From: Gammaproteobacteria bacterium
GTDB taxonomy: Bacteria > Pseudomonadota > Gammaproteobacteria > Natronospirales > JAJUFS01
DNA: 64,000 bases
Assembly (NCBI GenBank): GCA_033720815.1
Contig: JAWWBT010000001.1
Location: forward strand, 4,168-68,167
Reading direction: 5' to 3'
Shown here: one piece after another, positions 1-64,000 of the stretch
Numbering within the stretch: position 1 is the stretch's first letter
How the letters are laid out: the number at the start of each line of letters is the position of its first letter
Position numbers and translations under genes: made by a program
Notes under the pieces: generated by a model
The model's database searches: none
What the model saw: only the letters and a program-made list of their open reading frames with translations
What the model was told of the DNA's origin: nothing

Positions 1-937
1 CATTGAACAGGGTATTCACACCGGTAATCGCGGTGAATTCCTCGCTGTTCAGCGTCTTCACGAACGCCTTCATGTCGCGAGGATTGGTGATCAGGATATT
101 CAGCCCGCCCAGGTTCATGAACAGCAGGCAGTTCACCGTCAGCGAGAAGATGTGATAAAGCGGCAAGGCAGTAATGATCTTCTCGTTGCCTTCCTCGAAC
201 ATGTCGCCAGCCCAGACCTTGAGCTGCAGGAAGTTGGCGATCATGTTGCCGTGGGTCAGCACCGCGCCCTTGGAGACACCGGTGGTACCGCCGGTGTACT
301 GCAGGAAGGCGGTGTCGTCACGCTCAACGTCAACATCTTCCAGGGTCTGCCACTTGCCTTCGGCAATCGCCTTCTTGAAGGAAATGGCATGCGGGATATT
401 CCAGCTCGGCACCATCTTCTTGATGCGCTTGACCACGAAATTGATCAGGGCCTTCTTCGGCTGAGGCAGCATGTCGCCGATCTGCGTGGTCACCACTGTT
501 TCCACTTCGGTCTTGTCGATGACCTTCTCAAGCGTCGCGGCAAAGTTCTCGAGGATCACGATCGCCTTCGCGCCGGAATCCTTCAGCTGGTGCTCGAGTT
601 CCCGGGCGGTGTAGAGCGGGTTCACATTCACGACGACCAGGCCTGCACGAAGCACACCGGCGAGTGCCACCGGGTACTGCAGCAGGTTCGGCATCATGAT
701 CGCGACGCGGTCACCCTTCTTCAGGCCCAGTGACTGCTGCAACCAGGCCGCAAAGTAACGGCTCTGCTGGTCCACGTCGGAATACGAAAGCACCGCGCCC
801 ATGTTGCTGAACGCCGGCAGGTCCTTGTACCGCTCAAAGCTCGTATTGAGCATGTCCTTCAGCGAGCGGAACTCGGTTACGTCGATTTCTTCAGGCACTC
901 CACTCGGGTAGTGCTTCAGCCAGACTTTTTCGACCAC
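1..937 (-). CDS. fadD: Long-chain-fatty-acid--CoA ligase (acyl-CoA synthetase), N-terminal part; gene continues beyond the window start
   Basis: Not in the ORF track because it is edge-truncated. Hand translation of the minus strand from GTG (937-935) gives [18 protein letters not shown]...[22 protein letters not shown]...[10 protein letters not shown], the AMP-binding signature of FadD-type ligases. AAGGAG lies 6 nt upstream of the GTG. Track ORFs 152..733(+) and 174..464(+) are antisense shadows. Confidence 0.85.
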
Positions 938-1061
938 GGCGTGCTCCTTGGTTTTCTTGCAACGGCGCTGCGCTCCTGGACAGGCAGGCGTGAGTGCGAC
1001 AGCGACATGTCAGGGATGTCTGCTGCTAGATATAGCATCGGGGAATGATGGGGAGCAAGAA

Positions 1062-1083
1062 AGCCGGCGCGGAAACCGGCCTT
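1062..1083 (-). terminator. Weak hairpin after the MerR-family regulator
   Basis: AAGCCGG-N8-CCGGCTT inverted repeat directly after the stop codon at 1086-1088. The downstream tail on the minus strand (TCTTGCT) is T-poor, so termination may be partial and read-through into fadD is possible. Confidence 0.3.
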
Positions 1084-1085
1084 AA

Positions 1086-2015
1086 TCAATCGTCGCGGTG
1101 GCCCAGTTCGGTACCAAGTCGAGCCAGGCCCTTCTCGATATCCTCACCCAGCGCTATGGCGCCGGCACGCGTGATCGCATCACGGTGCTTGACCGAGGTA
1201 AGCCCACCGACTGCCACCGGGATATCCATCTGTTTCACCAGCTCCGGCAGCTCCTTGTCGAGGATGCGTGGAAGCGGCGAGATCGACCCGGAAAGCACGA
1301 TGCAATCGGCACTGCTGCGCTTTGCGGCCGTCGGCAGTTCATCGAGTGGCAGGTCGGAACCGAGCAGGATCATGCGGTAATCGTGCGTAACCGCGCTGAG
1401 CGCAAACAAAAGCAGGCCGATTTCGTGCTGTTCGCCCGGGAAACAGGCACCGAGCAGCTTCGGCCCACGCACGTTGCGCGTGCGGTGGTGGAAACGGGCG
1501 CCGAGCTTGTTGCGGAGGTAGACGCCAAAGAAATGCTCTTCCGCGATGCTCCCTTCGGCGGTTTCCCAGCGGCGGCCAAGTTCGCGCAGCAGCGGGATGA
1601 CGAGACGGCGGGTGACCTCACTGACGGGGTATAGCGACAACGCCTCGTTGTAGGTATCTTCCAGGTCTGCCTCGTCAAAACGGATGATCGCGGCGATCAT
1701 GCGACCGCGATACCGCGACCAGGCATCGCCGGACTGGCCATCTTCCTGTGCCGCTTCCTGGCGCTCCAGCGCATCACGGACCTGGCCGATGGACACACCC
1801 TTGTCGAGCAGGGCCAGGATTCGGTTTATGAGGTCGATGTCTTCCCGCGAATAGAGACGGTGCCCTTTCGGGGTGCGCTGCGGCTTGATCAGGCCGTAGC
1901 GTCTTTCCCACGCGCGCAGGGTGACCGAGTTGACCCCGGTCAGGCTCGAAACCGTACGGATCGGATAGAGATCCCCCTCCGCTCGCGCTTCCTGTTTTTT
2001 GGCCGTTTCGCTCAT
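1086..2015 (-). CDS. MerR-family, cobalamin-binding light-responsive transcriptional regulator (CarH/LitR class)
   Basis: Track ORF of 309 aa. It has an N-terminal MerR HTH (YPIRTVSSLTGVNSVTLRAWERRYGL). It then carries RRW-ETAEGSIAE-EH (W-x9-E-H) and GEQHEIGLL (E-x-H-x-x-G), the two signatures of AdoCbl-binding photoreceptor regulators. Confidence 0.8.
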   Translation of the reverse strand: MSETAKKQEARAEGDLYPIRTVSSLTGVNSVTLRAWERRYGLIKPQRTPKGHRLYSREDIDLINRILALLDKGVSIGQVRDALERQEAAQEDGQSGDAWSRYRGRMIAAIIRFDEADLEDTYNEALSLYPVSEVTRRLVIPLLRELGRRWETAEGSIAEEHFFGVYLRNKLGARFHHRTRNVRGPKLLGACFPGEQHEIGLLLFALSAVTHDYRMILLGSDLPLDELPTAAKRSSADCIVLSGSISPLPRILDKELPELVKQMDIPVAVGGLTSVKHRDAITRAGAIALGEDIEKGLARLGTELGHRDD

Positions 2016-2021
2016 GGTTTA

Positions 2022-2027
2022 ATTATA
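2022..2027 (-). promoter_or_regulatory. Candidate -10 element (perfect TATAAT) for the regulator gene, compatible with a leaderless mRNA
   Basis: The minus strand reads gtgTATAATtaaaccATG. Only 6 nt separate the hexamer from the ATG at 2015 and there is no Shine-Dalgarno. No convincing -35 was found. Confidence 0.4.
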
Positions 2028-2040
2028 CACAATTTATACA
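2023..2040. promoter_or_regulatory. Candidate operator: two TTATACA direct repeats with 11-bp phasing in the divergent regulator/SDR promoter region
   Basis: TTATACA occurs at 2023-2029 and 2034-2040. The first copy overlaps the TATAAT. The architecture is related to the TGTACA repeats at 9252-9279. Confidence 0.45.
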
Positions 2041-2104
2041 AAGAGTGTGAAACACCTGAATTACTGTATCATCATCCATTCAAGTCTCTTACACGGAGGA
2101 CTCC

Positions 2105-2875
2105 ATGGATAGCCTCGCCAATCGCATTGCCTGGATCACCGGCGGCGGCACCGGCATAGGGCGCGCCGTTGCACTGCGCCTGGCCCGGGACGGCTGGATT
2201 GTAGCCATTTCGGGGCGCCGCGAAGAGCCGCTGCAGGCCGTCGTCGACGAAGCCTCCGAGCTCGAGGGCCGCATCCACGCGGTCCCCTGCGACGTGACCG
2301 ACCGCGATGCCTGTACTCGTGCAGCGCAACAGATCGAGGAAGAGATCGGCCCATTGCACCTCGTGATCCTGAACGCGGGCACCTTCACCAGGTTCAAGCC
2401 ACTGGAGGATTTCGACGCTGCCTCCTTCGACAAGCATTACGCGGTAAATTTCTTCGGCGTCATCAATGGCATCAATGCGGCCCTGCCGTTGCTGAAGCAG
2501 CGGCGGTCCGGCCATATCGTGATCATTTCCAGCGTGTCCGGTTACCGCGGCCTGCCGCTGGCTGCGCCTTATGGCAGCAGCAAGGCAGCCTTGATCAACC
2601 TCGCCGAGTCGCTGAAGTTCGACCTGGCATCGGCTGGCATCGACATTACGGTGGTCAACCCCGGGTTTGTCGATACCCCGCTGACCGAGCAGAACCGCTT
2701 CTCGATGCCGGCAATCACCGATACCGCCGTGGCGGCCGATCGCATCGTGAATGGCATCTACCGCGGCAAGTTCGAGATCACCTTCCCGCGGCGATTCACG
2801 TATTTCCTTAAGCTTCTGCGCATGCTGCCGTACCGCCTGTACTTCCCGATCATGCGCAAGTTCACCGGGCGCTGA
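2105..2875 (+). CDS. Short-chain dehydrogenase/reductase (SDR) family oxidoreductase
   Basis: Track ORF of 256 aa with the TGGGTGIGRA glycine-rich motif and the PYGSSKAAL (Y-x3-K) catalytic motif. GGAGGA lies upstream of the ATG. Confidence 0.85.
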   Translation: MDSLANRIAWITGGGTGIGRAVALRLARDGWIVAISGRREEPLQAVVDEASELEGRIHAVPCDVTDRDACTRAAQQIEEEIGPLHLVILNAGTFTRFKPLEDFDAASFDKHYAVNFFGVINGINAALPLLKQRRSGHIVIISSVSGYRGLPLAAPYGSSKAALINLAESLKFDLASAGIDITVVNPGFVDTPLTEQNRFSMPAITDTAVAADRIVNGIYRGKFEITFPRRFTYFLKLLRMLPYRLYFPIMRKFTGR

Positions 2876-2892
2876 TCACTAGGAGGACGCAG

Positions 2893-3339
2893 ATGGATTG
2901 CCATGCAGCCCTGGCCCGCTATGCCGAACTGTTCGAGACGGTTTCACCGGACGTGCTGGACCGGCTCGACGATTACTTTGCGGCTGATGCCCGCTTCAAG
3001 GATCCGTTCAATGACGTGCGTGGGCTGGAGAGAATCCGGCACGTCTTCCAGCGCATGTTCGAGACCTGCCTGGACATCAGTTTCTCGGTGCATGAACGGT
3101 TCCTCGAGGGCCATGGCGACGGCAATACCGCCTGCCTCACCTGGACAATGACCTTCCGTCCGGATGTCGCTGGCCAGCGCGGCAAGACCTGGGAAATCCA
3201 CGGTGCATCACGAATCACCTTCGATGCCTCGGGTCGAGTTACCGAGCACATCGATTACTGGGATTCAGGCGAATACTTCTATGCGAAGCTGCCATTCATT
3301 GGCGCGATCATTCGCGCGGTAAGGCGCCGGGTCGGTTAA
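2893..3339 (+). CDS. NTF2/SnoaL-like fold protein (function unknown)
   Basis: Track ORF of 148 aa with AGGAGG 6 nt upstream. It is tightly packed between the SDR and HAD genes. The fold assignment is by size and composition only. Confidence 0.6.
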   Translation: MDCHAALARYAELFETVSPDVLDRLDDYFAADARFKDPFNDVRGLERIRHVFQRMFETCLDISFSVHERFLEGHGDGNTACLTWTMTFRPDVAGQRGKTWEIHGASRITFDASGRVTEHIDYWDSGEYFYAKLPFIGAIIRAVRRRVG

Positions 3340-3341
3340 CC

Positions 3342-4052
3342 ATGCACGATATACGCCTCATCACTTTCGATCTCGACGACACGCTCTGGGCCATCGCGCC
3401 AATCATCGAGCGAGCAGAGCGCCGCCTGCACGAATGGCTGCTCGCACACTGCCCGCGGGCCGCCTCGACCTACAGTCCGGCCGCGCTGCGTGGCCTGCGT
3501 GTCGAAGTCGAATCACTGTTCCCGGAGCACCGTGACGACATCAGCGCCCTGCGCCGCGAATCAATCCGGCTGGCACTGCAGCGCTGCGCGGGGCCGGTAC
3601 ACCGCACCGACGAAGCCTTCGACACTTTCTGGCAGGCTCGCAACGAGGTGGAATTCTTTGCCGACGTCATGCCGGTACTGGATCGCCTGAAGCCGGATTA
3701 CACGCTTGCTGCAATCAGCAACGGCAACGCCTGCATCGAGTTGACCGGGCTCTCCACCCATTTCGATTTCGGCCTGAGTGCCCGCGACGTCGGCGTGATG
3801 AAACCGGGAAAAGATATCTTCCTGCGCGCAGCGAGCGAAGCTGGCGTCACGCCGGACCAGGTATTGCACGTGGGTGACGATATCGATGCCGACGTGCACG
3901 GCGCGCTGGGTGCCGGCATGCACGCGGCCTGGCTCGATCGCGAAGGCCGTGAGCCGGTGTCGTTACCTGAACACGTGATACGCATCCGCGACCTTCACGC
4001 CCTGCAGGATCACCTGGAAGGCACACGCGGTAACGCCGTCAGGGCTTCTTGA
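3342..4052 (+). CDS. HAD-superfamily hydrolase
   Basis: Carries FDLDDTLW (DxDxT motif I), AISNGN (motif II) and VGDDIDADV (motif IV). It starts 2 nt after the upstream stop. Confidence 0.85.
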   Translation: MHDIRLITFDLDDTLWAIAPIIERAERRLHEWLLAHCPRAASTYSPAALRGLRVEVESLFPEHRDDISALRRESIRLALQRCAGPVHRTDEAFDTFWQARNEVEFFADVMPVLDRLKPDYTLAAISNGNACIELTGLSTHFDFGLSARDVGVMKPGKDIFLRAASEAGVTPDQVLHVGDDIDADVHGALGAGMHAAWLDREGREPVSLPEHVIRIRDLHALQDHLEGTRGNAVRAS

Positions 4053-4578
4053 AGAACAGCGTTATCTCGCCGACGGTAAATCCGAACTTCGAGAATTCTG
4101 CCCTGTTTACCAGCACGTCATCTTCGTGCAGGTACATCCAGTCGTTGAACCAGAAATTCCACGTGTCACCATCGACAGGAACCTGCAGGCTGTACTGCCA
4201 GTTAAGGGCGTTGCCGTAGGCCTCGCCTGTCGCCACACCATTCACGTCAGCGGCGCGACCTTCGTAACCATGCTCCCCGACCGGCGTGATGCGCCACTCG
4301 CGGTAGTCCGTCTCGCCGTCGTCGTAGATGAAATCTTCCTTCAGCACGAAGACATCGCCATCCCACTCGCCGACCATGTCGACGGTAAAGCGGCGCAGCA
4401 CCTCGCCCGAACGATCCTGCACGATTCCCCAGGCGCGAGTTTCGCCGGCGAAGTATTTCTCGATACGGAACTCGGGTTTTTCACCGGCATAGATTTCCGG
4501 GTCGGTCGCACAACCGCCCAGGCCGAGTGCAATGACGATTACCGCTGCAGGCAGCAGGCGAGTGAGCAGTTTCTTCAT
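4039..4578 (-). CDS. DUF3833-like lipoprotein
   Basis: Track ORF of 179 aa with a signal peptide and lipobox (LGLGGC). Its start overlaps the MFS stop (ATGA). Family recognised from EKPEFRIEKYFAGETRAWGIVQDRSG. Confidence 0.7.
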   Translation of the reverse strand: MKKLLTRLLPAAVIVIALGLGGCATDPEIYAGEKPEFRIEKYFAGETRAWGIVQDRSGEVLRRFTVDMVGEWDGDVFVLKEDFIYDDGETDYREWRITPVGEHGYEGRAADVNGVATGEAYGNALNWQYSLQVPVDGDTWNFWFNDWMYLHEDDVLVNRAEFSKFGFTVGEITLFFKKP

Positions 4579-5909
4579 GATGTCGCTCCTTGCGCACCGT
4601 TGGCAGCAATGCGATCACGCAATGCCTGCTGGCGCGCTTCGTCCAATGGAAAATCCCAGACCAGCCATGTCGAGGCCAGCTTGAACAGCACCGGCAGGCC
4701 GCCATACATCAGCGCCAGCGCCATGAGGCCGCCGTTTTCAGCGGCACCGGACTGCGGGTCAAACCCGGCCAGTTCGAGCAACGGAAAGGCAATGCCGACT
4801 GCCAGCGCGAGCGAAAGCTTCGTCGCCATGCTCCACAGGCCGAAATAGAGACCAGCCCGGCCGCCACCGCCTTCAGCGGTGTCTTCATCGACCACGTCAG
4901 CCTGGATGGATGCGGGCAGGGCCTGGTCGACACCGAGGCTGACCCCCGACAGCACGCAGATCGCCATGAACCACCAGATATCACCCGCGCCCAGGAACGG
5001 CACCCAGACAAATACCAGCGACGCCCACAGCATCGAGGCGATCCACACACGGTGCTTGCCGAAACGGCCGGCAAGGTTCAGCCACAACGGCAGGGACACG
5101 ACTCCGGCAAGGAAGTAAACGCCGAGGTAGATTCCGGTCCATTCCTGCTTGTCGAGAACGTGATTCACGAACAGCAGGAAAAGTGAGGCGGGCAGGCCAT
5201 TGGCCAGGCCGTTCAGGAGGTAGGCGACCAGCAGTCGCGTGAAGGACCGGTTCTTCTTCAGGATCTTCCAGCCATCTTTCAGGTTGACCGTTTCGGTTCG
5301 CTGGCGGGGTTCCCGGATAGCTGCAAGCAGTGCAATGACGGCAAGCGGAATCACGACAAGGAGGAACCAGGCAAGCACTCGCAATGCCTCGCCGCGTGGC
5401 ACGCCCTGGTACTCGAGCACGCCGGGAATTCCCACCGCAAGCAACGTACCCAGGATCACGAAACCTTCACGCGACACCGTGATGCGCGAGCGCACGTGGT
5501 AGTCATCGGAAATTTCTGCACCGAGCGCGGTATACGGCAGGATGACCAGTGTCCAGCCGAGGTAGGTGACGAGACTCCACAGCAACAGGTAGCCGGCACC
5601 GGCGTCGGTCGGCGGTACAAACAGGTACCAGCTCCCGGCCATCAGCATCGGCGCGCCGGCCAGCAACCAGGGGTAACGTCTTCCCCAGCGCGTCGGCAGG
5701 TAATCCGATGCGGTACCGATCAGGGGATCGGTGAACATGTCCACCAGCCGCGCCACCAGCAGAACGGTACCAACCGTGCCGATCGCGATGCCGATATCTT
5801 CCGCAAAGAATGTCGGGAGGTACACATAGAGCGGCAGGCCCAGCACGGCAAGCGGTACGCCGAGCAGGCCGTACGCGAGTAGCCGCGGCCAGGTAAAACG
5901 CTGTGACAT
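4575..5909 (-). CDS. MFS transporter (GPH/MelB-like)
   Basis: Track ORF of 444 aa with about 12 hydrophobic segments and the PTRWGRRYPW loop motif. Its start shares one nt with the upstream stop (TGATG). Confidence 0.8.
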   Translation of the reverse strand: MSQRFTWPRLLAYGLLGVPLAVLGLPLYVYLPTFFAEDIGIAIGTVGTVLLVARLVDMFTDPLIGTASDYLPTRWGRRYPWLLAGAPMLMAGSWYLFVPPTDAGAGYLLLWSLVTYLGWTLVILPYTALGAEISDDYHVRSRITVSREGFVILGTLLAVGIPGVLEYQGVPRGEALRVLAWFLLVVIPLAVIALLAAIREPRQRTETVNLKDGWKILKKNRSFTRLLVAYLLNGLANGLPASLFLLFVNHVLDKQEWTGIYLGVYFLAGVVSLPLWLNLAGRFGKHRVWIASMLWASLVFVWVPFLGAGDIWWFMAICVLSGVSLGVDQALPASIQADVVDEDTAEGGGGRAGLYFGLWSMATKLSLALAVGIAFPLLELAGFDPQSGAAENGGLMALALMYGGLPVLFKLASTWLVWDFPLDEARQQALRDRIAANGAQGATS

Positions 5910-7141
5910 CAGGAAGCCTCGCGCTCAAGCACGACCTGCATCACATCGGTGCGGTGATTGCGAAAGCCTGTTTCGCAATACTTCAGGTAGTAGTGCCACA
6001 TGCGCAGGAAGCGTTCATCGAAACCCTGCGCGATGATGTGGTCACGCACTGCGAAGACGCGCTTGTTCCAGCGCGAAAGCGTTTCCGCATAATCGAGGCC
6101 GTAGAATTCGCGCGCTGTTCTCTTGAGGCCGGCCTTTGCGGCAACACGATCGAAAACGCGCGGTGATGGCAGCATGCCGCCGGGGAAGATATAGCGCTGG
6201 ATGAAATCGACACCCTTGCGGTAGCTGTTGAAATCATCGTCATCAATGGTGATGACCTGGAGGGCTGCACGACCACCCGGCTTGAGTCGCTCGCGCACGG
6301 TGCGGAAATAGGACGGCCAGTATTCTTCTCCTACAGCCTCGAACATCTCGCAGCTGGCGATGGCATCAAACTGGCCCTCGGTATCGCGATAGTCCTGCAG
6401 GCGGAATTCGATGCGATCGGCAACGCCCACCTGCTCGGCACGTGCGCGCGCCTCTTCAAGCTGCTCGGTCGACAAGGTGATCGAGGTTACCCGGCAACCG
6501 GTAGCCTTCACGGCTTCGATCGCGAAGCCACCCCAGCCGGAACCGATCTCGAGCAGGTGCGAATCCGCGGTCAATTGCAGCGGTTCGCGCAGGCGACGGT
6601 ACTTTTCCCGCTGCGCTGATTCGAGGTCCTGGTCATCGGCGGTGAAGATCGCCGATGAATACGTCATCGTTTCATCAAGCCACAGGCGATAGAAATCGTT
6701 ACCAAGGTCGTAGTGGTACGAAATGTTGTCACGACTCTTCGATTTCGAGTTGCGACGACGCCAGTGGTAGATCACGTCCGCGATACGCGCGAGCCACTTG
6801 CCCGCTTCGACGCCCTGCAGTTCGTCACGATTGGTATCGAGCACGGTAAGCAGGTCGAGCAGTTTCGGCGTATCCCAGTCGCCCTCCATGTAGCCTTCGG
6901 CGAAACCCAGGTCACCACGGCGAAGAATGCGGCTGACTGCCGCTTCGTCCCGGATCACCCAGCGAGCAAATGGATGATTGCCCGTTTCACCTTCCGGCTG
7001 GCCGAGGACCACCTTCGCGCCACCAGGCAACTGCAACTCGATACCGCCCTTCTTCAGGCGCGACAGCGCGGCCAGCAACAGGCGTACCGGCAGGGACTGC
7101 CGTTCATCAAGACCGATAATCAGTGACCGTTCGTTCTGCAT
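5909..7141 (-). CDS. Cyclopropane-fatty-acyl-phospholipid-synthase-like SAM-dependent methyltransferase
   Basis: Track ORF of 410 aa with the SAM-binding motif LLEIGSGWGGFAIEA and the C-terminal WHYYLKYCETGF typical of CFA/mycolic-acid methyltransferase-like enzymes. Confidence 0.85.
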   Translation of the reverse strand: MQNERSLIIGLDERQSLPVRLLLAALSRLKKGGIELQLPGGAKVVLGQPEGETGNHPFARWVIRDEAAVSRILRRGDLGFAEGYMEGDWDTPKLLDLLTVLDTNRDELQGVEAGKWLARIADVIYHWRRRNSKSKSRDNISYHYDLGNDFYRLWLDETMTYSSAIFTADDQDLESAQREKYRRLREPLQLTADSHLLEIGSGWGGFAIEAVKATGCRVTSITLSTEQLEEARARAEQVGVADRIEFRLQDYRDTEGQFDAIASCEMFEAVGEEYWPSYFRTVRERLKPGGRAALQVITIDDDDFNSYRKGVDFIQRYIFPGGMLPSPRVFDRVAAKAGLKRTAREFYGLDYAETLSRWNKRVFAVRDHIIAQGFDERFLRMWHYYLKYCETGFRNHRTDVMQVVLEREAS

Positions 7142-7902
7142 GCTTCCGTGACCTCGTGCGCCGGGGGTTCCGGCTTGCGGTGAAAACGTGCACCCCTTAG
7201 CCAGAGCTTCAGGGCTTGCCAGTGGATCATCGCGACAACCTTAATGGTCATCAGCGGCACAGCGAAAAAGGCGCGCAACAGCTGCATATCGGTAAGCGGC
7301 ACACGGTGACCGCTCAGGGTCGCCACGAGCATGCGCTCGCCTTCTTCGTATTCGTCAATCAGCACGCGCATCTGCTGGCCGGGCGCGGCGATGGTGAAGC
7401 GATATTCCATACCCATGCCGATGAAGGGCGAAACATGGAACTGCTTCTTAACACTGTAGACCGTACCCTCGCGCAACGCTGAGCCATCCGGTTCGGCGAC
7501 AAGGTAGTGATGCTTTTCACCGAACGTATTGCGCACCTCGTAGATCACGGCACGCAGGCTGCCGTCGCGGTGATGGCAGAACCACAGGCTGAGCGGGTTG
7601 AACACGAATCCGAGAACGCGCGGAAAGCACAGCAATTCGATCTTGCCGCCATCGAGTCCGATACCCTTGCGTGCCAGCAACGTCACGGCCCAGTGGCGCA
7701 GGTCACCGCCATCTGCCGGGCCATGATCCTTCGGGTGGAAGCTGAACAGGTTGAAGCCACCCACCGAAAAAAGACGCATGCGAGTCGCAAGCTCTCCCAG
7801 GCGATCGATATCGACAAGCAGGCTGAACACGCGATAGACGAAGCGGTAACGCTTCGGGATCAGTCGCATGTGCATCACCTTGCTGCGGTAGAGCGCGTTC
7901 AT
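7120..7902 (-). CDS. DUF1365 family protein
   Basis: The track ORF (7120..8094) is trimmed to the ATG at 7902, one nt after the upstream stop (7904-7906). The product then begins MNALYRSKVMHMRLIPKRYRFVYRVFSLLVDIDRL, typical of DUF1365. The longer form would overlap the upstream gene by 190 nt. Confidence 0.75.
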   Translation of the reverse strand: MNALYRSKVMHMRLIPKRYRFVYRVFSLLVDIDRLGELATRMRLFSVGGFNLFSFHPKDHGPADGGDLRHWAVTLLARKGIGLDGGKIELLCFPRVLGFVFNPLSLWFCHHRDGSLRAVIYEVRNTFGEKHHYLVAEPDGSALREGTVYSVKKQFHVSPFIGMGMEYRFTIAAPGQQMRVLIDEYEEGERMLVATLSGHRVPLTDMQLLRAFFAVPLMTIKVVAMIHWQALKLWLRGARFHRKPEPPAHEVTEACRTNGH

Positions 7903-7903
7903 G

Positions 7904-9241
7904 TCAGCTTGCCTTCCGGAACTCTGGCACTTCCACACCGGAATCGGTTTCATTCCACGGTGGCCGCAACCCGAAGTGCTCGGCCACTCGCACGGCAGAG
8001 CGGAAACCATCCTCATGGAAACCATAGCCAGTCCACGCGCCGGCAAAGTAGAGATGCGGCCCCTGGATGTCGTCGAGCCGCTGCTGGGCTGCAACCGCTG
8101 ATGAGTCGAACACGGGGTGCTGGTAAGTAGCCCGATACATGACCTTGTCCGGGTCGGGTTCTCGCAGCGGGTTCAGGGACACGATGTAGTGGCGATCGGA
8201 CTCGATCGACTGCAACCGGTTCATCCAGTAGCTGACGGAAACATCGCCGCTGCCGTCCATTGCGTCATCGGCGAGGTAATTCCAGGACGACCATGCGAGG
8301 CGCCGCTGCGGCATGAGGGACGTGTCGCTGTGCAGGAAGGCTTCGTTGGGTTGTGTCTGGAACGCACCCAGCAATTCACGTTCGCGCTCGTTCGCATCCT
8401 GCATCATGGCCAGCGCCTGCGGTGCATGACAGGCAAGCACGACACGATCGAACGTGTCGCTGCGGCCGTCCGCGCTGGTCACCGTGACGGCATCGGCTTC
8501 GCGCCTGACAGCGACTACCGGCGTCGCGATTCGCACTTCGCCCGGAAAATCCGCCAGCAGGCGCTTGATGTATTCGTGGCTGCCGCCCACAACGGTACGC
8601 CACTGCGGTCGATTATTGACGCTGAGCAGGCCGTGGTTTTCGAAGAACTTCGCGAAACTCCTGGCAGGAAACTTCAGCATGGTGTCGGCCGGGCAACTCC
8701 AGATCGCGCCGCCCATGGGCAGGAGGTAGTGGTATCGGAAACGCGCGGAAAAACGGCCGGCATCGAGGTATTCACCCAGCGTCTGCTCGCCGAATCCGTC
8801 GCTGGCCAGGGTCGCGAGCGTTTCACGATTGAAGCGGAGAATTTCCAGCAGCATCCGCCAGTGGCGTGGTCGCAGGAGATTGCGACGCTGCGCGAAGAGC
8901 GTGTTCAGGTTGTCGCCGGCGTACTCCAGCGCACCTTCGGCGATGCTTACGCCAAAGGACATGTCGGAGGCCTGCGTCGGCACCTTGAGCCAGTTGAACA
9001 GGGCGGTCAGCAGCGGATAGTTCTTCTCGTTGTACACGATAAAGCCCGTATCGACCGACACCTCACCACCGCGCTCACGAACGGTCACCGTGTTCGTGTG
9101 GCCACCGAGGCGCTCCGCAGATTCGTAAAGCGTGACATCGTGCCCGCGCGACAGCAGCCAGGCACTGCCGAGGCCACTAATGCCTGCGCCAATGACCGCG
9201 ACGCGTTCTCGCGTTCCGTGAGAGCTGTATTCCCGTGACAT
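7904..9241 (-). CDS. FAD-dependent oxidoreductase, amine-oxidase/desaturase-like
   Basis: Track ORF of 445 aa with the dinucleotide-binding motif VAVIGAGISGLGSAWLL...LYE...RLGGH. AGGAA lies upstream of the ATG. Confidence 0.85.
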   Translation of the reverse strand: MSREYSSHGTRERVAVIGAGISGLGSAWLLSRGHDVTLYESAERLGGHTNTVTVRERGGEVSVDTGFIVYNEKNYPLLTALFNWLKVPTQASDMSFGVSIAEGALEYAGDNLNTLFAQRRNLLRPRHWRMLLEILRFNRETLATLASDGFGEQTLGEYLDAGRFSARFRYHYLLPMGGAIWSCPADTMLKFPARSFAKFFENHGLLSVNNRPQWRTVVGGSHEYIKRLLADFPGEVRIATPVVAVRREADAVTVTSADGRSDTFDRVVLACHAPQALAMMQDANERERELLGAFQTQPNEAFLHSDTSLMPQRRLAWSSWNYLADDAMDGSGDVSVSYWMNRLQSIESDRHYIVSLNPLREPDPDKVMYRATYQHPVFDSSAVAAQQRLDDIQGPHLYFAGAWTGYGFHEDGFRSAVRVAEHFGLRPPWNETDSGVEVPEFRKAS

Positions 9242-9251
9242 GAGGTGTTCC

Positions 9252-9279
9252 TGTCAATAATTTGTACAGTTCTTGTACA
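9252..9279. promoter_or_regulatory. Candidate operator: three 11-bp-phased hexamers TGTCAA / TGTACA / TGTACA
   Basis: The hexamers start at 9252, 9263 and 9274 (exact 11-bp period), 11-38 nt upstream of the oxidoreductase ATG (9241, minus strand). Confidence 0.5.
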
Positions 9280-9313
9280 ATAATAGCTCACTATAAAGCA
9301 AGATATATTCACG

Positions 9314-9337
9314 CATGTACAAGTTTTCTTGTACATG
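9314..9337. promoter_or_regulatory. Candidate operator: perfect inverted repeat CATGTACAAG-N4-CTTGTACATG
   Basis: The 10-bp arms at 9314-9323 and 9328-9337 contain two more TGTACA hexamers (9316, 9330). It lies in the same intergenic region as the direct repeats. Confidence 0.5.
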
Positions 9338-9339
9338 CA

Positions 9340-9374
9340 GCGCCATACCTGCTGCGACGCAACAGGCATGGCGC
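9340..9374 (-). other. Long imperfect hairpin (13 of 15 bp stem, 5-nt loop) downstream of the reductase gene
   Basis: GCGCCATACCTGCTG-cgacg-CAACAGGCATGGCGC. There is no U-tract on the minus strand. It could be a terminator, an RNA-stability element or a protein-binding dyad. Confidence 0.3.
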
Positions 9375-9433
9375 AAGACAGGGAACGCGGGAATTCGAGG
9401 TCTGGCGGCTGGTTGCGGCGCCGGGGATGGTGA

Positions 9434-10405
9434 CTACCGACCCGGCGAGACAGCCGGTGAAGCGAATTCGTCAAAGTGAATGTCGCGGGCAGACGCGCCG
9501 GAAAGAAAGATGCGCTGGCGTAACCGCCCGACCACGCCCGGCGCTCCACACAACATGACCTTGAATCCGGCGAGGTCAGGAAGGTCCTCGAACAACCGTT
9601 TCTCTACCGACGTTTCACCGCTGCGATCGCGGCCCACGCAGGGTGTGTAGCGAACACCCTGAAATTCCATGGCGATGGTGCTGAGAAATTCATCGAATAC
9701 GAGGTCCGCCGACTCTCGAACACCGTGGTAGATGCTGACGGGCCCGACCTGGCCGCTGCGCAAGGCATCGCGCAATACACCGGTGAGGGGCGCCATGCCG
9801 ACGCCCGACCCGACCAGCAACAAGGGCTGTTCGCACCCATCGGCGTGAAAGAAGCAGTCTCCGGCAGGGCCCCGGAAGCTCAGCATTTCTCCGCGACACA
9901 GGTCATTGGCCAGCCAGTGACTCATGTACCCATCCGGCAGGATCCGCACATAACACTCGAGCCAGTCGTCTTCCCCTGGCAGGCTGGTCAGCGAATAGGC
10001 ACGGCCCACCGACTCGTCACGCCAGATCGAAATGTACTGTCCGGCCCGGTAATCGAATCCTTCCGGCCGCTCGAATCTCAATCGCAGGATATCGTGCGAT
10101 ACGCGTACGCTTGAAATGACAGTCGCTGACCATTTCAGCGTGTCATGATCCGGCCGGACACACGTGATATCTGCCCCGGACCGTGCCTGGCAGGCCAGGA
10201 AGTGCCCGCTGAGCCTCAAGCCCTCTGAAAGTCCCGCCTGCGCTTCTGCAGGAGGCGTACCCTCGACAGCCCGCACCATGCACGTCTGGCAGTTGCCGCT
10301 CCGGCAACCGAAAGACAGCCACTCCCCGGCCGCATGAATGGCATCGAGCACCGACTCCCCACCGTTTACGGGGATTTCCTTGCCTTCGAAGACCAACCGT
10401 CTCAT
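9434..10405 (-). CDS. [2Fe-2S] ferredoxin / FAD / NAD(P)H oxidoreductase (BenC/MmoC-type domain order)
   Basis: Track ORF of 323 aa with N-terminal CRSGNCQTC...FLACQ (Cx4Cx2C...C), RAYSLTS (RxYS FAD site) and GSGVGMAPL (nucleotide-binding motif). Its start is 1 nt from the globin stop. Confidence 0.85.
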   Translation of the reverse strand: MRRLVFEGKEIPVNGGESVLDAIHAAGEWLSFGCRSGNCQTCMVRAVEGTPPAEAQAGLSEGLRLSGHFLACQARSGADITCVRPDHDTLKWSATVISSVRVSHDILRLRFERPEGFDYRAGQYISIWRDESVGRAYSLTSLPGEDDWLECYVRILPDGYMSHWLANDLCRGEMLSFRGPAGDCFFHADGCEQPLLLVGSGVGMAPLTGVLRDALRSGQVGPVSIYHGVRESADLVFDEFLSTIAMEFQGVRYTPCVGRDRSGETSVEKRLFEDLPDLAGFKVMLCGAPGVVGRLRQRIFLSGASARDIHFDEFASPAVSPGR

Positions 10406-10406
10406 G

Positions 10407-10775
10407 TCAGAGATTCAGCACGTCGTCGTGAACGGAAAGAGCGATCGCCTTCACTTCGGCAATATCCTCATTCGCCACGCCGAGTTCCGCACAGGTATCG
10501 AGCAGGTGCTCAACCACCGCCACGAAGTGGGCTTCTGCCATGCCCTGTTCCACGAATCGCTTGTGGGCATCCCGCAGGGCGCGCCCGTCATAGTGGTTCG
10601 GTCCGCCAAACGCCATGGTCAGGAAGGCACGTTGCCGTGCCACCTGGCGTTGCATGTCGGTGAATTCGAAAAACGGTGCCAGCAACGGGTCACTGAGCAC
10701 CTTGCGGTAGAAGATATCGACGGCCTGCTCGACGGCCACCTGGCCGCCGATGCGTTCATAAAGGGACTGGGTCAT
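10407..10775 (-). CDS. glbN: Group I truncated (2-on-2) haemoglobin
   Basis: Track ORF of 122 aa. MTQSLYERIGGQVAVEQAVDIFYRKVLSDPLLAPFF...AHKRF... matches the trHbN pattern (conserved GG, B-helix F-Y, proximal His in HKRF). Confidence 0.8.
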   Translation of the reverse strand: MTQSLYERIGGQVAVEQAVDIFYRKVLSDPLLAPFFEFTDMQRQVARQRAFLTMAFGGPNHYDGRALRDAHKRFVEQGMAEAHFVAVVEHLLDTCAELGVANEDIAEVKAIALSVHDDVLNL

Positions 10776-10923
10776 CCGGATGCCTCGTCACGTGTAAGTG
10801 TCGAGGCAAATTAGCGAGCAATATTTCCCGGAACCATCGGGGATGACCGGAGTTCAACTTCCGGCCGAGTGAAAGGATTTCCTCTACAGGGTGGAATATC
10901 GCCTTGCGAATAATTCCAGTACT

Positions 10924-11589
10924 TCAGCCCGCATCGGCGCTGGCAGCAGTACCCGCTCCCTGTTGCTCGAGCAGCGGCTGCAGGCCGGGCCAGACGTAGT
11001 CGAGCATCAGTGGTTGCGCATCCGCATTGGGGTGCACGCCATCGTCCTGCATCAGTTCGGGATTCAGGGCAACTTCCTCGCGGACGAAGTGAACCATTGG
11101 AACTTGCTCGGCTTCCGCGAGGTCACTGTAGAGTTGGCGAAAATCGCGGGTATAGTCGGGGCCGTAGTTTGCGGGCAGGCGGATCCCCAGCAACAGCACA
11201 TCTGCACCGGCCTCCCGGCTCATCGCGATCATCTGCTCGAGGTTGCCACGCAGCTCCGCAAGCGGCAGGCCTCGCAGGCCATCATTGCCGCCGATCTCGA
11301 TGATGACGATGTCGGGATCATGAACATCAAGTGCCCGCGGCAGCCGGGCCAGCGCGCCGCGACTGGTGTCGCCACTGATGCTGGCATTGACGACATCGTA
11401 GCCGCGCTCGTTTTCCGCCAATCGGTCCTCCAGCAGCTTGACCCACGACTCGCCCGGTCGCAGGCCGTAGCCTGCGCTGAGCGAGTCGCCGACCACGAGG
11501 ATGGTAGGCTGCTCTTCAGCAGCAAGAGCCGAAGCTGGCAAGGCAACGACGAACAGTAACCACACCCACTGGAAAAGGAATCGCTTCAT
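10924..11589 (-). CDS. tesA: SGNH/GDSL arylesterase, acyl-CoA thioesterase I / lysophospholipase L1
   Basis: Signal peptide plus GDSLSAGYG (block I), GGNDGLRG (block III) and DGVHPN (block V). It is divergent from ybbA, as in enterobacteria. Confidence 0.85.
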   Translation of the reverse strand: MKRFLFQWVWLLFVVALPASALAAEEQPTILVVGDSLSAGYGLRPGESWVKLLEDRLAENERGYDVVNASISGDTSRGALARLPRALDVHDPDIVIIEIGGNDGLRGLPLAELRGNLEQMIAMSREAGADVLLLGIRLPANYGPDYTRDFRQLYSDLAEAEQVPMVHFVREEVALNPELMQDDGVHPNADAQPLMLDYVWPGLQPLLEQQGAGTAASADAG

Positions 11590-12274
11590 GACATCTCCGG
11601 CCGATCAGATCCTGATGGTAGACACGCTGGGCAAGCAGGTTAGCAGCCCTGAGGGAAATCTGACCATTCTCGACGGCGTGAGTTTCACCGTGGCACGCGG
11701 CGAGTCGGTCGCGATTGTCGGTGCATCCGGTTCCGGCAAGTCGACCCTCCTCGGGCTGATGGCCGGCCTGGACGTGCCGAGCTCGGGCGATGTCAGCATC
11801 GCCGGGCAGGCACTGGGCGAGCTGGACGAGGATGGCCGCGCCGCGCTGCGTGCAGACCGGGTCGGTTTCGTGTTCCAGTCCTTCCACCTGCTGCCGGCGC
11901 TTACGGCGCTGGAAAACGTGATGCTCCCGCTGGAACTGGCCGAGGCGGCCAACCCGCGCCAGCGGGCCGAAAAGGTCCTGGAAGAAGTCGGCCTCGGCGA
12001 GCGCACCGGGCACTACCCGAACCAGCTTTCCGGCGGTGAACAGCAGCGCGTGGCCATTGCCCGCGCCTTCGCCACCGAGCCGGAAATCCTTTTTGCGGAC
12101 GAGCCGACCGGCAGCCTCGACACGCGCACGGGCGACACCATCATTGACCTGCTGTTCGACCTGAACCGCAGTCGCGGCACGACGCTGGTACTGGTGACAC
12201 ATGACGACCGCCTTGCCGATCGCTGCGACCGCGTGCTGAGCCTTGATGCGGGCCGCCTGGAGACCGCCGCATGA
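11588..12274 (+). CDS. ybbA: ABC transporter ATP-binding protein YbbA
   Basis: The track ORF is trimmed to the ATG at 11588 (an alternative ATG lies at 11615). Motifs: Walker A GASGSGKST, signature LSGGEQQRVAIARA, Walker B LFADEPTGSLD. The stop overlaps the ybbP start (ATGA). Confidence 0.8.
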   Translation: MTSPADQILMVDTLGKQVSSPEGNLTILDGVSFTVARGESVAIVGASGSGKSTLLGLMAGLDVPSSGDVSIAGQALGELDEDGRAALRADRVGFVFQSFHLLPALTALENVMLPLELAEAANPRQRAEKVLEEVGLGERTGHYPNQLSGGEQQRVAIARAFATEPEILFADEPTGSLDTRTGDTIIDLLFDLNRSRGTTLVLVTHDDRLADRCDRVLSLDAGRLETAA

Positions 12275-14760
12275 ATACCCTGCTGCTTGCCCTGCGCCAG
12301 TTGCGGCGCGAATGGCGCTCCGGCGAACTGGCTGTATTGATTGCCGCACTGGTGGTTGCCGTTGCCGCACTGAGCTCGGTCGGGTTCTTTACCGATCGCG
12401 TGCGCACGCTGGTCGAACAGCGTGCCGGGGAATCACTGGCCGCCGACCTTGTGGTCAGTTCGCGCAATGAAATTCCGGAAGAATACGCGGCCCTGGCGAT
12501 GGACAACGGCCTTGACGTCGCGCGCACCCTGACCTTCCCCAGCGTGGTACGCACCGATGAGCGCAGCCAGCTTGCCGAAATCCGCGCCGCGACCGCGAAA
12601 TACCCCTTGCGCGGCAAGCTGAGAGTGTCGGACGAAGCCTACGGCGCCGTGCGCCAGGTCGACGGACTGCCGCCGAACGGCGAAGCCTGGGTCGAACCGC
12701 GCCTGCTGGGCGCGCTGGGCATTCGTGTCGGTGACACCGTGAGCGTCGGTCGCAAGACCTTCACCGTCACGCAGGTACTGGATTACGTACCGGACCAGGG
12801 ATTCAGCTTCGCCGAAATTGCCCCGATGCTGCTGGTCCCGCGCGGAGCGCTGGAAGGTTCCGGCCTGCTGGGCCCTGCCAGTCGCGTCAATCACCGGCTG
12901 CTGATGTCCGGTAACCAGGATGCCGTCGCCACGGTGAAGTCGACACTGGAAGACCGCCTGGAATCCGGCCAGCGACTGCTCGATATCCGTGACGGTCGAC
13001 CGGAAATGGCCCGCGCCGTCGAACGCGCCGACCGCTTCCTCAACCTCGCCGCGCTGGTCGCGGTATTGCTGGCCGGCATCGCGATCGCGATGGCGGCTCG
13101 CCGCTATGCCGAGCGCGAAACCGATACCGTTGCCATCATGAAATGCCTCGGCTCGTCGCGCCGTGGCGTACTGCTCGCCTACCTCGCGCAGTTGCTGATC
13201 CTTGCCGTCGGTGCCGGCGCGCTTGGCCTCGCCATCGGCTATGGGGCACAGGAAGTCCTGGTGTACCTGCTGCGCGACTGGGTCGGCCAGGACCTGCCGG
13301 CCGCCGGGCCGGATTCCGCCCCGATGTCGCTGGCGCTCGGGCTCATCATCCTTGCCGGCTTCGGCATGCCGCCGGTGCTCGCACTGTCGCGCACAGCGCC
13401 CATTCGCGTGCTGCGACGTGACCTGGGCGGTGCGCCCGTTTCCAGCCGTGTCATTTACTTCGTCGCAATCCTGTCCGTGGCTGCACTGCTGATCGTGCAG
13501 ACCGGCGACCTGGAACTCTCGGGTTATGTGCTTGGCGCTACGGCGGGCGGTGCCGTGCTGCTGGCGGCGGGTGCCGCGGCGCTGATCTTCGGCCTGGGGC
13601 GGCTGCGCTCAGGTGTCGGCGTGGCGTGGCGGTTCGGCGTCGCCAGCATCGTGCGCCGTGGCCGCAACAGCATCATCCAGGTCGTGGCATTCGGCCTGGG
13701 CCTGCTGGTGCTGCTGTTGCTCGCGGTGGTACGGACCGACCTGCTTGAGAGCTGGCAGGCGATGCTGCCCGAGAAGGCCCCGAACCATTTCCTGATCAAT
13801 ATCCAGCCGGACCAGACGGATGGCGTGAAGCAATTCTTCACCGACAACGGCCTGGAAGAACCGCAACTCCAGGGCATGGTACGTGCACGACTGACGCACA
13901 TCGACGGGACCTCGCTGGAAGAGATCGATTTCGAGCCGGAAGGCATGTCCCGCCGCTTTGCCGAGCGCGAGCAGAACCTTTCCTGGGGCTCGGAACTCGC
14001 CGGCACCAATTCCATCGTCGCCGGGGAATGGTATTCCGAGGAGGACCACGGCAAGCCGCTGGTGTCCCTGGAAGAGGAAGCGGCGGAACGACTCGGGGTC
14101 GGGCTCGGTGCGAAACTTACCTACAACATCGCGGGCGAGGAACTGGTCGCAACCGTCGACAATATCCGTCACATCGACTGGGATTCCTTCCAGCCGAATT
14201 TCTTCATGAAGTTCCCGCCCGGAGTGATGGAGGTCTATCCGGCCACGTATATCACCAGCCTCTACCTGCCCGATGAAAAGGCACCGTTATTGCTGGACCT
14301 GGTCCAGGAGTATCCCAGTGTCACGGTCATCGATCTCGACGCGATCATTGCGCAGGTACGTGACGTGATGGACCAGGCGGCGCTCGCCGTCGAATACGTA
14401 TTCCTGTTCACGCTGGTGGCCGGTGTACTCGTCCTGCTTGCTGCGGTGCAGGCCTCACGTGACGAGCGACGCTTCGAATCGGCCATGCTGCGCACGCTGG
14501 GCGCCTCGAAGCGCACCGTGTTTGCCGGTGTCACCGCGGAATTCTTCCTGCTCGGGCTGCTCTCGTCGCTGCTCGCAGTGATCGGCTCGGCCGGTGCGGG
14601 CTGGGCCCTGGCAACCCAGGTGTTCGAGCTGGAATTCCGGCCAAGCATGGAACTCTGGCTCATTGGCCTGGTCCTTGGCACACTGTGGGTTGGAGCGACA
14701 GGCGTGCTGGCCACGAGAAAGGTCGTGAAACAGCCGCCACTAATGACACTGAGAAAATGA
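12271..14760 (+). CDS. ybbP: ABC transporter permease YbbP (duplicated FtsX-type module)
   Basis: Track ORF of 829 aa with two FtsX-like 4-TM blocks separated by soluble regions. It is coupled to ybbA. Confidence 0.8.
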   Translation: MNTLLLALRQLRREWRSGELAVLIAALVVAVAALSSVGFFTDRVRTLVEQRAGESLAADLVVSSRNEIPEEYAALAMDNGLDVARTLTFPSVVRTDERSQLAEIRAATAKYPLRGKLRVSDEAYGAVRQVDGLPPNGEAWVEPRLLGALGIRVGDTVSVGRKTFTVTQVLDYVPDQGFSFAEIAPMLLVPRGALEGSGLLGPASRVNHRLLMSGNQDAVATVKSTLEDRLESGQRLLDIRDGRPEMARAVERADRFLNLAALVAVLLAGIAIAMAARRYAERETDTVAIMKCLGSSRRGVLLAYLAQLLILAVGAGALGLAIGYGAQEVLVYLLRDWVGQDLPAAGPDSAPMSLALGLIILAGFGMPPVLALSRTAPIRVLRRDLGGAPVSSRVIYFVAILSVAALLIVQTGDLELSGYVLGATAGGAVLLAAGAAALIFGLGRLRSGVGVAWRFGVASIVRRGRNSIIQVVAFGLGLLVLLLLAVVRTDLLESWQAMLPEKAPNHFLINIQPDQTDGVKQFFTDNGLEEPQLQGMVRARLTHIDGTSLEEIDFEPEGMSRRFAEREQNLSWGSELAGTNSIVAGEWYSEEDHGKPLVSLEEEAAERLGVGLGAKLTYNIAGEELVATVDNIRHIDWDSFQPNFFMKFPPGVMEVYPATYITSLYLPDEKAPLLLDLVQEYPSVTVIDLDAIIAQVRDVMDQAALAVEYVFLFTLVAGVLVLLAAVQASRDERRFESAMLRTLGASKRTVFAGVTAEFFLLGLLSSLLAVIGSAGAGWALATQVFELEFRPSMELWLIGLVLGTLWVGATGVLATRKVVKQPPLMTLRK

Positions 14761-15233
14761 ACGCCCACCGCCATCCTACGCAACGCCGCAACCGGCGCCG
14801 CCGCCTCAGCGCGGGCGCCATCATTGTGCGGCGTAGCGAGAATGGCCTGCTGTTCCTGCTGCTGCGCGCCTTCCGCCACTGGGATTTCCCGAAAGGAATG
14901 GTGGAAGAAGGCGAAACGCCGCTGGAAGGTGCCTGCCGCGAAGTCGAAGAAGAAACCGGCATCGACCAGCTCGACTTCCGCTGGGGCGAGGAATTCTACG
15001 AGAGCCCGCCGTACAACCGCGGCAAGGTTGCACGCTACTACCTTGCGGAAACCGCCCAGGCCGACGTGGAACTGAAACCGAACCCGGAAACAGGCCGCAC
15101 CGAGCACGTCGAATGGGACTGGGTCAGCTTCGAACAGGCGTGGCACCTGACATCACCGCGGGTGCAGAAGGCGCTGGAGTGGGCGGCGCGGATCCTCGAC
15201 CTGGATGCCGAAGGCCAACCGCAATCGGACTAG
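14757..15233 (+). CDS. NUDIX hydrolase (Ap4A-hydrolase-like)
   Basis: The track ORF is trimmed to the ATG at 14757, which overlaps the ybbP stop (ATGA). Nudix box GMVEEGETPLEGACREVEEETGI. Confidence 0.8.
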   Translation: MNAHRHPTQRRNRRRRLSAGAIIVRRSENGLLFLLLRAFRHWDFPKGMVEEGETPLEGACREVEEETGIDQLDFRWGEEFYESPPYNRGKVARYYLAETAQADVELKPNPETGRTEHVEWDWVSFEQAWHLTSPRVQKALEWAARILDLDAEGQPQSD

Positions 15234-15246
15234 CCAGCGAGGCCGA

Positions 15247-16704
15247 TCAATCGTTCCGCTTCTTCAGTTCCTTCAATGCCGCCAGGGCATCTTCCCTGCT
15301 CTGCCTGTAGTCCACGACCGGGTCCGGGTAATCCCTCCCCGGCTTGAAGCCCTTTGCGCGCTGGACCTCCGCAGGCGTTTCCCAGGGCTGGAAGAGGTAT
15401 TTCTCCGGCAAGGCTGCGAGTTCCGGAACGTACTTCCGGATGTACGCGGCAGTATCGAATTTCTCTGCCTGCGTCATCGGGTTGAAGATGCGGAAATACG
15501 GTGCAGCATCCGCACCGCAACCCGCGGCCCATTGCCAACCCATCGTGTTGTTCGCGAGATCGGCATCGACCAGCGTATCCCAGAACCAGCGCGCACCTTC
15601 CTGCCACGGAATACGCAGGTTCTTGACCAGCAGTGACGCAACGATCATGCGCACGCGGTTGTGCATCCAGCCTTCCTGCCAGAGCTGGCGCATCCCGGCA
15701 TCGACGATCGGGTAACCCGTTTCGCCATGTTGCCAGGCTTGCAGCAAGGCGGCGTAATCCTCGCGCCACGGAAAATTCGCGTATTTCGGGTACATCGGCT
15801 CGTCGGGCGTATGCGGAAAGTGAAACAGCACATGATGTGCAAACTCGCGCCAACCCAGTTCGCGCAGGAAGGATGCGGCACCCCGTCGGGTACCGGGCTC
15901 GGCCTGCATTTCGTTGTTGGTCGCAGCCCAGACCTGTCGCGGGGAAATCTCGCCGAAATGCAGGTAGGGCGACAGCCGTGAGACGTCATCACGCGAAGGA
16001 TAATCCCGCCCTTCCTTGTATGCCTTCACCGGTTCGTCAAGAAAGGCGCTCAGACGTTCGTGCGCACCGGCTTCGCCGGGTGCCCACGTTTCCGCGATAC
16101 CACTCGTCCAATCGATTTGTGGCAAAAGGTCGAGTTCGCGCACGCGCAAGCGCTGCGGCCATGAAGACGGCGCGGGAATGTCGCGGGGCGCGGGCAGCGG
16201 CTGGTCGACTTCGAGTGTCGGTTCGAGTGATTTCCAGAAGGGTGTGAAGACGCGATACGGCTGACCCTGCTTCGTCATGTGACGCGTCGGTTCATGCAGC
16301 AGGCAACCCGCATGGCTGACGGCGAGCACACCTTCCTCACCCAGCACCTTCTTCACCTTTGCATCGCGCGCCACGACATGCGGTTCATAGAGGCGGTTCC
16401 AGTGCACGGCTTCCGCGCCCGTTTCCTCGATGAGCATGCGCAACTCCTGCAGGGAATCACTGGCGCGACGAATGACGAGATTCGAACCGCGTTCGCGCAA
16501 GTCCTGTTTCAGCGCGCGCAGGCTGTGATGCAGCCACCATCGCGACGCGGCACCGGGCTGCCAGTCAGCGCCATTGATGTGATCTTCTTCCGGCGCATGA
16601 ATATAGACCGGCACGACGGTATCCGCGGCGTCGAGCGCGGCACGCAGCGCACTGTTGTCAGCGAGGCGGAAATCGCGGCGGAACCAGGCGATGGCAACCG
16701 TCAT
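15247..16704 (-). CDS. phrB: Deoxyribodipyrimidine photolyase
   Basis: The track ORF is trimmed to the ATG at 16704 (MTVAIAWFRRDFRLADNSAL). C-terminal FAD-binding motifs: TSRLSPYLHFGEISPRQ, GWMHNRVRMIVASLLVKNL, DADLANNTMGWQWAAG. Confidence 0.9.
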   Translation of the reverse strand: MTVAIAWFRRDFRLADNSALRAALDAADTVVPVYIHAPEEDHINGADWQPGAASRWWLHHSLRALKQDLRERGSNLVIRRASDSLQELRMLIEETGAEAVHWNRLYEPHVVARDAKVKKVLGEEGVLAVSHAGCLLHEPTRHMTKQGQPYRVFTPFWKSLEPTLEVDQPLPAPRDIPAPSSWPQRLRVRELDLLPQIDWTSGIAETWAPGEAGAHERLSAFLDEPVKAYKEGRDYPSRDDVSRLSPYLHFGEISPRQVWAATNNEMQAEPGTRRGAASFLRELGWREFAHHVLFHFPHTPDEPMYPKYANFPWREDYAALLQAWQHGETGYPIVDAGMRQLWQEGWMHNRVRMIVASLLVKNLRIPWQEGARWFWDTLVDADLANNTMGWQWAAGCGADAAPYFRIFNPMTQAEKFDTAAYIRKYVPELAALPEKYLFQPWETPAEVQRAKGFKPGRDYPDPVVDYRQSREDALAALKELKKRND

Positions 16705-16779
16705 GGAGTGAACCCTGTCATTACAGCAGCGGGGTATCGAGTGTATGGTAGGCAAACCTGTCGCAACAACGTGAACAAC

Positions 16780-17397
16780 ATGAAACTCGGCGCGTTAAGC
16801 AAAATCTTCTTCACCGGCCTTGCCGCGGTATTGCCTGTCCTGGTCAGCGTATGGTTCGTCTGGTGGCTGGGTTCGACATTCGAAAGCGTACTGGGCGGCA
16901 TGTTCAAGCTGGTGCTGCCGGAAAAGTATTACCTGCCCGGTCTTGGCACCGCACTCGGCATCGTGATCATCTTCTTCATCGGGCTGCTCACCAAGGCCTG
17001 GCTGTTCCGCAAGATCTTCGAGTGGTGGGACGGCCTCTTCAACCGCATTCCGCTGGTCAAGACGGTTTACGGCGCGATGCGCGACTTCATGCGTTTCTTT
17101 TCCGGCAATGCAGGTGGGCAGTTCAACCGCGTCGTCCTGGTGGAATTCGAATCGCCGAAATGCAAGTTGATGGGTTTCGTGACGCGTGAAGACTTCTCGG
17201 CGTTACCGGACCTTGATGGCAATGATGAAGTCGCCGTGTATTTCCCGATGAGTTACCAGATCGGGGGCTACACGTTGTTCCTGCCCAAGTCGCGCCTGCA
17301 GGCGATCGACATGCCGATGGAAGATGCGATGCGATTCGTTGTGACCGCCGGCCTTTCCGGCGTCAGCAAGGACAAGGTCAAGAACAGCGACGAATAA
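16780..17397 (+). CDS. DUF502 family membrane protein
   Basis: The real start is the ATG at 16780 (MKLGALSKIFFTGLAAVLPVLVSVWFVWW). The 5' 500 nt of track ORF 16279..17397 is antisense to phrB. Confidence 0.7.
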   Translation: MKLGALSKIFFTGLAAVLPVLVSVWFVWWLGSTFESVLGGMFKLVLPEKYYLPGLGTALGIVIIFFIGLLTKAWLFRKIFEWWDGLFNRIPLVKTVYGAMRDFMRFFSGNAGGQFNRVVLVEFESPKCKLMGFVTREDFSALPDLDGNDEVAVYFPMSYQIGGYTLFLPKSRLQAIDMPMEDAMRFVVTAGLSGVSKDKVKNSDE

Positions 17398-17417
17398 CGT
17401 CGTTGTGGAAACCGGGT

Positions 17418-18371
17418 TCAATCGACCCGGTTCATCCTGTTGCCTGCGCGGAACTCACGGATGCACTCGGCCATCTGGCCGACCGCGCGCTGGCGCGCCT
17501 CGACACCCGCCCACGCAATGTGCGGCGTGATCACCAGGTTCGGGATGTCGCCATCGAGAAGAGGATTGCCATCAACCGGTGGTTCCTGCGAGAGCACGTC
17601 CACCCCCGCGCCGGCAATATCACCATTGCGCAACGCATCCGCCAGCGCCTGTTCGTCGACAACTGCGCCGCGCGCAGTATTGATCAAAAGGGCGGACTTC
17701 TTCATCTGCTTAAGGATGTTTGCATTGATGAGATGACGCGTGTCCGCGTTGAGCGGGCAATGCAGCGACAGCACGTCGGATTCCTTGATGACCTTCTCGA
17801 AGCTGACGCGACCATGGCGCGGGTCACGCCCGGCCCGCTCGGCAACGATCACGTCCATGCCGAACGCAGCAGCGATATTGGCAACGGCGTGACCCAGTTC
17901 GCCGTAGCCGATGATGCCCATGGTGCGGCCAGCCAGTTCATGGATGGGAAAATCCAGCATGGTGAAATTCGGCGCGCGCTTCCATGCGCCACTCGAGAGC
18001 AGCTCACGATAATCATCAAGTCGCTGATTCAGCGTCAGCAACAAGGCGAATACATGCTGTGCCACGGAGGGCGTGGAGTAGGCGCGAATATTCGTTACGC
18101 CAACATTCAGCTCGCGAGCTGCATCAAGGTCCACATTGTCGAACCCCGTAGCTGCCAGCGTGACCAGTCTCAGGTCGGGCGCTGCTTCCATCACATCTCG
18201 CGTGATGCGGCACTTGTTGGTGAGGATGACGTTGGCGTCCTTCACCCTCGCGGCGATGTCTTCCGGTGCGGTTGCATCGTGGCAATCGAATTCATCGAGG
18301 GCGCTGCCGAGTGGGGCAGGATCGACATCATTGTGGCTGACAGTCGAGAAATCGAGGAAGACGCCTTTCAC
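17418..18371 (-). CDS. D-isomer-specific 2-hydroxyacid dehydrogenase (glycerate/hydroxypyruvate reductase-like)
   Basis: Trimmed to the GTG at 18371, preceded by GGAGG (5-nt spacer). Motifs: GIIGYGELGHAV (GxGxxG), NTARG, ITPHIAW (catalytic His). Confidence 0.8.
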   Translation of the reverse strand: MKGVFLDFSTVSHNDVDPAPLGSALDEFDCHDATAPEDIAARVKDANVILTNKCRITRDVMEAAPDLRLVTLAATGFDNVDLDAARELNVGVTNIRAYSTPSVAQHVFALLLTLNQRLDDYRELLSSGAWKRAPNFTMLDFPIHELAGRTMGIIGYGELGHAVANIAAAFGMDVIVAERAGRDPRHGRVSFEKVIKESDVLSLHCPLNADTRHLINANILKQMKKSALLINTARGAVVDEQALADALRNGDIAGAGVDVLSQEPPVDGNPLLDGDIPNLVITPHIAWAGVEARQRAVGQMAECIREFRAGNRMNRVD

Positions 18372-18396
18372 ACAAGCCTCCAAAGCGGACGGGGAT

Positions 18397-18873
18397 TCAG
18401 AGCAGCCTACCTTGCGGCATGGCGCGCTCGATTTCCAGCAAGCGTTGCTTGATTTCGAGACCACCGGAATATCCGCCGAGGGATCCGTCGGCGGCAATCA
18501 CGCGATGACAGGGAATGATGACCGGGATAGGGTTGGCGCCGTTCGCGCTACCAACGGCACGCGAGGCTGCCGGATCGCCAATGGCCTCTGCCAGTTGCTT
18601 GTAGCTGCGCGTCTCGCCAAAGGGAATTTCCTGCAGCGCGGTCCAGACGCGTTTCTGGAATTCACTTCCACTCGCCAACAACGGCAGGTCGAAGCTGTTG
18701 CGCTCGCCCGAAAAATACTGCTGCAACTGCATTGCGGCAGTTGCGAGCAGGCTCATCGAGTCATCGCGCTGTGAATCATCGAGTGCACCATTGAAGTGCA
18801 AGGCAATGATCGATTCGCCGTCGCTTTCCACCTGCAGGCGACCGATTGGTGTTTCCAGCTGGGTCCAGGCCAC
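18397..18873 (-). CDS. ogt: Methylated-DNA--protein-cysteine methyltransferase
   Basis: Trimmed to the GTG at 18873 (AGGAG 7 nt upstream). Active site IPCHRVI and the RAVGSANGANP helix. Confidence 0.85.
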   Translation of the reverse strand: MAWTQLETPIGRLQVESDGESIIALHFNGALDDSQRDDSMSLLATAAMQLQQYFSGERNSFDLPLLASGSEFQKRVWTALQEIPFGETRSYKQLAEAIGDPAASRAVGSANGANPIPVIIPCHRVIAADGSLGGYSGGLEIKQRLLEIERAMPQGRLL

Positions 18874-18978
18874 TTTGCTACTCCTGTCACAGGGTTCGCC
18901 GATTCTGCCCCTCGCGCGCGGATTGCGCCAGTTCTGGTAGTCTCGATCACAGCACTCTTTTCCAGAGGGGATATCGTC

Positions 18979-20250
18979 ATGAAACGCCTTGCCAGTATTG
19001 CCTGCCTTCTTTTCGCACTGCCGGCACTTGCCGCGCCGCTGGATGACAGCGAGATGCAGGACATCATCGAGCTGCGTCACTGGCTGCACCAGAACCCGGA
19101 ACTCAGTAACCAGGAGTTCGACACGGCCGAGCGCGTGGCGAAGGAACTTCGCGCATTGGGCTACGAAGTGCACACGGAAATCGCCATCACCGGGGTCGTC
19201 GGCATTCTCGATACCGGTCGGGACGGCCCGACGGTTGCCGTCCGCGCTGACATGGATGCCCTGCCGGTCGAGGACCGCTCCGGCCTGCCGTTTGCATCAA
19301 CCGCGACGAGTACCTACCAGGGGAATGAGGTGCCGGTGACGCATGCCTGCGGCCATGACATCCACGTGTCAGTCGGCATGGGCACTGCGGCAGCCATCAT
19401 GAAACGCAAGGATGAGCTCCGCGGCAAGGTGATGTTCGTCTTCCAGCCCGCGGAAGAAGGCACACCGCCTGGAGTTAAGGGCGGCGCAAGTTACATGCTC
19501 GAAGAAGGCGTCTTCGACATCGCGAAGCCCGATGCGATTTTCGCACTGCATTCGCAACCGGATCTGAACGTTGGCGAAGTCGGTTACAAGGCCGGCCCGT
19601 CGTTCGCGTCTTCCGACCAGTTCGTGGTGAACATCCAGGGCAAGCAGGCACATGGCGCCTGGCCGCACCGTGCCAGGGACCCGATCGTGATGGCGGCGGA
19701 AGCGATCAGTGCGATCCAGACGATTCGTTCACGCAACATCGATCCGCAGAAACCTGCAGTGGTAAGTGTCGGCATCGTGAAGGGTGGTAGCCGTTACAAC
19801 ATCATTCCGGATTCCATCGAGCTCCAGGGCACGGTGCGCGCCTATGATGTCGCGATCCAGGACCTGGTCGAGCAGCGCCTGCATGACATCCTCGGCGGTA
19901 TCACTGGCATGCATGACGGCTCCTACGAAATGCAGTACAAGCGGCATACGCCCGCTACGGTGAACCATGACGCATTGACAGCCTGGGCCGGGAAGTCACT
20001 GGAAAATTCACTCGGTGAAGAAGACGCGCAGCATTTCCCGGCCGTGATGGGCGCGGAGGATTTCGCATATTTTGCCAACGAGGTGCCAGGCTTCTATTTC
20101 TGGCTTGGCGTCACGCCGGAAGGCGAAACCAACAGCGCCCTGCACACCCCGACCATGCGCGCGGACGATTCCGCCATCCCGGTCGGTGTTACCGCAATGA
20201 CCGGCCTCGTCACCGATTTCCTCGCAAACCCGCCCGAACTTGACGAGTGA
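18979..20250 (+). CDS. Secreted M20-family amidohydrolase (hippurate-hydrolase/aminoacylase-like)
   Basis: Trimmed to the ATG at 18979 (MKRLASIACLLFALPALAAP signal peptide). Metal-ligand motifs ACGHDIH, ADMDALPV, QPAEEG. Confidence 0.8.
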   Translation: MKRLASIACLLFALPALAAPLDDSEMQDIIELRHWLHQNPELSNQEFDTAERVAKELRALGYEVHTEIAITGVVGILDTGRDGPTVAVRADMDALPVEDRSGLPFASTATSTYQGNEVPVTHACGHDIHVSVGMGTAAAIMKRKDELRGKVMFVFQPAEEGTPPGVKGGASYMLEEGVFDIAKPDAIFALHSQPDLNVGEVGYKAGPSFASSDQFVVNIQGKQAHGAWPHRARDPIVMAAEAISAIQTIRSRNIDPQKPAVVSVGIVKGGSRYNIIPDSIELQGTVRAYDVAIQDLVEQRLHDILGGITGMHDGSYEMQYKRHTPATVNHDALTAWAGKSLENSLGEEDAQHFPAVMGAEDFAYFANEVPGFYFWLGVTPEGETNSALHTPTMRADDSAIPVGVTAMTGLVTDFLANPPELDE

Positions 20251-20270
20251 GGCCAGGACCATGTTCAGGG

Positions 20271-20300
20271 AAAAGCCCGCCAAACGGCGGGCTTTTTATT
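20271..20300 (+). terminator. Rho-independent terminator (bidirectional-looking)
   Basis: AAAAGCCCGCC-aaac-GGCGGGCTTTTTATT, 21 nt after the M20 stop codon. Confidence 0.8.
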
Positions 20301-20392
20301 GTCGCCTGGTACACCTCATTGACAATTCCCGGACGCAATCCATATTTCATCCACGGCCAGCACGGGCCGATAACAGACCATGGGGCAACAAC

Positions 20393-20779
20393 ATGAACGG
20401 GATGGAACGGGTGTGGATTGCGCCAGCCTTCATCTGGCTGGCAACGCTGTATTTCGTGATTGGTGTACTGATGGGGAATGGCATGTCGATGGCGCACAAC
20501 TACCAGCTGATGCCCTCACATGCGCACATCAACCTGCTCGGCTGGGTTTCGCTGGCGTTGTTCGGCTGCATCTACAAGGCATGGCCGGCACTCTCGACCG
20601 GCCGCCTCGCTTCCCTGCATTTCTGGACCTACAACCTGGCGTTACCGCCAATGATGCTGTTCCTGATCATGTATCGGCTTGGCAATGCAGGCATCGAACC
20701 GGCGTTGGCCGCAACATCATTGCTGGCAACGCTTGGAACAGGCTTGTTTGCGATCAACGTTTTCCAAAACGTCCGCTAG
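20393..20779 (+). CDS. Small 4-TM membrane protein with an H-x-H motif (heme-copper-oxidase-subunit-I-like fragment family), function unknown
   Basis: Trimmed to the ATG at 20393 (an alternative lies at 20402). The 128-aa product has four hydrophobic segments and PSHAHINLLGW. Its GC looks lower than that of the neighbouring genes. Confidence 0.6.
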   Translation: MNGMERVWIAPAFIWLATLYFVIGVLMGNGMSMAHNYQLMPSHAHINLLGWVSLALFGCIYKAWPALSTGRLASLHFWTYNLALPPMMLFLIMYRLGNAGIEPALAATSLLATLGTGLFAINVFQNVR

Positions 20780-20795
20780 ACAGGCCTGCTACAGG

Positions 20796-20821
20796 AAAGC
20801 CCGCCTCGAGGCGGGCTTTTT
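20796..20821. terminator. Bidirectional rho-independent terminator between convergent genes
   Basis: AAAGCCCGCC-tcga-GGCGGGCTTTTT. The stem is identical to that of the hairpin at 20271-20300. Confidence 0.8.
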
Positions 20822-20831
20822 CATTCGTGGC

Positions 20832-21488
20832 TCAATCGAGCTCCGCGAAAGCGCGCACGGGAAACGTTCCCATCCCTTCGATACGTGGTGGTACTGCCGT
20901 GAAGCGAAAATCCTTTCGCGGCAGGCGATCCAGGCGGCACAGGTGCTCGACCACAGGAATGCCCGCTCCCAGTAGCGTGGTATGGACCGGACGACGTTGC
21001 GTGGTGGTGTCATCGATGTTCAGCGAGTCGATACCCACCAGGCATGCACCCGCAGCAGCCAGCATAGCGGCCGTTTCTTCAGCCAGGCAGGGATTGGCTT
21101 CCTGGTACTTTGGCGTACCCCAGTGACGACTCCAGTCGGTGCGAAACAGGATGGCATGATCGGCAATCTCGATTCCTTCCAGCACGTCAGGCTCTATGAC
21201 CCGCGCGGCGCCCCGGGCATCGACACAGATTCCGGGCAGGTTCGCGATGGAAGCCAGTGACAGGCCGGCGATGTCAGTGCCGCCGTCGAAACGATGATAG
21301 GGAGAATCGAGATAGGTCCCCGTATTGGCCACCATGTCGAGACGCGCGATATGGAATGTACTGCCATCGTCATACTGCGCGGCTGTGGATTCACGGGTCC
21401 AGAAATCGCAGACCTTCGGTCCCGGTAGGCCGGGGTAGGTTTCCATGCCATCGGTAATTACGTGGTTCAGGTCGATCAGCCGGCTCAT
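20832..21488 (-). CDS. Cyclase-family protein (kynurenine/aryl-formamidase-like fold)
   Basis: Track ORF of 218 aa. NTGTYLDSPYH resembles the HxGTHxDxPxH cyclase motif, with the first His positions altered. Its start overlaps the mgtC-family stop. Confidence 0.7.
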   Translation of the reverse strand: MSRLIDLNHVITDGMETYPGLPGPKVCDFWTRESTAAQYDDGSTFHIARLDMVANTGTYLDSPYHRFDGGTDIAGLSLASIANLPGICVDARGAARVIEPDVLEGIEIADHAILFRTDWSRHWGTPKYQEANPCLAEETAAMLAAAGACLVGIDSLNIDDTTTQRRPVHTTLLGAGIPVVEHLCRLDRLPRKDFRFTAVPPRIEGMGTFPVRAFAELD

Positions 21489-21979
21489 TTCACTCCCTCC
21501 CCCTTGCTGTCGGAGTGCTCACTCGCCGGAGGCTTGTGTGCGCCACGGGCAAACGCGTTAACACTCGCTTCAAGCACATCCATTATCCAGAGCACCAGCA
21601 CGGTCACGATAGACAACGCTATGGCTCCAAGGTAGAAACCGAAGCCGATCGTTGCACCGATAGCGGCCAGGGCCCACACCACTGCAGCCGTCGTCACTCC
21701 GATTACGGTCCCTTCCCGCGAAATGATCACGCCGGCACCCAGGAACCCGACACCGGTGACGACCTGGCCAAGGACGCGCGTCGCATCCGAGCCGATTTCC
21801 CCACTACTCAGCGCACCAAGATGGATGAAGATCGTCGTACTGAGGCAGATGAGAATACTGGTACGAATGCCTGCAGGCTTGCCGCGCAACTGCCTTTCAA
21901 GGCCGATGATGCCGCCACAGGAAATGGCCATGCCGACAGTCATCCAGAACGGCAAGGAAAACGGATCGAAATAATTCAT
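21485..21979 (-). CDS. MgtC/SapB family membrane protein
   Basis: Track ORF of 164 aa with GGIIGLERQLRGKPAGIRT, characteristic of the MgtC family. Confidence 0.8.
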   Translation of the reverse strand: MNYFDPFSLPFWMTVGMAISCGGIIGLERQLRGKPAGIRTSILICLSTTIFIHLGALSSGEIGSDATRVLGQVVTGVGFLGAGVIISREGTVIGVTTAAVVWALAAIGATIGFGFYLGAIALSIVTVLVLWIMDVLEASVNAFARGAHKPPASEHSDSKGEGVK

Positions 21980-22014
21980 GTCGCCCTCCCAGGCTTCAGC
22001 AACCCCGCAACGAC

Positions 22015-24714
22015 CTAGCCGGTATTCTGCAGGCCCTGCGATATTCCATTCACACTTGCGAACAGCGCATTCAGCAATTCGTCATCCTTGCCATCGCTGG
22101 CGCGCCACTGTTTCAGCAGTTCGACCTGCATCAGGCTCATCGGATCCACGTACGGATTGCGCAGGCGAATGCTGCGCTCCAGTGCCGGATCATCCGAAAG
22201 CAGTTCACCATCATGGCTCAGGCCACGCAGCTCACCAATCAGGCGAGCGTGCTCGTCGCGGATCTTCTGCGCAAGCTCACCGTACTCGGGCGCCAGCGCG
22301 AAATACTTCTCGGTAATGGCCAGGTCCGATTTCGCCAGCACCATTTCGACATCGTCCAGCAGGTTGGCAAAGAATGGCCACGCACGCGCCATGTGCTGCA
22401 TGAACTCATCGCCAAAATTCTCGCGCGCGGCGGCAAGCCCTGAACCCAACCCGTACCAGGCCGGCAAAAGGCAACGATTCTGCGTCCAGGCAAAGACCCA
22501 GGGGATCGCGCGCAGGTCGGAAATGCCCTTGCCGGCACGTCGGGACGCAGGGCGCGAACCGATCTTCATGTTCTCGATGACATCGATCGGCGTCACCGTC
22601 CGGAAGAACGGGTAGAAGCGTTCGTCATCGTGTACCAGCGACTGGAACGTCTCGCGCGATGTGGCTGCGACGACATCCATTGCCTGCGACCAGTCGGTTT
22701 CTTCTTCATGCGAGGGCGGCGGGTTGAGATCGGCAATCAGCATCGAACCGGCCATCTGCTCCAGCGTACGAAGGGCAATACCACGCAGGCCGTACTTCGC
22801 GTTGATGATCTCGCCCTGCTCGGTAATCCGCAGGCGGCCATTCACCGTTCCCGGTGGCGATGCCACCACTGCACGATGCACGCGACCACCTCCACGACTG
22901 ACGGTACCGCCTCGTCCATGGAAAAAGGTCAGCGTCACGCCGTATTCACCGGCCAGGGCGGCAAGCTCGGACTGCGCCTGCTGCAGGGCCCAGCGGGAAG
23001 CGGCAACGCCGCCGTCCTTCGAAGAATCCGAGTAACCGAGCATCACGCGCTGCGCCTTGCCGCGTTGCTCGAGGTGCTCGGCGTAGACGGGATCTTCGAA
23101 AAGCTGCTGCATCACGTTGCGAGCACGCTTGAGGTCGTCAACCGTTTCTAACAGCGGCACGATATCCAGCGGCACATGCCCGTCCTCGAGCAAGCCACCC
23201 CATCGCGCCAGCTGCATTACGCCAAGCACATCGTCGGCACCTTCAGCCATGCTGATGATCACGTCACCGATCGCCGCCCTGCCGAATCGCTGGCGACACT
23301 CATGGATGGTGCTGAAGACGCGCAGGGTCGAGGCCGTTTCATCGTCCGCCTTGCCGGCCGGCTTGCCGCCATCGGACCACGCTTCGCGAATGCGCGCCGC
23401 ACGGCGTGACGGGTCCAGCTCCAGCCAACCCTCCTCGTTCAGCAGGTTGGCAATACTGCGGCGGAACACCAGGCTGTCCTGGCGAATATCCAGTGCAGCC
23501 AGGTGGAAACCGAAAACGCCCACGCGACGCAGCAGGCGACGTAACGGGTGCGCGCCGGCATGTTCGCCACGGTGACGCAGGAGGCTGTCGAGAACCAGTT
23601 GCAGGTCAGCCGCAAACTCGTCCGCGTCGCGGTAGCGACCTGGACGATCCTTTTCGGTTGCGCGCAGGCGCGCATCCATCAGGCGCAACAGCACGCGATA
23701 CGGCATGTTGCGATGGCGGTGGTTGATCGATTCAAGCTCGACCGGATGCTCCGCCGAATACACGCGAATCCTTTCCTCGATAGCCGGATCAATGCCGATG
23801 CGCGATGTCGACTGGCTCAACACCTTGTAGAGGTCGCGCAGTTCCTGCTTGTAGCGATGGATGACGGCAGCCCGGTGCGCGACCAGTGAATCCTTCAAAG
23901 TGTCGGCGTTGACGTTTGGATTGCCATCCATGTCGCCGCCAACCCATGAACCGAAATGCAGCGCTTCGCTGGCATCGACCTCGACACCCAGGGCCGCGGA
24001 TTCCTGCTCGATGGTTTCGATGAATACGGGCGCCACGCGATAGATGATGTCGCTGAGGTAGAAGAGCAGGTTCTCTCGCTCGTTGGCTACCGTCATGCGC
24101 GACACCGGGTTTTCCTCGGTCTGCCATGCCGTGGTAACCGCCTGCCGGATCAGCGCGGTATTCGCCTCTTCCTCGCGCGGCGTCATGTTTTCCGAAAAGC
24201 GACGGACCAGCAGGCGCGAAACCTGCTGCTGTTTCTGTAACAGGGTGCGGCGCATTGCCTCGGTCGGGTGCGCGGTAAATACAGGCTCGATCACCATCCG
24301 CGAAATCTCGCGCGCCAGTTGCTCGGTTTGGACACCCGCGTCGCGCAGGCGGGAAAGGCTGTCGGCATAGGATTCCGGCTGTGGCCCGGTTTCCCGCTCG
24401 TATTCACGGCGCCGGCGAATGCGATGCACGCGTTCGGCCAGGTTCACCATCTGGAAATACGTCGAAAAGGCACGCACAAGTTCACGGGCTTCGAAGGCCG
24501 GCAGGTTTGCGAGCAGCTCATCCAGCTCGACATCGGCATCGGCATCGCCACCGCGGCGGCGAATGGCCGCCTGGCGGGCGCGCTCGACCTGCTCGAAGAA
24601 TTCGTCACCGCCCTGCTCGCGCAGGACGTCACCGACCAGCGAACCCAGTAGCCCGACGTCATCGCGCAGGGGCTGGTCCTTTTCGCGGAATTCGATGTCT
24701 TCGCGGTTGAGCAT
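22015..24714 (-). CDS. ppc: Phosphoenolpyruvate carboxylase
   Basis: Track ORF of 899 aa with VFTAHPTEA, GYSDSSKDGG and a C-terminal ...GLQNTG. Confidence 0.95.
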   Translation of the reverse strand: MLNREDIEFREKDQPLRDDVGLLGSLVGDVLREQGGDEFFEQVERARQAAIRRRGGDADADVELDELLANLPAFEARELVRAFSTYFQMVNLAERVHRIRRRREYERETGPQPESYADSLSRLRDAGVQTEQLAREISRMVIEPVFTAHPTEAMRRTLLQKQQQVSRLLVRRFSENMTPREEEANTALIRQAVTTAWQTEENPVSRMTVANERENLLFYLSDIIYRVAPVFIETIEQESAALGVEVDASEALHFGSWVGGDMDGNPNVNADTLKDSLVAHRAAVIHRYKQELRDLYKVLSQSTSRIGIDPAIEERIRVYSAEHPVELESINHRHRNMPYRVLLRLMDARLRATEKDRPGRYRDADEFAADLQLVLDSLLRHRGEHAGAHPLRRLLRRVGVFGFHLAALDIRQDSLVFRRSIANLLNEEGWLELDPSRRAARIREAWSDGGKPAGKADDETASTLRVFSTIHECRQRFGRAAIGDVIISMAEGADDVLGVMQLARWGGLLEDGHVPLDIVPLLETVDDLKRARNVMQQLFEDPVYAEHLEQRGKAQRVMLGYSDSSKDGGVAASRWALQQAQSELAALAGEYGVTLTFFHGRGGTVSRGGGRVHRAVVASPPGTVNGRLRITEQGEIINAKYGLRGIALRTLEQMAGSMLIADLNPPPSHEEETDWSQAMDVVAATSRETFQSLVHDDERFYPFFRTVTPIDVIENMKIGSRPASRRAGKGISDLRAIPWVFAWTQNRCLLPAWYGLGSGLAAARENFGDEFMQHMARAWPFFANLLDDVEMVLAKSDLAITEKYFALAPEYGELAQKIRDEHARLIGELRGLSHDGELLSDDPALERSIRLRNPYVDPMSLMQVELLKQWRASDGKDDELLNALFASVNGISQGLQNTG

Positions 24715-24718
24715 CAGG

Positions 24719-25807
24719 TCACCTGTCCTGGTAAGGCATTTTCGGGTGGCGCGCCTGCCATTCGCGCATGCCGAATATCGCCAGCGTGACGAAGGTCAAC
24801 GGTATGGCGAAGAAGATCAGCGCATCGGCATAGGTTTCGGTCACTGCACTACCCGTTGCCGACAGCAGCAACCAGGTCACGTACACGACATAGTAGGCAA
24901 GAAACAGCGCGCCTTCCCATCGAGATATGAGGTTACCGGTAAAGAAGATCGGCAGGCAGGCGACAGCTACGGCAATCATGATCGGGAAATCGAATTCCTG
25001 CACGGCTTCGCGCACGGCGATCCCGCCCGGCGCGATGAGCGAGGCGAGGCCGAGGACGGCCATGATGTTGAACAGGTTGCTGCCGACGACGTTGCCGACG
25101 GCAATATCACGCTCGCCACGCAGCGCGGCCATTACGGACGTTGCGACCTCCGGCAGCGAAGTCCCCGCGGCAATGATGGTCAGGCCGATGACAAGCTCGG
25201 ACACACCGAAGGAACGTGCAATGGCAACGGCCGATTCGACCAGCCAACCGGCGCCTGCAACCAGCAGGCCAAGGCCAGCGCCAATCAAGAGGACCTGCAC
25301 GACCCAGCTCTCGGGTTTCACGTCGTCTTCGGCGCCGTCGTCGTCACCTGGCATTTCCTGCCGCCCCTTGATGATCAGGAACAGGGTATAGGCCACGGCA
25401 ATCGCCAATAGCACCATGCCGTCTACACGCCCCAGGGCATCATCCAGCGAGAACAGCCAGGCGAGCACGCAGACCCCGATCATCAGCGGCACGTCCAGCC
25501 GGACGAGTTGCTGCTGCACCAGCAGGGGGGTGATCAATGCCGACAGGCCGAGGATCACGAGCACGTTGAAGATATTGCTGCCGATGACATTACCCAGCGC
25601 AATGTCGCCCTGCCCGGCCAGGCTCGCATCAATGCTGACAGCAATTTCAGGAGAGCTGGTACCCAGTGCAACAACGGTAAGGCCGATGACCAGCGAGGAA
25701 ATCCCGAAGCGAGCTGCCAGCCGGCTCGCACCGCGCACCAGCAGTTCGGCACCGACCAGCAGCGCAGCCAGGCCGAGCAGCAACCACAGCAAGGTGGCAA
25801 GACTCAT
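24719..25807 (-). CDS. yrbG: Ca2+/Na+ antiporter (CaCA family, YrbG-like)
   Basis: Track ORF of 362 aa with two alpha-repeat motifs (GTSSPEIAVS and GTSLPEVATS) and about 10 TM segments. Its start overlaps the upstream stop (ATGA). Confidence 0.8.
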   Translation of the reverse strand: MSLATLLWLLLGLAALLVGAELLVRGASRLAARFGISSLVIGLTVVALGTSSPEIAVSIDASLAGQGDIALGNVIGSNIFNVLVILGLSALITPLLVQQQLVRLDVPLMIGVCVLAWLFSLDDALGRVDGMVLLAIAVAYTLFLIIKGRQEMPGDDDGAEDDVKPESWVVQVLLIGAGLGLLVAGAGWLVESAVAIARSFGVSELVIGLTIIAAGTSLPEVATSVMAALRGERDIAVGNVVGSNLFNIMAVLGLASLIAPGGIAVREAVQEFDFPIMIAVAVACLPIFFTGNLISRWEGALFLAYYVVYVTWLLLSATGSAVTETYADALIFFAIPLTFVTLAIFGMREWQARHPKMPYQDR

Positions 25808-26805
25808 TCAGAACCTCCCTCAAGTACATACTGGAAGACCAGCGGCGCGACGATGGTCGCATCCGATTCGATGATGAACTTCGGTGTATCCGGAGCGAGC
25901 TTGCCCCAGGTAATCTTTTCGTTCGGCACCGCTCCGGAATACGAACCGTAACTCGTTGTGGAATCACTGACCTGGCAGAAGTACGACCACAGCGGCGTGC
26001 GCCGGTCGAGATCCTGTTCCAGCATCGGTACCACGCAGATCGGGAAATCGCCGGCGATTCCACCGCCGACCTGGAAGAAGCCGATACCGGAATCCTGCGC
26101 GGTCTCGGTGTACCAGTCGGCGAGCATGATCATGTACTCGATACCGGACTTCACCGTGTGCACGTTCTTGATGTCGCCATTGATGCAATGCGCGGCAAAG
26201 ACGTTGCCAAGCGTCGAGTCTTCCCAACCCGGCACGATGATCGGCAGGTTCTTTTCCGCCGCTGCAACCATCCAGGAATCACGCGGGTCGACCTGGTAAT
26301 ACTGTTCCAGCACACCGGAGCGGATCAGCTTGTACAGGAACTCGTGCGGGAAGAAGCGTTCGCCATCGGCCTCGGCCTTCTGCCACTCGGCGAGGATGTG
26401 ATCCTCGATACGACGGATCGCCTCGCCCTCAGGGATACAGGTATCGGTCACGCGGTTGAGATGCCGATCAAGCAGGTCCTGCTCGTCGGCCGGCGTCAGC
26501 TCGCGCCAGTTCGGCACGCGCTCGTAATGGTCGTGCGCGACGAGGTTGAAGATATCCTCTTCAAGGTTCGCGCCAGTGCAACTGATGGCATGCACCTTCC
26601 CCTGCCGGATCATTTCCGCCAGCGAAATACCCAGCTCGGCCGTCGACATCGCACCGGCGAGCGTGACAAGCATGCGATCACCGCGCTCCAGCAGCCTGAT
26701 CCAGCCTTCGGCGGCATCGACCAGGCTGGCCGCGTTGAAATGGCGGTAATGGTGCTTGAGGAAGGCGGCAATGCCTTGCTTGCCCGGGCTCATTCTCTGG
26801 GTCAT
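25804..26805 (-). CDS. Deoxyhypusine-synthase-like protein
   Basis: Track ORF of 333 aa. LVTLAGAMSTAELG...HAISCTGANLEEDIF...GGGIAGDF resembles the DHS / homospermidine-synthase-like family. AGGAG lies 5 nt upstream. Confidence 0.75.
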   Translation of the reverse strand: MTQRMSPGKQGIAAFLKHHYRHFNAASLVDAAEGWIRLLERGDRMLVTLAGAMSTAELGISLAEMIRQGKVHAISCTGANLEEDIFNLVAHDHYERVPNWRELTPADEQDLLDRHLNRVTDTCIPEGEAIRRIEDHILAEWQKAEADGERFFPHEFLYKLIRSGVLEQYYQVDPRDSWMVAAAEKNLPIIVPGWEDSTLGNVFAAHCINGDIKNVHTVKSGIEYMIMLADWYTETAQDSGIGFFQVGGGIAGDFPICVVPMLEQDLDRRTPLWSYFCQVSDSTTSYGSYSGAVPNEKITWGKLAPDTPKFIIESDATIVAPLVFQYVLEGGSE

Positions 26806-26903
26806 TTCATCTCCTGGTCAGGAAAAAGTCGGCGAAGTTTACGCGCGAAAACGGCTTGCACAAGCATTTTTTCGCACGGCCACGTGTCCGCTGGAAACCT
26901 GCT

Positions 26904-29021
26904 TCAGCGGTAGCCATCGGCAAGCCGCAGGCCATGGATCACAAGCCGTGCGAGCAGGCGTTCCCTGATGCCCCTCGGGCTCGCAAGTCCCATCCGCTCC
27001 AGTGCTGCAGCATCATCATCACGGCGGTGCGGCCAGAGAATCGGGCGAAGCAGCGAAAGCTTGCCGCGCGTGCTTGCCGTGGCCTGTTTCAGCTCCGTCA
27101 GGGCCTGCGCGAGCCGGACTTCCGTCGCGTCGAAGACCGTACCCAGCGGGAACGGTGGCAGCAGGTTGGCTTCAATGAACGGCTGCAGTTTCCGTTGCAG
27201 CGCCTCGGGCGTGTTCTCTCGTGCCGACGGGGGCACTTCCCAGTCCGCAGGCAACTTGCCAGCCTTTTTCGCCTTCTCGACGAGTTCCTGCTGGAAGCGC
27301 GAATCGGCAACTTCAATGAGCGCGGCGGCAACCTCGGCGTCGGTACGACCGCGCAGGTCGGCAATGCCGTACTCGGTAATCACGATATCGCGCAGGTGTC
27401 GGGGAATGGTGATGTGCCCGTAATTGAAGACGATATTCGATTCCGGCCCATCGCTCGATTCGCGCGCTGCGCGGAGGCAGAGGATGGAGCGTGCATCCTC
27501 GAGTTCGTGCGCCATCGACACGAAATTGTACTGGCCACCAACGCCGCTGATGACGCGACCATCCGCAAGGCCGTCCGAAACCGCTGCTCCAGAAAGCGTC
27601 ATTTTCATGCAGACATTGATGAATCGGGCATTGAGCCTTTGCTGGCGTTCCAGCGCTTCTTCACCAAAGAGGTTATTCACCTTCGCAACGGGCATCATGT
27701 TGAGACGCGCGCGCTCGCCTTTCGGTAACTGCTTCAGCGTTTCATAGAACAGGCTCGGCCCGAGGATGAATCCTCCGTGCAGGACATGACCATTGCGCAG
27801 CTCGTCACCCAGGTCTTCGGCATTGACCTGTTCAATGCTCTCCGGGCGAACGGTGTCGCGGATGAAACCGAAGTGATGCAGGAACTCGATATCGATATCG
27901 CGCAACGGGTCGGCGATGATGCCCGCCTCGCGAAGGGCACGCAGTGACTGGAAGCTTGGTCGGTGCTCGATGCGACCTTCGTTGATGAGTCGCTGCAGGC
28001 CTTCGTGTTCGTAAACGACACGCTTCACCACGCCCTGCTGGTACAGGCGCATCAGTCCCCAGGTAAACATCTCGCTCGCAGCAAACTGGCCGTCACGGAA
28101 GCTGCCCAGGCCGCCATCGGTTGCAAGCAAGTGCGGATAACGCGTTGGAATACCCAGTGCATCAGCCAGCTTGCTGAACTGCGCATTCTGGCGATGGCGC
28201 AGGCCAAGCATGTAAGCCACGGAATCACCCAGGCTGCCAATACCGATCTGCAGGCTGCCGTTGTCCGCGACCAGCGATGCCGCATAGGCACCGACTGCAT
28301 GGTCGGCCGGCGCGGCCAGCGCATTCGGTACACCGAACAGCCGGTGCTCAAGCTCGGGTTCATCAACGAGAATGTCGAAGAAGTCACGGTCGACTTCGGC
28401 GTCGTTAGGCATGAACGGCAATTCGCGATTCACCATGCCGACAAAGCAGGTCGGTTTCTCCATCGCCTGCATGTGGCGATGGATGTCGATGGTGAGATCC
28501 GGGTTACAGCTCAGGCTGAGGCGACCGTCCTCTTCCGCCACCATCTGCATGACCACATTGGCGCCACGCGACAGCATGTCACGTACGACATGTGTGTAAT
28601 TCGAGGAAATGTATTCCTGTTGCGCCAGCGGGGCACCAAGGTAGGCACCAGGACGAAAATAGAATTCGAGGATGCGGATATTGCCCGGCAGCGTTCCCTT
28701 CAGCTGGTGGCGAATGTAGGCCGGCTCGGGCACACCCTTGAACTCGCGCTCGACGAAGGGTTCCAGGAAACGCCGCTGCAGGTCACTGCCTGCACGCGGA
28801 ATTGCCAGCGACAATGCCGTGATGAGGGTGAGCTGGATGCCCGGGTCTTCCTTGGCGCGATGAAACAGCGCATTGACCAGCGGCACCGGCTTGCCCAGGC
28901 CAAGGGGAATACCGACAACGATGGTCTTGCCGACCCTTGCAATGAGTTCGTCGACCGCACGTTGCGCAGCCGGGTGTTCGTGCAGGCGCTCCGGCGAGAG
29001 GCTTTCGCTGGCATGACTCAT
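26904..29021 (-). CDS. Acetyl-CoA hydrolase/transferase family protein (long form)
   Basis: Track ORF of 705 aa. The N-terminal GIPLGLGKP and the C-terminal SGVGGQYNFV...ITEYGIADLRG are typical of this family. Confidence 0.7.
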   Translation of the reverse strand: MSHASESLSPERLHEHPAAQRAVDELIARVGKTIVVGIPLGLGKPVPLVNALFHRAKEDPGIQLTLITALSLAIPRAGSDLQRRFLEPFVEREFKGVPEPAYIRHQLKGTLPGNIRILEFYFRPGAYLGAPLAQQEYISSNYTHVVRDMLSRGANVVMQMVAEEDGRLSLSCNPDLTIDIHRHMQAMEKPTCFVGMVNRELPFMPNDAEVDRDFFDILVDEPELEHRLFGVPNALAAPADHAVGAYAASLVADNGSLQIGIGSLGDSVAYMLGLRHRQNAQFSKLADALGIPTRYPHLLATDGGLGSFRDGQFAASEMFTWGLMRLYQQGVVKRVVYEHEGLQRLINEGRIEHRPSFQSLRALREAGIIADPLRDIDIEFLHHFGFIRDTVRPESIEQVNAEDLGDELRNGHVLHGGFILGPSLFYETLKQLPKGERARLNMMPVAKVNNLFGEEALERQQRLNARFINVCMKMTLSGAAVSDGLADGRVISGVGGQYNFVSMAHELEDARSILCLRAARESSDGPESNIVFNYGHITIPRHLRDIVITEYGIADLRGRTDAEVAAALIEVADSRFQQELVEKAKKAGKLPADWEVPPSARENTPEALQRKLQPFIEANLLPPFPLGTVFDATEVRLAQALTELKQATASTRGKLSLLRPILWPHRRDDDAAALERMGLASPRGIRERLLARLVIHGLRLADGYR

Positions 29022-30319
29022 TCGCTGGCTTTCTCCTTTTCGGCGACCAGGGCATCGACGGTGGCATTGAAACTCGCAACAAGCCTGTCGTAACGCTCAC
29101 CCGTACCCGGTCCCGAGAAGCTCGTGTGGATGCGGCGAACTTCGCCGGTGTGATCGATGAAGATCGTCGTCGGGTACGCCAGCACCGCATTCAATTGCGG
29201 CAGGGCATCGGAGGCAACATCCTTTTCGGACGTTCCGGCAATCAGTGTCGGGTATTCCACGCCGAATTCCTCGCGCCATTCGGCGACCTGTTCAGCAGCG
29301 GCATCGAATTCCTCGTAATGCTCGAACATCAAAGCAACAATCTCGACCCCGCGCTCACGGTTCTCCTTGTACCAGGGTGCAAGGAAGGCCGTCTCGTCAC
29401 CGCAGTTCGGGCACCAGCTGCCTGCGATCTGCACGATCACGACCTTGTCGCGGAACATCGGGTCGGACAATGACACGGGCTCGCCTTCAAGGTTCGGGAA
29501 GGTGAAGCCGAAGGAGTCATAACCTTCCTTGAGGAAGGTCATCTCATCGCCATCGGGAATATCGGCATCCGGGTCACGCTCGGCCACCCAGCTTTCATGC
29601 CAGGCAGTTCCCGACCAGAAATCGCCGGAGAGCGTATCGCTTTCCTCATCGTGACTCGCCGTAAACAGGAAGACATGCGAGCCATCGTAGGTGGACAGGT
29701 AGATATCGCCGTTGCGCACTTCACCGGCAAGGAATCGATAATCACCGGTCGGCGTCAGGAAGGTGCCTTCGAGCTGCGTACCGGCCTGCTCGAATTCCGC
29801 GACGGCTTCGGTTTCATTGCCTTCATCATCGGTAAAGGTCACCGCCCAACGACCGGTAACATCGACACCCGGCGGTGCAAGGCGCTCGAAGAACCGATAT
29901 TGCTTGCCATGTTCTGCGCGTACCGGCATCACCTGCGTTTCATCGCGCTTCTTCTTGTACAGCTTGCCGACCAGTACACCATCGTTCAGCGTGCCCTCGA
30001 TGCGCGTATCGTAGGCAGTCATGTCCAGCAGCAACTCGCTGCCGTCCAGTTCGACGCGCGGCACACGAACCCGCTCTTCGCCATTGATGTAGTACACCGC
30101 CGGCAGTCCCTCGGCTCTTGGCACCACCTGCATCTGCACCGGCAGCACGTGGTCCTGCAGGGAAATCTCCATGCGCCACATGCCATGACGCAACGGGCTT
30201 TCCGCTGAATCCGCAACAGGCTCGGTCGCCGTGTTGTCACTGGTAGCGGTTTCACTATCACCGCAGGCCATGAGGAATCCGGCGAACAGCATGGGGGCAA
30301 GTCGTTGAATCATCGTCAT
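29018..30319 (-). CDS. TlpA-like thiol:disulfide oxidoreductase lipoprotein with a large N-terminal extension
   Basis: Track ORF of 433 aa with lipobox FLMAC and a C-terminal thioredoxin fold bearing WCPNC. About 270 N-terminal residues appear to form two related beta-rich modules. Confidence 0.75.
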   Translation of the reverse strand: MTMIQRLAPMLFAGFLMACGDSETATSDNTATEPVADSAESPLRHGMWRMEISLQDHVLPVQMQVVPRAEGLPAVYYINGEERVRVPRVELDGSELLLDMTAYDTRIEGTLNDGVLVGKLYKKKRDETQVMPVRAEHGKQYRFFERLAPPGVDVTGRWAVTFTDDEGNETEAVAEFEQAGTQLEGTFLTPTGDYRFLAGEVRNGDIYLSTYDGSHVFLFTASHDEESDTLSGDFWSGTAWHESWVAERDPDADIPDGDEMTFLKEGYDSFGFTFPNLEGEPVSLSDPMFRDKVVIVQIAGSWCPNCGDETAFLAPWYKENRERGVEIVALMFEHYEEFDAAAEQVAEWREEFGVEYPTLIAGTSEKDVASDALPQLNAVLAYPTTIFIDHTGEVRRIHTSFSGPGTGERYDRLVASFNATVDALVAEKEKASE

Positions 30320-30329
30320 GGATCAATCC

Positions 30330-30815
30330 TCATTGGCGGGAAGCAAGCGCGCGAAGCGCGTCGTCGTCGATTCGGCAGGTTCGCCAGTCTGTCATCAATC
30401 GCGCACCCATGGCTTCATAGAATTCGATGGCCGGACGGTTCCAGTCGAGCACGGACCATTCGAAACGCGCACAGCCACGCTCGACCGCAATCGCGGCAAG
30501 CTCTTTCAGCATCGCCTTGCCGATACCCTTGCCGCGATGATCGACCTGCACATAGAGGTCTTCGAGATACAGGCCCCGTACCCCGCGGAAGGTCGAGAAA
30601 TTATGAAAGAAAAGCGCGAACCCGACCGGCTCTTCCTGCCACTCTGCGACCAGCACTTCGGCCTGGGGGTGTTGGCCAAAAAGGTTTTCGCGCAACTGTT
30701 CTTCGGTCGCCTCGACCTCGTGCGCAAGTTTCTCGTACTCGGCCAGTTCGTGAATGAAGCCGAGCACCAGGCCAACATCACCTTTGGTAGAAGGACGGAT
30801 ATTCAAGTCGCTCAC
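30330..30815 (-). CDS. GNAT family N-acetyltransferase
   Basis: Track ORF of 161 aa. The GTG start overlaps the ltaE stop (GTGA). Acetyl-CoA motif HRGKGIGKAML. Confidence 0.8.
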   Translation of the reverse strand: MSDLNIRPSTKGDVGLVLGFIHELAEYEKLAHEVEATEEQLRENLFGQHPQAEVLVAEWQEEPVGFALFFHNFSTFRGVRGLYLEDLYVQVDHRGKGIGKAMLKELAAIAVERGCARFEWSVLDWNRPAIEFYEAMGARLMTDWRTCRIDDDALRALASRQ

Positions 30816-31867
30816 GATGCGCGGCTCCTTTCATTCGCAAGGAAATCATTGAAAGCTTTCGCAACGGTATCGATATCGTCATCTTCGATATCGAGGTGGG
30901 TGACGAGGCGCAGGCGTTTCGCAGCACCAATACGGATACCTCGCTCGGCGTGGAAATCCGCCAGTGCCTGCGGGTCGGCATGCTCAAGGTTCACGAACAG
31001 CATGTTGGTCTGCACGGGTTCAACGGCGTAACCGGCATCCATCAGTGCAGCGGCAAGTCGAGCGGTGCGGTGATGATCGTCGGCCAATCGCTCGACATGG
31101 TGTTCCAGTGCATGCAGGCCTGCGGCAGCGAGTATGCCGGCCTGTCGCATGCCACCACCGACAACCTTGCGCCATCGACGTGCTTCCCGGATGAAATCCT
31201 TCGGGCCAACGAGCACTGAACCGACCGGCGCGCCTAGGCCTTTCGAGAGGCAGATCGATACCGTATCGAAATGCACCGCAATTGCATCGAGTTTCACATC
31301 GAGCTTCGCCACCGCATTGAACACGCGCGCGCCGTCGAGGTGCAGGCCGAGGCCATGCTCATTCACGAATGCCCGCGCCTCGGCAAGGTAGTCGATCGGC
31401 AACACCTGGCCATGCACCGTGTTCTCCAGGCACAGGAGTTTCGTGCGCGCGAAGTGCGCATCGTCCGGCTTGATTGCGGCCGCCACCTTGTCGAGATCAA
31501 TTCCACCGAAATCATTGAAGTCGAGTGGTTGTGGCTGGATGCCACCCAGCACTGCCGCGCCACCGCCTTCGTATTTGTACGTATGCGCCTGCTGGCCAAC
31601 GATGTATTCATCGCCGCGACCGCAATGCGTGAGTAGCGCAACCAGGTTGGATTGCGTTCCGGAGGGCAGGAACAGGCCGGCTTCCTTGTGCGCCATCGCG
31701 GCCGCACGCTCTTCCAGCGCAGCGACAGTGGGATCTTCGCCGTAGACATCATCGCCAACCTCGGCGCGATACATGGCTTCCCGCATCGCATCGGTCGGGC
31801 GCGTGACGGTATCGCTGCGGAGATCGATGAATGAATCTTCGTGGTGGGTGTCGTGACTGGCGCTCAT
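30812..31867 (-). CDS. ltaE: Low-specificity L-threonine aldolase
   Basis: Trimmed to the ATG at 31867 (GGAAAGGA upstream). Motifs: DLRSDTVTRPT and the PLP-lysine region SICLSKGLGAPVGS. Confidence 0.8.
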   Translation of the reverse strand: MSASHDTHHEDSFIDLRSDTVTRPTDAMREAMYRAEVGDDVYGEDPTVAALEERAAAMAHKEAGLFLPSGTQSNLVALLTHCGRGDEYIVGQQAHTYKYEGGGAAVLGGIQPQPLDFNDFGGIDLDKVAAAIKPDDAHFARTKLLCLENTVHGQVLPIDYLAEARAFVNEHGLGLHLDGARVFNAVAKLDVKLDAIAVHFDTVSICLSKGLGAPVGSVLVGPKDFIREARRWRKVVGGGMRQAGILAAAGLHALEHHVERLADDHHRTARLAAALMDAGYAVEPVQTNMLFVNLEHADPQALADFHAERGIRIGAAKRLRLVTHLDIEDDDIDTVAKAFNDFLANERSRAS

Positions 31868-31900
31868 GGTTCCTTTCCTGCGCCGGATCACGCCGGCGCG

Positions 31901-32740
31901 TCAGTGGTCGGTAATGTCGACGAGCTCTACGCTGCCGGGAGCCGGCGCCTCTCCCAGGAAACGCGTCGCCGTCGCATGAAAGCGGTCGAGGTTATCCGTG
32001 ACAAGATACCGGACCTCGCCGCGGGCTTCAGCCGCTTCACGGCTCAATCTTCGCGCCGCCAGGTCCCCTGCAACCCGTGCTGCGGTGGTCGCTGCGGAAT
32101 CGACGATGGTCACCGAGGCTGGCAAGGCCGCCGCGATGGCATCACGCAGCACCGGGAAATGCGTACAACCCAGTACCAGCACGTCACGACCGTGCATCCA
32201 CTCGCCGGCTTCACCATGGAAATAGCGCGCCAGCGCGGCATCGACGACCGGACCCTCCGTCCAGCCTTCCTCGGCCAGCGCCACCAGCAGCGCGCAGGCC
32301 TGCGCCCGGACATCGGCACCCGGTTCGAGCGCGGTGACTGCACGGGAATACGCGCCGCCCCGCACCGTACCTTCGGTTGCAATAACGCCGATGCGACGGG
32401 TTTTCGATGCGGCAACCGCCGCTGCTGCGCCGGGTTCGATGACGCCTTCGACGAGACGGTCGGGCCATTCTTCCTGCACCGCAGGCAGCGCCACCGCCGA
32501 GGCGGTATTGCAGGCAATCACCAGCGCCTTCACACCACGCCGCTCCAGCAGGCCGGCTGCCTGCAGGGCGTAACGCTGCACGGTTTCCGGCGACCGGGTG
32601 CCGTATGGCACGCGCGCCGTATCACCGAGGTAAAGGAATGATTCCTGCGGCATGGCTTCGCGCAAGGCGCGCAGCACGGTCAGTCCGCCCACGCCGGAAT
32701 CGAAAATACCGATCGGCAGGTCAGTTGCGCTATCCGTCAC
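31901..32740 (-). CDS. murI: Glutamate racemase
   Basis: Motifs IGIFDSGVGGLTV, DTARVPYG, ACNTAS and GCTHFP. I chose the GTG start at 32740, which overlaps the kinase stop (GTGA). An in-frame ATG at 32767 is the alternative. Confidence 0.85.
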   Translation of the reverse strand: MTDSATDLPIGIFDSGVGGLTVLRALREAMPQESFLYLGDTARVPYGTRSPETVQRYALQAAGLLERRGVKALVIACNTASAVALPAVQEEWPDRLVEGVIEPGAAAAVAASKTRRIGVIATEGTVRGGAYSRAVTALEPGADVRAQACALLVALAEEGWTEGPVVDAALARYFHGEAGEWMHGRDVLVLGCTHFPVLRDAIAAALPASVTIVDSAATTAARVAGDLAARRLSREAAEARGEVRYLVTDNLDRFHATATRFLGEAPAPGSVELVDITDH

Positions 32741-35352
32741 CTGGATTTCCCCACCCTGGCGGCACATTCCCGCAGTGCCGCCGCCATGTCGCGGCCGGAC
32801 TGCCAGCGTGCGCCGGGTTCCTTCTGTATCGCGCGGTCGATGATATCCAGCACGCAATCAGGCAGTGAGTCATTCCATGCGCTGACCGGAATCGCCTCTT
32901 CATTGGCAATGCGATACATCAGGGTACCGAGCGGCTCACCGGTAAAGGGCAGGTGCCCGCTGACCAGCTGGTATAGCGAAACACCCAGTGACCACAGGTC
33001 GCTGCGTCCGTCGAGGCGCTTGCCGGAAACCTGCTCCGGCGACATGAAGCTCGGGCTGCCGAGGATGGTGCCGGTGCGGGTCTGGCTGGCATCGGCCAGA
33101 TGCGCCACGCCGAAATCCGTGACCTTGATTTCCATGTCGTCGCCGCTGAGCACCAGGTTCGCCGGCTTCACGTCGCGGTGGATCACGTTCTGGTCGTGCG
33201 CAGCCTGCAGCGCATCCGCGACGCGCGCCACCAGGTCCAGCACGCGTGGCAACGGCAAGAGTTCGTTTTCCTTCGCATGGGCGGCGAGCGATGGGCCCTT
33301 GAGGAAGTCCATCGCGATGTAGGCAAGGCCCTCTTCCTCACCGACATCGTAGATGGTCACGATATTCGGATGACTCAACCGGCCGGCAGCTTCCGCCTCG
33401 CGGAAGAATCGTGCCTGCACTTCCTCGAGCTTCTCACCCTCGAATTCGTTCTGCAGGGCCAGGGTCTTCACCGCGACATCACGTCCGATGCGCGCATCCT
33501 GGCCACGATAGACAACGCCCATCGAGCCACGCGCGATTTCCTCGAGGATGCTGAAGCGTCCCAGCATCGGCGCATTGCGCGGGTCGCGCGTTTCGCCCGG
33601 CTCGATATCGATCGGGTGCTTGCGATGGCGCAGCGATTGCTCCTCGAGGCGTTGCAGGCGATTGATGCGCTGGTCGATTTCCGGCGTTGCAGGCGCTGTT
33701 TTCTTGATATGACGGAAGACCTTCAATGCCTTGGCGAAATGCTGGCGACGCTCGTAGTCGTGCGCCAGGTCATGCAGCTGCTCGAGCGCGGCTTCTTCCG
33801 GCTCGCACTGGCGCAGCGCCTCGAAGGCACGGTCCAGCTGGCCATGGCTGCGTCGGTCCTTGCCCAGTTCAAGGTTCGCCAGCGAGAGGCGACGGCGTTG
33901 TTCATCACCGGCATGCAGCCACCTGCGCTGCAGGGCAAGGACGACATGTCCCACTGCAAGGGCCAGCACGGGGCCGGACAATGGCATCCAGGTCGACTGG
34001 GAAATCAGCAGCAGCAATTCGATGTTGATCAAGACGACCGCAAATACCACCGAGCCCAATGCGGCCCAGCGCCAGTCCATGCGTGGCACCGCCAGCAGCA
34101 GCCACGCGCCCACCAGCAACCAGGCGAACCACCTTGCAGGCGCCACCCACCAGGGCGTTGCATAGACGTCACCCGCGTAGAAGCTGGCTGCGACCTGCGA
34201 CAGCGCGACCGCCGAATGGACACGGTCGCTGCGCGGCGTTGTTACCAGTGGCTCGAGGTCGGAGCCCAGCAGCACGACGCGTCCCTGCAGGGCGTCCCTG
34301 GGCAAGGCACCTGCCAGCACGTCGGCAATCGAGAAGCGCTCGATCGCTCCCGGACCATCGAGCGGATAGAAATACGGCAAGGCATTTGCCTCGCGGTCGG
34401 TCGAAATCCAGTGGCGGCCAAGTGCCGCGCCCTCGCCTGCCAGCAGCCAGAGGCTGCCACGCTGCGCGTCCGTCGCGAGCATAGCCATGCGCAACGGCAG
34501 GCTGGGAAGCAACTGGCCGTTCACTTCACCGACCAGCGGGTAGCGAGAAAAATCCGCGGGCACCAGTTGCAGGCCTACACCGCTGGCAGCATCCAGCAGG
34601 CTTGGAGGTAGTTTGGCCGGCGCAAAATCGGGCAGGTCAGGCGCGCTGCGCCATTCATCGAGCCAGCCGGCCAGCGGCATGCGCGGCGGCACCAGGTCGT
34701 CCGGCATGTTCAACGGACGGGCGCCACGGCTGGAAAAATCGAGTCGCCACCGGGTAAGCGACTCGGCGATATCGCCATCGGCGGCGGCATCCGGGTCTTC
34801 GAGCTGTGGAATCGCCAGGAGGCTTCCCGGCACGGCGCGCAAGCCATCTGCCAGTGCGTCATTCGGCTGTACCCGTGCCCGCAATTCGGCAAGCGTGCCG
34901 GCCGCATCACCGGCAAGCTGCGATTCGAGGCTATCGAGCGCGGCCACGGTCGCCGGTGTGGCCGCATCCACCATCGGCAGGTTCCAGGCTACGCCGCGAA
35001 CCCCGGCGTCATCCAGCGCCTGCAGCAGGCGACGCATTTCCGGGCCCGACCACGGCCATTCGCCCACCGACTTGCGGGCGGCATCGTCCAGCATCAGTAC
35101 AGCGAATCGCTCGCTGGCGCGGCGCGGCGCGGAGACCTCCATGCCAAACGAATAGGCAGCCTCTTCCAGCGCCCGGAAACTGCCGGAAGCGAAGCCGGCG
35201 AGCAGCAGCACGAAAAGGAGCGCCACGGCGGGCAGCAGGCGGTGAAGCGGGTGGCGGCTTGATATCACGTCATGTTCCCGTTGCAGCAGTGCAGCACACT
35301 GTAAACTGCATAGGGTCGGCTGCAACGTGATGCTTTTCAAGCTTGGCGGCAT
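32737..35352 (-). CDS. CHASE2-domain sensor Ser/Thr protein kinase
   Basis: Track ORF of 871 aa with an N-terminal TM segment and periplasmic CHASE2-like region, then a TM cluster. The C-terminal Hanks kinase has IARGSMGVVYRG, VAVK, HRDVKPANLVL, DFGVA and GSPSFMSPE. The start is uncertain (an in-frame GTG lies 27 codons downstream). Confidence 0.8.
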   Translation of the reverse strand: MPPSLKSITLQPTLCSLQCAALLQREHDVISSRHPLHRLLPAVALLFVLLLAGFASGSFRALEEAAYSFGMEVSAPRRASERFAVLMLDDAARKSVGEWPWSGPEMRRLLQALDDAGVRGVAWNLPMVDAATPATVAALDSLESQLAGDAAGTLAELRARVQPNDALADGLRAVPGSLLAIPQLEDPDAAADGDIAESLTRWRLDFSSRGARPLNMPDDLVPPRMPLAGWLDEWRSAPDLPDFAPAKLPPSLLDAASGVGLQLVPADFSRYPLVGEVNGQLLPSLPLRMAMLATDAQRGSLWLLAGEGAALGRHWISTDREANALPYFYPLDGPGAIERFSIADVLAGALPRDALQGRVVLLGSDLEPLVTTPRSDRVHSAVALSQVAASFYAGDVYATPWWVAPARWFAWLLVGAWLLLAVPRMDWRWAALGSVVFAVVLINIELLLLISQSTWMPLSGPVLALAVGHVVLALQRRWLHAGDEQRRRLSLANLELGKDRRSHGQLDRAFEALRQCEPEEAALEQLHDLAHDYERRQHFAKALKVFRHIKKTAPATPEIDQRINRLQRLEEQSLRHRKHPIDIEPGETRDPRNAPMLGRFSILEEIARGSMGVVYRGQDARIGRDVAVKTLALQNEFEGEKLEEVQARFFREAEAAGRLSHPNIVTIYDVGEEEGLAYIAMDFLKGPSLAAHAKENELLPLPRVLDLVARVADALQAAHDQNVIHRDVKPANLVLSGDDMEIKVTDFGVAHLADASQTRTGTILGSPSFMSPEQVSGKRLDGRSDLWSLGVSLYQLVSGHLPFTGEPLGTLMYRIANEEAIPVSAWNDSLPDCVLDIIDRAIQKEPGARWQSGRDMAAALRECAARVGKSR

Positions 35353-35426
35353 TGCTGCTTTGCCGAAGCGCCCGGGAGAAGGTTATTCTAGGCGGCCGCA
35401 AAACACTCCTCCGACAAGGCTGATCC

Positions 35427-36755
35427 ATGGAAATCGACTGGCATTCCCTGTACACCGAGCACCTCGCAACGCTGACGAAACGCGCGGAAGCCGCCCTGGA
35501 CCACACCGGCCTGGAACACCTGCTGATCCATAGCGGTTTCCAGCATTCCGTCTTCTTTGACGATAACGCCTATCCGTTCCGGGTGAATCCGCAGTTCAAT
35601 GCCTGGGTACCGCTGTATCGCAGCCCGGAATGCCTTCTTGTCATCACGCCGGGTGAAAAACCGGTGCTGGCCTTCTTTGCGCCCGACGATTTCTGGCACA
35701 AGTCCGAAAGGTTGCCGGAGGATTTCTGGACGGAACACTTCGATATCGTCCATGTCGGTTCACGCGATGACATCAAGCCCCTGCTGCCGAAAGACCGTGC
35801 CCACGCGGCGTTCATCGGCGAGCCGTTTGCGGAACTGGATGACTGGGCCGTGCAGAACGTCAACCCGGAAGACCTGCTGACCCACATGGATTACCAGCGG
35901 GCATGGAAAACGCCGTTCGAGCATGCCTGCCAGCGCGAGGCGAATCGCCGCGGTGCACGTGCCCATATTGCGGCGGAACGTGCTTTCCGCGACGGCCTGT
36001 CGGAATACGATATTCACCTCGCCTACCTTGCCGCCGCTGTACATCTTGATGAAGAACTGCCCTACAACAACATCATCGCGCTCAACGAGAACGGCGCGAC
36101 GCTGCATTACCAGCAGCGTGAACGCAGCGCGCCTGTCGATTCACGCAGCTTCCTCATCGATGCCGGCGCGCAATGGAATGGCTACGCCTCGGACATCACG
36201 CGCACCCACAGCCGCGATGACAACCATTTCGCCGCACTGGTCGCGCGCATGGATGAAGAACAGCGCAAGCTCTGCGACAGCATCAGGCCAGGCATGGAAT
36301 ACGTTGAGTTGCAGCGTGCGACACATCGCGTCGTGGCCGGGCTGCTGAACGAGTTCGGCATGGCGAAGGGATCGGTGGACGAACTGATCGATACCGGTGT
36401 GACCCGAGCCTTCTTCCCGCATGGCATTGGTCATTACATTGGCGTGCAGGTGCATGATGTTGGCGGCCTGCTTGGCGATGAGAAGGGCAAGCTGTTGCCG
36501 CGCCCCGACGACCAGCCGTTCCTGCGGCTCACCCGAAAGGTGGATGTCGACCAGGTATTCACGGTTGAACCGGGCCTGTACGTGATAGACACCTTGCTCG
36601 AGAAACTGCCGGCAGACGCCAGGAAGCTGCTCGACGACGACGGCATCGCGAAGTTCCGCCCCTACGGTGGTGTGCGCATCGAGGACAATGTCCGTGTTAC
36701 CAGGGATGGCCACGAGAACTTCACCCGCGATGCCTTCCGCTCGCTGGAAGGCTAG
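35427..36755 (+). CDS. pepQ: Xaa-Pro dipeptidase (prolidase)
   Basis: Track ORF of 442 aa. M24 metal ligands lie in DAGAQWNGYASDITRT, HGIGHYIGVQVHD, VEPGLY and GGVRIEDNV. Confidence 0.85.
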   Translation: MEIDWHSLYTEHLATLTKRAEAALDHTGLEHLLIHSGFQHSVFFDDNAYPFRVNPQFNAWVPLYRSPECLLVITPGEKPVLAFFAPDDFWHKSERLPEDFWTEHFDIVHVGSRDDIKPLLPKDRAHAAFIGEPFAELDDWAVQNVNPEDLLTHMDYQRAWKTPFEHACQREANRRGARAHIAAERAFRDGLSEYDIHLAYLAAAVHLDEELPYNNIIALNENGATLHYQQRERSAPVDSRSFLIDAGAQWNGYASDITRTHSRDDNHFAALVARMDEEQRKLCDSIRPGMEYVELQRATHRVVAGLLNEFGMAKGSVDELIDTGVTRAFFPHGIGHYIGVQVHDVGGLLGDEKGKLLPRPDDQPFLRLTRKVDVDQVFTVEPGLYVIDTLLEKLPADARKLLDDDGIAKFRPYGGVRIEDNVRVTRDGHENFTRDAFRSLEG

Positions 36756-36786
36756 CCCCTCGATGAGTACCGCGGTAATGCGCATG

Positions 36787-36815
36787 AAAAAGCCGGCCTT
36801 GAAGGCCGGCTTTTT
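36787..36815. terminator. Bidirectional rho-independent terminator
   Basis: AAAAAGCCGGCC-ttgaa-GGCCGGCTTTTT, between convergent pepQ and the 101-aa ORF. Confidence 0.8.
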
Positions 36816-36833
36816 CATGCCTGGACAGGCAGC

Positions 36834-37139
36834 TCAATCAAGCAGCTGCTCGAAAACATCGGGATAACCGTAGGATGTCGCACCACGATTGCCGGGATTC
36901 TTCGCCGGCTCGGCGCGACGTACAGGCGTTGGCGGGATCCGGTCGATATCCTCGAAATACCGGTCAACGACCATGTCTTCATACAGCTCGCCGACATATT
37001 CGCCAGTCAGCTTGTGCACGCTGGGGCCATTCAACTGCCCTACCGGTCGGCCATTCATGGCGAAGATCAGGTTGTCTTCCCAGAAGCCGACGGCATCGCC
37101 ATCCTCGTTGTATATGTAATTCGTCATCGCCTGCGGCAT
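36834..37139 (-). CDS. Hypothetical protein with repeated G-x-x-V/I-G beta-hairpin motifs (4-fold beta-flower-like)
   Basis: Track ORF of 101 aa. YIYNEDGDAVGFWEDNLIFAMNGRPVGQLNGPSVHKLTGEYVGELYED shows four short repeats. The family assignment is from memory only. Confidence 0.5.
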   Translation of the reverse strand: MPQAMTNYIYNEDGDAVGFWEDNLIFAMNGRPVGQLNGPSVHKLTGEYVGELYEDMVVDRYFEDIDRIPPTPVRRAEPAKNPGNRGATSYGYPDVFEQLLD

Positions 37140-37259
37140 CCCGCTTCCGTTTCCATTCGTGAGCTATCCATCAATTATTGCGTATCGCCAGCAGGGCGCA
37201 ATCCGCGATGACCGGATTCCCGATGAGTGGAACCCACGCCATGACTGCCGGGCATTGAG

Positions 37260-37451
37260 TCAGACATTCGACCCGCGCGGGCCGAAAAACAGCCACAGGA
37301 AGAAGCCAAGAACCGGCAGGAAAAGGATTGCCAGGACCCACAGCAGCTTGTTGGGGTTCGTACCCCGGCTCTGGACGACGTTCAGGATTGCCCAGATGTC
37401 CGCGACCAGGACAAGAAAGCCGAAGAAACCACCCACCTGCATGCTCATCAT
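37260..37451 (-). CDS. PLD-nuclease N-terminal (PLDc_N) domain small membrane protein
   Basis: Track ORF of 63 aa with two TM segments and ADIWAILNVVQS...NKLLWVLAILFLPVLGFFLWLFFGPR, typical of this family. Confidence 0.7.
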   Translation of the reverse strand: MMSMQVGGFFGFLVLVADIWAILNVVQSRGTNPNKLLWVLAILFLPVLGFFLWLFFGPRGSNV

Positions 37452-37462
37452 TGCGCCACTCC

Positions 37463-37954
37463 TTACCGCCTGGCGACGAAGTACATGATGTCGCGACTGC
37501 CACTGCGGTCACGACGATCGAATTTCATGCCCGCCTTCTCCATCACGCGTTGCGATGAGATGTTGCTGGAATCCGTGGCGCCAATGACCTTGCTGTCGCC
37601 AAGCGTTTCAAAGCCATGCGTGATCAGCAGCCTGGCGAGTTCACTGGCCAGGCCCATGCCCCAGTGCTCGGGCGCAAGGCCAAAGAGGATCTGGCGCCTT
37701 GGCGGTTCGCCGAAATACCAGAACCCGCCAAAACCGATGAGCTCATCGCCATCGGCCGGCGTGACTGCCAGCAGGCCGGTCTTTTCGTCTTCGAACATCT
37801 GCCGGCTCCTTGCCAGGAGCTTTGCCGTGTCGTCACGGCTCAGTTCGAGATTCTCCCAGAGATAGCGGCGCACATCCGGGTCGGTCCAGAGTGCATGCAG
37901 CGCATCCAGGTCGGAGTCTTCGAAAGGTCGCAGCTGAAGTCGATCGGATTTCAT
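37463..37954 (-). CDS. GNAT family N-acetyltransferase (RimJ/RimL-like)
   Basis: The track ORF starts at a TTG (37969). I prefer the ATG at 37954 (MKSDRLQLRPFEDSDLDAL), preceded by AAAGGGGA. Confidence 0.75.
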   Translation of the reverse strand: MKSDRLQLRPFEDSDLDALHALWTDPDVRRYLWENLELSRDDTAKLLARSRQMFEDEKTGLLAVTPADGDELIGFGGFWYFGEPPRRQILFGLAPEHWGMGLASELARLLITHGFETLGDSKVIGATDSSNISSQRVMEKAGMKFDRRDRSGSRDIMYFVARR

Positions 37955-38049
37955 GAATTCCCCTTTCAACCATCACGTCCTGCGCAACGGCTTCCCCCAA
38001 TCGGTTCAGCAGATACTTTCACGAATTCGGTGACGGCGACAAGCATGAT

Positions 38050-38511
38050 TCAGTTCAGCACGGCAATGGCCAGGTTCAGCGCGCCTGCAAACAGGACCCA
38101 GGCGAGGTATGGCACCAGCAACCAGGCGGCAACATGATCGCGTTCGCGAAACGACAGGATGGTGCAGACGATGAACACGGCGAGCAGCAGCAGTTCGCCA
38201 AAAGCCACCCAGGGCATGTGCAGGCCGAAGAACAGCGCCGACCACAGCGCGTTCAGGGCAAGCTGGATGAAATACGGAGTGAACGGCCGGCCGCGCTCAC
38301 CCGCGGGAACCCGCAGCCACACCCGGGCACCGGCAACCGCGATGAAAACGTAAAGCAGCGTCCATACCGGGCCGAAAAGCCAGTTCGGCGGTGTCCACGA
38401 AGGCTTGGCAATGCCCGCGTACCAGTCACCCGGCGGGAAGAACGCACCGCTACTCGCCACTGCGGCAAGCAGGAGCAGGAACGCCGGATAGACCACCACC
38501 GGGCGGTTCAT
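38050..38511 (-). CDS. tspO: TspO/MBR family tryptophan-rich sensory protein
   Basis: Track ORF of 153 aa with five TM segments and KPSWTPPNWLFGPVWTLLY. Its start overlaps the upstream stop (ATGA). Confidence 0.85.
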   Translation of the reverse strand: MNRPVVVYPAFLLLLAAVASSGAFFPPGDWYAGIAKPSWTPPNWLFGPVWTLLYVFIAVAGARVWLRVPAGERGRPFTPYFIQLALNALWSALFFGLHMPWVAFGELLLLAVFIVCTILSFRERDHVAAWLLVPYLAWVLFAGALNLAIAVLN

Positions 38512-38720
38512 TCCTCGCCCCGCTGTTCAATCTGCACCTGGACCTCGCGCAGTTCCTCGCGGGTCACGCGCTCGATTTCCAGCAAGGCATCCCGGTTCTC
38601 GAGCTGCTGTGACTGGTCTTCGAGGTCCTTGTCCAGGCCGCGCGCCAGGTCCTGCTTGATGCGCTCCAGGCGTTCCATCAGCTCGTCGCGACGGCGTTCG
38701 AGATCGGCCCGATCAGACAT
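38508..38720 (-). CDS. Small charged coiled-coil protein, function unknown
   Basis: Trimmed to the ATG at 38720 (GGAGG 6 nt upstream). The 70-aa product begins MSDRADLERRRDELMERLERIKQDL and is translationally coupled to tspO. Confidence 0.6.
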   Translation of the reverse strand: MSDRADLERRRDELMERLERIKQDLARGLDKDLEDQSQQLENRDALLEIERVTREELREVQVQIEQRGEE

Positions 38721-38779
38721 GGTCCACCTCCTCGTGGTCGACATTTCCTACAGACTAGCGGGAATCGACTGCCGCGCAC

Positions 38780-38808
38780 AAAAAAAGCCCGGCAAATTGC
38801 CGGGCTTT
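38780..38808 (-). terminator. Rho-independent terminator of the amidohydrolase pair
   Basis: The minus strand reads AAAGCCCGGCAatttGCCGGGCTTTTTTT, 28 nt after the stop at 38836. Confidence 0.85.
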
Positions 38809-38835
38809 CCGTGACATCGACAGACTGTCAGCCGC

Positions 38836-40137
38836 TCAGGGCGTGTCGTAAGCCTGTGGACGCTCTTCGTCGTCACGATAACGCTCGCGCAGCTTGATCT
38901 GTCGCGAGGTCATCTCGACCTTCTCGCCGCGGATGAATACGTGGTCCGCGAAAGTGGTTACTTCCAGCGGGTCTCCGTCCCACACCACGACATCGGCGTC
39001 ATAGCCCGGCGCGATACGACCGAAATTCTCGACACCATAGATTGCGGCAGGATTCACCGTCATTGCTTCCAGCGCCGCGGTCCACGGCAGGCCGTTCGCT
39101 ACCGCATTACCCGCGTACTGGGTGATGTTGCGCGCATTGTGCGAGCCCGCCGTGAAGGCGACCTTCACACCGGCCGCGTTCAGCGCGGCGGCATTCTGCA
39201 GGGTCGAACCGATCATCTCGAAGGACGATGGCAGGTTCTGCAGGGCATCGATGATCACCGGCACCTCGGCCGCGGCCAGCTGGTCGGCAACCATCCACGC
39301 CTCGGCGCCACCGTTGATGACGAGATCCAGGTCGAAATCCTCGGCCAGGCGCAGTACTGCCTCGATATCGCTGGCACGATGCACCGTCACGACGAACGGC
39401 ATCTCGCCACGCAATACCGGCTGCATTGCCTCGAGATCGAGGCGCGACAGCGCGTAGTCGTAGCGGTCGGCGGCCTCGAAGGCGCGGCGGTTATTACCGA
39501 AATCCTTCGCGTCCTGCAGCGCCTCGCGAAGTGCCAGCATGGCACCGCCACGGCTTTCGCCCCCGTAACCGGAACCGGTTTCACCGAAGGCGGCATGCAT
39601 GGCAGCACGATCGACAAGGATGAAATCGTCGACGCTGCCCAGCGAAATCACCGCGCTCTGGCCGTGAATCAGCTTGCCACCACTCCACGAAGTGCCCGGC
39701 ACGCTCGCCGTACGGGTCACGCCTTCAATGCGCTGCACCGGGATCAGGGTTGAACGCGGGTTGATGGCATCGGCCACGTAATGCGCCGCGTTGAAACGAT
39801 CACCGCTGTAGACATAGTCCACGGTGTCGTCCACCGCGCCGACCTCGACCAGGCCGAGGTTGGTGGAAGGATCCATCAGGCCCGGCGTGACGACCTTGCC
39901 GGCCGCATCGATCACTGTCGCGTCTTCCGGGATGACCACATCACTGCCGACCGCGGCAATGCGGCCGTCACGGATCAGCACGGTGCCTTCCTTGATCACG
40001 CCGGCCTCGGCCTGCGTGTGGACCACGCCATTGATGATCGCAAAGGTCTCCGCGTGCACCGCCGTCGAAAGGAATCCGAAGCAGAGCAGCGAGAGCGTGA
40101 GGAAATGTCTCAGGTTGTTTCTCATGTGCTGTCTCAT
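38836..40137 (-). CDS. Secreted metal-dependent amidohydrolase family protein
   Basis: Track ORF of 433 aa with a signal peptide (LLCFGFLSTAVHA) and the C-terminal GRIAPGYDADVVVWDGDP, typical of the amidohydrolase superfamily. Its start overlaps the upstream stop. Confidence 0.75.
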   Translation of the reverse strand: MRQHMRNNLRHFLTLSLLCFGFLSTAVHAETFAIINGVVHTQAEAGVIKEGTVLIRDGRIAAVGSDVVIPEDATVIDAAGKVVTPGLMDPSTNLGLVEVGAVDDTVDYVYSGDRFNAAHYVADAINPRSTLIPVQRIEGVTRTASVPGTSWSGGKLIHGQSAVISLGSVDDFILVDRAAMHAAFGETGSGYGGESRGGAMLALREALQDAKDFGNNRRAFEAADRYDYALSRLDLEAMQPVLRGEMPFVVTVHRASDIEAVLRLAEDFDLDLVINGGAEAWMVADQLAAAEVPVIIDALQNLPSSFEMIGSTLQNAAALNAAGVKVAFTAGSHNARNITQYAGNAVANGLPWTAALEAMTVNPAAIYGVENFGRIAPGYDADVVVWDGDPLEVTTFADHVFIRGEKVEMTSRQIKLRERYRDDEERPQAYDTP

Positions 40138-41543
40138 TGGATCTGGCCCTCCACTTCGATGATGCCGATTTCGAAATCCGTCTTCGGCTGGAAGGCAGGG
40201 TCGTTGCGGTCATACGCCAGTGCGCCGTCGATGAAGACCTGCTCGGCCTGCGAGTAGACGCTGAACGGGCTGCCGGACCAGATTACGATATCGGCCATCT
40301 TGCCGGTCTCCAGCGAACCGGTCTGGTCAGCGATACCCAGCGACTTCGCGGCATTGATGGTGAGCCAGCGCATGGCCTGTTCCGGCTTGATATCCATGCC
40401 GGCACGGTTTGCTGCGGCCATCGCCTTGGCGGCTTCCTGGTTCAGGCGCTGGATACCGACCTCGGAATCGGAATGCACGATGGCGCAGGCGCCAGCGGAA
40501 TCGACCAGCGGCACGTTTTCACGCACGCCGTCGAAGGCTTCCATCTTGAAGCCCCACCAGTCGGCCCACATCGCGGCACAGGTGCCCGCTTCGGCAAGTT
40601 CTTCGCCGATCTTGTAGGCCTCTACGGCGTGATGGAAGGTGCCCACCTTGTAGCCGAACTCGTCGGCGATATCGAGCATGACCAGCATCTCGTCGGCGCG
40701 GTAGCAATGGTTATGGATGAGGATCTCGCCCTTCAGCACGCCAGCCAGGGTTTCAAGCGCAAGGTCACGCTTTGGCGGTTCACCCTCGCCACGCTCGGCG
40801 GCTTCGAGCTTTTCCAGGTATTCCTCGGCGTCGATCCAGGCATTGCGATAGCCGGCGACATTGCCCATGCGCGTGGACGGCGAGCGACCCTTGCTGCCGT
40901 AAACACGCTTCGGGTTCTCACCGCAGGCCATCTTCAGGCCATGCGGGGCACCCGGGAATTTCATGTCCATCACGGACTGGCCCGGCACGTTCTTGAGCGT
41001 CACACCGCGGCCACCGAACAGGTTTGCTGAACCCGGCAGTACCTGCAACGAGGTCACGCCGCCGGCCAGTGCCGTCATGAAACCCGGGTCCTGCGGCCAC
41101 ACCGAATGCTCGGCCCAGACTTCCGCCGTGTTCGGCGACGTCATTTCATTGCCGTCGGCATGAGCGTCGACACCCGGCGACGGGTAATCGCCCAGGTGGG
41201 AATGCACATCGATAATGCCCGGTGTCACGAACTTGCCCTTCGCATCCAGCGTTTTCACACCCTCGGGTGCATCGACCTGGCTGCCGACCGCGGCAATCCT
41301 GCCGTCCTGGATCAGCAACTGGCCGTTCTCGATCTTCTCACCGGTGCCCGTAAACAGCGTGGCGTTGGTGATCAGCATGGCCTCGGAAGGCATCGGCTCA
41401 TAGGTGGAGGGAAAGGGTTTGTCCGCCTCAGGCGCCTTGGCCTTTGCGGATGCCGGTGCTTCGTCGCCACCGCAGCCAAGCAGGGTGACTGCGAGCAAGC
41501 CGGCCAGCGCGAGGGGAACGCGCCGGAAAGAGCATCGTTGCAT
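40134..41543 (-). CDS. Amidohydrolase family lipoprotein
   Basis: Trimmed to the ATG at 41543 (GGAGG upstream). Lipobox LLGC, IIDVHSHLG (HxH metal site) and GKMADIVIWSGSPF. Confidence 0.8.
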   Translation of the reverse strand: MQRCSFRRVPLALAGLLAVTLLGCGGDEAPASAKAKAPEADKPFPSTYEPMPSEAMLITNATLFTGTGEKIENGQLLIQDGRIAAVGSQVDAPEGVKTLDAKGKFVTPGIIDVHSHLGDYPSPGVDAHADGNEMTSPNTAEVWAEHSVWPQDPGFMTALAGGVTSLQVLPGSANLFGGRGVTLKNVPGQSVMDMKFPGAPHGLKMACGENPKRVYGSKGRSPSTRMGNVAGYRNAWIDAEEYLEKLEAAERGEGEPPKRDLALETLAGVLKGEILIHNHCYRADEMLVMLDIADEFGYKVGTFHHAVEAYKIGEELAEAGTCAAMWADWWGFKMEAFDGVRENVPLVDSAGACAIVHSDSEVGIQRLNQEAAKAMAAANRAGMDIKPEQAMRWLTINAAKSLGIADQTGSLETGKMADIVIWSGSPFSVYSQAEQVFIDGALAYDRNDPAFQPKTDFEIGIIEVEGQIQ

Positions 41544-41709
41544 CACGACCTCCAGTTTCTTCTGTTGTAGGGGAGTCGGCAGGCTACGACGAGCGCGCGA
41601 GCCACCGCAAGCGCCGAGTTCCACGGGCGCTGCAACATCGACCCGTCCATGACGGGGCAAGCCGCGCGTGTCTGTGTAGAATGAATCCAGGTTTCAAGGG
41701 GAACTCTCC

Positions 41710-43692
41710 ATGGGCGGAGCACTGCAACAGATTCTCGTCCTGCTCGGCATTACGGTGCTGGCAGTCATGATCCTGATGCGCCTGCGCCTGCCTCCGATCC
41801 TCGGATATCTCGTTACCGGCCTGCTGGTAGGACCCTATGGTCTCGGCTGGTTCGACAACACCGAAGAAACCCGCCAACTGGCCGAGTTCGGCGTGGTCTT
41901 CCTGCTGTTCACGCTTGGCCTCGAGGTCTCCCTGCCGCGCCTGCTGGTGATGAAGAAGGAAGTGCTGGTGCTCGGCAGTGCCCAGGTCGCGGTGACGACG
42001 CTGATGGCCGTAGGGCTTTCGGGGCTATTCGATATATCGCCGGAAATTGCCATCGTCATCGGTGGTGCCTTCGCCATGTCATCCACCGCCATCGTCGCGA
42101 AACAGCTGAAGGAACAGCTCGAACTGCACCAGCCCCATGGCCGCCTGTCGATCGGCATCCTGTTGTTCCAGGATATTGCCGTCGTGCCGTTCATCATCCT
42201 GATCGCTTCAATCGGCGGTGATGGCGGGCAGTCGCTATGGGAAGACCTCGGCATGGCCACGGTAAAGGGCGCGATCGCGCTGGCGATCGTGCTGGCCATT
42301 GGTCGCTGGTTGCTGCGCCCGCTGTTCCATGAGGTTGCGAAAACGCGGTCCGCGGAAATCTTCACGCTTGCGGTACTGCTGTTCACCCTCGCCTCCGCGT
42401 GGGCAACGCACGAATTCGGCCTGTCGTTGGCGCTGGGCGCCTTCCTGGCGGGCATGATGCTCGGCGAGACGGAATTCCGTCACCAGGTCGAAGCCGACAT
42501 TCGCCCGTTTCGTGACATGCTGCTCGGCCTGTTCTTCGTCACCATCGGCATGCTGGTCAATCCCCATGCGATGGAACCGGTTATCGGTTACGTGCTGCTG
42601 GGCGCGTTTTCGCTGATGGTGTTCAAGCTGGTCACGATCACGCTACTCGGTCGGCTGGTTTCGAGTAACTGGAACGCCTCCCTGCGGGCAGGCATCGTGC
42701 TGGCACACAGCGGTGAATTCTCGTTCGCACTGCTTACCCTCGCTATCGGCCAGGACCTGCTCGGTGAATCGCTGGCGCAGATCGCACTCGGCAGCATCAT
42801 GTTGAGCATGGTGTTCTCGCCACTGCTGATCCGGCATAGCGGAAGGCTCGCGCGCTTCGTACAGAGCGACCAGGAGGATGTCGAAAAGGACATGCTCGAA
42901 CACGCTGTCGCACGGCATGAACTGAATACCAAGGATCACGTCATCATCTGTGGTTACGGTCGAGTCGGCCAGAACATCGCACGTTTCCTGGAAAAGGAAG
43001 GTTTCGACTACATCGCGCTCGACCTGGACCCCTACCGTGTCCGCTCCGCGCGAGCAGCCGGCGACCCGGTTTACTATGGCGACGCCACGCACCTGGATGT
43101 ATTGCACGCAGCAGGTCTCGATACGGCAAAGATCCTGGTGCAATCGTATTACGGCGTGGAAATTTCGATGAAGATTCTCGAGCAGGTGCGCGGGAAATAC
43201 CCTGACCTGCCGATCCTGATACGTACCCGTGATGACACGCATCTCGACAAGCTGCAAAGCGCCGGCGCCACCGAAGTGGTGCCGGAAACGCTGGAAGCCA
43301 GCCTGATGATGTCGGCGCACGTGATGTCGTTCCTTGGCGTACCCATGCGGCGAATCCTCAAGGACATCCAGGACGTTCGAGAGCACCGCTATGAATTGCT
43401 GCGTTCGGTGTTCCGTGGCCAGGATGCGCAACGCATCGATGAGACCCATGCATTACGCGAGCAGCTGGCCACGGTGAAGATCAAGGAAAACAGCGAGGCT
43501 GCCGGACGGCAGTTGCAGACGCTGAACCTGGAACGCTTCGGCGTGGTTGTTACCGGCCTTCGCCGCGACGGCATTCTCGGTCGCCAACCTGACCCGGATA
43601 CCGAGCTGCGTAGTGGTGACGTGCTGGTACTGTTCGGCACGCCTGAAGACCTGGACCGCGCCGAGAACGAGATACTGAAACGCCCGGACTGA
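41710..43692 (+). CDS. CPA2-family monovalent cation:proton antiporter with C-terminal RCK/TrkA domains (KefB/YbaL-like)
   Basis: Track ORF of 660 aa with an N-terminal Na+/H+-exchanger TM domain. It then has VIICGYGRVGQNIA (Rossmann GxGxxG) and a TrkA-C-like tail. Confidence 0.85.
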   Translation: MGGALQQILVLLGITVLAVMILMRLRLPPILGYLVTGLLVGPYGLGWFDNTEETRQLAEFGVVFLLFTLGLEVSLPRLLVMKKEVLVLGSAQVAVTTLMAVGLSGLFDISPEIAIVIGGAFAMSSTAIVAKQLKEQLELHQPHGRLSIGILLFQDIAVVPFIILIASIGGDGGQSLWEDLGMATVKGAIALAIVLAIGRWLLRPLFHEVAKTRSAEIFTLAVLLFTLASAWATHEFGLSLALGAFLAGMMLGETEFRHQVEADIRPFRDMLLGLFFVTIGMLVNPHAMEPVIGYVLLGAFSLMVFKLVTITLLGRLVSSNWNASLRAGIVLAHSGEFSFALLTLAIGQDLLGESLAQIALGSIMLSMVFSPLLIRHSGRLARFVQSDQEDVEKDMLEHAVARHELNTKDHVIICGYGRVGQNIARFLEKEGFDYIALDLDPYRVRSARAAGDPVYYGDATHLDVLHAAGLDTAKILVQSYYGVEISMKILEQVRGKYPDLPILIRTRDDTHLDKLQSAGATEVVPETLEASLMMSAHVMSFLGVPMRRILKDIQDVREHRYELLRSVFRGQDAQRIDETHALREQLATVKIKENSEAAGRQLQTLNLERFGVVVTGLRRDGILGRQPDPDTELRSGDVLVLFGTPEDLDRAENEILKRPD

Positions 43693-43706
43693 GCCGGGCG
43701 CTTTCC

Positions 43707-44270
43707 TTACTCCTGCAGGCGCTGTTCGCGCGCCGGCCCCTCCATCAATGGCCCGGGCGGTACCTGCTTCAGCAATGCTTTCGCCGCGGCGCGAATGCGT
43801 TCCATCGTCACCGGCCCTTCGACCAGGCCCGATGCAATCCCTTCGTAAAGCGCCTTCCCGTCATGCAGCAGGTGCACATGCAGGGTACCGACCCGAAGTG
43901 GCACATCGCGCGGTTCAGGCAGGTGACGGTCGATCACCGCGCCAGCAAACGTCACTCGCTCATAGTGCTCTTCCTGGTATTCCTCGGTGACGTAGGTGAC
44001 GTATTCGAGCTGGATATCGCCTCCGGACTCGACCTGCCGGTAACCAAGACGCCGCATTTCCTCACCCAGCGCCGCCTCGATCTGCGCGCGTGACTGCCGG
44101 GTGCGCATCGGTCCGAGCGGCACATCGCTGCGATCCGGCACAACTTCGAATGTCGTGAAGGTGCCAATGACGTCGGTATCCACCGGATGAATCTCGACGG
44201 TAGGGCCCGAAGAACAGGCGGCAACCAGGGCCGCACAGCAACCGACCATGACAAGGTGGAAAAGTCGCAT
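43707..44270 (-). CDS. DUF4136-like lipoprotein
   Basis: Trimmed to the ATG at 44270 (MRLFHLVMVGCCAALVAACSSG, lipobox LVAAC). The upstream part of the track ORF lies in the divergent promoter region. Confidence 0.6.
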   Translation of the reverse strand: MRLFHLVMVGCCAALVAACSSGPTVEIHPVDTDVIGTFTTFEVVPDRSDVPLGPMRTRQSRAQIEAALGEEMRRLGYRQVESGGDIQLEYVTYVTEEYQEEHYERVTFAGAVIDRHLPEPRDVPLRVGTLHVHLLHDGKALYEGIASGLVEGPVTMERIRAAAKALLKQVPPGPLMEGPAREQRLQE

Positions 44271-44370
44271 GGATGAATCCCTTCCTGGTGTATTTACCTT
44301 TTTCCAGAGTAGCACCGCGCCGCCTGCGTGACCTAGAATCCGTTTTTCACCTTTCAATCGGGGCAACTGC

Positions 44371-45552
44371 ATGACCACCATCGGCACGCCACTCGGCAAC
44401 ACGGCGACGAAAATACTCCTGCTCGGCTCGGGCGAACTCGGCAAGGAAGTGGCCATCGAGGCGCAGCGTCTCGGGATCGAGGTGGTTGCCGTGGATCGCT
44501 ACGAAAATGCGCCGGCTATGCAGGTAGCGCATCGTGCCCATGTGATCGACATGCTCGATGGCGACGAGCTGCGCCGGGTAATCCTGGAGGAAGACCCGGA
44601 TCTCGTCGTGCCGGAGATCGAGGCCATCGCCACTGCCACGTTGCTGGAACTGGAAGACGAAGGTCATCGCGTCGTGCCGACCGCGCGTGCCGCGCGCCTG
44701 ACGATGGACCGCGAAGGCATCCGCCGCCTGGCCGCGGAAGATCTCGGCCTGCCGACGTCACCCTATCGCTTCGCCGATGAATTCGAGGACTTCGAAGCCG
44801 CCGTCCATGAAATCGGCATGCCCTGCGTGGTGAAGCCGGTGATGTCGTCGTCGGGCAAGGGCCAGTCACTGGTCCGCGAGGCAGCCGATATCCGGAAGGC
44901 CTGGGACTATGCGCAGGAAGGCGGCCGCGCCGGCAAGGGACGTGTCATCGTCGAGGGATTCGTGGATTTCGATTACGAGATCACCCTGCTGACGGTGGTT
45001 CACACCGACGGCACATCGTTCTGCGCACCGATCGGTCACCGCCAGGAAGATGGCGACTATCGCGAATCCTGGCAGCCGCACCCGATGACCGACACTGCCC
45101 TCCAACGGGCGCAACAGGTTGCCGGCGCCATCACCAACAATCTTGGCGGCTACGGCATCTTCGGAGTGGAGCTTTTCGTGAAGGGCGATAACGTGTGGTT
45201 CAGCGAGGTATCACCGCGTCCGCACGACACCGGCATGGTGACGATGATTTCGCAGGATCTCTCGGAATTCGCGTTGCACCTGCGTGCCATCCTGAAATTG
45301 CCGATACCCGAGATTCGCCAGCACGGCCCTTCCGCCTCGGCCGTGATCCTGGTCGAAGGCGAAAGCGATGCCGTGCAGTTCGGCAATATCGAACGCGCGC
45401 TGACCGAGCCCGACACGGAACTGCGACTCTTCGGCAAGCCGACAGTGTCCGGTCGCCGTCGCATGGGCGTGGCGCTCGCGCGTGGGGAAGATGTCGAGGA
45501 TGCTCGCCGCAAGGCGCGCGATGCGGCAGGCGCGGTCAGCGTGAAAACCTGA
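44371..45552 (+). CDS. purT: Formate-dependent phosphoribosylglycinamide formyltransferase
   Basis: Track ORF of 393 aa with [22 protein letters not shown] and an ATP-grasp core; the C-terminal region is also typical of PurT. Confidence 0.9.
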
Positions 45553-45567
45553 ATCGCTGGAACCGGG

Positions 45568-47379
45568 TTACCAGTTCCAGGCCTGGAACGCGATGACATC
45601 GTAGGCGAGGAAAATCCCCGCCCATGCCAATGCCGTGACAAGCCCCACGCCACTTCGCAACGGCGCATAAAGGTGCCGGCGCCACAGGGCGACGAGGTAG
45701 GCCGGCAACGCCAGCACCGCGAATACGGGAGCAACAATACTGGCTGCCAGCAGACCGATTGCCATGGCACCCGGTCGCGCCAGCTCCGGCAGGCTCATCA
45801 GGTGAAAGAGTATCGGCACCGCCAGCGCGGCGAGCACCGCGACACCTGACAGCGCGGTCGGGAAGAGTTCCAGCCAGCCATCGATACGCTTGCGATTGCG
45901 CCAGCCCTTCAGCGGCACTCGCGTCAGCTGCAATATCGCAAGCCCTGACCCCGGCAGGAGAACCAGTAGCGCGGCGAGCGGCCACCACGCCTTCCACGCC
46001 GGGACCTGGCGCCACTCCGCAGCACTGTTCCAGAGCAGCAACCCTTCATCGCTTTCCTGCCATTGCCAGTCCGACCACCACAGGCGACGATCGCGTAGCC
46101 AGCCATCTGCGGTCGCTGCCGCGACCAGCTGGCGCTCGCGGATGCCCGGACCGCGCAGGCACAAGGCCTGCCTGCAAGGCCGTGCGCGCAACGGCCCTGC
46201 CATGTCGAGCAGCATCTGCTGCGGCGGGGAAATATCGCCGCTGCGACGGTAGTATCCCGACAGGATCGCCGGCGGATGATCTCCAGGATCGAGCCCTTGC
46301 GCGGGCAGGGTTGTTTCCAGCTGTCCGCGCAACAGCTCCTCGAAGTCGGCAATGGCCGCCGCGGAACCACCCTGGTTGACCAGCAGCACGTAGCCGCCGT
46401 TGCGTTCCGGCAGGTAGGCAAATGCAGCCCGGTAACCCGGCGTGCGACCACGCAGGCCGAATTGCAGGATGCCTCCCGGATATTCGCGGCGGAACCCGCG
46501 GGTTCGCGGTCCGGGCAACTCGGCAGGCCCTTCCAGCAAAGCCACGAGATCGGGCCCCAGCACTCGCTCGCCGTTACGCTCGCCATCGTTCAGGAGCAGC
46601 TGAAGGAAAATCGCCAGGTCACGGGCCGTCACCCACCAGTCACCCGCTGCGGCCAGGTTCAGTTCCAGTGGCTGAATGGGTCGGCCATGGGCATCGTGGG
46701 CGGGAGCAACATTGCTCGACGGCTGGCCGAGAAGGATCGATGTACCCAGCGGCACGTTCACGAGCGGGTCGATGATGTCCTGCAGGGGAGCCGCGGCAGC
46801 TTCTTCGGCAATATAGGCTGCAATCGCCGTGTTCAGCACGGAATGGCGATAACGCGAGCCGGGACGAAACGCCGTCTCGCCGGCACGGAAGGATCGGTTG
46901 ATGGCGGCCAGCAGTGGCTGGCCATCAGCCGGCATGACGATATCGCGATAATGCGGCTGGGCGAGCCCGGCCCTGTGCATCAGGAGGTCCTCGATGCGAA
47001 CTGGACGATCGGCATACCAGTCATTGCGGAGGTCGACCTCGGGGGCGCGATCCAGCACCGCGTCATCGAGCGAGAGCGAACCGTCTTCGGCAAGCAGACC
47101 TACCACCAGCGCAACAAGGACTTCACCCGCGGAACCCAGGCGAAACCGGCTGTCGTTGCTGATGCCGTTGCCGCTGGCAAAGGTGCGAACGGATTCGCGA
47201 TCGAATACCGCTGCGGACACGCCGACCAAATCGTGACGCAAGCGGAGGGCATCGATTGCAGCTGCAAGGGATTCGTCGTTGCCGCGCGGTCGCGGATCGC
47301 CCACGCGTACCTCGTCATCGGCCTGCGCGAACAGCGGGCAGGCAAGCAGCAGGAATCCGATAATGACGAAAATTCGCAA
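45568..47379 (-). CDS. Beta-lactamase-fold (serine-hydrolase-like) protein with C-terminal 4-TM anchor
   Basis: Track ORF of 603 aa with a TTG start and a signal peptide. The class-C/esterase-like domain has S-A-G-E (FRLGSAGEVL) at the SxxK position. There are four hydrophobic segments in the last ~170 aa. Confidence 0.7.
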   Translation of the reverse strand: MRIFVIIGFLLLACPLFAQADDEVRVGDPRPRGNDESLAAAIDALRLRHDLVGVSAAVFDRESVRTFASGNGISNDSRFRLGSAGEVLVALVVGLLAEDGSLSLDDAVLDRAPEVDLRNDWYADRPVRIEDLLMHRAGLAQPHYRDIVMPADGQPLLAAINRSFRAGETAFRPGSRYRHSVLNTAIAAYIAEEAAAAPLQDIIDPLVNVPLGTSILLGQPSSNVAPAHDAHGRPIQPLELNLAAAGDWWVTARDLAIFLQLLLNDGERNGERVLGPDLVALLEGPAELPGPRTRGFRREYPGGILQFGLRGRTPGYRAAFAYLPERNGGYVLLVNQGGSAAAIADFEELLRGQLETTLPAQGLDPGDHPPAILSGYYRRSGDISPPQQMLLDMAGPLRARPCRQALCLRGPGIRERQLVAAATADGWLRDRRLWWSDWQWQESDEGLLLWNSAAEWRQVPAWKAWWPLAALLVLLPGSGLAILQLTRVPLKGWRNRKRIDGWLELFPTALSGVAVLAALAVPILFHLMSLPELARPGAMAIGLLAASIVAPVFAVLALPAYLVALWRRHLYAPLRSGVGLVTALAWAGIFLAYDVIAFQAWNW

Positions 47380-47464
47380 AGGAAAAGCCCCGGCGTAGAA
47401 AACGACCGGGGCTCATGTTGCGGTGCCAGCGGCCTGCTGGCAAGCGGCGCGGCGGCCGCGAGGG

Positions 47465-47487
47465 TAAAAAGGCAGGACGTCCCTGCC
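47465..47487 (-). terminator. Rho-independent terminator after the BON gene
   Basis: The minus strand reads GGCAGG-gacgt-CCTGCCTTTTT, 11 nt after the stop at 47498. Confidence 0.7.
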
Positions 47488-47497
47488 CTGCAATCGA

Positions 47498-47878
47498 TCA
47501 GTCGACCGTGACAGTCAACCGGGCAACCACACCCTTGACGCCTTTGACGTCGCGGGCCGTTTCCACCATTGCCTCGTAGTCGTTCATCGAGTCGACACGC
47601 CCGACGAGCGTCACTCGACCGTTGTCGTTGAACACCTTGACGCGGGCATCGTCGAAACGATCATCGTCATTCAGCGCGTCGGCGACACGGCCTGCGACAT
47701 CGGAACCGTCGTCGCGAACACCGTCAACCAGGTTGCCTTCGGCTTCGTACTCGGCGATGCGCGGATCGCCGCTGGCGAAATCATTGCCCACGACGATGGC
47801 GCAACCGGCAGCCGGTGCAGTCAGCGAGGTCAGGATCACGCCCTTGGCAAGCATGCGGCGCATGAATCGGGTCTTCAT
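47498..47878 (-). CDS. BON-domain lipoprotein
   Basis: C-terminal BON domain (VKVFNDNGRVTLVGRVDSMNDYEAMVETARDVKGVKGV). I chose the start at 47878 (MKTRFMRRMLAKGVILTSLTAPAAGC, GGAG 9 nt upstream). In-frame alternatives lie at 47911 and 47935. Confidence 0.7.
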   Translation of the reverse strand: MKTRFMRRMLAKGVILTSLTAPAAGCAIVVGNDFASGDPRIAEYEAEGNLVDGVRDDGSDVAGRVADALNDDDRFDDARVKVFNDNGRVTLVGRVDSMNDYEAMVETARDVKGVKGVVARLTVTVD

Positions 47879-47953
47879 CTTTTCTAGCTCCTTTTTCAGT
47901 TCGGTTTTCATGGCAGTACTTCTTTCCAGCACCATGAGAATCAGTCAATCGGC

Positions 47954-48907
47954 TCAGGATTCGTCGCGGTAGCGGCGAAGCGCGATCGCACCGGCAGTAC
48001 AGGCGGCAGCGAAGATCGCGCCGGTCCAGAATTCCGGTGTCGTGAACAGGTCTCCCACAACGCTCAGGCTGAACGTATCGAAACTGCCTTCAATGTGGAC
48101 GTTCTCCCCGAACAGGCGGGTATTACCCGGCCCGTCGCCATGCAGGATGGCTGCATTGTTGAAGCTGTCTTCATCACCGAACGGGATCAGGCGGCTACCC
48201 AGCAGCCGAACGAACTCGTTCGAATCAAGGAACATTTCCTCAAGGATGATGAGTGCCGCTGGCGGCAGGGTGGCCCACAGGAATGGCGCCTTCTTGGCCC
48301 AGGCCGAGGCCAGCATCAGCCAGCTCATCAGCGGCAGGTACCACAGCAGTTGTACGAGCAGCAGCAGTGCAACGCCGAACATGCCGTTGAAGAACCCGTA
48401 GTTCGACCACACCAGTGTCCAGGCGCTACCGCCACCGAAGATCACGATGATGCCCATCACCAATGTCATTGCGATCGAGAGCACACCTACCGTTGCCAGC
48501 ACGATGGCCGGGAAGGTGATGAACACCGACAGCCACTTCGACATCACGGTCGATGCATCGGTAATTGGCAGCGACTTCCAGAACAGGATGGAACGGTCCC
48601 GACGCTCGGCATACAGCGAATCGAGCAGGTAGAACGGGATCACGAAGCCCATCATGATCAGGAACGGCACCGAGGTTCCGGGAACGAACATCTGCGACAT
48701 CTTGCGCAACGCTTCCGGGTTCGAATCCATCAGTCGGTCAACAAAGATATCCAGGCCCACCTTGGTCGGCAGGATGTAACCGACCGAGTAGAGATAGAGC
48801 ACGAAGAGGACTGCTGCCATGACAAACGGCACCATCCAGAAACCCTTGTGCTCCCACAGCTCGCGCTTCATCAGCGCTACCTGGGTTGTGAAGATATTGG
48901 TGTTCAT
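47954..48907 (-). CDS. ABC-2-type transporter permease
   Basis: Track ORF of 317 aa with multiple TM segments. Its start overlaps the ATPase stop (ATGA). Confidence 0.65.
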   Translation of the reverse strand: MNTNIFTTQVALMKRELWEHKGFWMVPFVMAAVLFVLYLYSVGYILPTKVGLDIFVDRLMDSNPEALRKMSQMFVPGTSVPFLIMMGFVIPFYLLDSLYAERRDRSILFWKSLPITDASTVMSKWLSVFITFPAIVLATVGVLSIAMTLVMGIIVIFGGGSAWTLVWSNYGFFNGMFGVALLLLVQLLWYLPLMSWLMLASAWAKKAPFLWATLPPAALIILEEMFLDSNEFVRLLGSRLIPFGDEDSFNNAAILHGDGPGNTRLFGENVHIEGSFDTFSLSVVGDLFTTPEFWTGAIFAAACTAGAIALRRYRDES

Positions 48908-49761
48908 TCCCGGTCTCCTTTCATCTTGGCGACGAAGAGGTCTGCAACGCTCGGCGTGTGCAGCTCACCCAGCTCGCGCAAGGCATCTCGCGACACACCT
49001 TCGAAGAGGAACAGCTTCTTGCCGAACACATCACGCTCGTGGATCGGGTTCATGCTCTTCGCCCGATCGGCGTTTTCGGGCTTCACCAGCACCTCGGTGA
49101 AGTCCTCGCCAACCTGGTCCATGCTTTCGTCGAGGATGATGTTGCCGTCACGGATGAACATCAGGCGCGTGAGGATCTTTTCGATCTCCTCGACCTGGTG
49201 CGTCGTGACGAGAATCGTGCGCGATTCATCGAAGTAGTCGCTGAGCAGCGAGGCGTAGAATTCCTTGCGATAGAGGATATCCAGGCCCAGCGTCGGCTCG
49301 TCGAGCACCAGCAGCTTCGCATCGATGGCCATTACCAGCGCCAGGTGCAGCTGCACGACCATGCCCTTCGAGAGCGCTCCTACTTTCGAGTTGCGCTTGA
49401 TCTTGGTGCGCGAGAGGAATTCCTCGCACTTGGCACGATCGAACTTTGGGTGCGTGTCGGCGACGAAATCGATGGCGTCCTTCACCTTCAGCCAGCGCGG
49501 CAACACGGCCACGTCGGCAATGAAGCAGACATCCTGCATGATCGTCGCGCGATTGCGCTTCGGGTTCTTGCCGAGCACTTCGAGCTCGCCGTCGAAATCC
49601 GTCAGGCCGAGAATGGCCTTCAGCGCAGTCGTCTTGCCGGCACCGTTCGGGCCGATCAGGCCGACGATCTGGCCTTCCTCGATCTGGAAGTCGACGCGAT
49701 CGAGCGCAACGTTGTCGCCGTAGGCCTTGTGCAGGCCACGTGCTTTCACCAGTGCGTTCAT
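48904..49761 (-). CDS. ABC transporter ATP-binding protein
   Basis: Trimmed to the ATG at 49761, which overlaps the GntR stop (ATGA). Walker A GPNGAGKTT and Walker B LVLDEPTLGLD. Confidence 0.85.
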   Translation of the reverse strand: MNALVKARGLHKAYGDNVALDRVDFQIEEGQIVGLIGPNGAGKTTALKAILGLTDFDGELEVLGKNPKRNRATIMQDVCFIADVAVLPRWLKVKDAIDFVADTHPKFDRAKCEEFLSRTKIKRNSKVGALSKGMVVQLHLALVMAIDAKLLVLDEPTLGLDILYRKEFYASLLSDYFDESRTILVTTHQVEEIEKILTRLMFIRDGNIILDESMDQVGEDFTEVLVKPENADRAKSMNPIHERDVFGKKLFLFEGVSRDALRELGELHTPSVADLFVAKMKGDRE

Positions 49762-50132
49762 TCTTCGGAACCTCCGTTCTTGTTCGCGGCTTCCAGCAGT
49801 TCTTCGGTATCGAGACCCAGGCGGTTGATCTTGTCGACCACCAGCGGCCACTCCTCGTTGAGAAATACGTCGCGTTCGGAGCTGCCAAGACGCTTGCTGG
49901 CACCTTCCTTCACGAACATGCCGCGACCGCGGCGCTTCTCGACGAGGTCTTCGTCGACCAGTTCCTGGTAACCCTTCATCACCGTGAGCGGGTTCAGCTG
50001 GTAATCGGCTGCAACACTCCGCACGGAGGGCAGCGCATCACCATCCTTCAGTACACCTTCCAGAATCATGGCGACCACCTTGTCTCTCAGTTGCCGATAA
50101 ATCGGCTGGTTGTCATTCCAGTTCGGATCCAT
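49758..50132 (-). CDS. GntR-family transcriptional regulator, YtrA subfamily
   Basis: Track ORF of 124 aa with the winged HTH LPSVRSVAADYQLNPLTVMKGYQELV and the short C-terminal domain typical of YtrA. GGAGG lies upstream. Confidence 0.85.
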   Translation of the reverse strand: MDPNWNDNQPIYRQLRDKVVAMILEGVLKDGDALPSVRSVAADYQLNPLTVMKGYQELVDEDLVEKRRGRGMFVKEGASKRLGSSERDVFLNEEWPLVVDKINRLGLDTEELLEAANKNGGSEE

Positions 50133-50167
50133 TTCCGAGCCTCCAGTCCAGGGGCCTCAGGCCTGCC

Positions 50168-50620
50168 TTATTTGGCAGACTCCAGAGCCAGTTCCAGCGC
50201 GGGCAGGGCGATGTAGCGTGAAAGCCCCATCAGTCCCGGCGCGCGCAATGCCTTGGCCAGGATGTCTTCAGCCAGCTGCACCGAGGCCTGCGCCTCGCTG
50301 GTTGCCGCCGAGACCGTCACCGGCCGTTCGTGGTCCTGCTCGGCACCTGCCGTTTCAATCACCTCCAGCGGACCAACGGTCACGCCGGGGTTATCCAGCA
50401 GCAAGGGCATCTGCTTCAGCTGGTAGCGCTGTTCAGCAAGGATGTTCTGCTGCGAGATTTCCATCTGCATCCGGATCGCCGTCGCCAGCGACACTGTCCC
50501 CGTGGTCGGCTTCGCCTGCACCTTCGCCTCGGCCATGGCCGGGAAGGTTGCCAGCGAGACAGCCACGAGCAGGCCGGCTAGCAGCGTGCGGATGCTCTTG
50601 TTGTCTTGTGTCGTGTTCAT
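50168..50620 (-). CDS. Secreted hypothetical protein
   Basis: Trimmed to the ATG at 50620 (AGGAG upstream). Signal peptide LLAGLLVAVSLATFPAMA. It is the first gene of the YtrA-ABC operon. Confidence 0.55.
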   Translation of the reverse strand: MNTTQDNKSIRTLLAGLLVAVSLATFPAMAEAKVQAKPTTGTVSLATAIRMQMEISQQNILAEQRYQLKQMPLLLDNPGVTVGPLEVIETAGAEQDHERPVTVSAATSEAQASVQLAEDILAKALRAPGLMGLSRYIALPALELALESAK

Positions 50621-50660
50621 CGTCGTCACTCCTGGCGGAATTTCCGCCGTTACCGAAGCG

Positions 50661-50682
50661 GTGTTGTAGTTAACTATAACAC
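50661..50682. promoter_or_regulatory. Candidate YtrA/GntR operator: 22-bp near-perfect palindrome
   Basis: GTGTTGTAGTTAACTATAACAC (20 of 22 symmetric) fits the GntR-type GT-N-AC dyad logic. It lies 41 nt upstream of the operon's first start codon. Confidence 0.55.
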
Positions 50683-50700
50683 TAAAACCGGGAATGGCAA
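50673..50700 (-). promoter_or_regulatory. Candidate sigma70 promoter of the YtrA-ABC operon
   Basis: The minus strand reads TTGCCA-N16-TATAGT (-35 at 50700-50695, -10 at 50678-50673). The -10 lies inside the palindrome. Confidence 0.5.
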
Positions 50701-50882
50701 GCCCGTCGGTGAAATTTTCTTCATGTAGAGCTATATCTCTAGATTTTTCAGTGACTTGTAATTCCATCAAGTGGGTACCAGCGCCGGGGCCAGGTGTTAT
50801 ACCCCGGCTAAATCACCCCGCCTTAACCCCGATTCCGGGCGCGAAACGTAATTCCGCATGACCACCAACAAGGAGAAACGTC

Positions 50883-52589
50883 ATGCAAGCGACCACCCTG
50901 TCCTCGCGTTTTTACGTGCTGCTCGTTACCTGCGCTTTCACGCTCGCCGCCTGCAGCCAGGCAGGCCGTGAAAACCCGCCCGAAGACCCGGCCGCCGAAA
51001 AGCGACCACGGATCGAAAACCCGGTGATGGTAGAAACTGAAGAAGCCGTTACCGTGAAAATGCGGCAGCCAATGGATACGGCAGCCCTCGCCGACAGGCG
51101 CATTGCCGGCCAGGTCATGCCAGCTCCGATGTCCGGTTTACGTGCGCCGAGCGAATTGCTGAACCGGGAGAACTACGCGCACTACGACGACAACCCGGTA
51201 AAGCGGGCTGCTGAACATCCGGTATCCACTTTCTCGGTTGACGTGGACACCGGCTCCTACGCCAACCTGCGTCGCCTGCTTGATGCCGGGCAGCTGCCAC
51301 CGCAGGATGCAGTACGCATCGAGGAGTTGCTGAACTACTTCGATTACGACTACGCCCCATCGAGCGAGAGCACGCAGCCCTTCGCCACGCATGTCGCGCT
51401 CAGTCGCGCGCCATGGGATACCCGCAAGGGCCTGCTGCGCATTGCATTGAAGGGTTACGAAGTGGCGGCCAGCGAACGCCTGCCGGCAAACCTTGTGTTC
51501 CTCGTGGATGTATCCGGATCGATGCAGTCGCCGGACAAGCTGGAGCTGCTGAAGAAAGGACTCGGCATGCTGGCGGCAGAACTCGACGCTGACGATCGGG
51601 TCTCGCTGGTCGTGTACGCCGGCGCTTCCGGCGTCGTGCTGCACCCGACACCTGGCAGCGAGGGTGCAACCATCCGCAATGCCCTTGCACAGCTCACCGC
51701 GGGCGGCTCGACGAATGGCGCTGCCGGCATTCGCCTTGCCTACGACATGGCGCGGCAGGCCTTCATCAAGGACGGGATCAATCGCGTCATCCTCGCCACC
51801 GACGGTGACTTCAACGTCGGTACGGTGAATTTCGAACAGCTCGTCGACATGATCGAACGCGAGCGCGATTCCGGCATCACCCTGACCACGCTTGGCTTCG
51901 GCGGCGGAAACTACAACGACCACCTGATGGAACAGCTCGCCGACAAGGGCAACGGCAATTACGCCTATATCGACTCCATTCGCGAGGCGAACCGTGTACT
52001 GGTGACGCAGATGACCTCCACGCTGCAGGTGATTGCGAAGGATGTGAAGGCACAGGTGGAATTCAATCCTGCGGTAGTCGCCGAGTATCGGCTGATCGGT
52101 TACGAGAACCGCATGCTGGACCGCGAGGACTTCAGCAATGACAAGGTGGATGCCGGGGATATCGGCGCAGGCCACAGCGTCACTGCCCTGTATGAAATCG
52201 TCTACGTGGACAGTAATGCACAACGCATCGAACCGCTGCGTTATGGCAGGGAAGCAAGCCGTGCTGGCGATAGCGGTGAACTCGGCTACCTGAAACTGCG
52301 CTACAAGCTGCCGGATGAAGACACCAGCCGCCTCCTCGAGCAGGCAATTTCGCAGGAGGCGGAAATTGAGCTTGCCGAAACCGACGACGACTTCCGTTTC
52401 GCCACGGCGGTCGCTGCCTTCGGCCAGCAGCTTCGCGGTGGCCAGTACTCGGGTGACTTCAACTACGACGATATTCGCAGCCTGGCCGCCACCGCACGTG
52501 GCAGCGATGCATCCGGCCAGCGCGGCGAATTCCTTGGCCTGGTGCAGCTTGCCGCAACGCTCGACGGTAACCGCCAGGCGAGGCGATGA
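50883..52589 (+). CDS. von Willebrand factor type A domain lipoprotein (YfbK-like)
   Basis: Track ORF of 568 aa with lipobox TLAAC, MIDAS motif LVDVSGSM and STFSVDVDTGSYANLRRLL...EELLNYFDYDY, typical of the YfbK family. AAGGAGA lies upstream. Confidence 0.8.
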   Translation: MQATTLSSRFYVLLVTCAFTLAACSQAGRENPPEDPAAEKRPRIENPVMVETEEAVTVKMRQPMDTAALADRRIAGQVMPAPMSGLRAPSELLNRENYAHYDDNPVKRAAEHPVSTFSVDVDTGSYANLRRLLDAGQLPPQDAVRIEELLNYFDYDYAPSSESTQPFATHVALSRAPWDTRKGLLRIALKGYEVAASERLPANLVFLVDVSGSMQSPDKLELLKKGLGMLAAELDADDRVSLVVYAGASGVVLHPTPGSEGATIRNALAQLTAGGSTNGAAGIRLAYDMARQAFIKDGINRVILATDGDFNVGTVNFEQLVDMIERERDSGITLTTLGFGGGNYNDHLMEQLADKGNGNYAYIDSIREANRVLVTQMTSTLQVIAKDVKAQVEFNPAVVAEYRLIGYENRMLDREDFSNDKVDAGDIGAGHSVTALYEIVYVDSNAQRIEPLRYGREASRAGDSGELGYLKLRYKLPDEDTSRLLEQAISQEAEIELAETDDDFRFATAVAAFGQQLRGGQYSGDFNYDDIRSLAATARGSDASGQRGEFLGLVQLAATLDGNRQARR

Positions 52590-53263
52590 ATACAGGGCTC
52601 GAAGCTGGCAGCGCCTTTCGACTGCGAGAGGCGCTGCCTTTTCCTGTCCTTCGCGTTACCCTGCCTGACATGCCGCAGGCCAATGACATGACCGATGCCG
52701 AACTGATGCAGCGTTACCGTGAAGGTGATGCGGCGGCCTTCGACACCTTGTATTCGCGCCACCGGCTGGCGGTCTTCAGTTTCCTGTTGAAACACAGCGG
52801 CCGTGATCGTGCCGAGGTGGACGAGGTTTTCCAGGAATGCTGGCTGAAGGTAATCCGTCGCCGCGACCAGTACGACACGGCGCAACCATTCCTGCCCTGG
52901 CTTTACACCATTGCACGGCACTGCCTGGTTGACCGTTGGCGCCATCTCGGTCGCGTGGAAAGCATTCATGTGGGGAGTGACGCGGCGATGCTGGGCGCCA
53001 GCAGCAACGGCCTGGCCCGTCCCGAGCGTCGCGCGGCAAGCGAACTCATCGAGCAGCGCTGGCAGGAAGCACTTGCGAGCCTGCCGGCAGTGCAACGTGA
53101 AGCCGTGCTACTGCATTTCGAGACGGACATGACACTGGAAGACATCGCCGCAGCCACTGGCACACAACGCGAGACGGTGAAGAGTCGCCTGCGTTATGCC
53201 ATGAACAAGCTGCGCACGATGCTCGCCGACCTGTATGCGGAGGCCGATGATGAACTCGCCTGA
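52586..53263 (+). CDS. ECF-type RNA polymerase sigma factor
   Basis: Has region 2 (DAAAFDTLYSRH...PWLYTIARHCLVDRWR) and region 4 (LPAVQREAVLLHFETDMTLEDIAAATGTQRETVKSRLRYA). The start is uncertain: the ATG at 52586 overlaps the vWA stop, with alternatives at 52670 and 52688. Confidence 0.8.
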   Translation: MNTGLEAGSAFRLREALPFPVLRVTLPDMPQANDMTDAELMQRYREGDAAAFDTLYSRHRLAVFSFLLKHSGRDRAEVDEVFQECWLKVIRRRDQYDTAQPFLPWLYTIARHCLVDRWRHLGRVESIHVGSDAAMLGASSNGLARPERRAASELIEQRWQEALASLPAVQREAVLLHFETDMTLEDIAAATGTQRETVKSRLRYAMNKLRTMLADLYAEADDELA

Positions 53264-53882
53264 CGACAAGCAATTGCGCGAGGATTACCGCGCACTGAAG
53301 CGCGATGCGCCAACGGCGGACAGCGACGCCCGGATACTGGCTGAAGCGCACCGCGCCATCCGGCCGCGCCGACACCCCGTGGCCTGGGCGGGTCTCGTTG
53401 GTCTCGCGGCTGCGATCGGTTTTTCGCTGGTACTGCTACCGCAGCTGCTGGTCGATACACCCGGCGAAATGAGCGATGAAGTGGCGCAGGCGCCGGCCCG
53501 GTCGGCCCCGCAAGCTGAACGCGTCGACATCACCAGCGCCGGTGTCGCGAAAACCGATGCTGCCGCCGCTACTGCGCAACGTGAGCGTGTTGCCAGCGAG
53601 CGCGCGGCAGCCGAAAAACTGCTGGCCGCCGACGCCATGGAATCCGTTGCGGAAGACCGCGCGGCAGCCATCGCCCGGGCTGTCGAGGAATCAGGCCCCG
53701 ACCTCGCCGCATTGCGGGCCGAGCTTGAAGGTGCACCCGAACCACAGTGGCGCGCCACGCTCGTCGCACTTCGTGATTCAGGCAGCCGTTCTCTCGCGGA
53801 ACAGTTGATGCCGACCTATCGGGCCGAATTCGATCTCGATGAATCACTCACGCTCGACATGCTCGTCGCGGAGGTACAGTAA
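53250..53882 (+). CDS. Single-pass membrane protein, candidate anti-sigma factor
   Basis: It overlaps the 3' end of the sigma gene. GGAGG (53239-53243) lies 6 nt before the ATG at 53250. It has one TM segment (WAGLVGLAAAIGFSLVLLPQLL) and an Ala/Glu-rich C-terminus. No zinc-finger motif is present, so the role is inferred from position. Confidence 0.5.
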   Translation: MNSPDDKQLREDYRALKRDAPTADSDARILAEAHRAIRPRRHPVAWAGLVGLAAAIGFSLVLLPQLLVDTPGEMSDEVAQAPARSAPQAERVDITSAGVAKTDAAAATAQRERVASERAAAEKLLAADAMESVAEDRAAAIARAVEESGPDLAALRAELEGAPEPQWRATLVALRDSGSRSLAEQLMPTYRAEFDLDESLTLDMLVAEVQ

Positions 53883-54943
53883 TGAAGAAACTCGTCATCT
53901 ATGGCGCATACGGTTATACGGGTCGCTTGATCGTCGACCAGGCGCTGGCCGCCGGGCTGGAGCCGCACCTGGCCGGTCGCGATGCCATGAAGCTGCAACC
54001 GCTGGCCGCCGAAAAGGGACTGGACTGGACGGCCGTAAAGGTCGACGACCGCAAGCGCCTGCACAAGCTGCTGGCCGATGCCGACGTGCTCCTCCACTGC
54101 GCGGGCCCATTCCATCGCACCGTGCGGCAGATGGCGGACGCGTGCATCGCCACCGGTACGCACTACCTCGACATCACCGGCGAGATCGACGTATTCGAAT
54201 ACCTGGCCGGTCGCAGCGACGACGCCCATGCTGCGGGCGTGATGCTGCTGCCGGGCGTCGGTTTCGACGTGGTGCCGACGGACTGCATGGCGGCGCACCT
54301 GAAATCGCGGCTGCCCGACGCGACGGAATTGCGACTGGCCTTCTCCGGCGGTGGCGGAATTTCCCGCGGCACGCTGCTGACGATGATCGACAACCTTGGC
54401 GAGCCCGGCGCGATCAGGAAGGACGGCGAGATCGTCCCGGTGCCGCCCGCCTTTGATGTCATTGACGTGGATTTCGGCCCACGGTCGGGGCGCGATTCGT
54501 GGAGCTGCATGACCATCCCCTGGGGCGACGTCTCCACTGCATTCCATACCACCGGCATCCCGGATATTCGCGTCTACACCGCCGTGCCACCGAAAACCAT
54601 CAGCAAGATGAAGCGCATGCGCTGGTTCGGCTGGTTGCTGCGCCGCGGTTTCGTGCGCGCACTGGCACGCTGGAAGGTGAAATCCGGCAAGCCGGGGCCA
54701 AGCGACCGGACGCGCGAGGATTCGAATACCTACGTGTGGGGTCGCGCCGAGAATGCTGCGGGCAAGGTCGTCGAGGCGCGGCAGGTCGGCCCGAACGGGT
54801 ACAGCTTTACCGCAACGGCAGCGGTCGCCGCAGCGAAACGCGTGCTGGGCGGCGATTCCACGGCGGGCTTCCGTACGCCGGCGATGCAGTTCGGCGCGGA
54901 CTTCTGCCTGTCGCTCGGTGTCGAACGCGAAGACATTCGCTGA
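53882..54943 (+). CDS. Saccharopine-dehydrogenase-like NAD(P)-binding protein
   Basis: Track ORF of 353 aa with N-terminal KLVIYGAYGYTGRL (Rossmann). Its start overlaps the upstream stop (TAATG). Confidence 0.75.
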   Translation: MKKLVIYGAYGYTGRLIVDQALAAGLEPHLAGRDAMKLQPLAAEKGLDWTAVKVDDRKRLHKLLADADVLLHCAGPFHRTVRQMADACIATGTHYLDITGEIDVFEYLAGRSDDAHAAGVMLLPGVGFDVVPTDCMAAHLKSRLPDATELRLAFSGGGGISRGTLLTMIDNLGEPGAIRKDGEIVPVPPAFDVIDVDFGPRSGRDSWSCMTIPWGDVSTAFHTTGIPDIRVYTAVPPKTISKMKRMRWFGWLLRRGFVRALARWKVKSGKPGPSDRTREDSNTYVWGRAENAAGKVVEARQVGPNGYSFTATAAVAAAKRVLGGDSTAGFRTPAMQFGADFCLSLGVEREDIR

Positions 54944-54981
54944 CTGGGAATACGCGGAGAATGTTCACCAAGGCAAAAGAA

Positions 54982-55007
54982 GAAAGCCCCGCTCGTGCGG
55001 GGCTTTC
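54982..55007. terminator. Hairpin terminator between convergent genes
   Basis: GAAAGCCCCGC-tcgt-GCGGGGCTTTC followed by TTCGTG. Confidence 0.7.
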
Positions 55008-55019
55008 TTCGTGAGGGCT

Positions 55020-55802
55020 TCAGCCCTGGTAGCTCTTGCCGGGCATCGGCACCAGCATCGGCACCTGCTCGGCATACTTCGAGTATTCCGGGTGGAAGGA
55101 CTTGAGGTCCTTTTCCTCGTAACGGATCGCAATGAGGATGTAACCGCACATGCCGATGGCAAACAGCATGTGGCCACAGGTCATCACCGGGCCGCCCCAG
55201 AACGCGAGGAACCAGCCAAGATACAGCGGGTGCCGTACGACCTTGTAAAGGAACGGCGTACGGAACGTCGGCTCACCGAAGGTCCTGCCAAGGAACTGCC
55301 ACAACGACTGCTGCAGGCCGAACAGGTGGAAATGATTGATCAGGAAAGTGCTCAGCAGCACCAGGCCAAAGCCCAGGCCGAACACGGCCCAGCCCAGCCA
55401 GTACGTGACGGTCGTGTCGGCATCCCAGATATCTTCGGCGATCGGGCGCCACTGCCAGTACATCAGGATGAGGATCAGGCTGGTCAGCAGCACGTAGACC
55501 TGGCGCTCCGCCGCGGCCGGGATGATCTTCGTCCAGGCCTTCTTGAAACCCTGTCGTGCCATCACCGTGTGCTGGACGCCGAACAGGGCGACCAGGCCGA
55601 TATTCACCAGCACCGCGACAACGGGATTACCCGTCTCGCGACCGTAATCGATGGAATATGGAACCAGGTCCTTCAGGATCGGGAACTGCTCGGCCAGCGG
55701 GGTGGCCTGCAGGTTGCCGAGGAAGGCAATCAGGTAGAGAAAGCTCAGGAAGAAAATGCCATAGCTGGCAATTCCGAAGAGCAGGATAGTCGTACGTTTC
55801 AT
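55020..55802 (-). CDS. ICMT/PEMT-fold membrane methyltransferase, MddA-like (candidate methanethiol S-methyltransferase)
   Basis: Trimmed to the ATG at 55802 (GGGAG 7 nt upstream). The 260-aa polytopic product has LFGVQHTVMARQGFKKAW and YKVVRHPLYLGWFLAFWGGPVMT...IRYEEKDL. Confidence 0.6.
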   Translation of the reverse strand: MKRTTILLFGIASYGIFFLSFLYLIAFLGNLQATPLAEQFPILKDLVPYSIDYGRETGNPVVAVLVNIGLVALFGVQHTVMARQGFKKAWTKIIPAAAERQVYVLLTSLILILMYWQWRPIAEDIWDADTTVTYWLGWAVFGLGFGLVLLSTFLINHFHLFGLQQSLWQFLGRTFGEPTFRTPFLYKVVRHPLYLGWFLAFWGGPVMTCGHMLFAIGMCGYILIAIRYEEKDLKSFHPEYSKYAEQVPMLVPMPGKSYQG

Positions 55803-55978
55803 TAGTGGTCTCCCCCACAGTCTGTGATCGTCAGGGCCCGCCATGACGGACCTGGGGAGACATGGCGCGGATCGCCGCCGAAACGGCTCATGCGCCTGAA
55901 TTTGCGCGAACGTGGTGGTAAAATGCCCGGCTTCTTGCAGATTTCACCTCATTTTTCATTCGAAAACTGGAGTTCGTC

Positions 55979-56953
55979 ATGAAACAACCCGTTCGCGTCA
56001 CGATTACCGGCGGTGCCGGCCAGATCGGCTACGCGCTGGCCTTTCGCATCGCTTCCGGCGACATGCTGGGCAAGGACCAGCCGGTCATCCTGCAGCTGCT
56101 GGAAATCACCCCGGCCCTGGATGCCCTGAAGGGTGTCGTCATGGAACTGCGCGACTGCGCCTTCCCGCTGCTGCACGACGTGGTCGCCACCGACGATGCG
56201 AACGTCGCGTTCAAGGATTCCGACTACGCCCTGCTGGTCGGCGCGCGTCCGCGCGGCCCGGGCATGGAGCGCAAGGACCTGCTCGAAGCCAACGGCAAGA
56301 TCTTCGGCCCGCAGGGTGAAGCCATCGCCAGGAACGCCAGCAAGGACATCAAGGTACTGGTCGTCGGCAACCCGGCAAACACCAACGCGCTGATCGCGCA
56401 GGCCAATGCCAACGGCGCCAACCCGCGCAACTTCACCGCGATGACCCGCCTCGATCACAACCGCGCCATGGCGCAGCTGTCGGAAAAGACCGGCAAGCAC
56501 GTGACCGACATCAAGGGCATGATCATCTGGGGCAACCACAGCTCGACGCAGTACCCGGATATTTCCCACTGCACCATCGACGGCAAGCCGGCCACCGAAC
56601 TGGTCGACGACGCCTGGTACAAAGATGAATTCATCCCGACGGTGCAGCAGCGTGGCGCCGCCATCATCAAGGCGCGCGGTGCATCGTCTGCGGCATCGGC
56701 AGCCTCCGCCGCCATCGATCACATCCGTGACTGGGCGCTGGGCTCGAACGGCGAGATCGTTTCGATGGCCGTGCCGTCGGACGGCTCCTACGGCATCGAG
56801 GAAGGCGTGATCTACTCCTTCCCGTGTGTCTGCAAGGACGGCGATTACGAAATCGTGCAGGGCCTGGACATCAACGACTTCTCGCGCGAGAAGATGAACG
56901 CCACCGACAAGGAACTGCGCGAAGAGCGCGATGCGGTGAGCGACCTGCTCTGA
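55979..56953 (+). CDS. mdh: Malate dehydrogenase
   Basis: Track ORF of 324 aa with [25 protein letters not shown] and [16 protein letters not shown] lies upstream. Confidence 0.95.
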
Positions 56954-56974
56954 TTCGCAGCCTGCTGCGACATG

Positions 56975-57006
56975 AAAAGCCCCGCTTCGGCGGGGCTTTT
57001 TGTTTT
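56975..57006 (+). terminator. Rho-independent terminator of mdh
   Basis: AAAAGCCCCGC-ttcg-GCGGGGCTTTTTGTTTT. Confidence 0.85.
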
Positions 57007-57007
57007 C

Positions 57008-57042
57008 CGGGTGTCCGCCGGACACGTCCGGACACCTGTCCG
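57008..57042. promoter_or_regulatory. Candidate enhancer (UAS) for the sigma54 activator: clustered GTGTCC/GGACAC half-sites
   Basis: GTGTCCG-c-CGGACAC (57011-57025), a CCGGACAC direct repeat with 10-bp period (57018, 57028) and GGACA-cc-TGTCC (57030-57041). The cluster is centred about 100 bp upstream of the -24 element. Confidence 0.45.
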
Positions 57043-57123
57043 CCCCAGCTGCTTGCCCGCCAACGTCGTACTGAAATCCTTTTAATCCTTCCTGTTCAAT
57101 CACTTGACCCGCAATGCAACGTT

Positions 57124-57139
57124 TGGCACGCGAGTTGCA
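57124..57139 (+). promoter_or_regulatory. Sigma54 (-24/-12) promoter
   Basis: TGGCACGcgagTTGCA matches the TGGCACG-N4-TTGCW consensus exactly (GG at 57125-57126, GC at 57137-57138). It lies 41 nt upstream of the adaptor ATG (57181). Confidence 0.8.
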
Positions 57140-57180
57140 TCTTAACCAGGTAACACCCGAAACCAATAAAGGGATACCTG

Positions 57181-58455
57181 ATGATTCGTGATACCTCCGC
57201 CCAGGACGTGGCAATCGATCCGGCACCACAGAAGAAGCGCCGCCTCGTCACCGCAGGGATCGCGCTTGCCGCCGTTCTGATTCTCGCCATCCTCGTCGTG
57301 CCGGCATGGCAGCGCTGGGCATCGTCCGATATTTCCGTACCGATGGAACGCCTGCGCACCGCCACCGTCGAGCGCAGCGATTTCGTGCGCGATGTCGGCG
57401 TACCGGGTCGCGTCGTGGCTGCCGTGGCGCCCACCCTTTACTCGCCGGCCCAGGGCACGGTGACGCTGGAGGTACAGGCGGGCGACAGCGTCGAGAAAGG
57501 CCAGGTACTTGCCACGGTGGAAAGCCCGGAAATTCTCAGCGAGCTGGAACGCGAAGAGTCGGTACTCGAGTCGCTGACGCTTGCCTGGGAACGCCAGAAG
57601 ATCGAAACGCGCAGCAAGCAGTTGCAGAACGAGCAGGCGGTCGACCTGGCCAAGGTGAAACTGGATGCTGCTCGCCGCGAAGCGGATCGCGCGAAGCTCT
57701 CGTTCGACGAGGGCATCATGAGCCAACAGGAAATGGAAAAGGCCTTCGATGAGCGCGCGACCTCCGAAGTGGAATACAAGCACGCCGTCGAGAACGCCAA
57801 CCTCGGCAAGGACAGCCTCGCCTTCGAATTGAAGACCAGCCGGCTCGCGGTGGACCAGCAGCAGTTGCTGGTCGACAACCTGCAGCGCCGCGCGGACGAC
57901 CTCATCATCCGCTCGCCGGTTACCGGCCTGGTCGGCAACGTTGCCGCCGAACAGAAGGCAGCCGTTACGCAGAACACACCGTTGCTCACGGTCGTCGACC
58001 TCAGCGCGATGGAAGTCGAAGCGCAGATCCCGGAATCCTACGCCGATGCGCTCGGGCTCGGCATGCCGGCCGAGATCACGTACGGCAATTCCACCTACGA
58101 AGGCATCGTCGCCGCCGTATCGCCCGAAGTGCAGAACGCACAGGTCACGACGCGCGTGCGCTTCGCCGATGCACCTCCGCAGGACCTGCGCCAGAACCAG
58201 CGCGTTTCGGTTCGCGTGGTGATGGAAACCAAGGAAGACGTGCTCACCGTCCAGCGCGGCCCGTTCCTCGAATCCGGTTCCGGCCGCATGGCCTACCGCA
58301 TCGAGGATGGCATGGCGCGACGTGTACCGATCCAGATCGGCTCGACCAGCGTGAACCGCGTGGAAATCGTCCGCGGACTCGAGCCGGGAGACCAGATTGT
58401 CATTTCGTCGACGGACAGCTTCAACAACGCCGACACCGTTTACCTGACCAATTAA
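57181..58455 (+). CDS. Periplasmic adaptor (HlyD/MacA-type membrane fusion protein)
   Basis: Track ORF of 424 aa with an N-terminal TM anchor, a long coiled-coil hairpin (LSELEREESVLE...QQLLVDNLQRR) and flanking beta-barrel segments. Confidence 0.8.
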   Translation: MIRDTSAQDVAIDPAPQKKRRLVTAGIALAAVLILAILVVPAWQRWASSDISVPMERLRTATVERSDFVRDVGVPGRVVAAVAPTLYSPAQGTVTLEVQAGDSVEKGQVLATVESPEILSELEREESVLESLTLAWERQKIETRSKQLQNEQAVDLAKVKLDAARREADRAKLSFDEGIMSQQEMEKAFDERATSEVEYKHAVENANLGKDSLAFELKTSRLAVDQQQLLVDNLQRRADDLIIRSPVTGLVGNVAAEQKAAVTQNTPLLTVVDLSAMEVEAQIPESYADALGLGMPAEITYGNSTYEGIVAAVSPEVQNAQVTTRVRFADAPPQDLRQNQRVSVRVVMETKEDVLTVQRGPFLESGSGRMAYRIEDGMARRVPIQIGSTSVNRVEIVRGLEPGDQIVISSTDSFNNADTVYLTN

Positions 58456-58499
58456 GTAACTACCGAAAATCGAACGAATACCGACAAAGGGGAATACCA

Positions 58500-59216
58500 A
58501 TGCTGAACATGGAAAACATCGCCAAGGTCTATCGCACCGAACTCGTGCAGACGCACGCCCTGCGTGACTTCAGCCTGAACGTCGACGAAGGCGAATTCGT
58601 TGCCGTTACCGGCCCATCCGGTTCGGGCAAGACAACCTTCCTTAATATTGCCGGCCTGCTCGAGGATTTTTCGGAAGGCATCTACACGCTGGACGGCGAG
58701 GATGTGTCCAACCTCAATGACAACGCCCGCTCGAAGATCCGCAATGAAAAGATCGGCTTCATCTTCCAGGGCTTCAACCTGATCCCCGACCTGAATCTCT
58801 TCGACAATGTCGATGTGCCTTTGCGCTATCGCGGTTTCAATGCAAGTGAACGCAAGCGCCGCATCGAGGAATCGCTGGAACGCGTCGGCCTCGCCTCGCG
58901 CATGAAGCACCTGCCCTCGCAGCTTTCCGGCGGCCAGCAGCAGCGGGTGGCCATTGCACGTGCCCTGGCTGGCACACCGCGCATCATGCTGGCGGACGAA
59001 CCGACCGGTAACCTCGATTCGCTGATGGCACGCCAGGTACTGGAGCTGCTGGAGGAAATCAACGAGGCCGGCACCACCATCGTGATGGTCACGCATGATC
59101 CTGAACTGGCCCGACGCGCGCACCGCAACGTGCACGTGATGGACGGCAAGGTCACCGACTTCACCGAGTTCCAGCACGCTCGTGCGGAACATGACGCCGA
59201 AGCGGCGAACGCGTAA
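58500..59216 (+). CDS. ABC transporter ATP-binding protein (MacB/LolD-type)
   Basis: Walker A GPSGSGKTT, signature LSGGQQQRVAIARA and Walker B MLADEPTGNLD. AAGGGGA lies upstream. Confidence 0.9.
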   Translation: MLNMENIAKVYRTELVQTHALRDFSLNVDEGEFVAVTGPSGSGKTTFLNIAGLLEDFSEGIYTLDGEDVSNLNDNARSKIRNEKIGFIFQGFNLIPDLNLFDNVDVPLRYRGFNASERKRRIEESLERVGLASRMKHLPSQLSGGQQQRVAIARALAGTPRIMLADEPTGNLDSLMARQVLELLEEINEAGTTIVMVTHDPELARRAHRNVHVMDGKVTDFTEFQHARAEHDAEAANA

Positions 59217-59226
59217 GGAGACGGCG

Positions 59227-60552
59227 ATGTTTTCCTACTACCTGAAACTCTCGCTGCTCAGCATCAAGCGCAACCCGATCCTGAGCACGCTGATGATGGC
59301 GGCTATCGCCGTCGGCATCGGCGCGTTCATCACGATGCTGACGGTTTACCACATCCAGTCCGGCAACCCGCTCTGGTACAAGAATGACCAGGTCTACCAC
59401 CCGCAGATCGACATGTGGAACCCCGACCAGCCGTACCGCGAAAGCAAGCCGGATAGCGGACCGGACCTGTTCACCTATCGCGATGCGATGGCGCTGCACG
59501 AGTCGGACATCCCGACCTACAAGGTCGCCACGTTCAAGACGGGTGACGTCATCCTTCCGGAAAGTGATGAACTGGCCCCCTTCCGTGACGTAGGCCGCAT
59601 GACCTACAACGATTTCTTCCAGATATTCGACGTGCCGTTCCTTTACGGCGGCGCCTGGGATGATCGAGCAGACCAGGGTGGCGAATTCGTCGTGGTGCTT
59701 TCCCGCGAACTCAACGACAAGCTTTTCGGTGGTGAAAACAGCGTTGGCGAGCGCGTTCGCATCGGCGATCACGAGTTCACCGTGACCGGTGTTCTCGACG
59801 AGTGGTACCCGGTACCGAAGTTCTATGACCTCACCAACGGTGCCTTCCAGGGGCCGGAGGAATACTTCATGCCTTTCCAGTTGCTGCACACGCTGGAAAG
59901 CCCACAGTGGGGCAACACCAATTGCTGGAAGAGCGAGGACTACGGCACGGGTGACGAGGTTTATCCGAATTTCGTCAACGGCGAATGCATCTGGATCACC
60001 TACTGGGTGCAGCTCGATACGGAACAGCAACAAGAGGAATACATGGATTTCCTCGCCGCGTATTCCAGCGAGCAGGCCGAGCTTGGCCGCTCGGCAAGGC
60101 CGGAAAACCAGACCATCAACACTGTCGAGGAATGGCTGGAATGGAACGAGGTGGTCGGTGACGACAACCGTGTACTGGTCGGCCTGTCTTTCCTGTTCCT
60201 GGTTGTCTGCCTGCTGAACACCGTCGGCCTGCTGCTCGCGAAGTTCATGGGTCGAGCCGGTGAGATCAGTGTGCGTCGCGCACTGGGTGCATCGCGACTC
60301 GATGTGTTCCGCCAGCAATTGATCGAATGCGGTTCCATCGGTGTAGTCGGTGGCATGGCAGGCATCGGCCTCGCCGCACTCGGCGTCATCGCCGTGAAGA
60401 AGATGTATTCATTCAGCGGTCCCGCCGGCATGGACATGGAAATGGTGGTGACTGCATTCGTTACCGCCATCCTCGCCAGTATTGCCGCGGGCCTCTGGCC
60501 CGCGTGGCAGATCACTCGCGTGCCGCCTGCCGGCTACCTCAAGACGCAGTAA
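59227..60552 (+). CDS. FtsX/MacB-type ABC transporter permease
   Basis: Trimmed to the ATG at 59227 (AAGGAG 6 nt upstream). TM1, a large periplasmic domain, then a three-TM FtsX block at the C-terminus. Confidence 0.8.
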   Translation: MFSYYLKLSLLSIKRNPILSTLMMAAIAVGIGAFITMLTVYHIQSGNPLWYKNDQVYHPQIDMWNPDQPYRESKPDSGPDLFTYRDAMALHESDIPTYKVATFKTGDVILPESDELAPFRDVGRMTYNDFFQIFDVPFLYGGAWDDRADQGGEFVVVLSRELNDKLFGGENSVGERVRIGDHEFTVTGVLDEWYPVPKFYDLTNGAFQGPEEYFMPFQLLHTLESPQWGNTNCWKSEDYGTGDEVYPNFVNGECIWITYWVQLDTEQQQEEYMDFLAAYSSEQAELGRSARPENQTINTVEEWLEWNEVVGDDNRVLVGLSFLFLVVCLLNTVGLLLAKFMGRAGEISVRRALGASRLDVFRQQLIECGSIGVVGGMAGIGLAALGVIAVKKMYSFSGPAGMDMEMVVTAFVTAILASIAAGLWPAWQITRVPPAGYLKTQ

Positions 60553-60564
60553 GGAGAGTTCATC

Positions 60565-61767
60565 ATGGATATCAAGCCGATTTTCTCCGCGATGCTGCGG
60601 AACAAGACAGGCCCGATCCTCATTGCATTGCAGGTGGCCATCACCGTGGCAATCGTATCGATCTCCGGGTTCATCATCAGCGAACGCATCGAGAAGGTGC
60701 AGCGACCGACCGGCATGGACGACGCCAACCTGGTGTTCGCCGAGATCGCAGGCTTTGGTGAGGAGTTTGACCAGATCGCGACCTACCACCAGGACCTGAA
60801 GGCACTGGAAGGCCTGCCCGGAGTTGTCAGCGTCGGCTACATGAATCGCCCTCCGCTGACGGGTGGCGGCAGCTCGTCGACGTTTTCCACGAGTCCCGAA
60901 CCTGACAGCGATGATTCAAAGGGAACGGCCTACTGGAATATCGATGAACGCGCCGTGGATGCGCTGGGCCTGAACATCATTGCCGGTCGCAATTTCGACA
61001 TTACGGAAATAAACCGCACCAATGACCAGGACATGCAGGCCTACGCCCTGGTGACCGAGGCCTATGCAAAGGATCTTTTCGGTGAGGAAAGTGCCGTCGA
61101 CAAGCTGATGTACAACGGCCTTGGCGAACCGATTCGTATTGTCGGCGTCATTGATCACATGCAGGGTGCCTGGGTCGGTTGGGACAAGCTGGATCGAAAC
61201 GTGCTGTTCAGCTCCCTGCGGGGCGAAACCAGCCTGGGCTACGCGATTCGCGTCGAACCCGGCCTGGCCGACAGCATGGTGCCGGTCATTGAAACGAAGC
61301 TGCAGGAAATCAATCGCAACCGAGTCGTGACCAGCGTGCGCACGTTGCATGAGTTCATGGACCGCAGCTACCGGCAGGATACAGCGATGATCAAGATGCT
61401 GGTTGCCGTGAGCACCCTGCTGGTCGCGGTGACCTCGCTCGGGATCGTCGGCCTTGCCGCCTTCAACGTGAACCAGCGCCGCAAGCAGATCGGCACACGC
61501 CGTGCACTCGGTGCAACGCGCGCCGACATCCTGAAGCACTTCCTGACCGAAGCCATGTTGATCACTTCCGTTGGAGCCGCACTCGGTGTGGCGCTCGCAT
61601 TCGCGATGAGCTTCTGGCTGGGCACGCAGTTCAACCTGCCGAAGATGGACTGGTGGTACGTGGTTCCGGCGGCCGGCGGCCTGCTGGTGATCGGTGTGCT
61701 ATCGGTGCTTGGCCCGGCGCGACGCGCAACGCTGATCAGTCCGGCACTGGCGACGCGCAGCGTCTGA
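60565..61767 (+). CDS. FtsX/MacB-type ABC transporter permease (second copy)
   Basis: Track ORF of 400 aa with the same topology as the upstream permease. AAGGAGA lies upstream. Confidence 0.8.
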   Translation: MDIKPIFSAMLRNKTGPILIALQVAITVAIVSISGFIISERIEKVQRPTGMDDANLVFAEIAGFGEEFDQIATYHQDLKALEGLPGVVSVGYMNRPPLTGGGSSSTFSTSPEPDSDDSKGTAYWNIDERAVDALGLNIIAGRNFDITEINRTNDQDMQAYALVTEAYAKDLFGEESAVDKLMYNGLGEPIRIVGVIDHMQGAWVGWDKLDRNVLFSSLRGETSLGYAIRVEPGLADSMVPVIETKLQEINRNRVVTSVRTLHEFMDRSYRQDTAMIKMLVAVSTLLVAVTSLGIVGLAAFNVNQRRKQIGTRRALGATRADILKHFLTEAMLITSVGAALGVALAFAMSFWLGTQFNLPKMDWWYVVPAAGGLLVIGVLSVLGPARRATLISPALATRSV

Positions 61768-61792
61768 TTTCGACACTACGAGGGGGTGTGTC

Positions 61793-62335
61793 ATGTTGAA
61801 ACTGATCATTGCAACCATACAGGCGCTGCTGCTTGCGGCAGCGCTTTTCTGTCCAGACGAAAGCCGGGCAGCGGACAGCCCTGAATCCCTGGCCGCCACG
61901 ATCATGTCCCTTGATCGCGTGCTGTTCGAACAGGGCTTCAACGACTGCGATATCGAAGCACTTGACGGTGTCGTGTCGGAGTCCCTGGAGTTCTACCACG
62001 ACCAGGGTGGCATCACGCGTGGCAAGACGGCGTTCCTGGATTCGGTTCGCAACAATATCTGCAATATCGAGTACAAGGCGAGTCGTGAACTGCTGCCGGG
62101 AACCTTTTCCATCCATCCGCTGTATGAAAACGGTGAGCTGTATGGAGTCATCCAGCAGGGCGAACACCGTTTCCTGGCGAAATACCCGGACGAACCCCTG
62201 CGGGTGACTTCGGTGGCGAGCTTCACGCACCTTTGGCTGCTCGACGGCGATGAGTGGAAGCTCAGCCGGGTGTTGAGCTACGACCACCACGCACCGGCTT
62301 CACCAAGACCGACAGCAGGAGCAGACGCCATCTGA
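61793..62335 (+). CDS. Secreted NTF2-like (DUF4440-like) protein
   Basis: Track ORF of 180 aa with a signal peptide (LLLAAALFCPDESRAA). It is the last gene before the terminator. The fold call is tentative. Confidence 0.55.
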   Translation: MLKLIIATIQALLLAAALFCPDESRAADSPESLAATIMSLDRVLFEQGFNDCDIEALDGVVSESLEFYHDQGGITRGKTAFLDSVRNNICNIEYKASRELLPGTFSIHPLYENGELYGVIQQGEHRFLAKYPDEPLRVTSVASFTHLWLLDGDEWKLSRVLSYDHHAPASPRPTAGADAI

Positions 62336-62374
62336 AACCGGACGGGTGAAGCCCGCCGGCTTTGGGTAGAATTG

Positions 62375-62401
62375 ACGGGCGGCTTGCCGCCCGTTTCGTT
62401 T
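62375..62401 (+). terminator. Rho-independent terminator of the export operon
   Basis: ACGGGCGGC-tt-GCCGCCCGT followed by TTCGTTT. Confidence 0.7.
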
Positions 62402-62424
62402 CCAGGGGAATTCAAGGGGATCCC

Positions 62425-63779
<1,355 letters not shown>

Positions 63780-63783
<4 letters not shown>

Positions 63784-64000
63784 AGCGCGTATCGCTGGAA
63801 GCACGGTTCCACCTCGTTGCGGCGGCCTGTGCCGTCATTGCAGTGATCACCGGCAGCCTGGCGCATGCCCTGTTCGAGAATATCTGGGCCGCGCTCGTTA
63901 TCGGGCTGCTCGTTGCGCTTTCCTTCACGCTCTTCATCACACGACGCTTCACGCGGCCGATCAATCGCACGCTGCAGGCATTGACCGACGGAGTCGCATC
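63780..64000 (+). CDS. Sensor histidine kinase, N-terminal part (2 TM plus HAMP start); continues beyond the window
   Basis: Not in the track. The frame opened by the TTG at 63780 overlaps the regulator stop, with GGAG 7 nt upstream. It reads LKRVSLEARFHLVAAACAVIAVITGSL...AALVIGLLVALSFTLFITRRFTRPINRTLQALTDGV. The other frames are not membrane-like. Confidence 0.6.

Follow-up and report, generated by a model that had tools for sequence, protein, structure and literature searches.

Among the described systems, the closest to the locus studied here are the B12-dependent photoreceptor-repressors of the CarH/LitR family. Their MerR-type DNA-binding domain carries the recognition-helix motif RxWERRY (PMC9304148), their four-helix bundle an intact Wx9EH motif that caps the 5'-deoxyadenosyl group and sets CarH apart from CarA, and their Rossmann module the signature D/ExHxxG-x41-SxT/V-x22-27-GG, whose His serves as lower axial ligand. 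In the Thermus thermophilus protein (TtCarH), His132 is the upper ligand of the bis-His cobalamin adduct in the light state, after photolysis; a His following the motif Trp occurs in "many" CarH homologues and is thus not strictly defining (PMC9304148). The published CarH target is an 11-bp direct repeat, 5'-nnnnTnnACAn-3', and operators that have just one or two good repeats are still bound (PMC9304148). Characterised CarH tetramers use three or four repeats, as against the two good ones found at the carH gene described here.

The DNA analysed is a 64-kb stretch from an uncultured gammaproteobacterium (hereafter the window), in which a carH/litR-like gene stands back to back with a short-chain dehydrogenase (SDR) operon and close to a second operon of the same cluster (Table 1). 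We consider it likely that the product is a class I LitR/CarH-type photoreceptor-repressor dependent on adenosylcobalamin (AdoCbl), with the operator, regulon and leaderless carH mRNA proposed below.

Table 1. Features of the carH locus and of its candidate targets, in window positions.
Feature	Position	Strand	Remarks
carH/litR-like gene (309 aa)	1086-2015	-	MerR HTH, four-helix bundle and Rossmann B12 domain
Rossmann-type cobalamin-binding subdomain	1158-1460	-	residues 186-286; Pfam B12-binding, MetH B12 domain matches, model
Four-helix-bundle subdomain	1497-1703	-	residues 105-173; Pfam B12-binding_2, 4.7e-12
MerR-type winged-helix DNA-binding domain	1761-1967	-	residues 17-85; Pfam MerR_1, 1e-17
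Start codon ATG	2013-2015	-	A2015 is the predicted +1, giving a leaderless mRNA
Candidate CarH operator	2020-2041	+	two tandem 11-bp direct repeats, TAATTATACAC and AATTTATACAA; fits nnnnTnnACAn
Predicted -10 hexamer TATAAT of carH	2022-2027	-	reads ATTATA on the plus strand; overlaps direct repeat 1 by 4 nt
-35-like hexamer TTCACA	2046-2051	-	18-nt spacer to TATAAT; 11/12 matches for the pair
SDR - SnoaL-like - HAD hydrolase operon, divergent	2105-4052	+	Pfam; synteny
ufa-like putative target operon	4039-9241	-	Pfam and NCBIfam
DUF3833 gene	4039-4578	-	Pfam/NCBIfam
MFS_2 transporter gene	4575-5909	-	Pfam/NCBIfam
CFA-synthase-like methyltransferase gene	5909-7141	-	Pfam/NCBIfam
DUF1365 gene, UfaO-like	probably 7120-7902	-	Pfam/NCBIfam
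FAD amine-oxidase-like gene, UfaD-like	7904-9241	-	Pfam/NCBIfam
Second candidate operator	9252-9279	-	three in-register TnnACA repeats

The first-pass annotation of this DNA had read the gene as a 309-aa MerR-family ORF of the CarH/LitR class with W-x9-E-H and E-x-H-x-x-G signatures, and each element of that reading was recovered. The ORF opens with an ATG that is its only usable start, since an in-frame TAA lies two codons 5' and no ATG, GTG or TTG occurs between this TAA and the HTH. A Pfam scan detected the MerR HTH, B12-binding_2 and B12-binding domains, the last of these at 28.8 bits and so below its gathering score of 32.1. Despite this sub-threshold score the Rossmann fold was confirmed by an AF2 model and Foldseek, and MetH B12 domain matches to the product were obtained at an E-value of 7e-6. 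The model (pLDDT 84.3) contains five beta strands in the Rossmann region (E186-191 to E287-290). Its top 12 PDB matches were all TtCarH chains with E-values from 1.5e-17 to 1.9e-13, led by 5c8e/5c8f/5c8d at about 1e-17; normalised to the target, TM-scores went up to 0.80, a value obtained with 3whp, which comprises only the cobalamin-binding domain.

The signature residues were then located individually. RAWERRY at R34-Y40 corresponds to RxWERRY, with R34 to R39 invariant and Y40 at least 90% conserved (alignment A1). The Wx9EH motif, W150-x9-E160-H161, occupies residues 150-161 (nt 1533-1568) within RRWETAEGSIAEEHFF. In the Rossmann domain, GEQHEIG provides E195-x-H197-x-x-G200 (nt 1416-1433), followed by x41, S242-G-S244, x25 and G270-G271, the third SxT/V position being a Ser. 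None of 23 homologues (57-87% identity) deviated at W150, E160, H161, E195, H197, G200, S242, G270 or G271, and an NCBI entry from a 'Gammaproteobacteria bacterium' MAG is 100% identical to the protein. A phmmer comparison with TtCarH returned an E-value of 3e-35 over residues 14-262, and the Trp, Glu and His residues and the axial His aligned with TtCarH W131/E141/H142/H177. Domains, aligned key residues and fold all agree, in line with the class assignment made at the outset.

Other characters set the protein apart. The NCBIfam CarH model NF052513 (TransRegCarH) ranked best with 150.1 bits, well under its equivalog cut-off of 400, which makes the product a distant family member, not closely orthologous to any CarH characterised so far. 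The equivalent of TtCarH His132 is absent, the position being E151 here and Glu, Gln or Ala in all 23 homologues, and Gly160 of the TtCarH tetramer interface aligns with an Arg. These two absences characterise the clade together with an invariant, clade-specific motif, YLRNKLGARFHH (KLGARFHH), at the junction of bundle and Rossmann domain. For this clade, at least 483 genomic matches were confirmed in the species-representative genomes of GTDB.

The candidate operator had also been proposed from the letters, as two TTATACA repeats overlapped by the TATAAT. The repeats were found at 2023-2029 and 2034-2040, offset by 11 bp, with TnnACA cores (TATACA) at 2024-2029 and 2035-2040 that match the CarH consensus; only the first of them is overlapped by the hexamer, the second lying in the 18-nt spacer between -10 and -35. 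An 18-nt pattern of the repeat pair, allowing two mismatches, was expected 0.01 times in the 64-kb window by shuffling and was observed twice, the second match falling in a different regulatory region within the carH cluster. Likewise, TRTAYA-N5-TRTAYA with at most one mismatch had only two sites in the window, both in the carH cluster. When the search was extended to about 1 Mb (89 related loci and the window), the N5 spacing gave 65 sites against 0-7 for each of 18 other spacers, and 44 of the 65 lay within 300 bp upstream of carH. The N12 spacing typical of class II regulators was not enriched in the same DNA (2 sites). Pairs of TGTAYA upstream of carH occurred 20 times at exactly 11 bp and never at 10 or 12 bp. 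Further N5 sites precede SDR, amine-oxidase and CFA-synthase genes and, in relatives, glutathione peroxidase, MsrA, fasciclin and chalcone-isomerase-like genes. Across the family, the operator-like repeats are conserved with their 11-bp spacing and concentrated upstream of carH.

Beside the carH pair no third or fourth in-register repeat was found, registers 2042-2063 retaining only the T (2046, 2057). In a set of 54 oriented sites, the registers on either side of the pair were at background and only two registers were informative in the clade, and on this basis we gave up modelling the carH site on three repeats as in Thermus.

The region between carH and the SDR gene spans 89 bp (2016-2104, with the SDR ATG at 2105), and the perfect TATAAT that the first-pass annotation had placed there on the minus strand lies, as stated, six nucleotides (2021-2016) from the carH ATG. 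The GC content is 0.535 at 2001-2200 and about 0.6 around it. A2015 is the seventh nucleotide past the -10 hexamer, whose first T stands 12 nt away from the start codon, the distance seen most often for this T in bacterial genes predicted to be leaderless (PMC3160421). The reported lack of a Shine-Dalgarno (SD) sequence was borne out, with no SD-like motif at -18 to -4 of carH. Such a motif precedes 27 of the 42 window genes, so the organism uses SDs normally, and among the 42, carH alone has a TANNNT at a distance of 11-14 nt from the start codon.

A similar arrangement is seen in relatives. TATAAT or TATAGT followed by 6-7 variable nucleotides and an ATG was found in five of nine close relatives (L081, L085, L086, L082 and L084), and a weaker -10 in the subclade L083, L087 and L088. 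Among 82 family loci, nine had a TANNNT at 11-14 nt, and an SD was present in none of these compared with 33 of the 73 others (Fisher p 0.0095). With the promoter-like geometry conserved, its intervening bases varying, the SD absent and the start forced, the leaderless reading of the first-pass annotation is supported as a prediction: the carH transcript most likely begins at the A of the ATG and would hence be leaderless.

As for the putative targets, the divergent SDR - SnoaL-like - HAD order is kept in L081-L084 and a divergent SDR gene also in L085-L087. The operon is preceded by a possible -10 (TATCAT, 2067-2072) and an SD (GGAGG, 2096-2100), and it is probably co-repressed by CarH. The second candidate operator, absent from the first-pass annotation, consists of TGTACA (9279-9274), TGTACA (9268-9263) and TTGACA (9257-9252) and its end lies 10 nt upstream of the operon's ATG (9241); in L081 and L063 the equivalent position carries a TRTAYA-N5-TRTAYA site. 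The promoter of the operon starting at 9241 could not be placed, a TATAGT (9295-9290) having no usable -35. The TACAAT/TATAAT of L083 and L084 aligns with TACAAG in the window.

The genes downstream of this operator resemble UfaD, UfaO and UfaM at the level of Pfam families. The UfaD/UfaO/RSP1091-1087 operon has been described (PMC7380195), and in Pseudomonas light induces a homologous cluster of SDR, FAD-oxidoreductase and ufaM genes through a class II LitR acting at T(G/A)TACA hexamers (PMC9758184). The 4039-9241 operon may serve a furan-fatty-acid function. The photolyase gene (15247-16755) has no operator ahead of it, and within the literature searched nothing relevant turned up on CarH with photolyase or cyclopropane-synthase clusters, or with leaderless mRNAs.

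We infer that the product binds AdoCbl, responds to light and represses transcription as an oligomer. In the dark, AdoCbl-loaded CarH would oligomerise and its MerR-type winged helices would bind the two 11-bp repeats at 2020-2041. Since repeat 1 overlaps the putative -10 and repeat 2 fills the -10/-35 spacer, this binding should exclude RNA polymerase and result in autorepression, and bound CarH would probably also block the SDR operon's promoter, which stands back to back with that of carH. The three-repeat operator at 9252-9279, between promoter region and start codon, would mediate dark repression of the UfaD/UfaO/CFA-synthase-like operon. Light would cleave the Co-C bond and dissociate the oligomer, so that carH, the SDR operon and the ufa-like operon would be derepressed, inducing membrane and photo-oxidative-stress defence.

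Alternative explanations were weighed against this model. The protein and operator may be as described and carH nonetheless not leaderless, the TATAAT being a by-product of the TGTATA-AT repeat and transcription starting further upstream or reading through, which would yield a leadered, SD-less and poorly translated mRNA. Such an account would fit the promoter scan, where the lone TTCACA-18-TATAAT match is not significant by itself (1 found versus 0.5 expected in 1.4 kb), and the alignments A2 and A4, where on inspection the -35 TTCACA is not kept among relatives. It would also fit the remainder of the family: the repeat pair lies further from the ATG in 73 of 82 members, 33 of which have an SD-like motif, so leaderless expression is not a family property. 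Leaderless mRNAs are moreover uncommon in Gammaproteobacteria. However, hexamer and ATG stay 6-7 nt apart in six clade members while the sequence between them varies freely, the same geometry recurs in the distant loci L043, L025 and L034, no SD is present, the promoter scan found no second promoter-like site in the 89 bp, and the start codon is immovable owing to the TAA two codons upstream. We therefore regard a leadered carH mRNA as rather unlikely and retain the leaderless start as the preferred reading.

The nature of the regulator itself may also be questioned, as it might be a CarH relative that works without AdoCbl photolysis: a B12-independent repressor like CarA, a protein that senses B12 availability, or one relieved by a partner as class II LitR is by LOV. 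The score below the NCBIfam cut-off, the missing His132 equivalent and the invariant YLRNKLGARFHH would be compatible with this, as would the window itself, in which the Rfam scan matched no cobalamin riboswitch or any other RNA family and the Pfam search of most ORFs revealed no gene for B12 uptake, synthesis or adenosylation. Against it, CarA is devoid of the Wx9EH Trp (PMC9304148) and class II LitR of the Rossmann domain (PMC9758184), whereas here Wx9EH is intact, ExHxxG...SxS...GG is complete and the key residues do not vary. The spacing is N5 and not N12 (65 versus 2 sites), the putative targets throughout the clade are photo-oxidative-stress genes, and no LOV gene adjoins carH in the window or figures among the genes called next to it in L081-L089; a regulator of this kind appears improbable. 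As to the DNA, the repeats might be due to chance in an AT-rich intergenic region (GC 0.535, about 0.6 around), where the palindromic TGTACA is easily found, or be the site of an unrelated regulator. The shuffling result (0.01 expected, 2 observed), the N5 excess with 44 sites upstream of carH and the match to the experimentally defined CarH repeat make this extremely improbable, and the N5 excess and the 11-bp TGTAYA pairs effectively refute it. The AdoCbl-dependent repressor acting on its own two-repeat operator thus remains the favoured reading.

A broader proposal is possible, though somewhat doubtful, namely that the gammaproteobacterial clade is a distinct CarH subtype, working as an AdoCbl-dependent dimer or other non-Thermus oligomer on a two-repeat operator, with the TGTATA-AT repeat supplying the leaderless -10 and B12 photoreception coupled to furan-fatty-acid and photo-oxidative-stress genes. 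Such a subtype would fill the regulatory role held in other Proteobacteria by sigmaE-ChrR or by LOV with class II LitR. The favoured reading would itself widen the B12-photoreceptor paradigm from a few cultured models of carotenoid control to very many uncultured Gammaproteobacteria, and give it a different output, membrane fatty-acid modification and oxidative-stress defence. The 22-bp two-repeat operator coinciding with promoter and leaderless start would form a compact module, possibly a minimal light switch, and the regulon of the clade's CarH proteins would become predictable from sequence.

Compared with Thermus thermophilus CarH/LitR (PDB 5C8D, 5C8E, 5C8F, 3WHP), the protein has the three-module architecture and the fold in common, and both carry RxWERRY, Wx9EH and the lower-axial His motif. 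Both genes have an operator of 11-bp TnnACA direct repeats over their own promoter and stand divergent from an operon, which is light-induced in Thermus and would be light-controlled here. The two differ in sequence (about 30-34% identity), in the number of repeats (three in Thermus, two here) and in the promoter element covered, which is the -35 there and the -10 with the spacer here. The His132 and Gly160 equivalents are missing in our protein, carotenoid neighbours are replaced by genes for fatty-acid modification and oxidative stress, and a leaderless mRNA is putative here. The CarH/LitR of Bacillus megaterium and the CarH proteins of the myxobacteria Cystobacter, Sorangium and Haliangium are AdoCbl-dependent repressors as well, with tandem 11-bp repeats that can overlap the -10 or the -35. 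Cystobacter CarH forms dimers that need two tandem repeats (PMC9304148). The Bacillus and myxobacterial operators span four or five registers, in contrast to two informative ones in the present clade, and their targets are carotenoid genes.

In Pseudomonas the class II LitR proteins PplR1 and PmlR2, which have a short LOV protein as partner, contain the MerR HTH and four-helix bundle found here and recognise the same hexamer, T(G/A)TACA / TGTA(C/T)A. Their light-induced cluster of SDR, FAD oxidoreductase, ufaM and hypothetical-protein genes is similar, and so is the layout at 9252-9335, their sites lying one at the -35 and one between transcription start and start codon (PMC9758184). They consist of the four-helix bundle without a Rossmann B12 domain, are relieved by LOV and use N12 hexamers; the carH locus has an intact Rossmann domain and N5 spacing. 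Myxococcus xanthus CarA shares domain order and type of DNA-binding domain. It has lost the Wx9EH Trp together with the residues around it, does not depend on B12 and relies on the antirepressor CarS (PMC9304148), whereas here the motif is intact and its Trp invariant. Finally, the Rhodobacter sphaeroides RSP1091-1087 operon (ufaD, ufaO and others), part of the sigmaE-ChrR singlet-oxygen regulon, contains the same FAD oxidoreductase, DUF1365 and CFA-synthase-like methyltransferase families, under an ECF sigma/anti-sigma regulator and not CarH. Set beside these systems, the carH locus is a well-supported but fairly ordinary addition to the known CarH/LitR family and challenges no current idea.

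The carH gene encodes a minus-strand protein whose length of 309 amino acids was read directly from the sequence, as the first-pass annotation had claimed, and which contains both peptides put forward there as marks of an AdoCbl-dependent light sensor, RRWETAEGSIAEEHFF and GEQHEIGLL. The suggested domain and alignment checks supported this assignment: Pfam profiles returned MerR_1 (1e-17) and B12-binding_2 (4.7e-12), with B12-binding at 28.8 bits slightly missing its gathering score of 32.1, and alignment to Thermus thermophilus CarH (TtCarH) placed W150, E160 and H161 on W131, E141 and H142, and H197 on the lower axial ligand H177. The top PDB-sequence matches were TtCarH/LitR (3WHP, 5C8D; E about 3e-35, residues 14-262), and when an AlphaFold2 model (pLDDT 84.3) was compared with the PDB by Foldseek, the 12 highest-ranking matches were all TtCarH chains (E 1.5e-17 to 1.9e-13). 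Across 23 aligned homologues (57-87% identity), W150, E160, H161, E195, H197, G200, S242, G270 and G271 are invariant, and the complete classical B12 motif ExHxxG-x41-SxS-x25-GG is therefore present; in the recognition helix RAWERRY, no residue varies from R34 to R39, and Y40 is conserved at 90% or more. CarH is told apart from the B12-independent CarA by an intact Wx9EH and B12 motif (Pérez-Castaño et al., PMC9304148), and the carH protein, with Wx9EH intact and the B12 motif present, falls on the CarH side. It is a class I LitR in Takano's scheme; class II identity was ruled out, as class II LitR is without a Rossmann domain (PMC9758184). The best NCBIfam model was the CarH equivalog (150 bits, below the cut-off of 400), and the identical MAG protein is named only 'MerR family transcriptional regulator' at NCBI. 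The position after the motif Trp, His132 in TtCarH, is Glu, Gln or Ala in 23/23 homologues, and an Arg aligns with the tetramer-interface Gly160. A clade-specific motif not present in TtCarH, YLRNKLGARFHH (residues 166-177), almost wholly invariant among the 23 homologues, was placed at the bundle/Rossmann-domain junction, where the fourth bundle helix ends and Gly160 is found in TtCarH; model confidence nearby is low (pLDDT 54, residues 171-180).

CarH proteins that have been characterised recognise 11-bp direct repeats in tandem, 5'-nnnnTnnACAn-3', of which Thermus has three and Bacillus four; they overlap the -35 or the -10 (PMC9304148). This consensus is fitted exactly by TAATTATACAC and AATTTATACAA, upstream of carH. 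Both TTATACA repeats described earlier were found in the 89 bp that, as had been stated, separate carH from the SDR gene; the accompanying claim that the TATAAT overlaps the two of them held for the first repeat and failed for the second, which sits in the 18-nt spacer between -10 and -35. For comparison, 80 genomic loci with homologues of 52-65% identity and nine closer relatives were used. In 82 loci, the 200 bp preceding carH contained 20 same-strand TGTAYA pairs at a distance of 11 bp and none at 10 or 12 bp. In about 1 Mb of locus DNA the pattern TRTAYA-N5-TRTAYA (N5 site) occurred 65 times, compared with 0-7 times for each of the other spacers between N2 and N20; 44 of the 65 fell no more than 300 bp upstream of carH. 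This excess and concentration argue strongly that in this CarH-like family the repeats serve as the cognate operator for autoregulation. Information in the oriented profile of 54 sites is confined to two registers, and the operator of the clade therefore typically has two repeats; together with the lack of a Gly160 equivalent, this makes a dimer-type DNA binding as in Cystobacter CarH possible (PMC9304148). In loci L010 (7179/7210) and L016 (5295/5326), a gene for a small YgaP-like membrane protein, itself downstream of carH, is closely preceded by two repeat pairs separated by 31 bp, or about three helical turns. With at most one mismatch, the 64-kb window holds two N5 sites only, at carH and at the ufa-like operon starting at 9241.

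A perfect TATAAT exactly 6 nt before the carH ATG and the absence of an SD-like motif, from which a leaderless mRNA had been proposed, were both confirmed. Together with TTCACA and the 18-nt spacer, the hexamer matches sigma-70 at 11/12 positions, and 900-2300 contains no other promoter-like site. The start is fixed by an in-frame TAA two codons upstream and by the HTH beginning at residue 17, with no ATG, GTG or TTG from residue 1 to that point. Taking A2015 as +1 puts the last T of TATAAT at the canonical -7, and AUG would then be the 5' end of the transcript. Counted from the start codon, the first T is at 12 nt, where the 'TA-like' signal used in predicting bacterial leaderless genes most often lies (PMC3160421), and carH alone among the 42 window genes has TANNNT 11-14 nt upstream of its start; an SD-like motif precedes 27 of the 42 (naive start calls). 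The window and the close relatives L081, L085, L086, L082 and L084 all retain TATAAT or TATAGT with ATG 6-7 nt further on, the intervening bases all being different (TAAACC, ATCGGC, TACTGTC, TACTGGC, AATCTT and TTACACC); a fixed distance with variable bases would be expected of a discriminator region, not of a 5' UTR. The geometry also occurs in the more distant L043, L025 and L034, and across the 82 loci it is found in nine, with SD in 0/9 versus 33/73 of the others (Fisher p 0.0095). The -35 is not conserved among relatives, and the subclade L083, L087 and L088 has a weak -10 only. On these sequence features, it seems rather likely that the carH mRNA is leaderless, with a predicted start at A2015.

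Features of the carH region and other genes of the window
Feature	Position	Strand	Remarks
AMP-binding (acyl-CoA-synthetase-like) gene	2-937	-	runs off window start; GTG start, AAGGAG SD
carH	1086-2015	-	ATG 2015-2013
YLRNKLGARFHH motif	1485-1520		
Repeat TAATTATACAC	2020-2030		TTATACA at 2023-2029
carH -10	2022-2027	-	ATTATA, TATAAT on minus strand
Repeat AATTTATACAA	2031-2041		TTATACA at 2034-2040
carH -35	2051-2046	-	TTCACA
TGTAYA-N7-nGTACn counterpart	2064-2084		degenerate (TTGAAT...GATACA)
Possible SDR -10	2067-2072		TATCAT
SDR-SnoaL-HAD operon	2105-4052	+	SDR ATG at 2105
ufa-like operon, five genes	4039-9241	-	from ATG 9241: FAD amine-oxidase-like, DUF1365, CFA-synthase-like methyltransferase, MFS_2 transporter, DUF3833
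DUF1365 mechanical ORF	7120-8094		start TTG 8094
TTGACA	9257-9252	-	
TTGTACAgttcTTGTACA	9262-9279		
Perfect inverted repeat	9315-9336		ATGTACAAG-TTTT-CTTGTACAT
Globin and ferredoxin-reductase genes	9434-10775	-	
Photolyase gene	15247-16755		
Deoxyhypusine-synthase-family gene	25804-26805		unrelated to the carH finding
CHASE2-domain Ser/Thr protein kinase gene	32737-35352		unrelated to the carH finding

The pattern search that recovered the carH repeats also returned TTGTACAgttcTTGTACA, which forms with TTGACA three in-register TnnACA repeats ending 10 nt upstream of the ATG of the ufa-like operon. The first three gene families of this operon correspond to those of Rhodobacter RSP1091-1087, in which UfaD and UfaO (DUF1365) make furan fatty acids (PMC7380195). 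The mechanical DUF1365 ORF overlaps the amine-oxidase gene by 190 nt; the 261-266-aa proteins of relatives start directly after the upstream stop, and ATG 7902 (MNALYRS..., 260 aa) is therefore the probable true start. The perfect inverted repeat, located some 55 bp further upstream than the three-repeat operator, holds two more TGTACA hexamers with N8 spacing; of these, L081, L083 and L084 retain just the promoter-proximal TTGTACA. The inverted repeat could serve CarH as a second site at the -35, matching the layout of Pseudomonas class II LitR, which binds T(G/A)TACA at -35 and between TSS and start codon (PMC9758184), or it could be the site of another factor. Directly upstream of the operon, in the same direction, lie genes for a truncated (bacterial-like) globin and a Fer2/FAD/NAD ferredoxin reductase, and in L083 this pair and an Rrf2 regulator precede the amine-oxidase gene. 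The pair could supply reductant for the oxygenase step, or could be a separate NO/oxidative module.

The synteny of carH, divergent SDR-SnoaL-HAD operon, convergent ufa-like operon and downstream AMP-binding gene is kept in close relatives with long enough contigs; shorter contigs have the divergent SDR gene and, where the family is recorded, the AMP-binding gene downstream. In the window the latter lies 148 bp from carH on the same strand, a position shared by L081, L082, L084, L086 and L087, and it may be part of the same fatty-acid-related light response. N5 sites in relatives also precede SDR, amine-oxidase and CFA-synthase genes, as well as genes for glutathione peroxidase, MsrA, three fasciclin-domain proteins, a chalcone-isomerase-like protein, YgaP-like small membrane proteins and DUF3429, a photo-oxidative-stress repertoire that fits a light sensor. 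The repeat pair before a fasciclin-domain gene in three unrelated loci, L044, L054 and L072 (534, 5162, 5180), suggests a conserved, unexplained regulon member. Beside the SDR start, a TGTAYA-N7-nGTACn element with 13-bp spacing is conserved among close relatives, most clearly in L081-L084, L085 and L087; it overlaps a likely SDR -10 in alignments A2 and A4 of the L081-L088 intergenic regions. The degenerate counterpart in the window suggests that SDR control here may be weaker, or may depend solely on the repeats next to carH. In Pseudomonas and Vibrio, photolyase belongs to the LitR/MerR light regulon, whereas no N5 site was found upstream of the window photolyase gene, 6 kb from the cluster.

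The mechanism proposed here is based in part on CarH behaviour reportedly established by Jost et al. in 2015. In the dark, the AdoCbl-loaded protein would occupy 2020-2041, probably reaching over pseudo-repeats to about 2063, covering the -10, spacer and -35 of carH and also the place where the SDR -35 would be, and a second complex on 9252-9279 would block the ufa-like operon. In the light, Co-C photolysis would cause loss of the oligomer and derepression. We infer this dark repression and light release from what is established for TtCarH, BmCarH and the myxobacterial CarH proteins (PMC9304148).

The carH protein adds a new, distant member to the CarH/class I LitR family, and its clade is very large, uncharacterised and mainly gammaproteobacterial (E no higher than 1e-20 in 5905 of 8000 candidates scored; 483 confirmed genomic matches among GTDB species representatives). 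The Acidiferrobacterales MAG ES_Gamma_002 has two paralogues on different contigs (L002, L012), and some genomes therefore have more than one member. The finding is plausible and useful to the specialist, not surprising. In Pseudomonas, a cluster of SDR, FAD-oxidoreductase and ufaM is light-induced via class II LitR (PMC9758184). Compared with characterised CarH systems, carH has an operator of two repeats, one of which doubles as the -10, its mRNA is probably leaderless, its predicted targets are not carotenoid genes and the His132 equivalent is missing; all these differences are matters of degree.

Follow-up and report, generated by a model that had tools for sequence, protein, structure and literature searches.

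A cluster of TGTACA hexamers upstream of an operon that starts with a FAD-dependent oxidoreductase gene is very probably the operator of the AdoB12-dependent light repressor CarH/LitR, encoded 7 kb away (1086-2015). The cluster lies in a 192-bp intergenic span (9242-9433) between ORFs 7904-9241 and 9434-10405, both on the minus strand of a 64-kb stretch of DNA from an uncultured gammaproteobacterium (the window). Judged from its sequence and from related loci, the operator is most likely an ordinary member of a known light-switch type with one genome-specific palindromic addition.

Tandem hexamers upstream of the operon

TGTACA was found ten times in the window compared to 3.9 expected, and four of these copies start at 9263, 9274, 9316 and 9330 (ending at 9268, 9279, 9321 and 9335). 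TGTCAA was found at 9252-9257, and the starts at 9252, 9263 and 9274 follow an exact 11-bp period. The first-pass annotation of this DNA had reported the four copies in 73 bp, the phasing and the extent of the intergenic region, all of which agree with the sequence and the flanking ORFs. It had also included TGTCAA in the triple, where position and phase hold but the strand does not; this hexamer fits a CarH repeat only on the minus strand, as TTGACA. On that strand, which is the operon's, 9279-9252 reads TGTACA-N5-TGTACA-N5-TTGACA. CarH operators contain at least two tandem 11-bp repeats with the consensus nnnnTnnACAn or nAnnTnnACAn (PMC9304148, PMC8156234). Three units matching nnnnTnnACAn form the putative core operator at 9283-9251 on the minus strand, namely DR1, TTAT-TGTACA-A (hexamer 9274-9279), DR2, GAAC-TGTACA-A (9263-9268), and DR3, ATTA-TTGACA-G (9252-9257).

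A count of hexamers at 11-bp phase, which had been put forward in the first-pass annotation, was run within the 64-kb window. Three TnnACA at this phase occurred once on both strands (9279-9252, minus) and in none of 200 shuffles. Strict T[GA]TA[CT]A-N5-T[GA]TA[CT]A pairs, with 0.012 expected per shuffle, were found only at 2024 and 9263, in the promoters of the regulator and of the operon, respectively. Both the single triple and the location of the two pairs argue for binding by CarH/LitR. The remaining TGTACA copies in the window are isolated, as had been noted earlier. We considered the copy at 9031 as a downstream operator and rejected it; it is part of a coding sequence, where it specifies the conserved peptide IVYN, and is missing from orthologue DNA.

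A further conserved hexamer, aacT-TGTACA-t, is located on the minus strand at 9316-9321, 42 bp start-to-start upstream of DR1. This auxiliary hexamer is in helical phase with the repeats, at 42 and 53 bp, and doubles as the proximal arm of an inverted repeat described below. Start-to-start distances among the cluster hexamers were 11, 14, 42, 53, 56 and 67 bp, with 18 bp absent.

The putative promoter of the operon lies among these sites on the minus strand. A candidate -35 element, TTGCTT (9296-9301), is located between the auxiliary hexamer and DR1, and TTGCTT, TTGCAT, TTGCAC or TTGAAA stands at the equivalent place in orthologues. There are two candidate -10 elements, TACAAG (9272-9277) inside DR1 and TATTAT (9280-9285) abutting it. 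TACAAG reads TACAAT in loci L081, L082 and L164, and promoters of LitR homologues contain cTGACA-N17-TACAAT overlapping a repeat, by analogy with which the -10 was provisionally assigned. With these elements, DR1 would fall on or beside the -10. Since a consensus scan for sigma-70 promoters found no canonical match in the intergenic region, we infer this overlap of operator and promoter. The Shine-Dalgarno sequence AGGA (9249-9252) overlaps DR3, and the FAD oxidoreductase gene starts with ATG at 9239-9241; the predicted N-terminus aligns with orthologues and there is no alternative in-frame start downstream. A classical MerR-type activator operator has a dyad in the 19-20 bp spacer between -35 and -10. 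The site is not of this type, because the palindrome is upstream of the putative -35 and the promoter-proximal sites are direct repeats with no dyad.

It could be argued that the hexamers arise by chance or from the composition of an AT-rich promoter region, or are plain promoter elements such as a -35. The core region (9250-9340) is only 33% GC, TTGACA is identical to the -35 consensus for sigma-70, and -10 boxes resembling TACAAT overlap the hexamers. However, at least two TGTACA appeared in the shuffled core at P = 4.6e-4 and four are present, and both phase and sequence are conserved in distant genomes and tied to LitR-homologue genes. TTGACA at 9252-9257 was rejected as the operon's -35, since it is 10 nt before the ATG and lies on the Shine-Dalgarno sequence. 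This explanation is therefore essentially refuted.

The operon and its neighbours

The predicted regulated operon (4039-9241, minus) consists of five genes assigned by Pfam, encoding a UfaD-like FAD-dependent oxidoreductase (7904-9241), a UfaO-like DUF1365 protein (7120-8094), a CMAS/CFA-type methyltransferase (5909-7141), an MFS transporter (4575-5909) and a DUF3833 protein (4039-4578). The roles of UfaD and UfaO are taken from PMC7380195, and the orthology of the operon genes to them is suggested by domains and gene order. This gene order is common to L081, L082, L163, L165 and L167, with L164 having the first three genes only. The globin-reductase genes upstream are co-oriented with the operon in this genome, with the reductase stop codon at 9434. 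LitR control of these genes and of the photolyase gene (15247-16755) was considered and rejected, as upstream hexamers are absent for both; in this the photolyase gene is unlike its counterpart in the Pseudomonas regulon.

The regulator and its own promoter

To its family, the 309-aa product of the regulator gene (litR/carH, 1086-2015, minus) was assigned by Pfam, alignment and structure match as a class I (AdoB12-type) CarH/LitR with a MerR winged-helix domain and a B12-binding domain. The N-terminal DNA-binding domain matched PF13411 (E = 1e-17) and PF00376 (E = 2.8e-10), and residues 14-95 aligned with the CarH DNA-binding domain of 5c8d/3whp. In the B12 module, PF02607 scored 46.4 bits (cut-off 23) and PF02310 scored 28.8 bits, under its curated cut-off of 32.1; we counted the module as present. 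The match to T. thermophilus CarH (5c8d/3whp) had E = 3e-35 and covered residues 14-262. The motifs Wx9EH and E/DxHxxG together define CarH homologues (PMC8156234). Both were present in the window's regulator (W-ETAEGSIAE-EH and EQHEIG) and in those of L081 and L082, and both were degenerate in the more distant homologue of L003. By its predicted domains and motifs, the regulator is thus a bona fide class I CarH, which together with the 5c8d match supports the assignment of the hexamer cluster to CarH/LitR.

A second putative operator was found at 2020-2052 (plus) in the divergent intergenic region between litR and an SDR gene. It consists of two 11-bp units, TAAT-TATACA-C and AATT-TATACA-A, and a pseudo-repeat, AGAG-TGTGAA-A, and L081 and L082 have kept it. 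Read along the litR strand, the site is TGTATA-N5-TGTATAAT-N6-ATG. The pair of TTATACA copies that the first-pass annotation had pointed to beside the B12 regulator is indeed present here (2023-2029 and 2034-2040).

Conservation of the putative operator

To be regarded as the regulator's site, the repeats should be associated with the regulator gene and conserved upstream of orthologous targets, and both were observed. The repeat pair was found upstream of the orthologous operon in seven syntenic metagenomic loci, weakly in one (L081, L082, L163, L164, L165 and L167/L168; FAD oxidoreductase identity 58-79%), all of which carry LitR. These loci keep TGTACA-N35..37-[TnTACA-N5-TnnACA] 5' of the same gene, with the second repeat degenerate in L163 and L164. 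The auxiliary TTGTACA was invariant in all six aligned orthologous promoters, and its spacing to DR1 was N35-N37 (41-43 bp start-to-start) in the window, L081, L082, L163, L164, L165 and L167. DR1 and DR2 are conserved in orthologues; DR3 (TTGACA) is not kept in L081 or L082. The FAD oxidoreductase promoters of six other LitR-bearing loci (L089, L090, L094, L095, L106 and L159) were uninformative, the gene being internal to a longer operon. Among 80 species-representative genomes, a strict N5 pair preceded the orthologue by 30-70 bp in eight, all of which were gammaproteobacterial (Hydrogenovibrio, Halothiobacillus, Ectothiorhodospira, Guyparkeria and Chromatiaceae). The retention of the repeats in both sets points to CarH/LitR as the binding protein.

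Upstream of LitR homologues themselves (n = 78; 52 dereplicated), hexamer density was 14.1/kb compared to 0.76/kb in the loci overall. Spacing there peaked at 11, 21, 31, 42, 53 and 64 bp, best fitted by a period of 10.5-10.7 bp, and asymmetric hexamer pairs were mostly in direct orientation. This enrichment and phasing of ~10.6 bp also favour CarH/LitR. Collectively, the literature consensus, the identity of the regulator and the conservation upstream of orthologous operons bear out the earlier suggestion of CarH-type tandem 11-bp repeats ending in ACA and linked to a B12 regulator.

The inverted repeat and the adjacent hairpin

The first-pass annotation had described a perfect 10-bp inverted repeat as a second site architecture beside the direct repeats. 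The repeat is perfect, but its arms are 11 bp each, GCATGTACAAG-TTTT-CTTGTACATGC, giving a 26-bp 11-4-11 element at 9313-9338. A distance of 14 bp separates the distal hexamer (9330-9335) from the auxiliary one, which puts the two out of helical phase. The palindrome and its distal arm were found in this genome only and were missing from all orthologues compared, in which the proximal hexamer alone is conserved. The claim of two architectures is therefore only half correct; the proximal arm corresponds to the conserved auxiliary hexamer, and this genome alone has the distal arm that completes the palindrome. A spacing of 14 bp between hexamers occurred 0 times in 166 loci. From these comparisons, the distal hexamer is apparently a lineage- or genome-specific addition that creates the palindrome. 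With this out-of-phase spacing, which has no parallel in the 166 loci, a simple CarH/LitR model leaves the perfect 26-bp palindrome unexplained.

One explanation is that a second regulator of the kind that binds dyads (such as a MarR/OhrR- or Rrf2-type dimer) uses the palindrome as its operator and acts beside CarH/LitR at a two-signal promoter. The symmetry runs 5 bp beyond both hexamers, which has a probability of ~1e-3 by chance given two hexamers, and the 14-bp spacing is off the LitR phasing. Among the eight perfect inverted repeats in the window, 9313-9338 is the sole AT-rich one that is not terminator-like. Furthermore, an Rrf2 regulator gene is located exactly at this position in L163 and L164, and the SDR promoter of L163-L165 holds a GTACAATT-N-AATTGTAC dyad. 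However, the LitR hexamer itself is in both arms, no orthologous promoter has the palindrome, and LitR is the only regulator seen in the syntenic neighbourhood. A tblastn search found no Rrf2 homologue in the window, and no remnant or distant copy of the L163/L164 gene was found there. We consider a second regulator improbable.

RNA folding identified an imperfect GC-rich hairpin without a T tract at 9340-9375 (minus), immediately following the upstream reductase gene and probably separate from the operator. Together with the inverted repeat, it could form an RNA 3'-end structure, terminator or insulator for the globin-reductase transcript that stops read-through into the operon. On the minus-strand RNA the two are predicted to fold as strong tandem hairpins (-63.7 kcal/mol, z = -6.5), directly downstream of the reductase stop codon and with the upstream genes in the orientation of the operon. 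In contrast, neither stem is followed by a U tract, and a terminator scan called no terminators in the intergenic region, the GC hairpin included. The other seven perfect inverted repeats in the window are canonical terminators with GC-rich stems flanked by A/T runs, whereas the inverted repeat here has an AT-rich stem (arm 45% GC) and no T run. An Rfam search returned no family, with best matches of 18 bits against gathering scores of ~95, and the hairpin is missing from L163 and L164, which share the upstream genes. A role at the RNA level is thus very improbable. The inverted repeat and the hairpin were also considered as REP-like repeated elements and rejected, as there is no second copy in the window or in any locus.

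Discussion

The results suggest that CarH/LitR regulates the FAD oxidoreductase operon through tandem repeats at its promoter, and the interpretation in the first-pass annotation was largely right in this respect. In the dark, the AdoCbl-bound regulator would be oligomeric (a tetramer in characterised homologues), and higher-order oligomer binding is the known mode of CarH. Its winged-helix domains would dock on one DNA face along the three 11-bp repeats at 9283-9251 (minus). The repeats appear to cover the likely -10, the ribosome-binding site and the transcription start, which is predicted near 9262-9268, and the bound regulator would therefore exclude RNA polymerase, giving repression rather than activation. 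Four helical turns upstream, just past the candidate -35, the auxiliary hexamer may offer another contact in phase with the repeats, to a fourth DNA-binding domain or a further oligomer, so that the core promoter is bracketed. Light would photolyse AdoCbl, the oligomer would dissociate and the operon would be derepressed. The regulator would also repress its own promoter via the matching site at 2020-2052. Since the operon is UfaD/UfaO-like, its likely products are furan or modified fatty acids, which would shield the cell from singlet oxygen.

CarH operators of Thermus thermophilus, Bacillus megaterium and the Myxococcales (PDB 5C8E) have the same tandem 11-bp nnnnTnnACAn repeats. They contain 2-4 good repeats plus pseudo-repeats, are bound on one DNA face and overlap core promoter elements. 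As here, there is a second site at the regulator's promoter, and the regulators combine MerR and B12 domains and carry Wx9EH and ExHxxG. In contrast to those systems, the target here is not a set of carotenoid genes but a UfaD/UfaO/CFA-like operon for lipid modification, and the hexamer is nearly always palindromic TGTACA or TATACA. An isolated conserved hexamer lies ~42 bp upstream with no recognisable repeats between, the array would span ~77 bp compared to roughly 33-55 bp in described CarH operators, and in this genome there is the palindromic extension.

Inverted repeats and 11-bp direct repeats also co-exist in the ~55-bp CarA/CarH operator PB at Pcrt of Myxococcus xanthus, in which a perfect palindrome precedes the -35 and one repeat contains TTGACA (PMC9304148). 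The PB palindromes serve CarA, a B12-independent paralogue. No such paralogue was seen here, and the palindrome here is not conserved even in close relatives. It could be that the operator of this LitR clade is a split, helically phased array, made of the auxiliary hexamer or a hexamer pair about four turns upstream and the promoter-proximal repeat block. CarH oligomers would bridge its parts and wrap or loop the -35 region, and the dyad here would mean that one CarH-family protein reads both direct and inverted hexamers. We found no description of such a long-range, mixed-symmetry binding mode in the CarH literature searched, and we regard this model as speculative and rather unlikely.

The hexamer is identical to the footprinted half-site of the class II LitR proteins PplR1 of P. 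putida and PmlR2 of P. mendocina, which further favours CarH/LitR as the protein bound here. Their site is given as T(G/A)TACA-N12-TGTA(C/T)A, and two footprinted sites bracket the core promoter, at the -35 and in the 5'UTR (PMC9758184). Their target operon contains an SDR, a FAD-dependent oxidoreductase and ufaM, and its repression is relieved by light (PMC9758184). We considered the cluster as a site of this class and rejected it; the hexamers match but the N12 (18-bp) spacing is absent here and in all 78 family regions, and occurs as one pair in 166 loci. The class II proteins are described as having an incomplete B12 domain and a LOV partner that senses light (PMC9758184), whereas the regulator here has the full AdoCbl signature.

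These comparisons do not overturn the current understanding of CarH-type switches. The spacing pattern of 11, 21, 31, 42, 53 and 64 bp is a clean hallmark, readable from sequence alone, of a multi-headed repressor that binds one DNA face, and it might serve in metagenomes for the prediction of CarH regulons. The natural operator variants may also be of use for optogenetic CarH tools. In Rhodobacter sphaeroides, RSP1091-1087 is regulated by the ChrR-controlled sigma-E pathway and, to our knowledge, no repressor operator is involved. Its content is of the same kind (a UfaD-like FAD enzyme, DUF1365 UfaO and a CFA-like protein), and the operon is connected with stress from singlet oxygen and light (PMC7380195). 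For this uncultured gammaproteobacterium and its relatives, these results together link a class I (AdoB12) CarH/LitR to a UfaD/UfaO/CFA-like operon instead of carotenoid genes. The B12 light switch would thereby extend to a type of regulon previously described under LOV-dependent class II LitR in Pseudomonas and under sigma-E/ChrR in Rhodobacter.

A CarH-type operator is predicted upstream of the FAD-dependent oxidoreductase operon

The litR gene (1086-2015, minus strand) encodes a regulator with MerR and B12-binding Pfam domains. Its residues 14-262 matched the T. thermophilus CarH/LitR structures 5c8d and 3whp (E = 3e-35), and it carries both Wx9EH (W-ETAEGSIAE-EH) and ExHxxG (EQHEIG), the motifs that together define CarH homologues (PMC8156234). 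Pfam assignments place SDR, SnoaL and HAD genes at 2105-4052 on the plus strand and an operon at 4039-9241 on the minus strand, encoding an FAD-dependent oxidoreductase (FADox), DUF1365, a CMAS/CFA-type methyltransferase, an MFS transporter and DUF3833. The layout of FAD enzyme, DUF1365 and CFA-like protein is the same as in R. sphaeroides RSP1091-1087, where UfaD and UfaO make furan fatty acids that scavenge singlet oxygen (PMC7380195). Judged by domains and gene order only, the two operons are probably homologous.

The FADox ORF (7904-9241) is separated by 192 bp from the next minus-strand ORF (9434-10405), which encodes a Fer2/FAD/NAD reductase (Pfam) and is preceded by a globin-sized ORF whose equivalent in the metagenomic loci L163 and L164 is a globin. 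Within this gap, plus-strand hexamers start at 9252 (TGTCAA) and at 9263, 9274, 9316 and 9330 (TGTACA), the first three with an exact 11-bp period, as the first-pass annotation had reported; the TTATACA pair it placed at 2023-2040 is also present. The expected number of TGTACA copies in the window is 3.9; there are 10, 4 of them within 73 bp, and the probability of at least two copies in the shuffled 33%-GC core (9250-9340) was 4.6e-4. The phasing test across the 64 kb revealed the TnnACA triple at 11-bp phase to be the sole instance on both strands (0 in 200 shuffles). Strict T[GA]TA[CT]A-N5-T[GA]TA[CT]A pairs were found only here and in the litR-SDR intergenic region (0.012 expected).

CarH operators consist of 11-bp direct repeats in tandem, 5'-nnnnTnnACAn-3' (previously given as nAnnTnnACAn), numbering three for T. 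thermophilus CarH and four for B. megaterium CarH; they overlap the -35 or -10, and one or two good repeats with pseudo-repeats can be enough (PMC9304148, PMC8156234). On the minus strand, the coding strand of the operon, 9283-9251 reads TTAT-TGTACA-A, GAAC-TGTACA-A and ATTA-TTGACA-G, each of which fits the consensus. The hexamer cluster is therefore a predicted CarH/LitR operator, largely as first proposed with regard to CarH-type 11-bp repeats. The orientation given to the triple did not hold, since the third hexamer, TGTCAA, matches the consensus only as minus-strand TTGACA.

The repeats are conserved and phased in relatives

Syntenic loci were reached via close FADox homologues (identity 79% in L081, 69% in L082, 61% in L163 and L164, 58% in L165 and 59% in L167/L168), and each encodes a MerR and B12 LitR beside the same cluster. 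In the direction of transcription, all have TGTACA, 35-37 nt and a hexamer pair at N5, such as TGTACA-ataac-TATACA, TATACA-atact-TACACA, TGTACA-ttatt-TGTACA or TGTACG-ataat-TGTACG, the second repeat being degenerate in L163 and L164. The invariant blocks of a six-way alignment were the upstream TTGTACA and the TTnnACA of DR1 (the first repeat, hexamer 9279-9274). The asymmetric variants TATACA and TACACA settle the orientation of the repeats as TnnACA along transcription, consistent with reading the third repeat, DR3, as TTGACA; neither L081 nor L082 has kept DR3. Among 80 species-representative genomes with an orthologue 48-55% identical, a strict N5 pair lay 30-70 bp upstream of it in eight: Hydrogenovibrio halophilus, two Halothiobacillaceae, Ectothiorhodospira haloalkaliphila, Guyparkeria, two Chromatiaceae MAGs and one gammaproteobacterial MAG. 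The first-pass annotation had tied its proposal to conservation of the motif upstream of orthologous operons, and since N5 pairs occur there, both in the syntenic loci and in these genomes, the proposal is not refuted on this point. The orthologous operon of L166 is preceded by TGTACA-tagtc-TTGACA (8930-8960), identical to the window's DR2-DR3 pair, even though no B12 domain could be detected in the MerR regulator beside it; the TTGACA there is plausibly the -35.

Scanning metagenomes with a LitR alignment yielded 80 loci (49-65% identity) and 78 distinct LitR-upstream regions, not counting the window or the two loci most closely related to it. At least one hexamer was present in 67 of the 78 and a strict N5 pair in 28; hexamer density was 14.1/kb upstream of LitR homologues vs 0.76/kb across whole loci. 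Start-to-start distances peaked at 11 (34 pairs), 20-22, 31, 42 and 53 bp, and none of the 78 regions had a spacing of 14 or 18 bp. When the regions were clustered into 52 sequence groups, the peaks remained at 11, 21, 31, 42, 53 and 63-65 and the best-fit period was 10.5-10.7 bp, as would be expected if several DNA-binding domains contact one helix face. Asymmetric pairs were direct in 5 cases and inverted in 1, so the LitR-upstream sites are direct repeats. Members of L083-L162, e.g. L101, L148, L118 and L092, carry 4-7 TGTACA-type hexamers over >100 bp at ~10.6-bp phase; such long arrays suggest nucleoprotein complexes that extend beyond the footprint of one tetramer.

The inverted repeat combines a conserved and a genome-specific hexamer

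The inverted repeat noted in the first pass is perfect, each arm being one base longer than described: GCATGTACAAG-TTTT-CTTGTACATGC (9313-9338). Along transcription, the order is distal hexamer (9335-9330), proximal hexamer (9321-9316), a 36-nt gap, DR1 (9279-9274), DR2 (9268-9263) and DR3 (9257-9252). The proximal arm is the conserved auxiliary hexamer. Its distances of 42 bp to DR1 and 53 bp to DR2 agree with the 41-43 bp of the orthologues and with the peaks found across the family. The distal hexamer had no counterpart in any orthologous promoter; it lies 14, 56 and 67 bp from the other hexamers, roughly 3 bp out of phase, and a 14-bp spacing occurred in none of 166 loci. The suggestion of a separate inverted architecture is thus partly right: the proximal arm is a conserved single hexamer, and the dyad arises from the genome-specific distal arm. 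In L167 the upstream hexamer is joined by another at the canonical 11-bp distance (TGTACG-catct-TGTACA), so the auxiliary site can be a pair.

The hexamers are themselves palindromic, and the palindrome extends 5 bp past the two of them. Given two hexamers, this extension has a chance probability of ~1e-3, so it is no accident of neighbouring sites. Relatives differ in what lies between the GDSL-lipase gene and the operon (window 9434-10923; L081 6830-8719; L082 860-1342; L163 7146-8901; L164 7062-8820; L167 743-2732). This segment holds globin and Fer2/FAD/NAD reductase genes in the window, the same genes with an Rrf2 regulator in L163 and L164, a 629-aa protein in L081, PEMT-like and hydrolase/GerE genes in L167, and is empty in L082; tblastn detected no Rrf2 homologue anywhere in the window. 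This variability places the palindrome at a recently rearranged junction.

That the palindrome is a transcription terminator is unlikely: no T tract follows, the terminator scan was empty, it matched no Rfam family, it is not a repeated element, and it is AT-rich, whereas most of the seven further perfect inverted repeats in the window are GC-rich stems with A and T runs at their flanks. It may have a role at the RNA level, as a stable hairpin is predicted next to a GC-rich hairpin at 9340-9375. The latter (GCGCCATaCCTG...CAGGcATGGCGC) is imperfect, directly follows the reductase gene, lacks a T tract and has no second copy in the window. Perfect GC-rich palindromes (e.g. AAAAGCCCGCC...GGCGGGCTTTT), each set between A runs and T runs, lie at 20271-20296, 20796-20819, 36782-36820, 38784-38808, 54979-55010 and 56975-57000; they look like canonical bidirectional intrinsic terminators, a model for terminators in this genome.

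Inverted hexamer arrangements do occur in the clade, as L163 (16155-16180), L164 (14266-14291) and L165 (7388-7412) have a dyad, TGTACAATT-N-AATTGTAC, on the SDR side of the SDR-litR intergenic region, immediately ahead of the SDR gene, with hexamers 13 bp apart; the window lacks it. This dyad resembles the OhrR box, TACAATT-AATTGTA.

The predicted operator would bracket a candidate promoter

In the orthologues, a -35-like TTGCTT, TTGCAT, TTGCAC or TTGAAA lies between the auxiliary hexamer and DR1, and a -10-like TACAAT, TACAAG or CATTAT overlaps DR1 or the DR1-DR2 spacer. Many LitR-homologue promoters have a clear cTGACA-N17-TACAAT, the repeat end forming the -10. In the window, the candidate -35 is 9301-9296 and the candidate -10 is 9277-9272, or alternatively TATTAT at 9285-9280, followed by AGGA (9252-9249) and the FADox ATG (9241-9239). 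The repeat block would then span roughly -12 to +20, with the auxiliary hexamer just upstream of the -35. At the litR gene, the autoregulatory repeats read TGTATA-N5-TGTATAAT on the litR strand (window 2013-2041, minus; L081 16285-16313; L082 8650-8678), and a perfect TATAAT stands exactly 6 nt ahead of the ATG in all three, suggesting a leaderless litR mRNA with its -10 embedded in the operator.

The footprinted P. mendocina PmlR2 promoter has Site 1 over the -35 and Site 2 in the 5'UTR, both built from the same TGTACA hexamer but with N12 spacing; SDR, FAD oxidoreductase and ufaM genes belong to the operon under PmlR2 control (PMC9758184). TGTACA hexamers would likewise bracket the candidate core promoter here. 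By analogy with the family, AdoCbl oligomers would occupy the repeats in the dark and block RNA polymerase; in the light, photolysis would dissociate them and derepress both the operon and litR itself. More speculatively, the auxiliary hexamer might contact the fourth DNA-binding domain of one tetramer, or a second oligomer. The Pseudomonas LitR regulon includes light-induced phrB, whereas in the photolyase gene region of the window (15247-16960) no LitR-type hexamers precede the gene.

The analysis establishes how the site is built, that it is unique in the window and conserved, that it is associated with LitR genes, and that the regulator has the CarH signature. The operator departs modestly from described CarH operators in two respects, the genome-specific perfect dyad and the conserved isolated hexamer, which lies upstream of the repeat block at a distance of four helical turns, extends the total span to ~77 bp and had no description in the published operator accounts compared in a non-exhaustive survey. 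The operator otherwise belongs to a known type, and its target is a type of regulon for which light induction via other LitR classes is already known.
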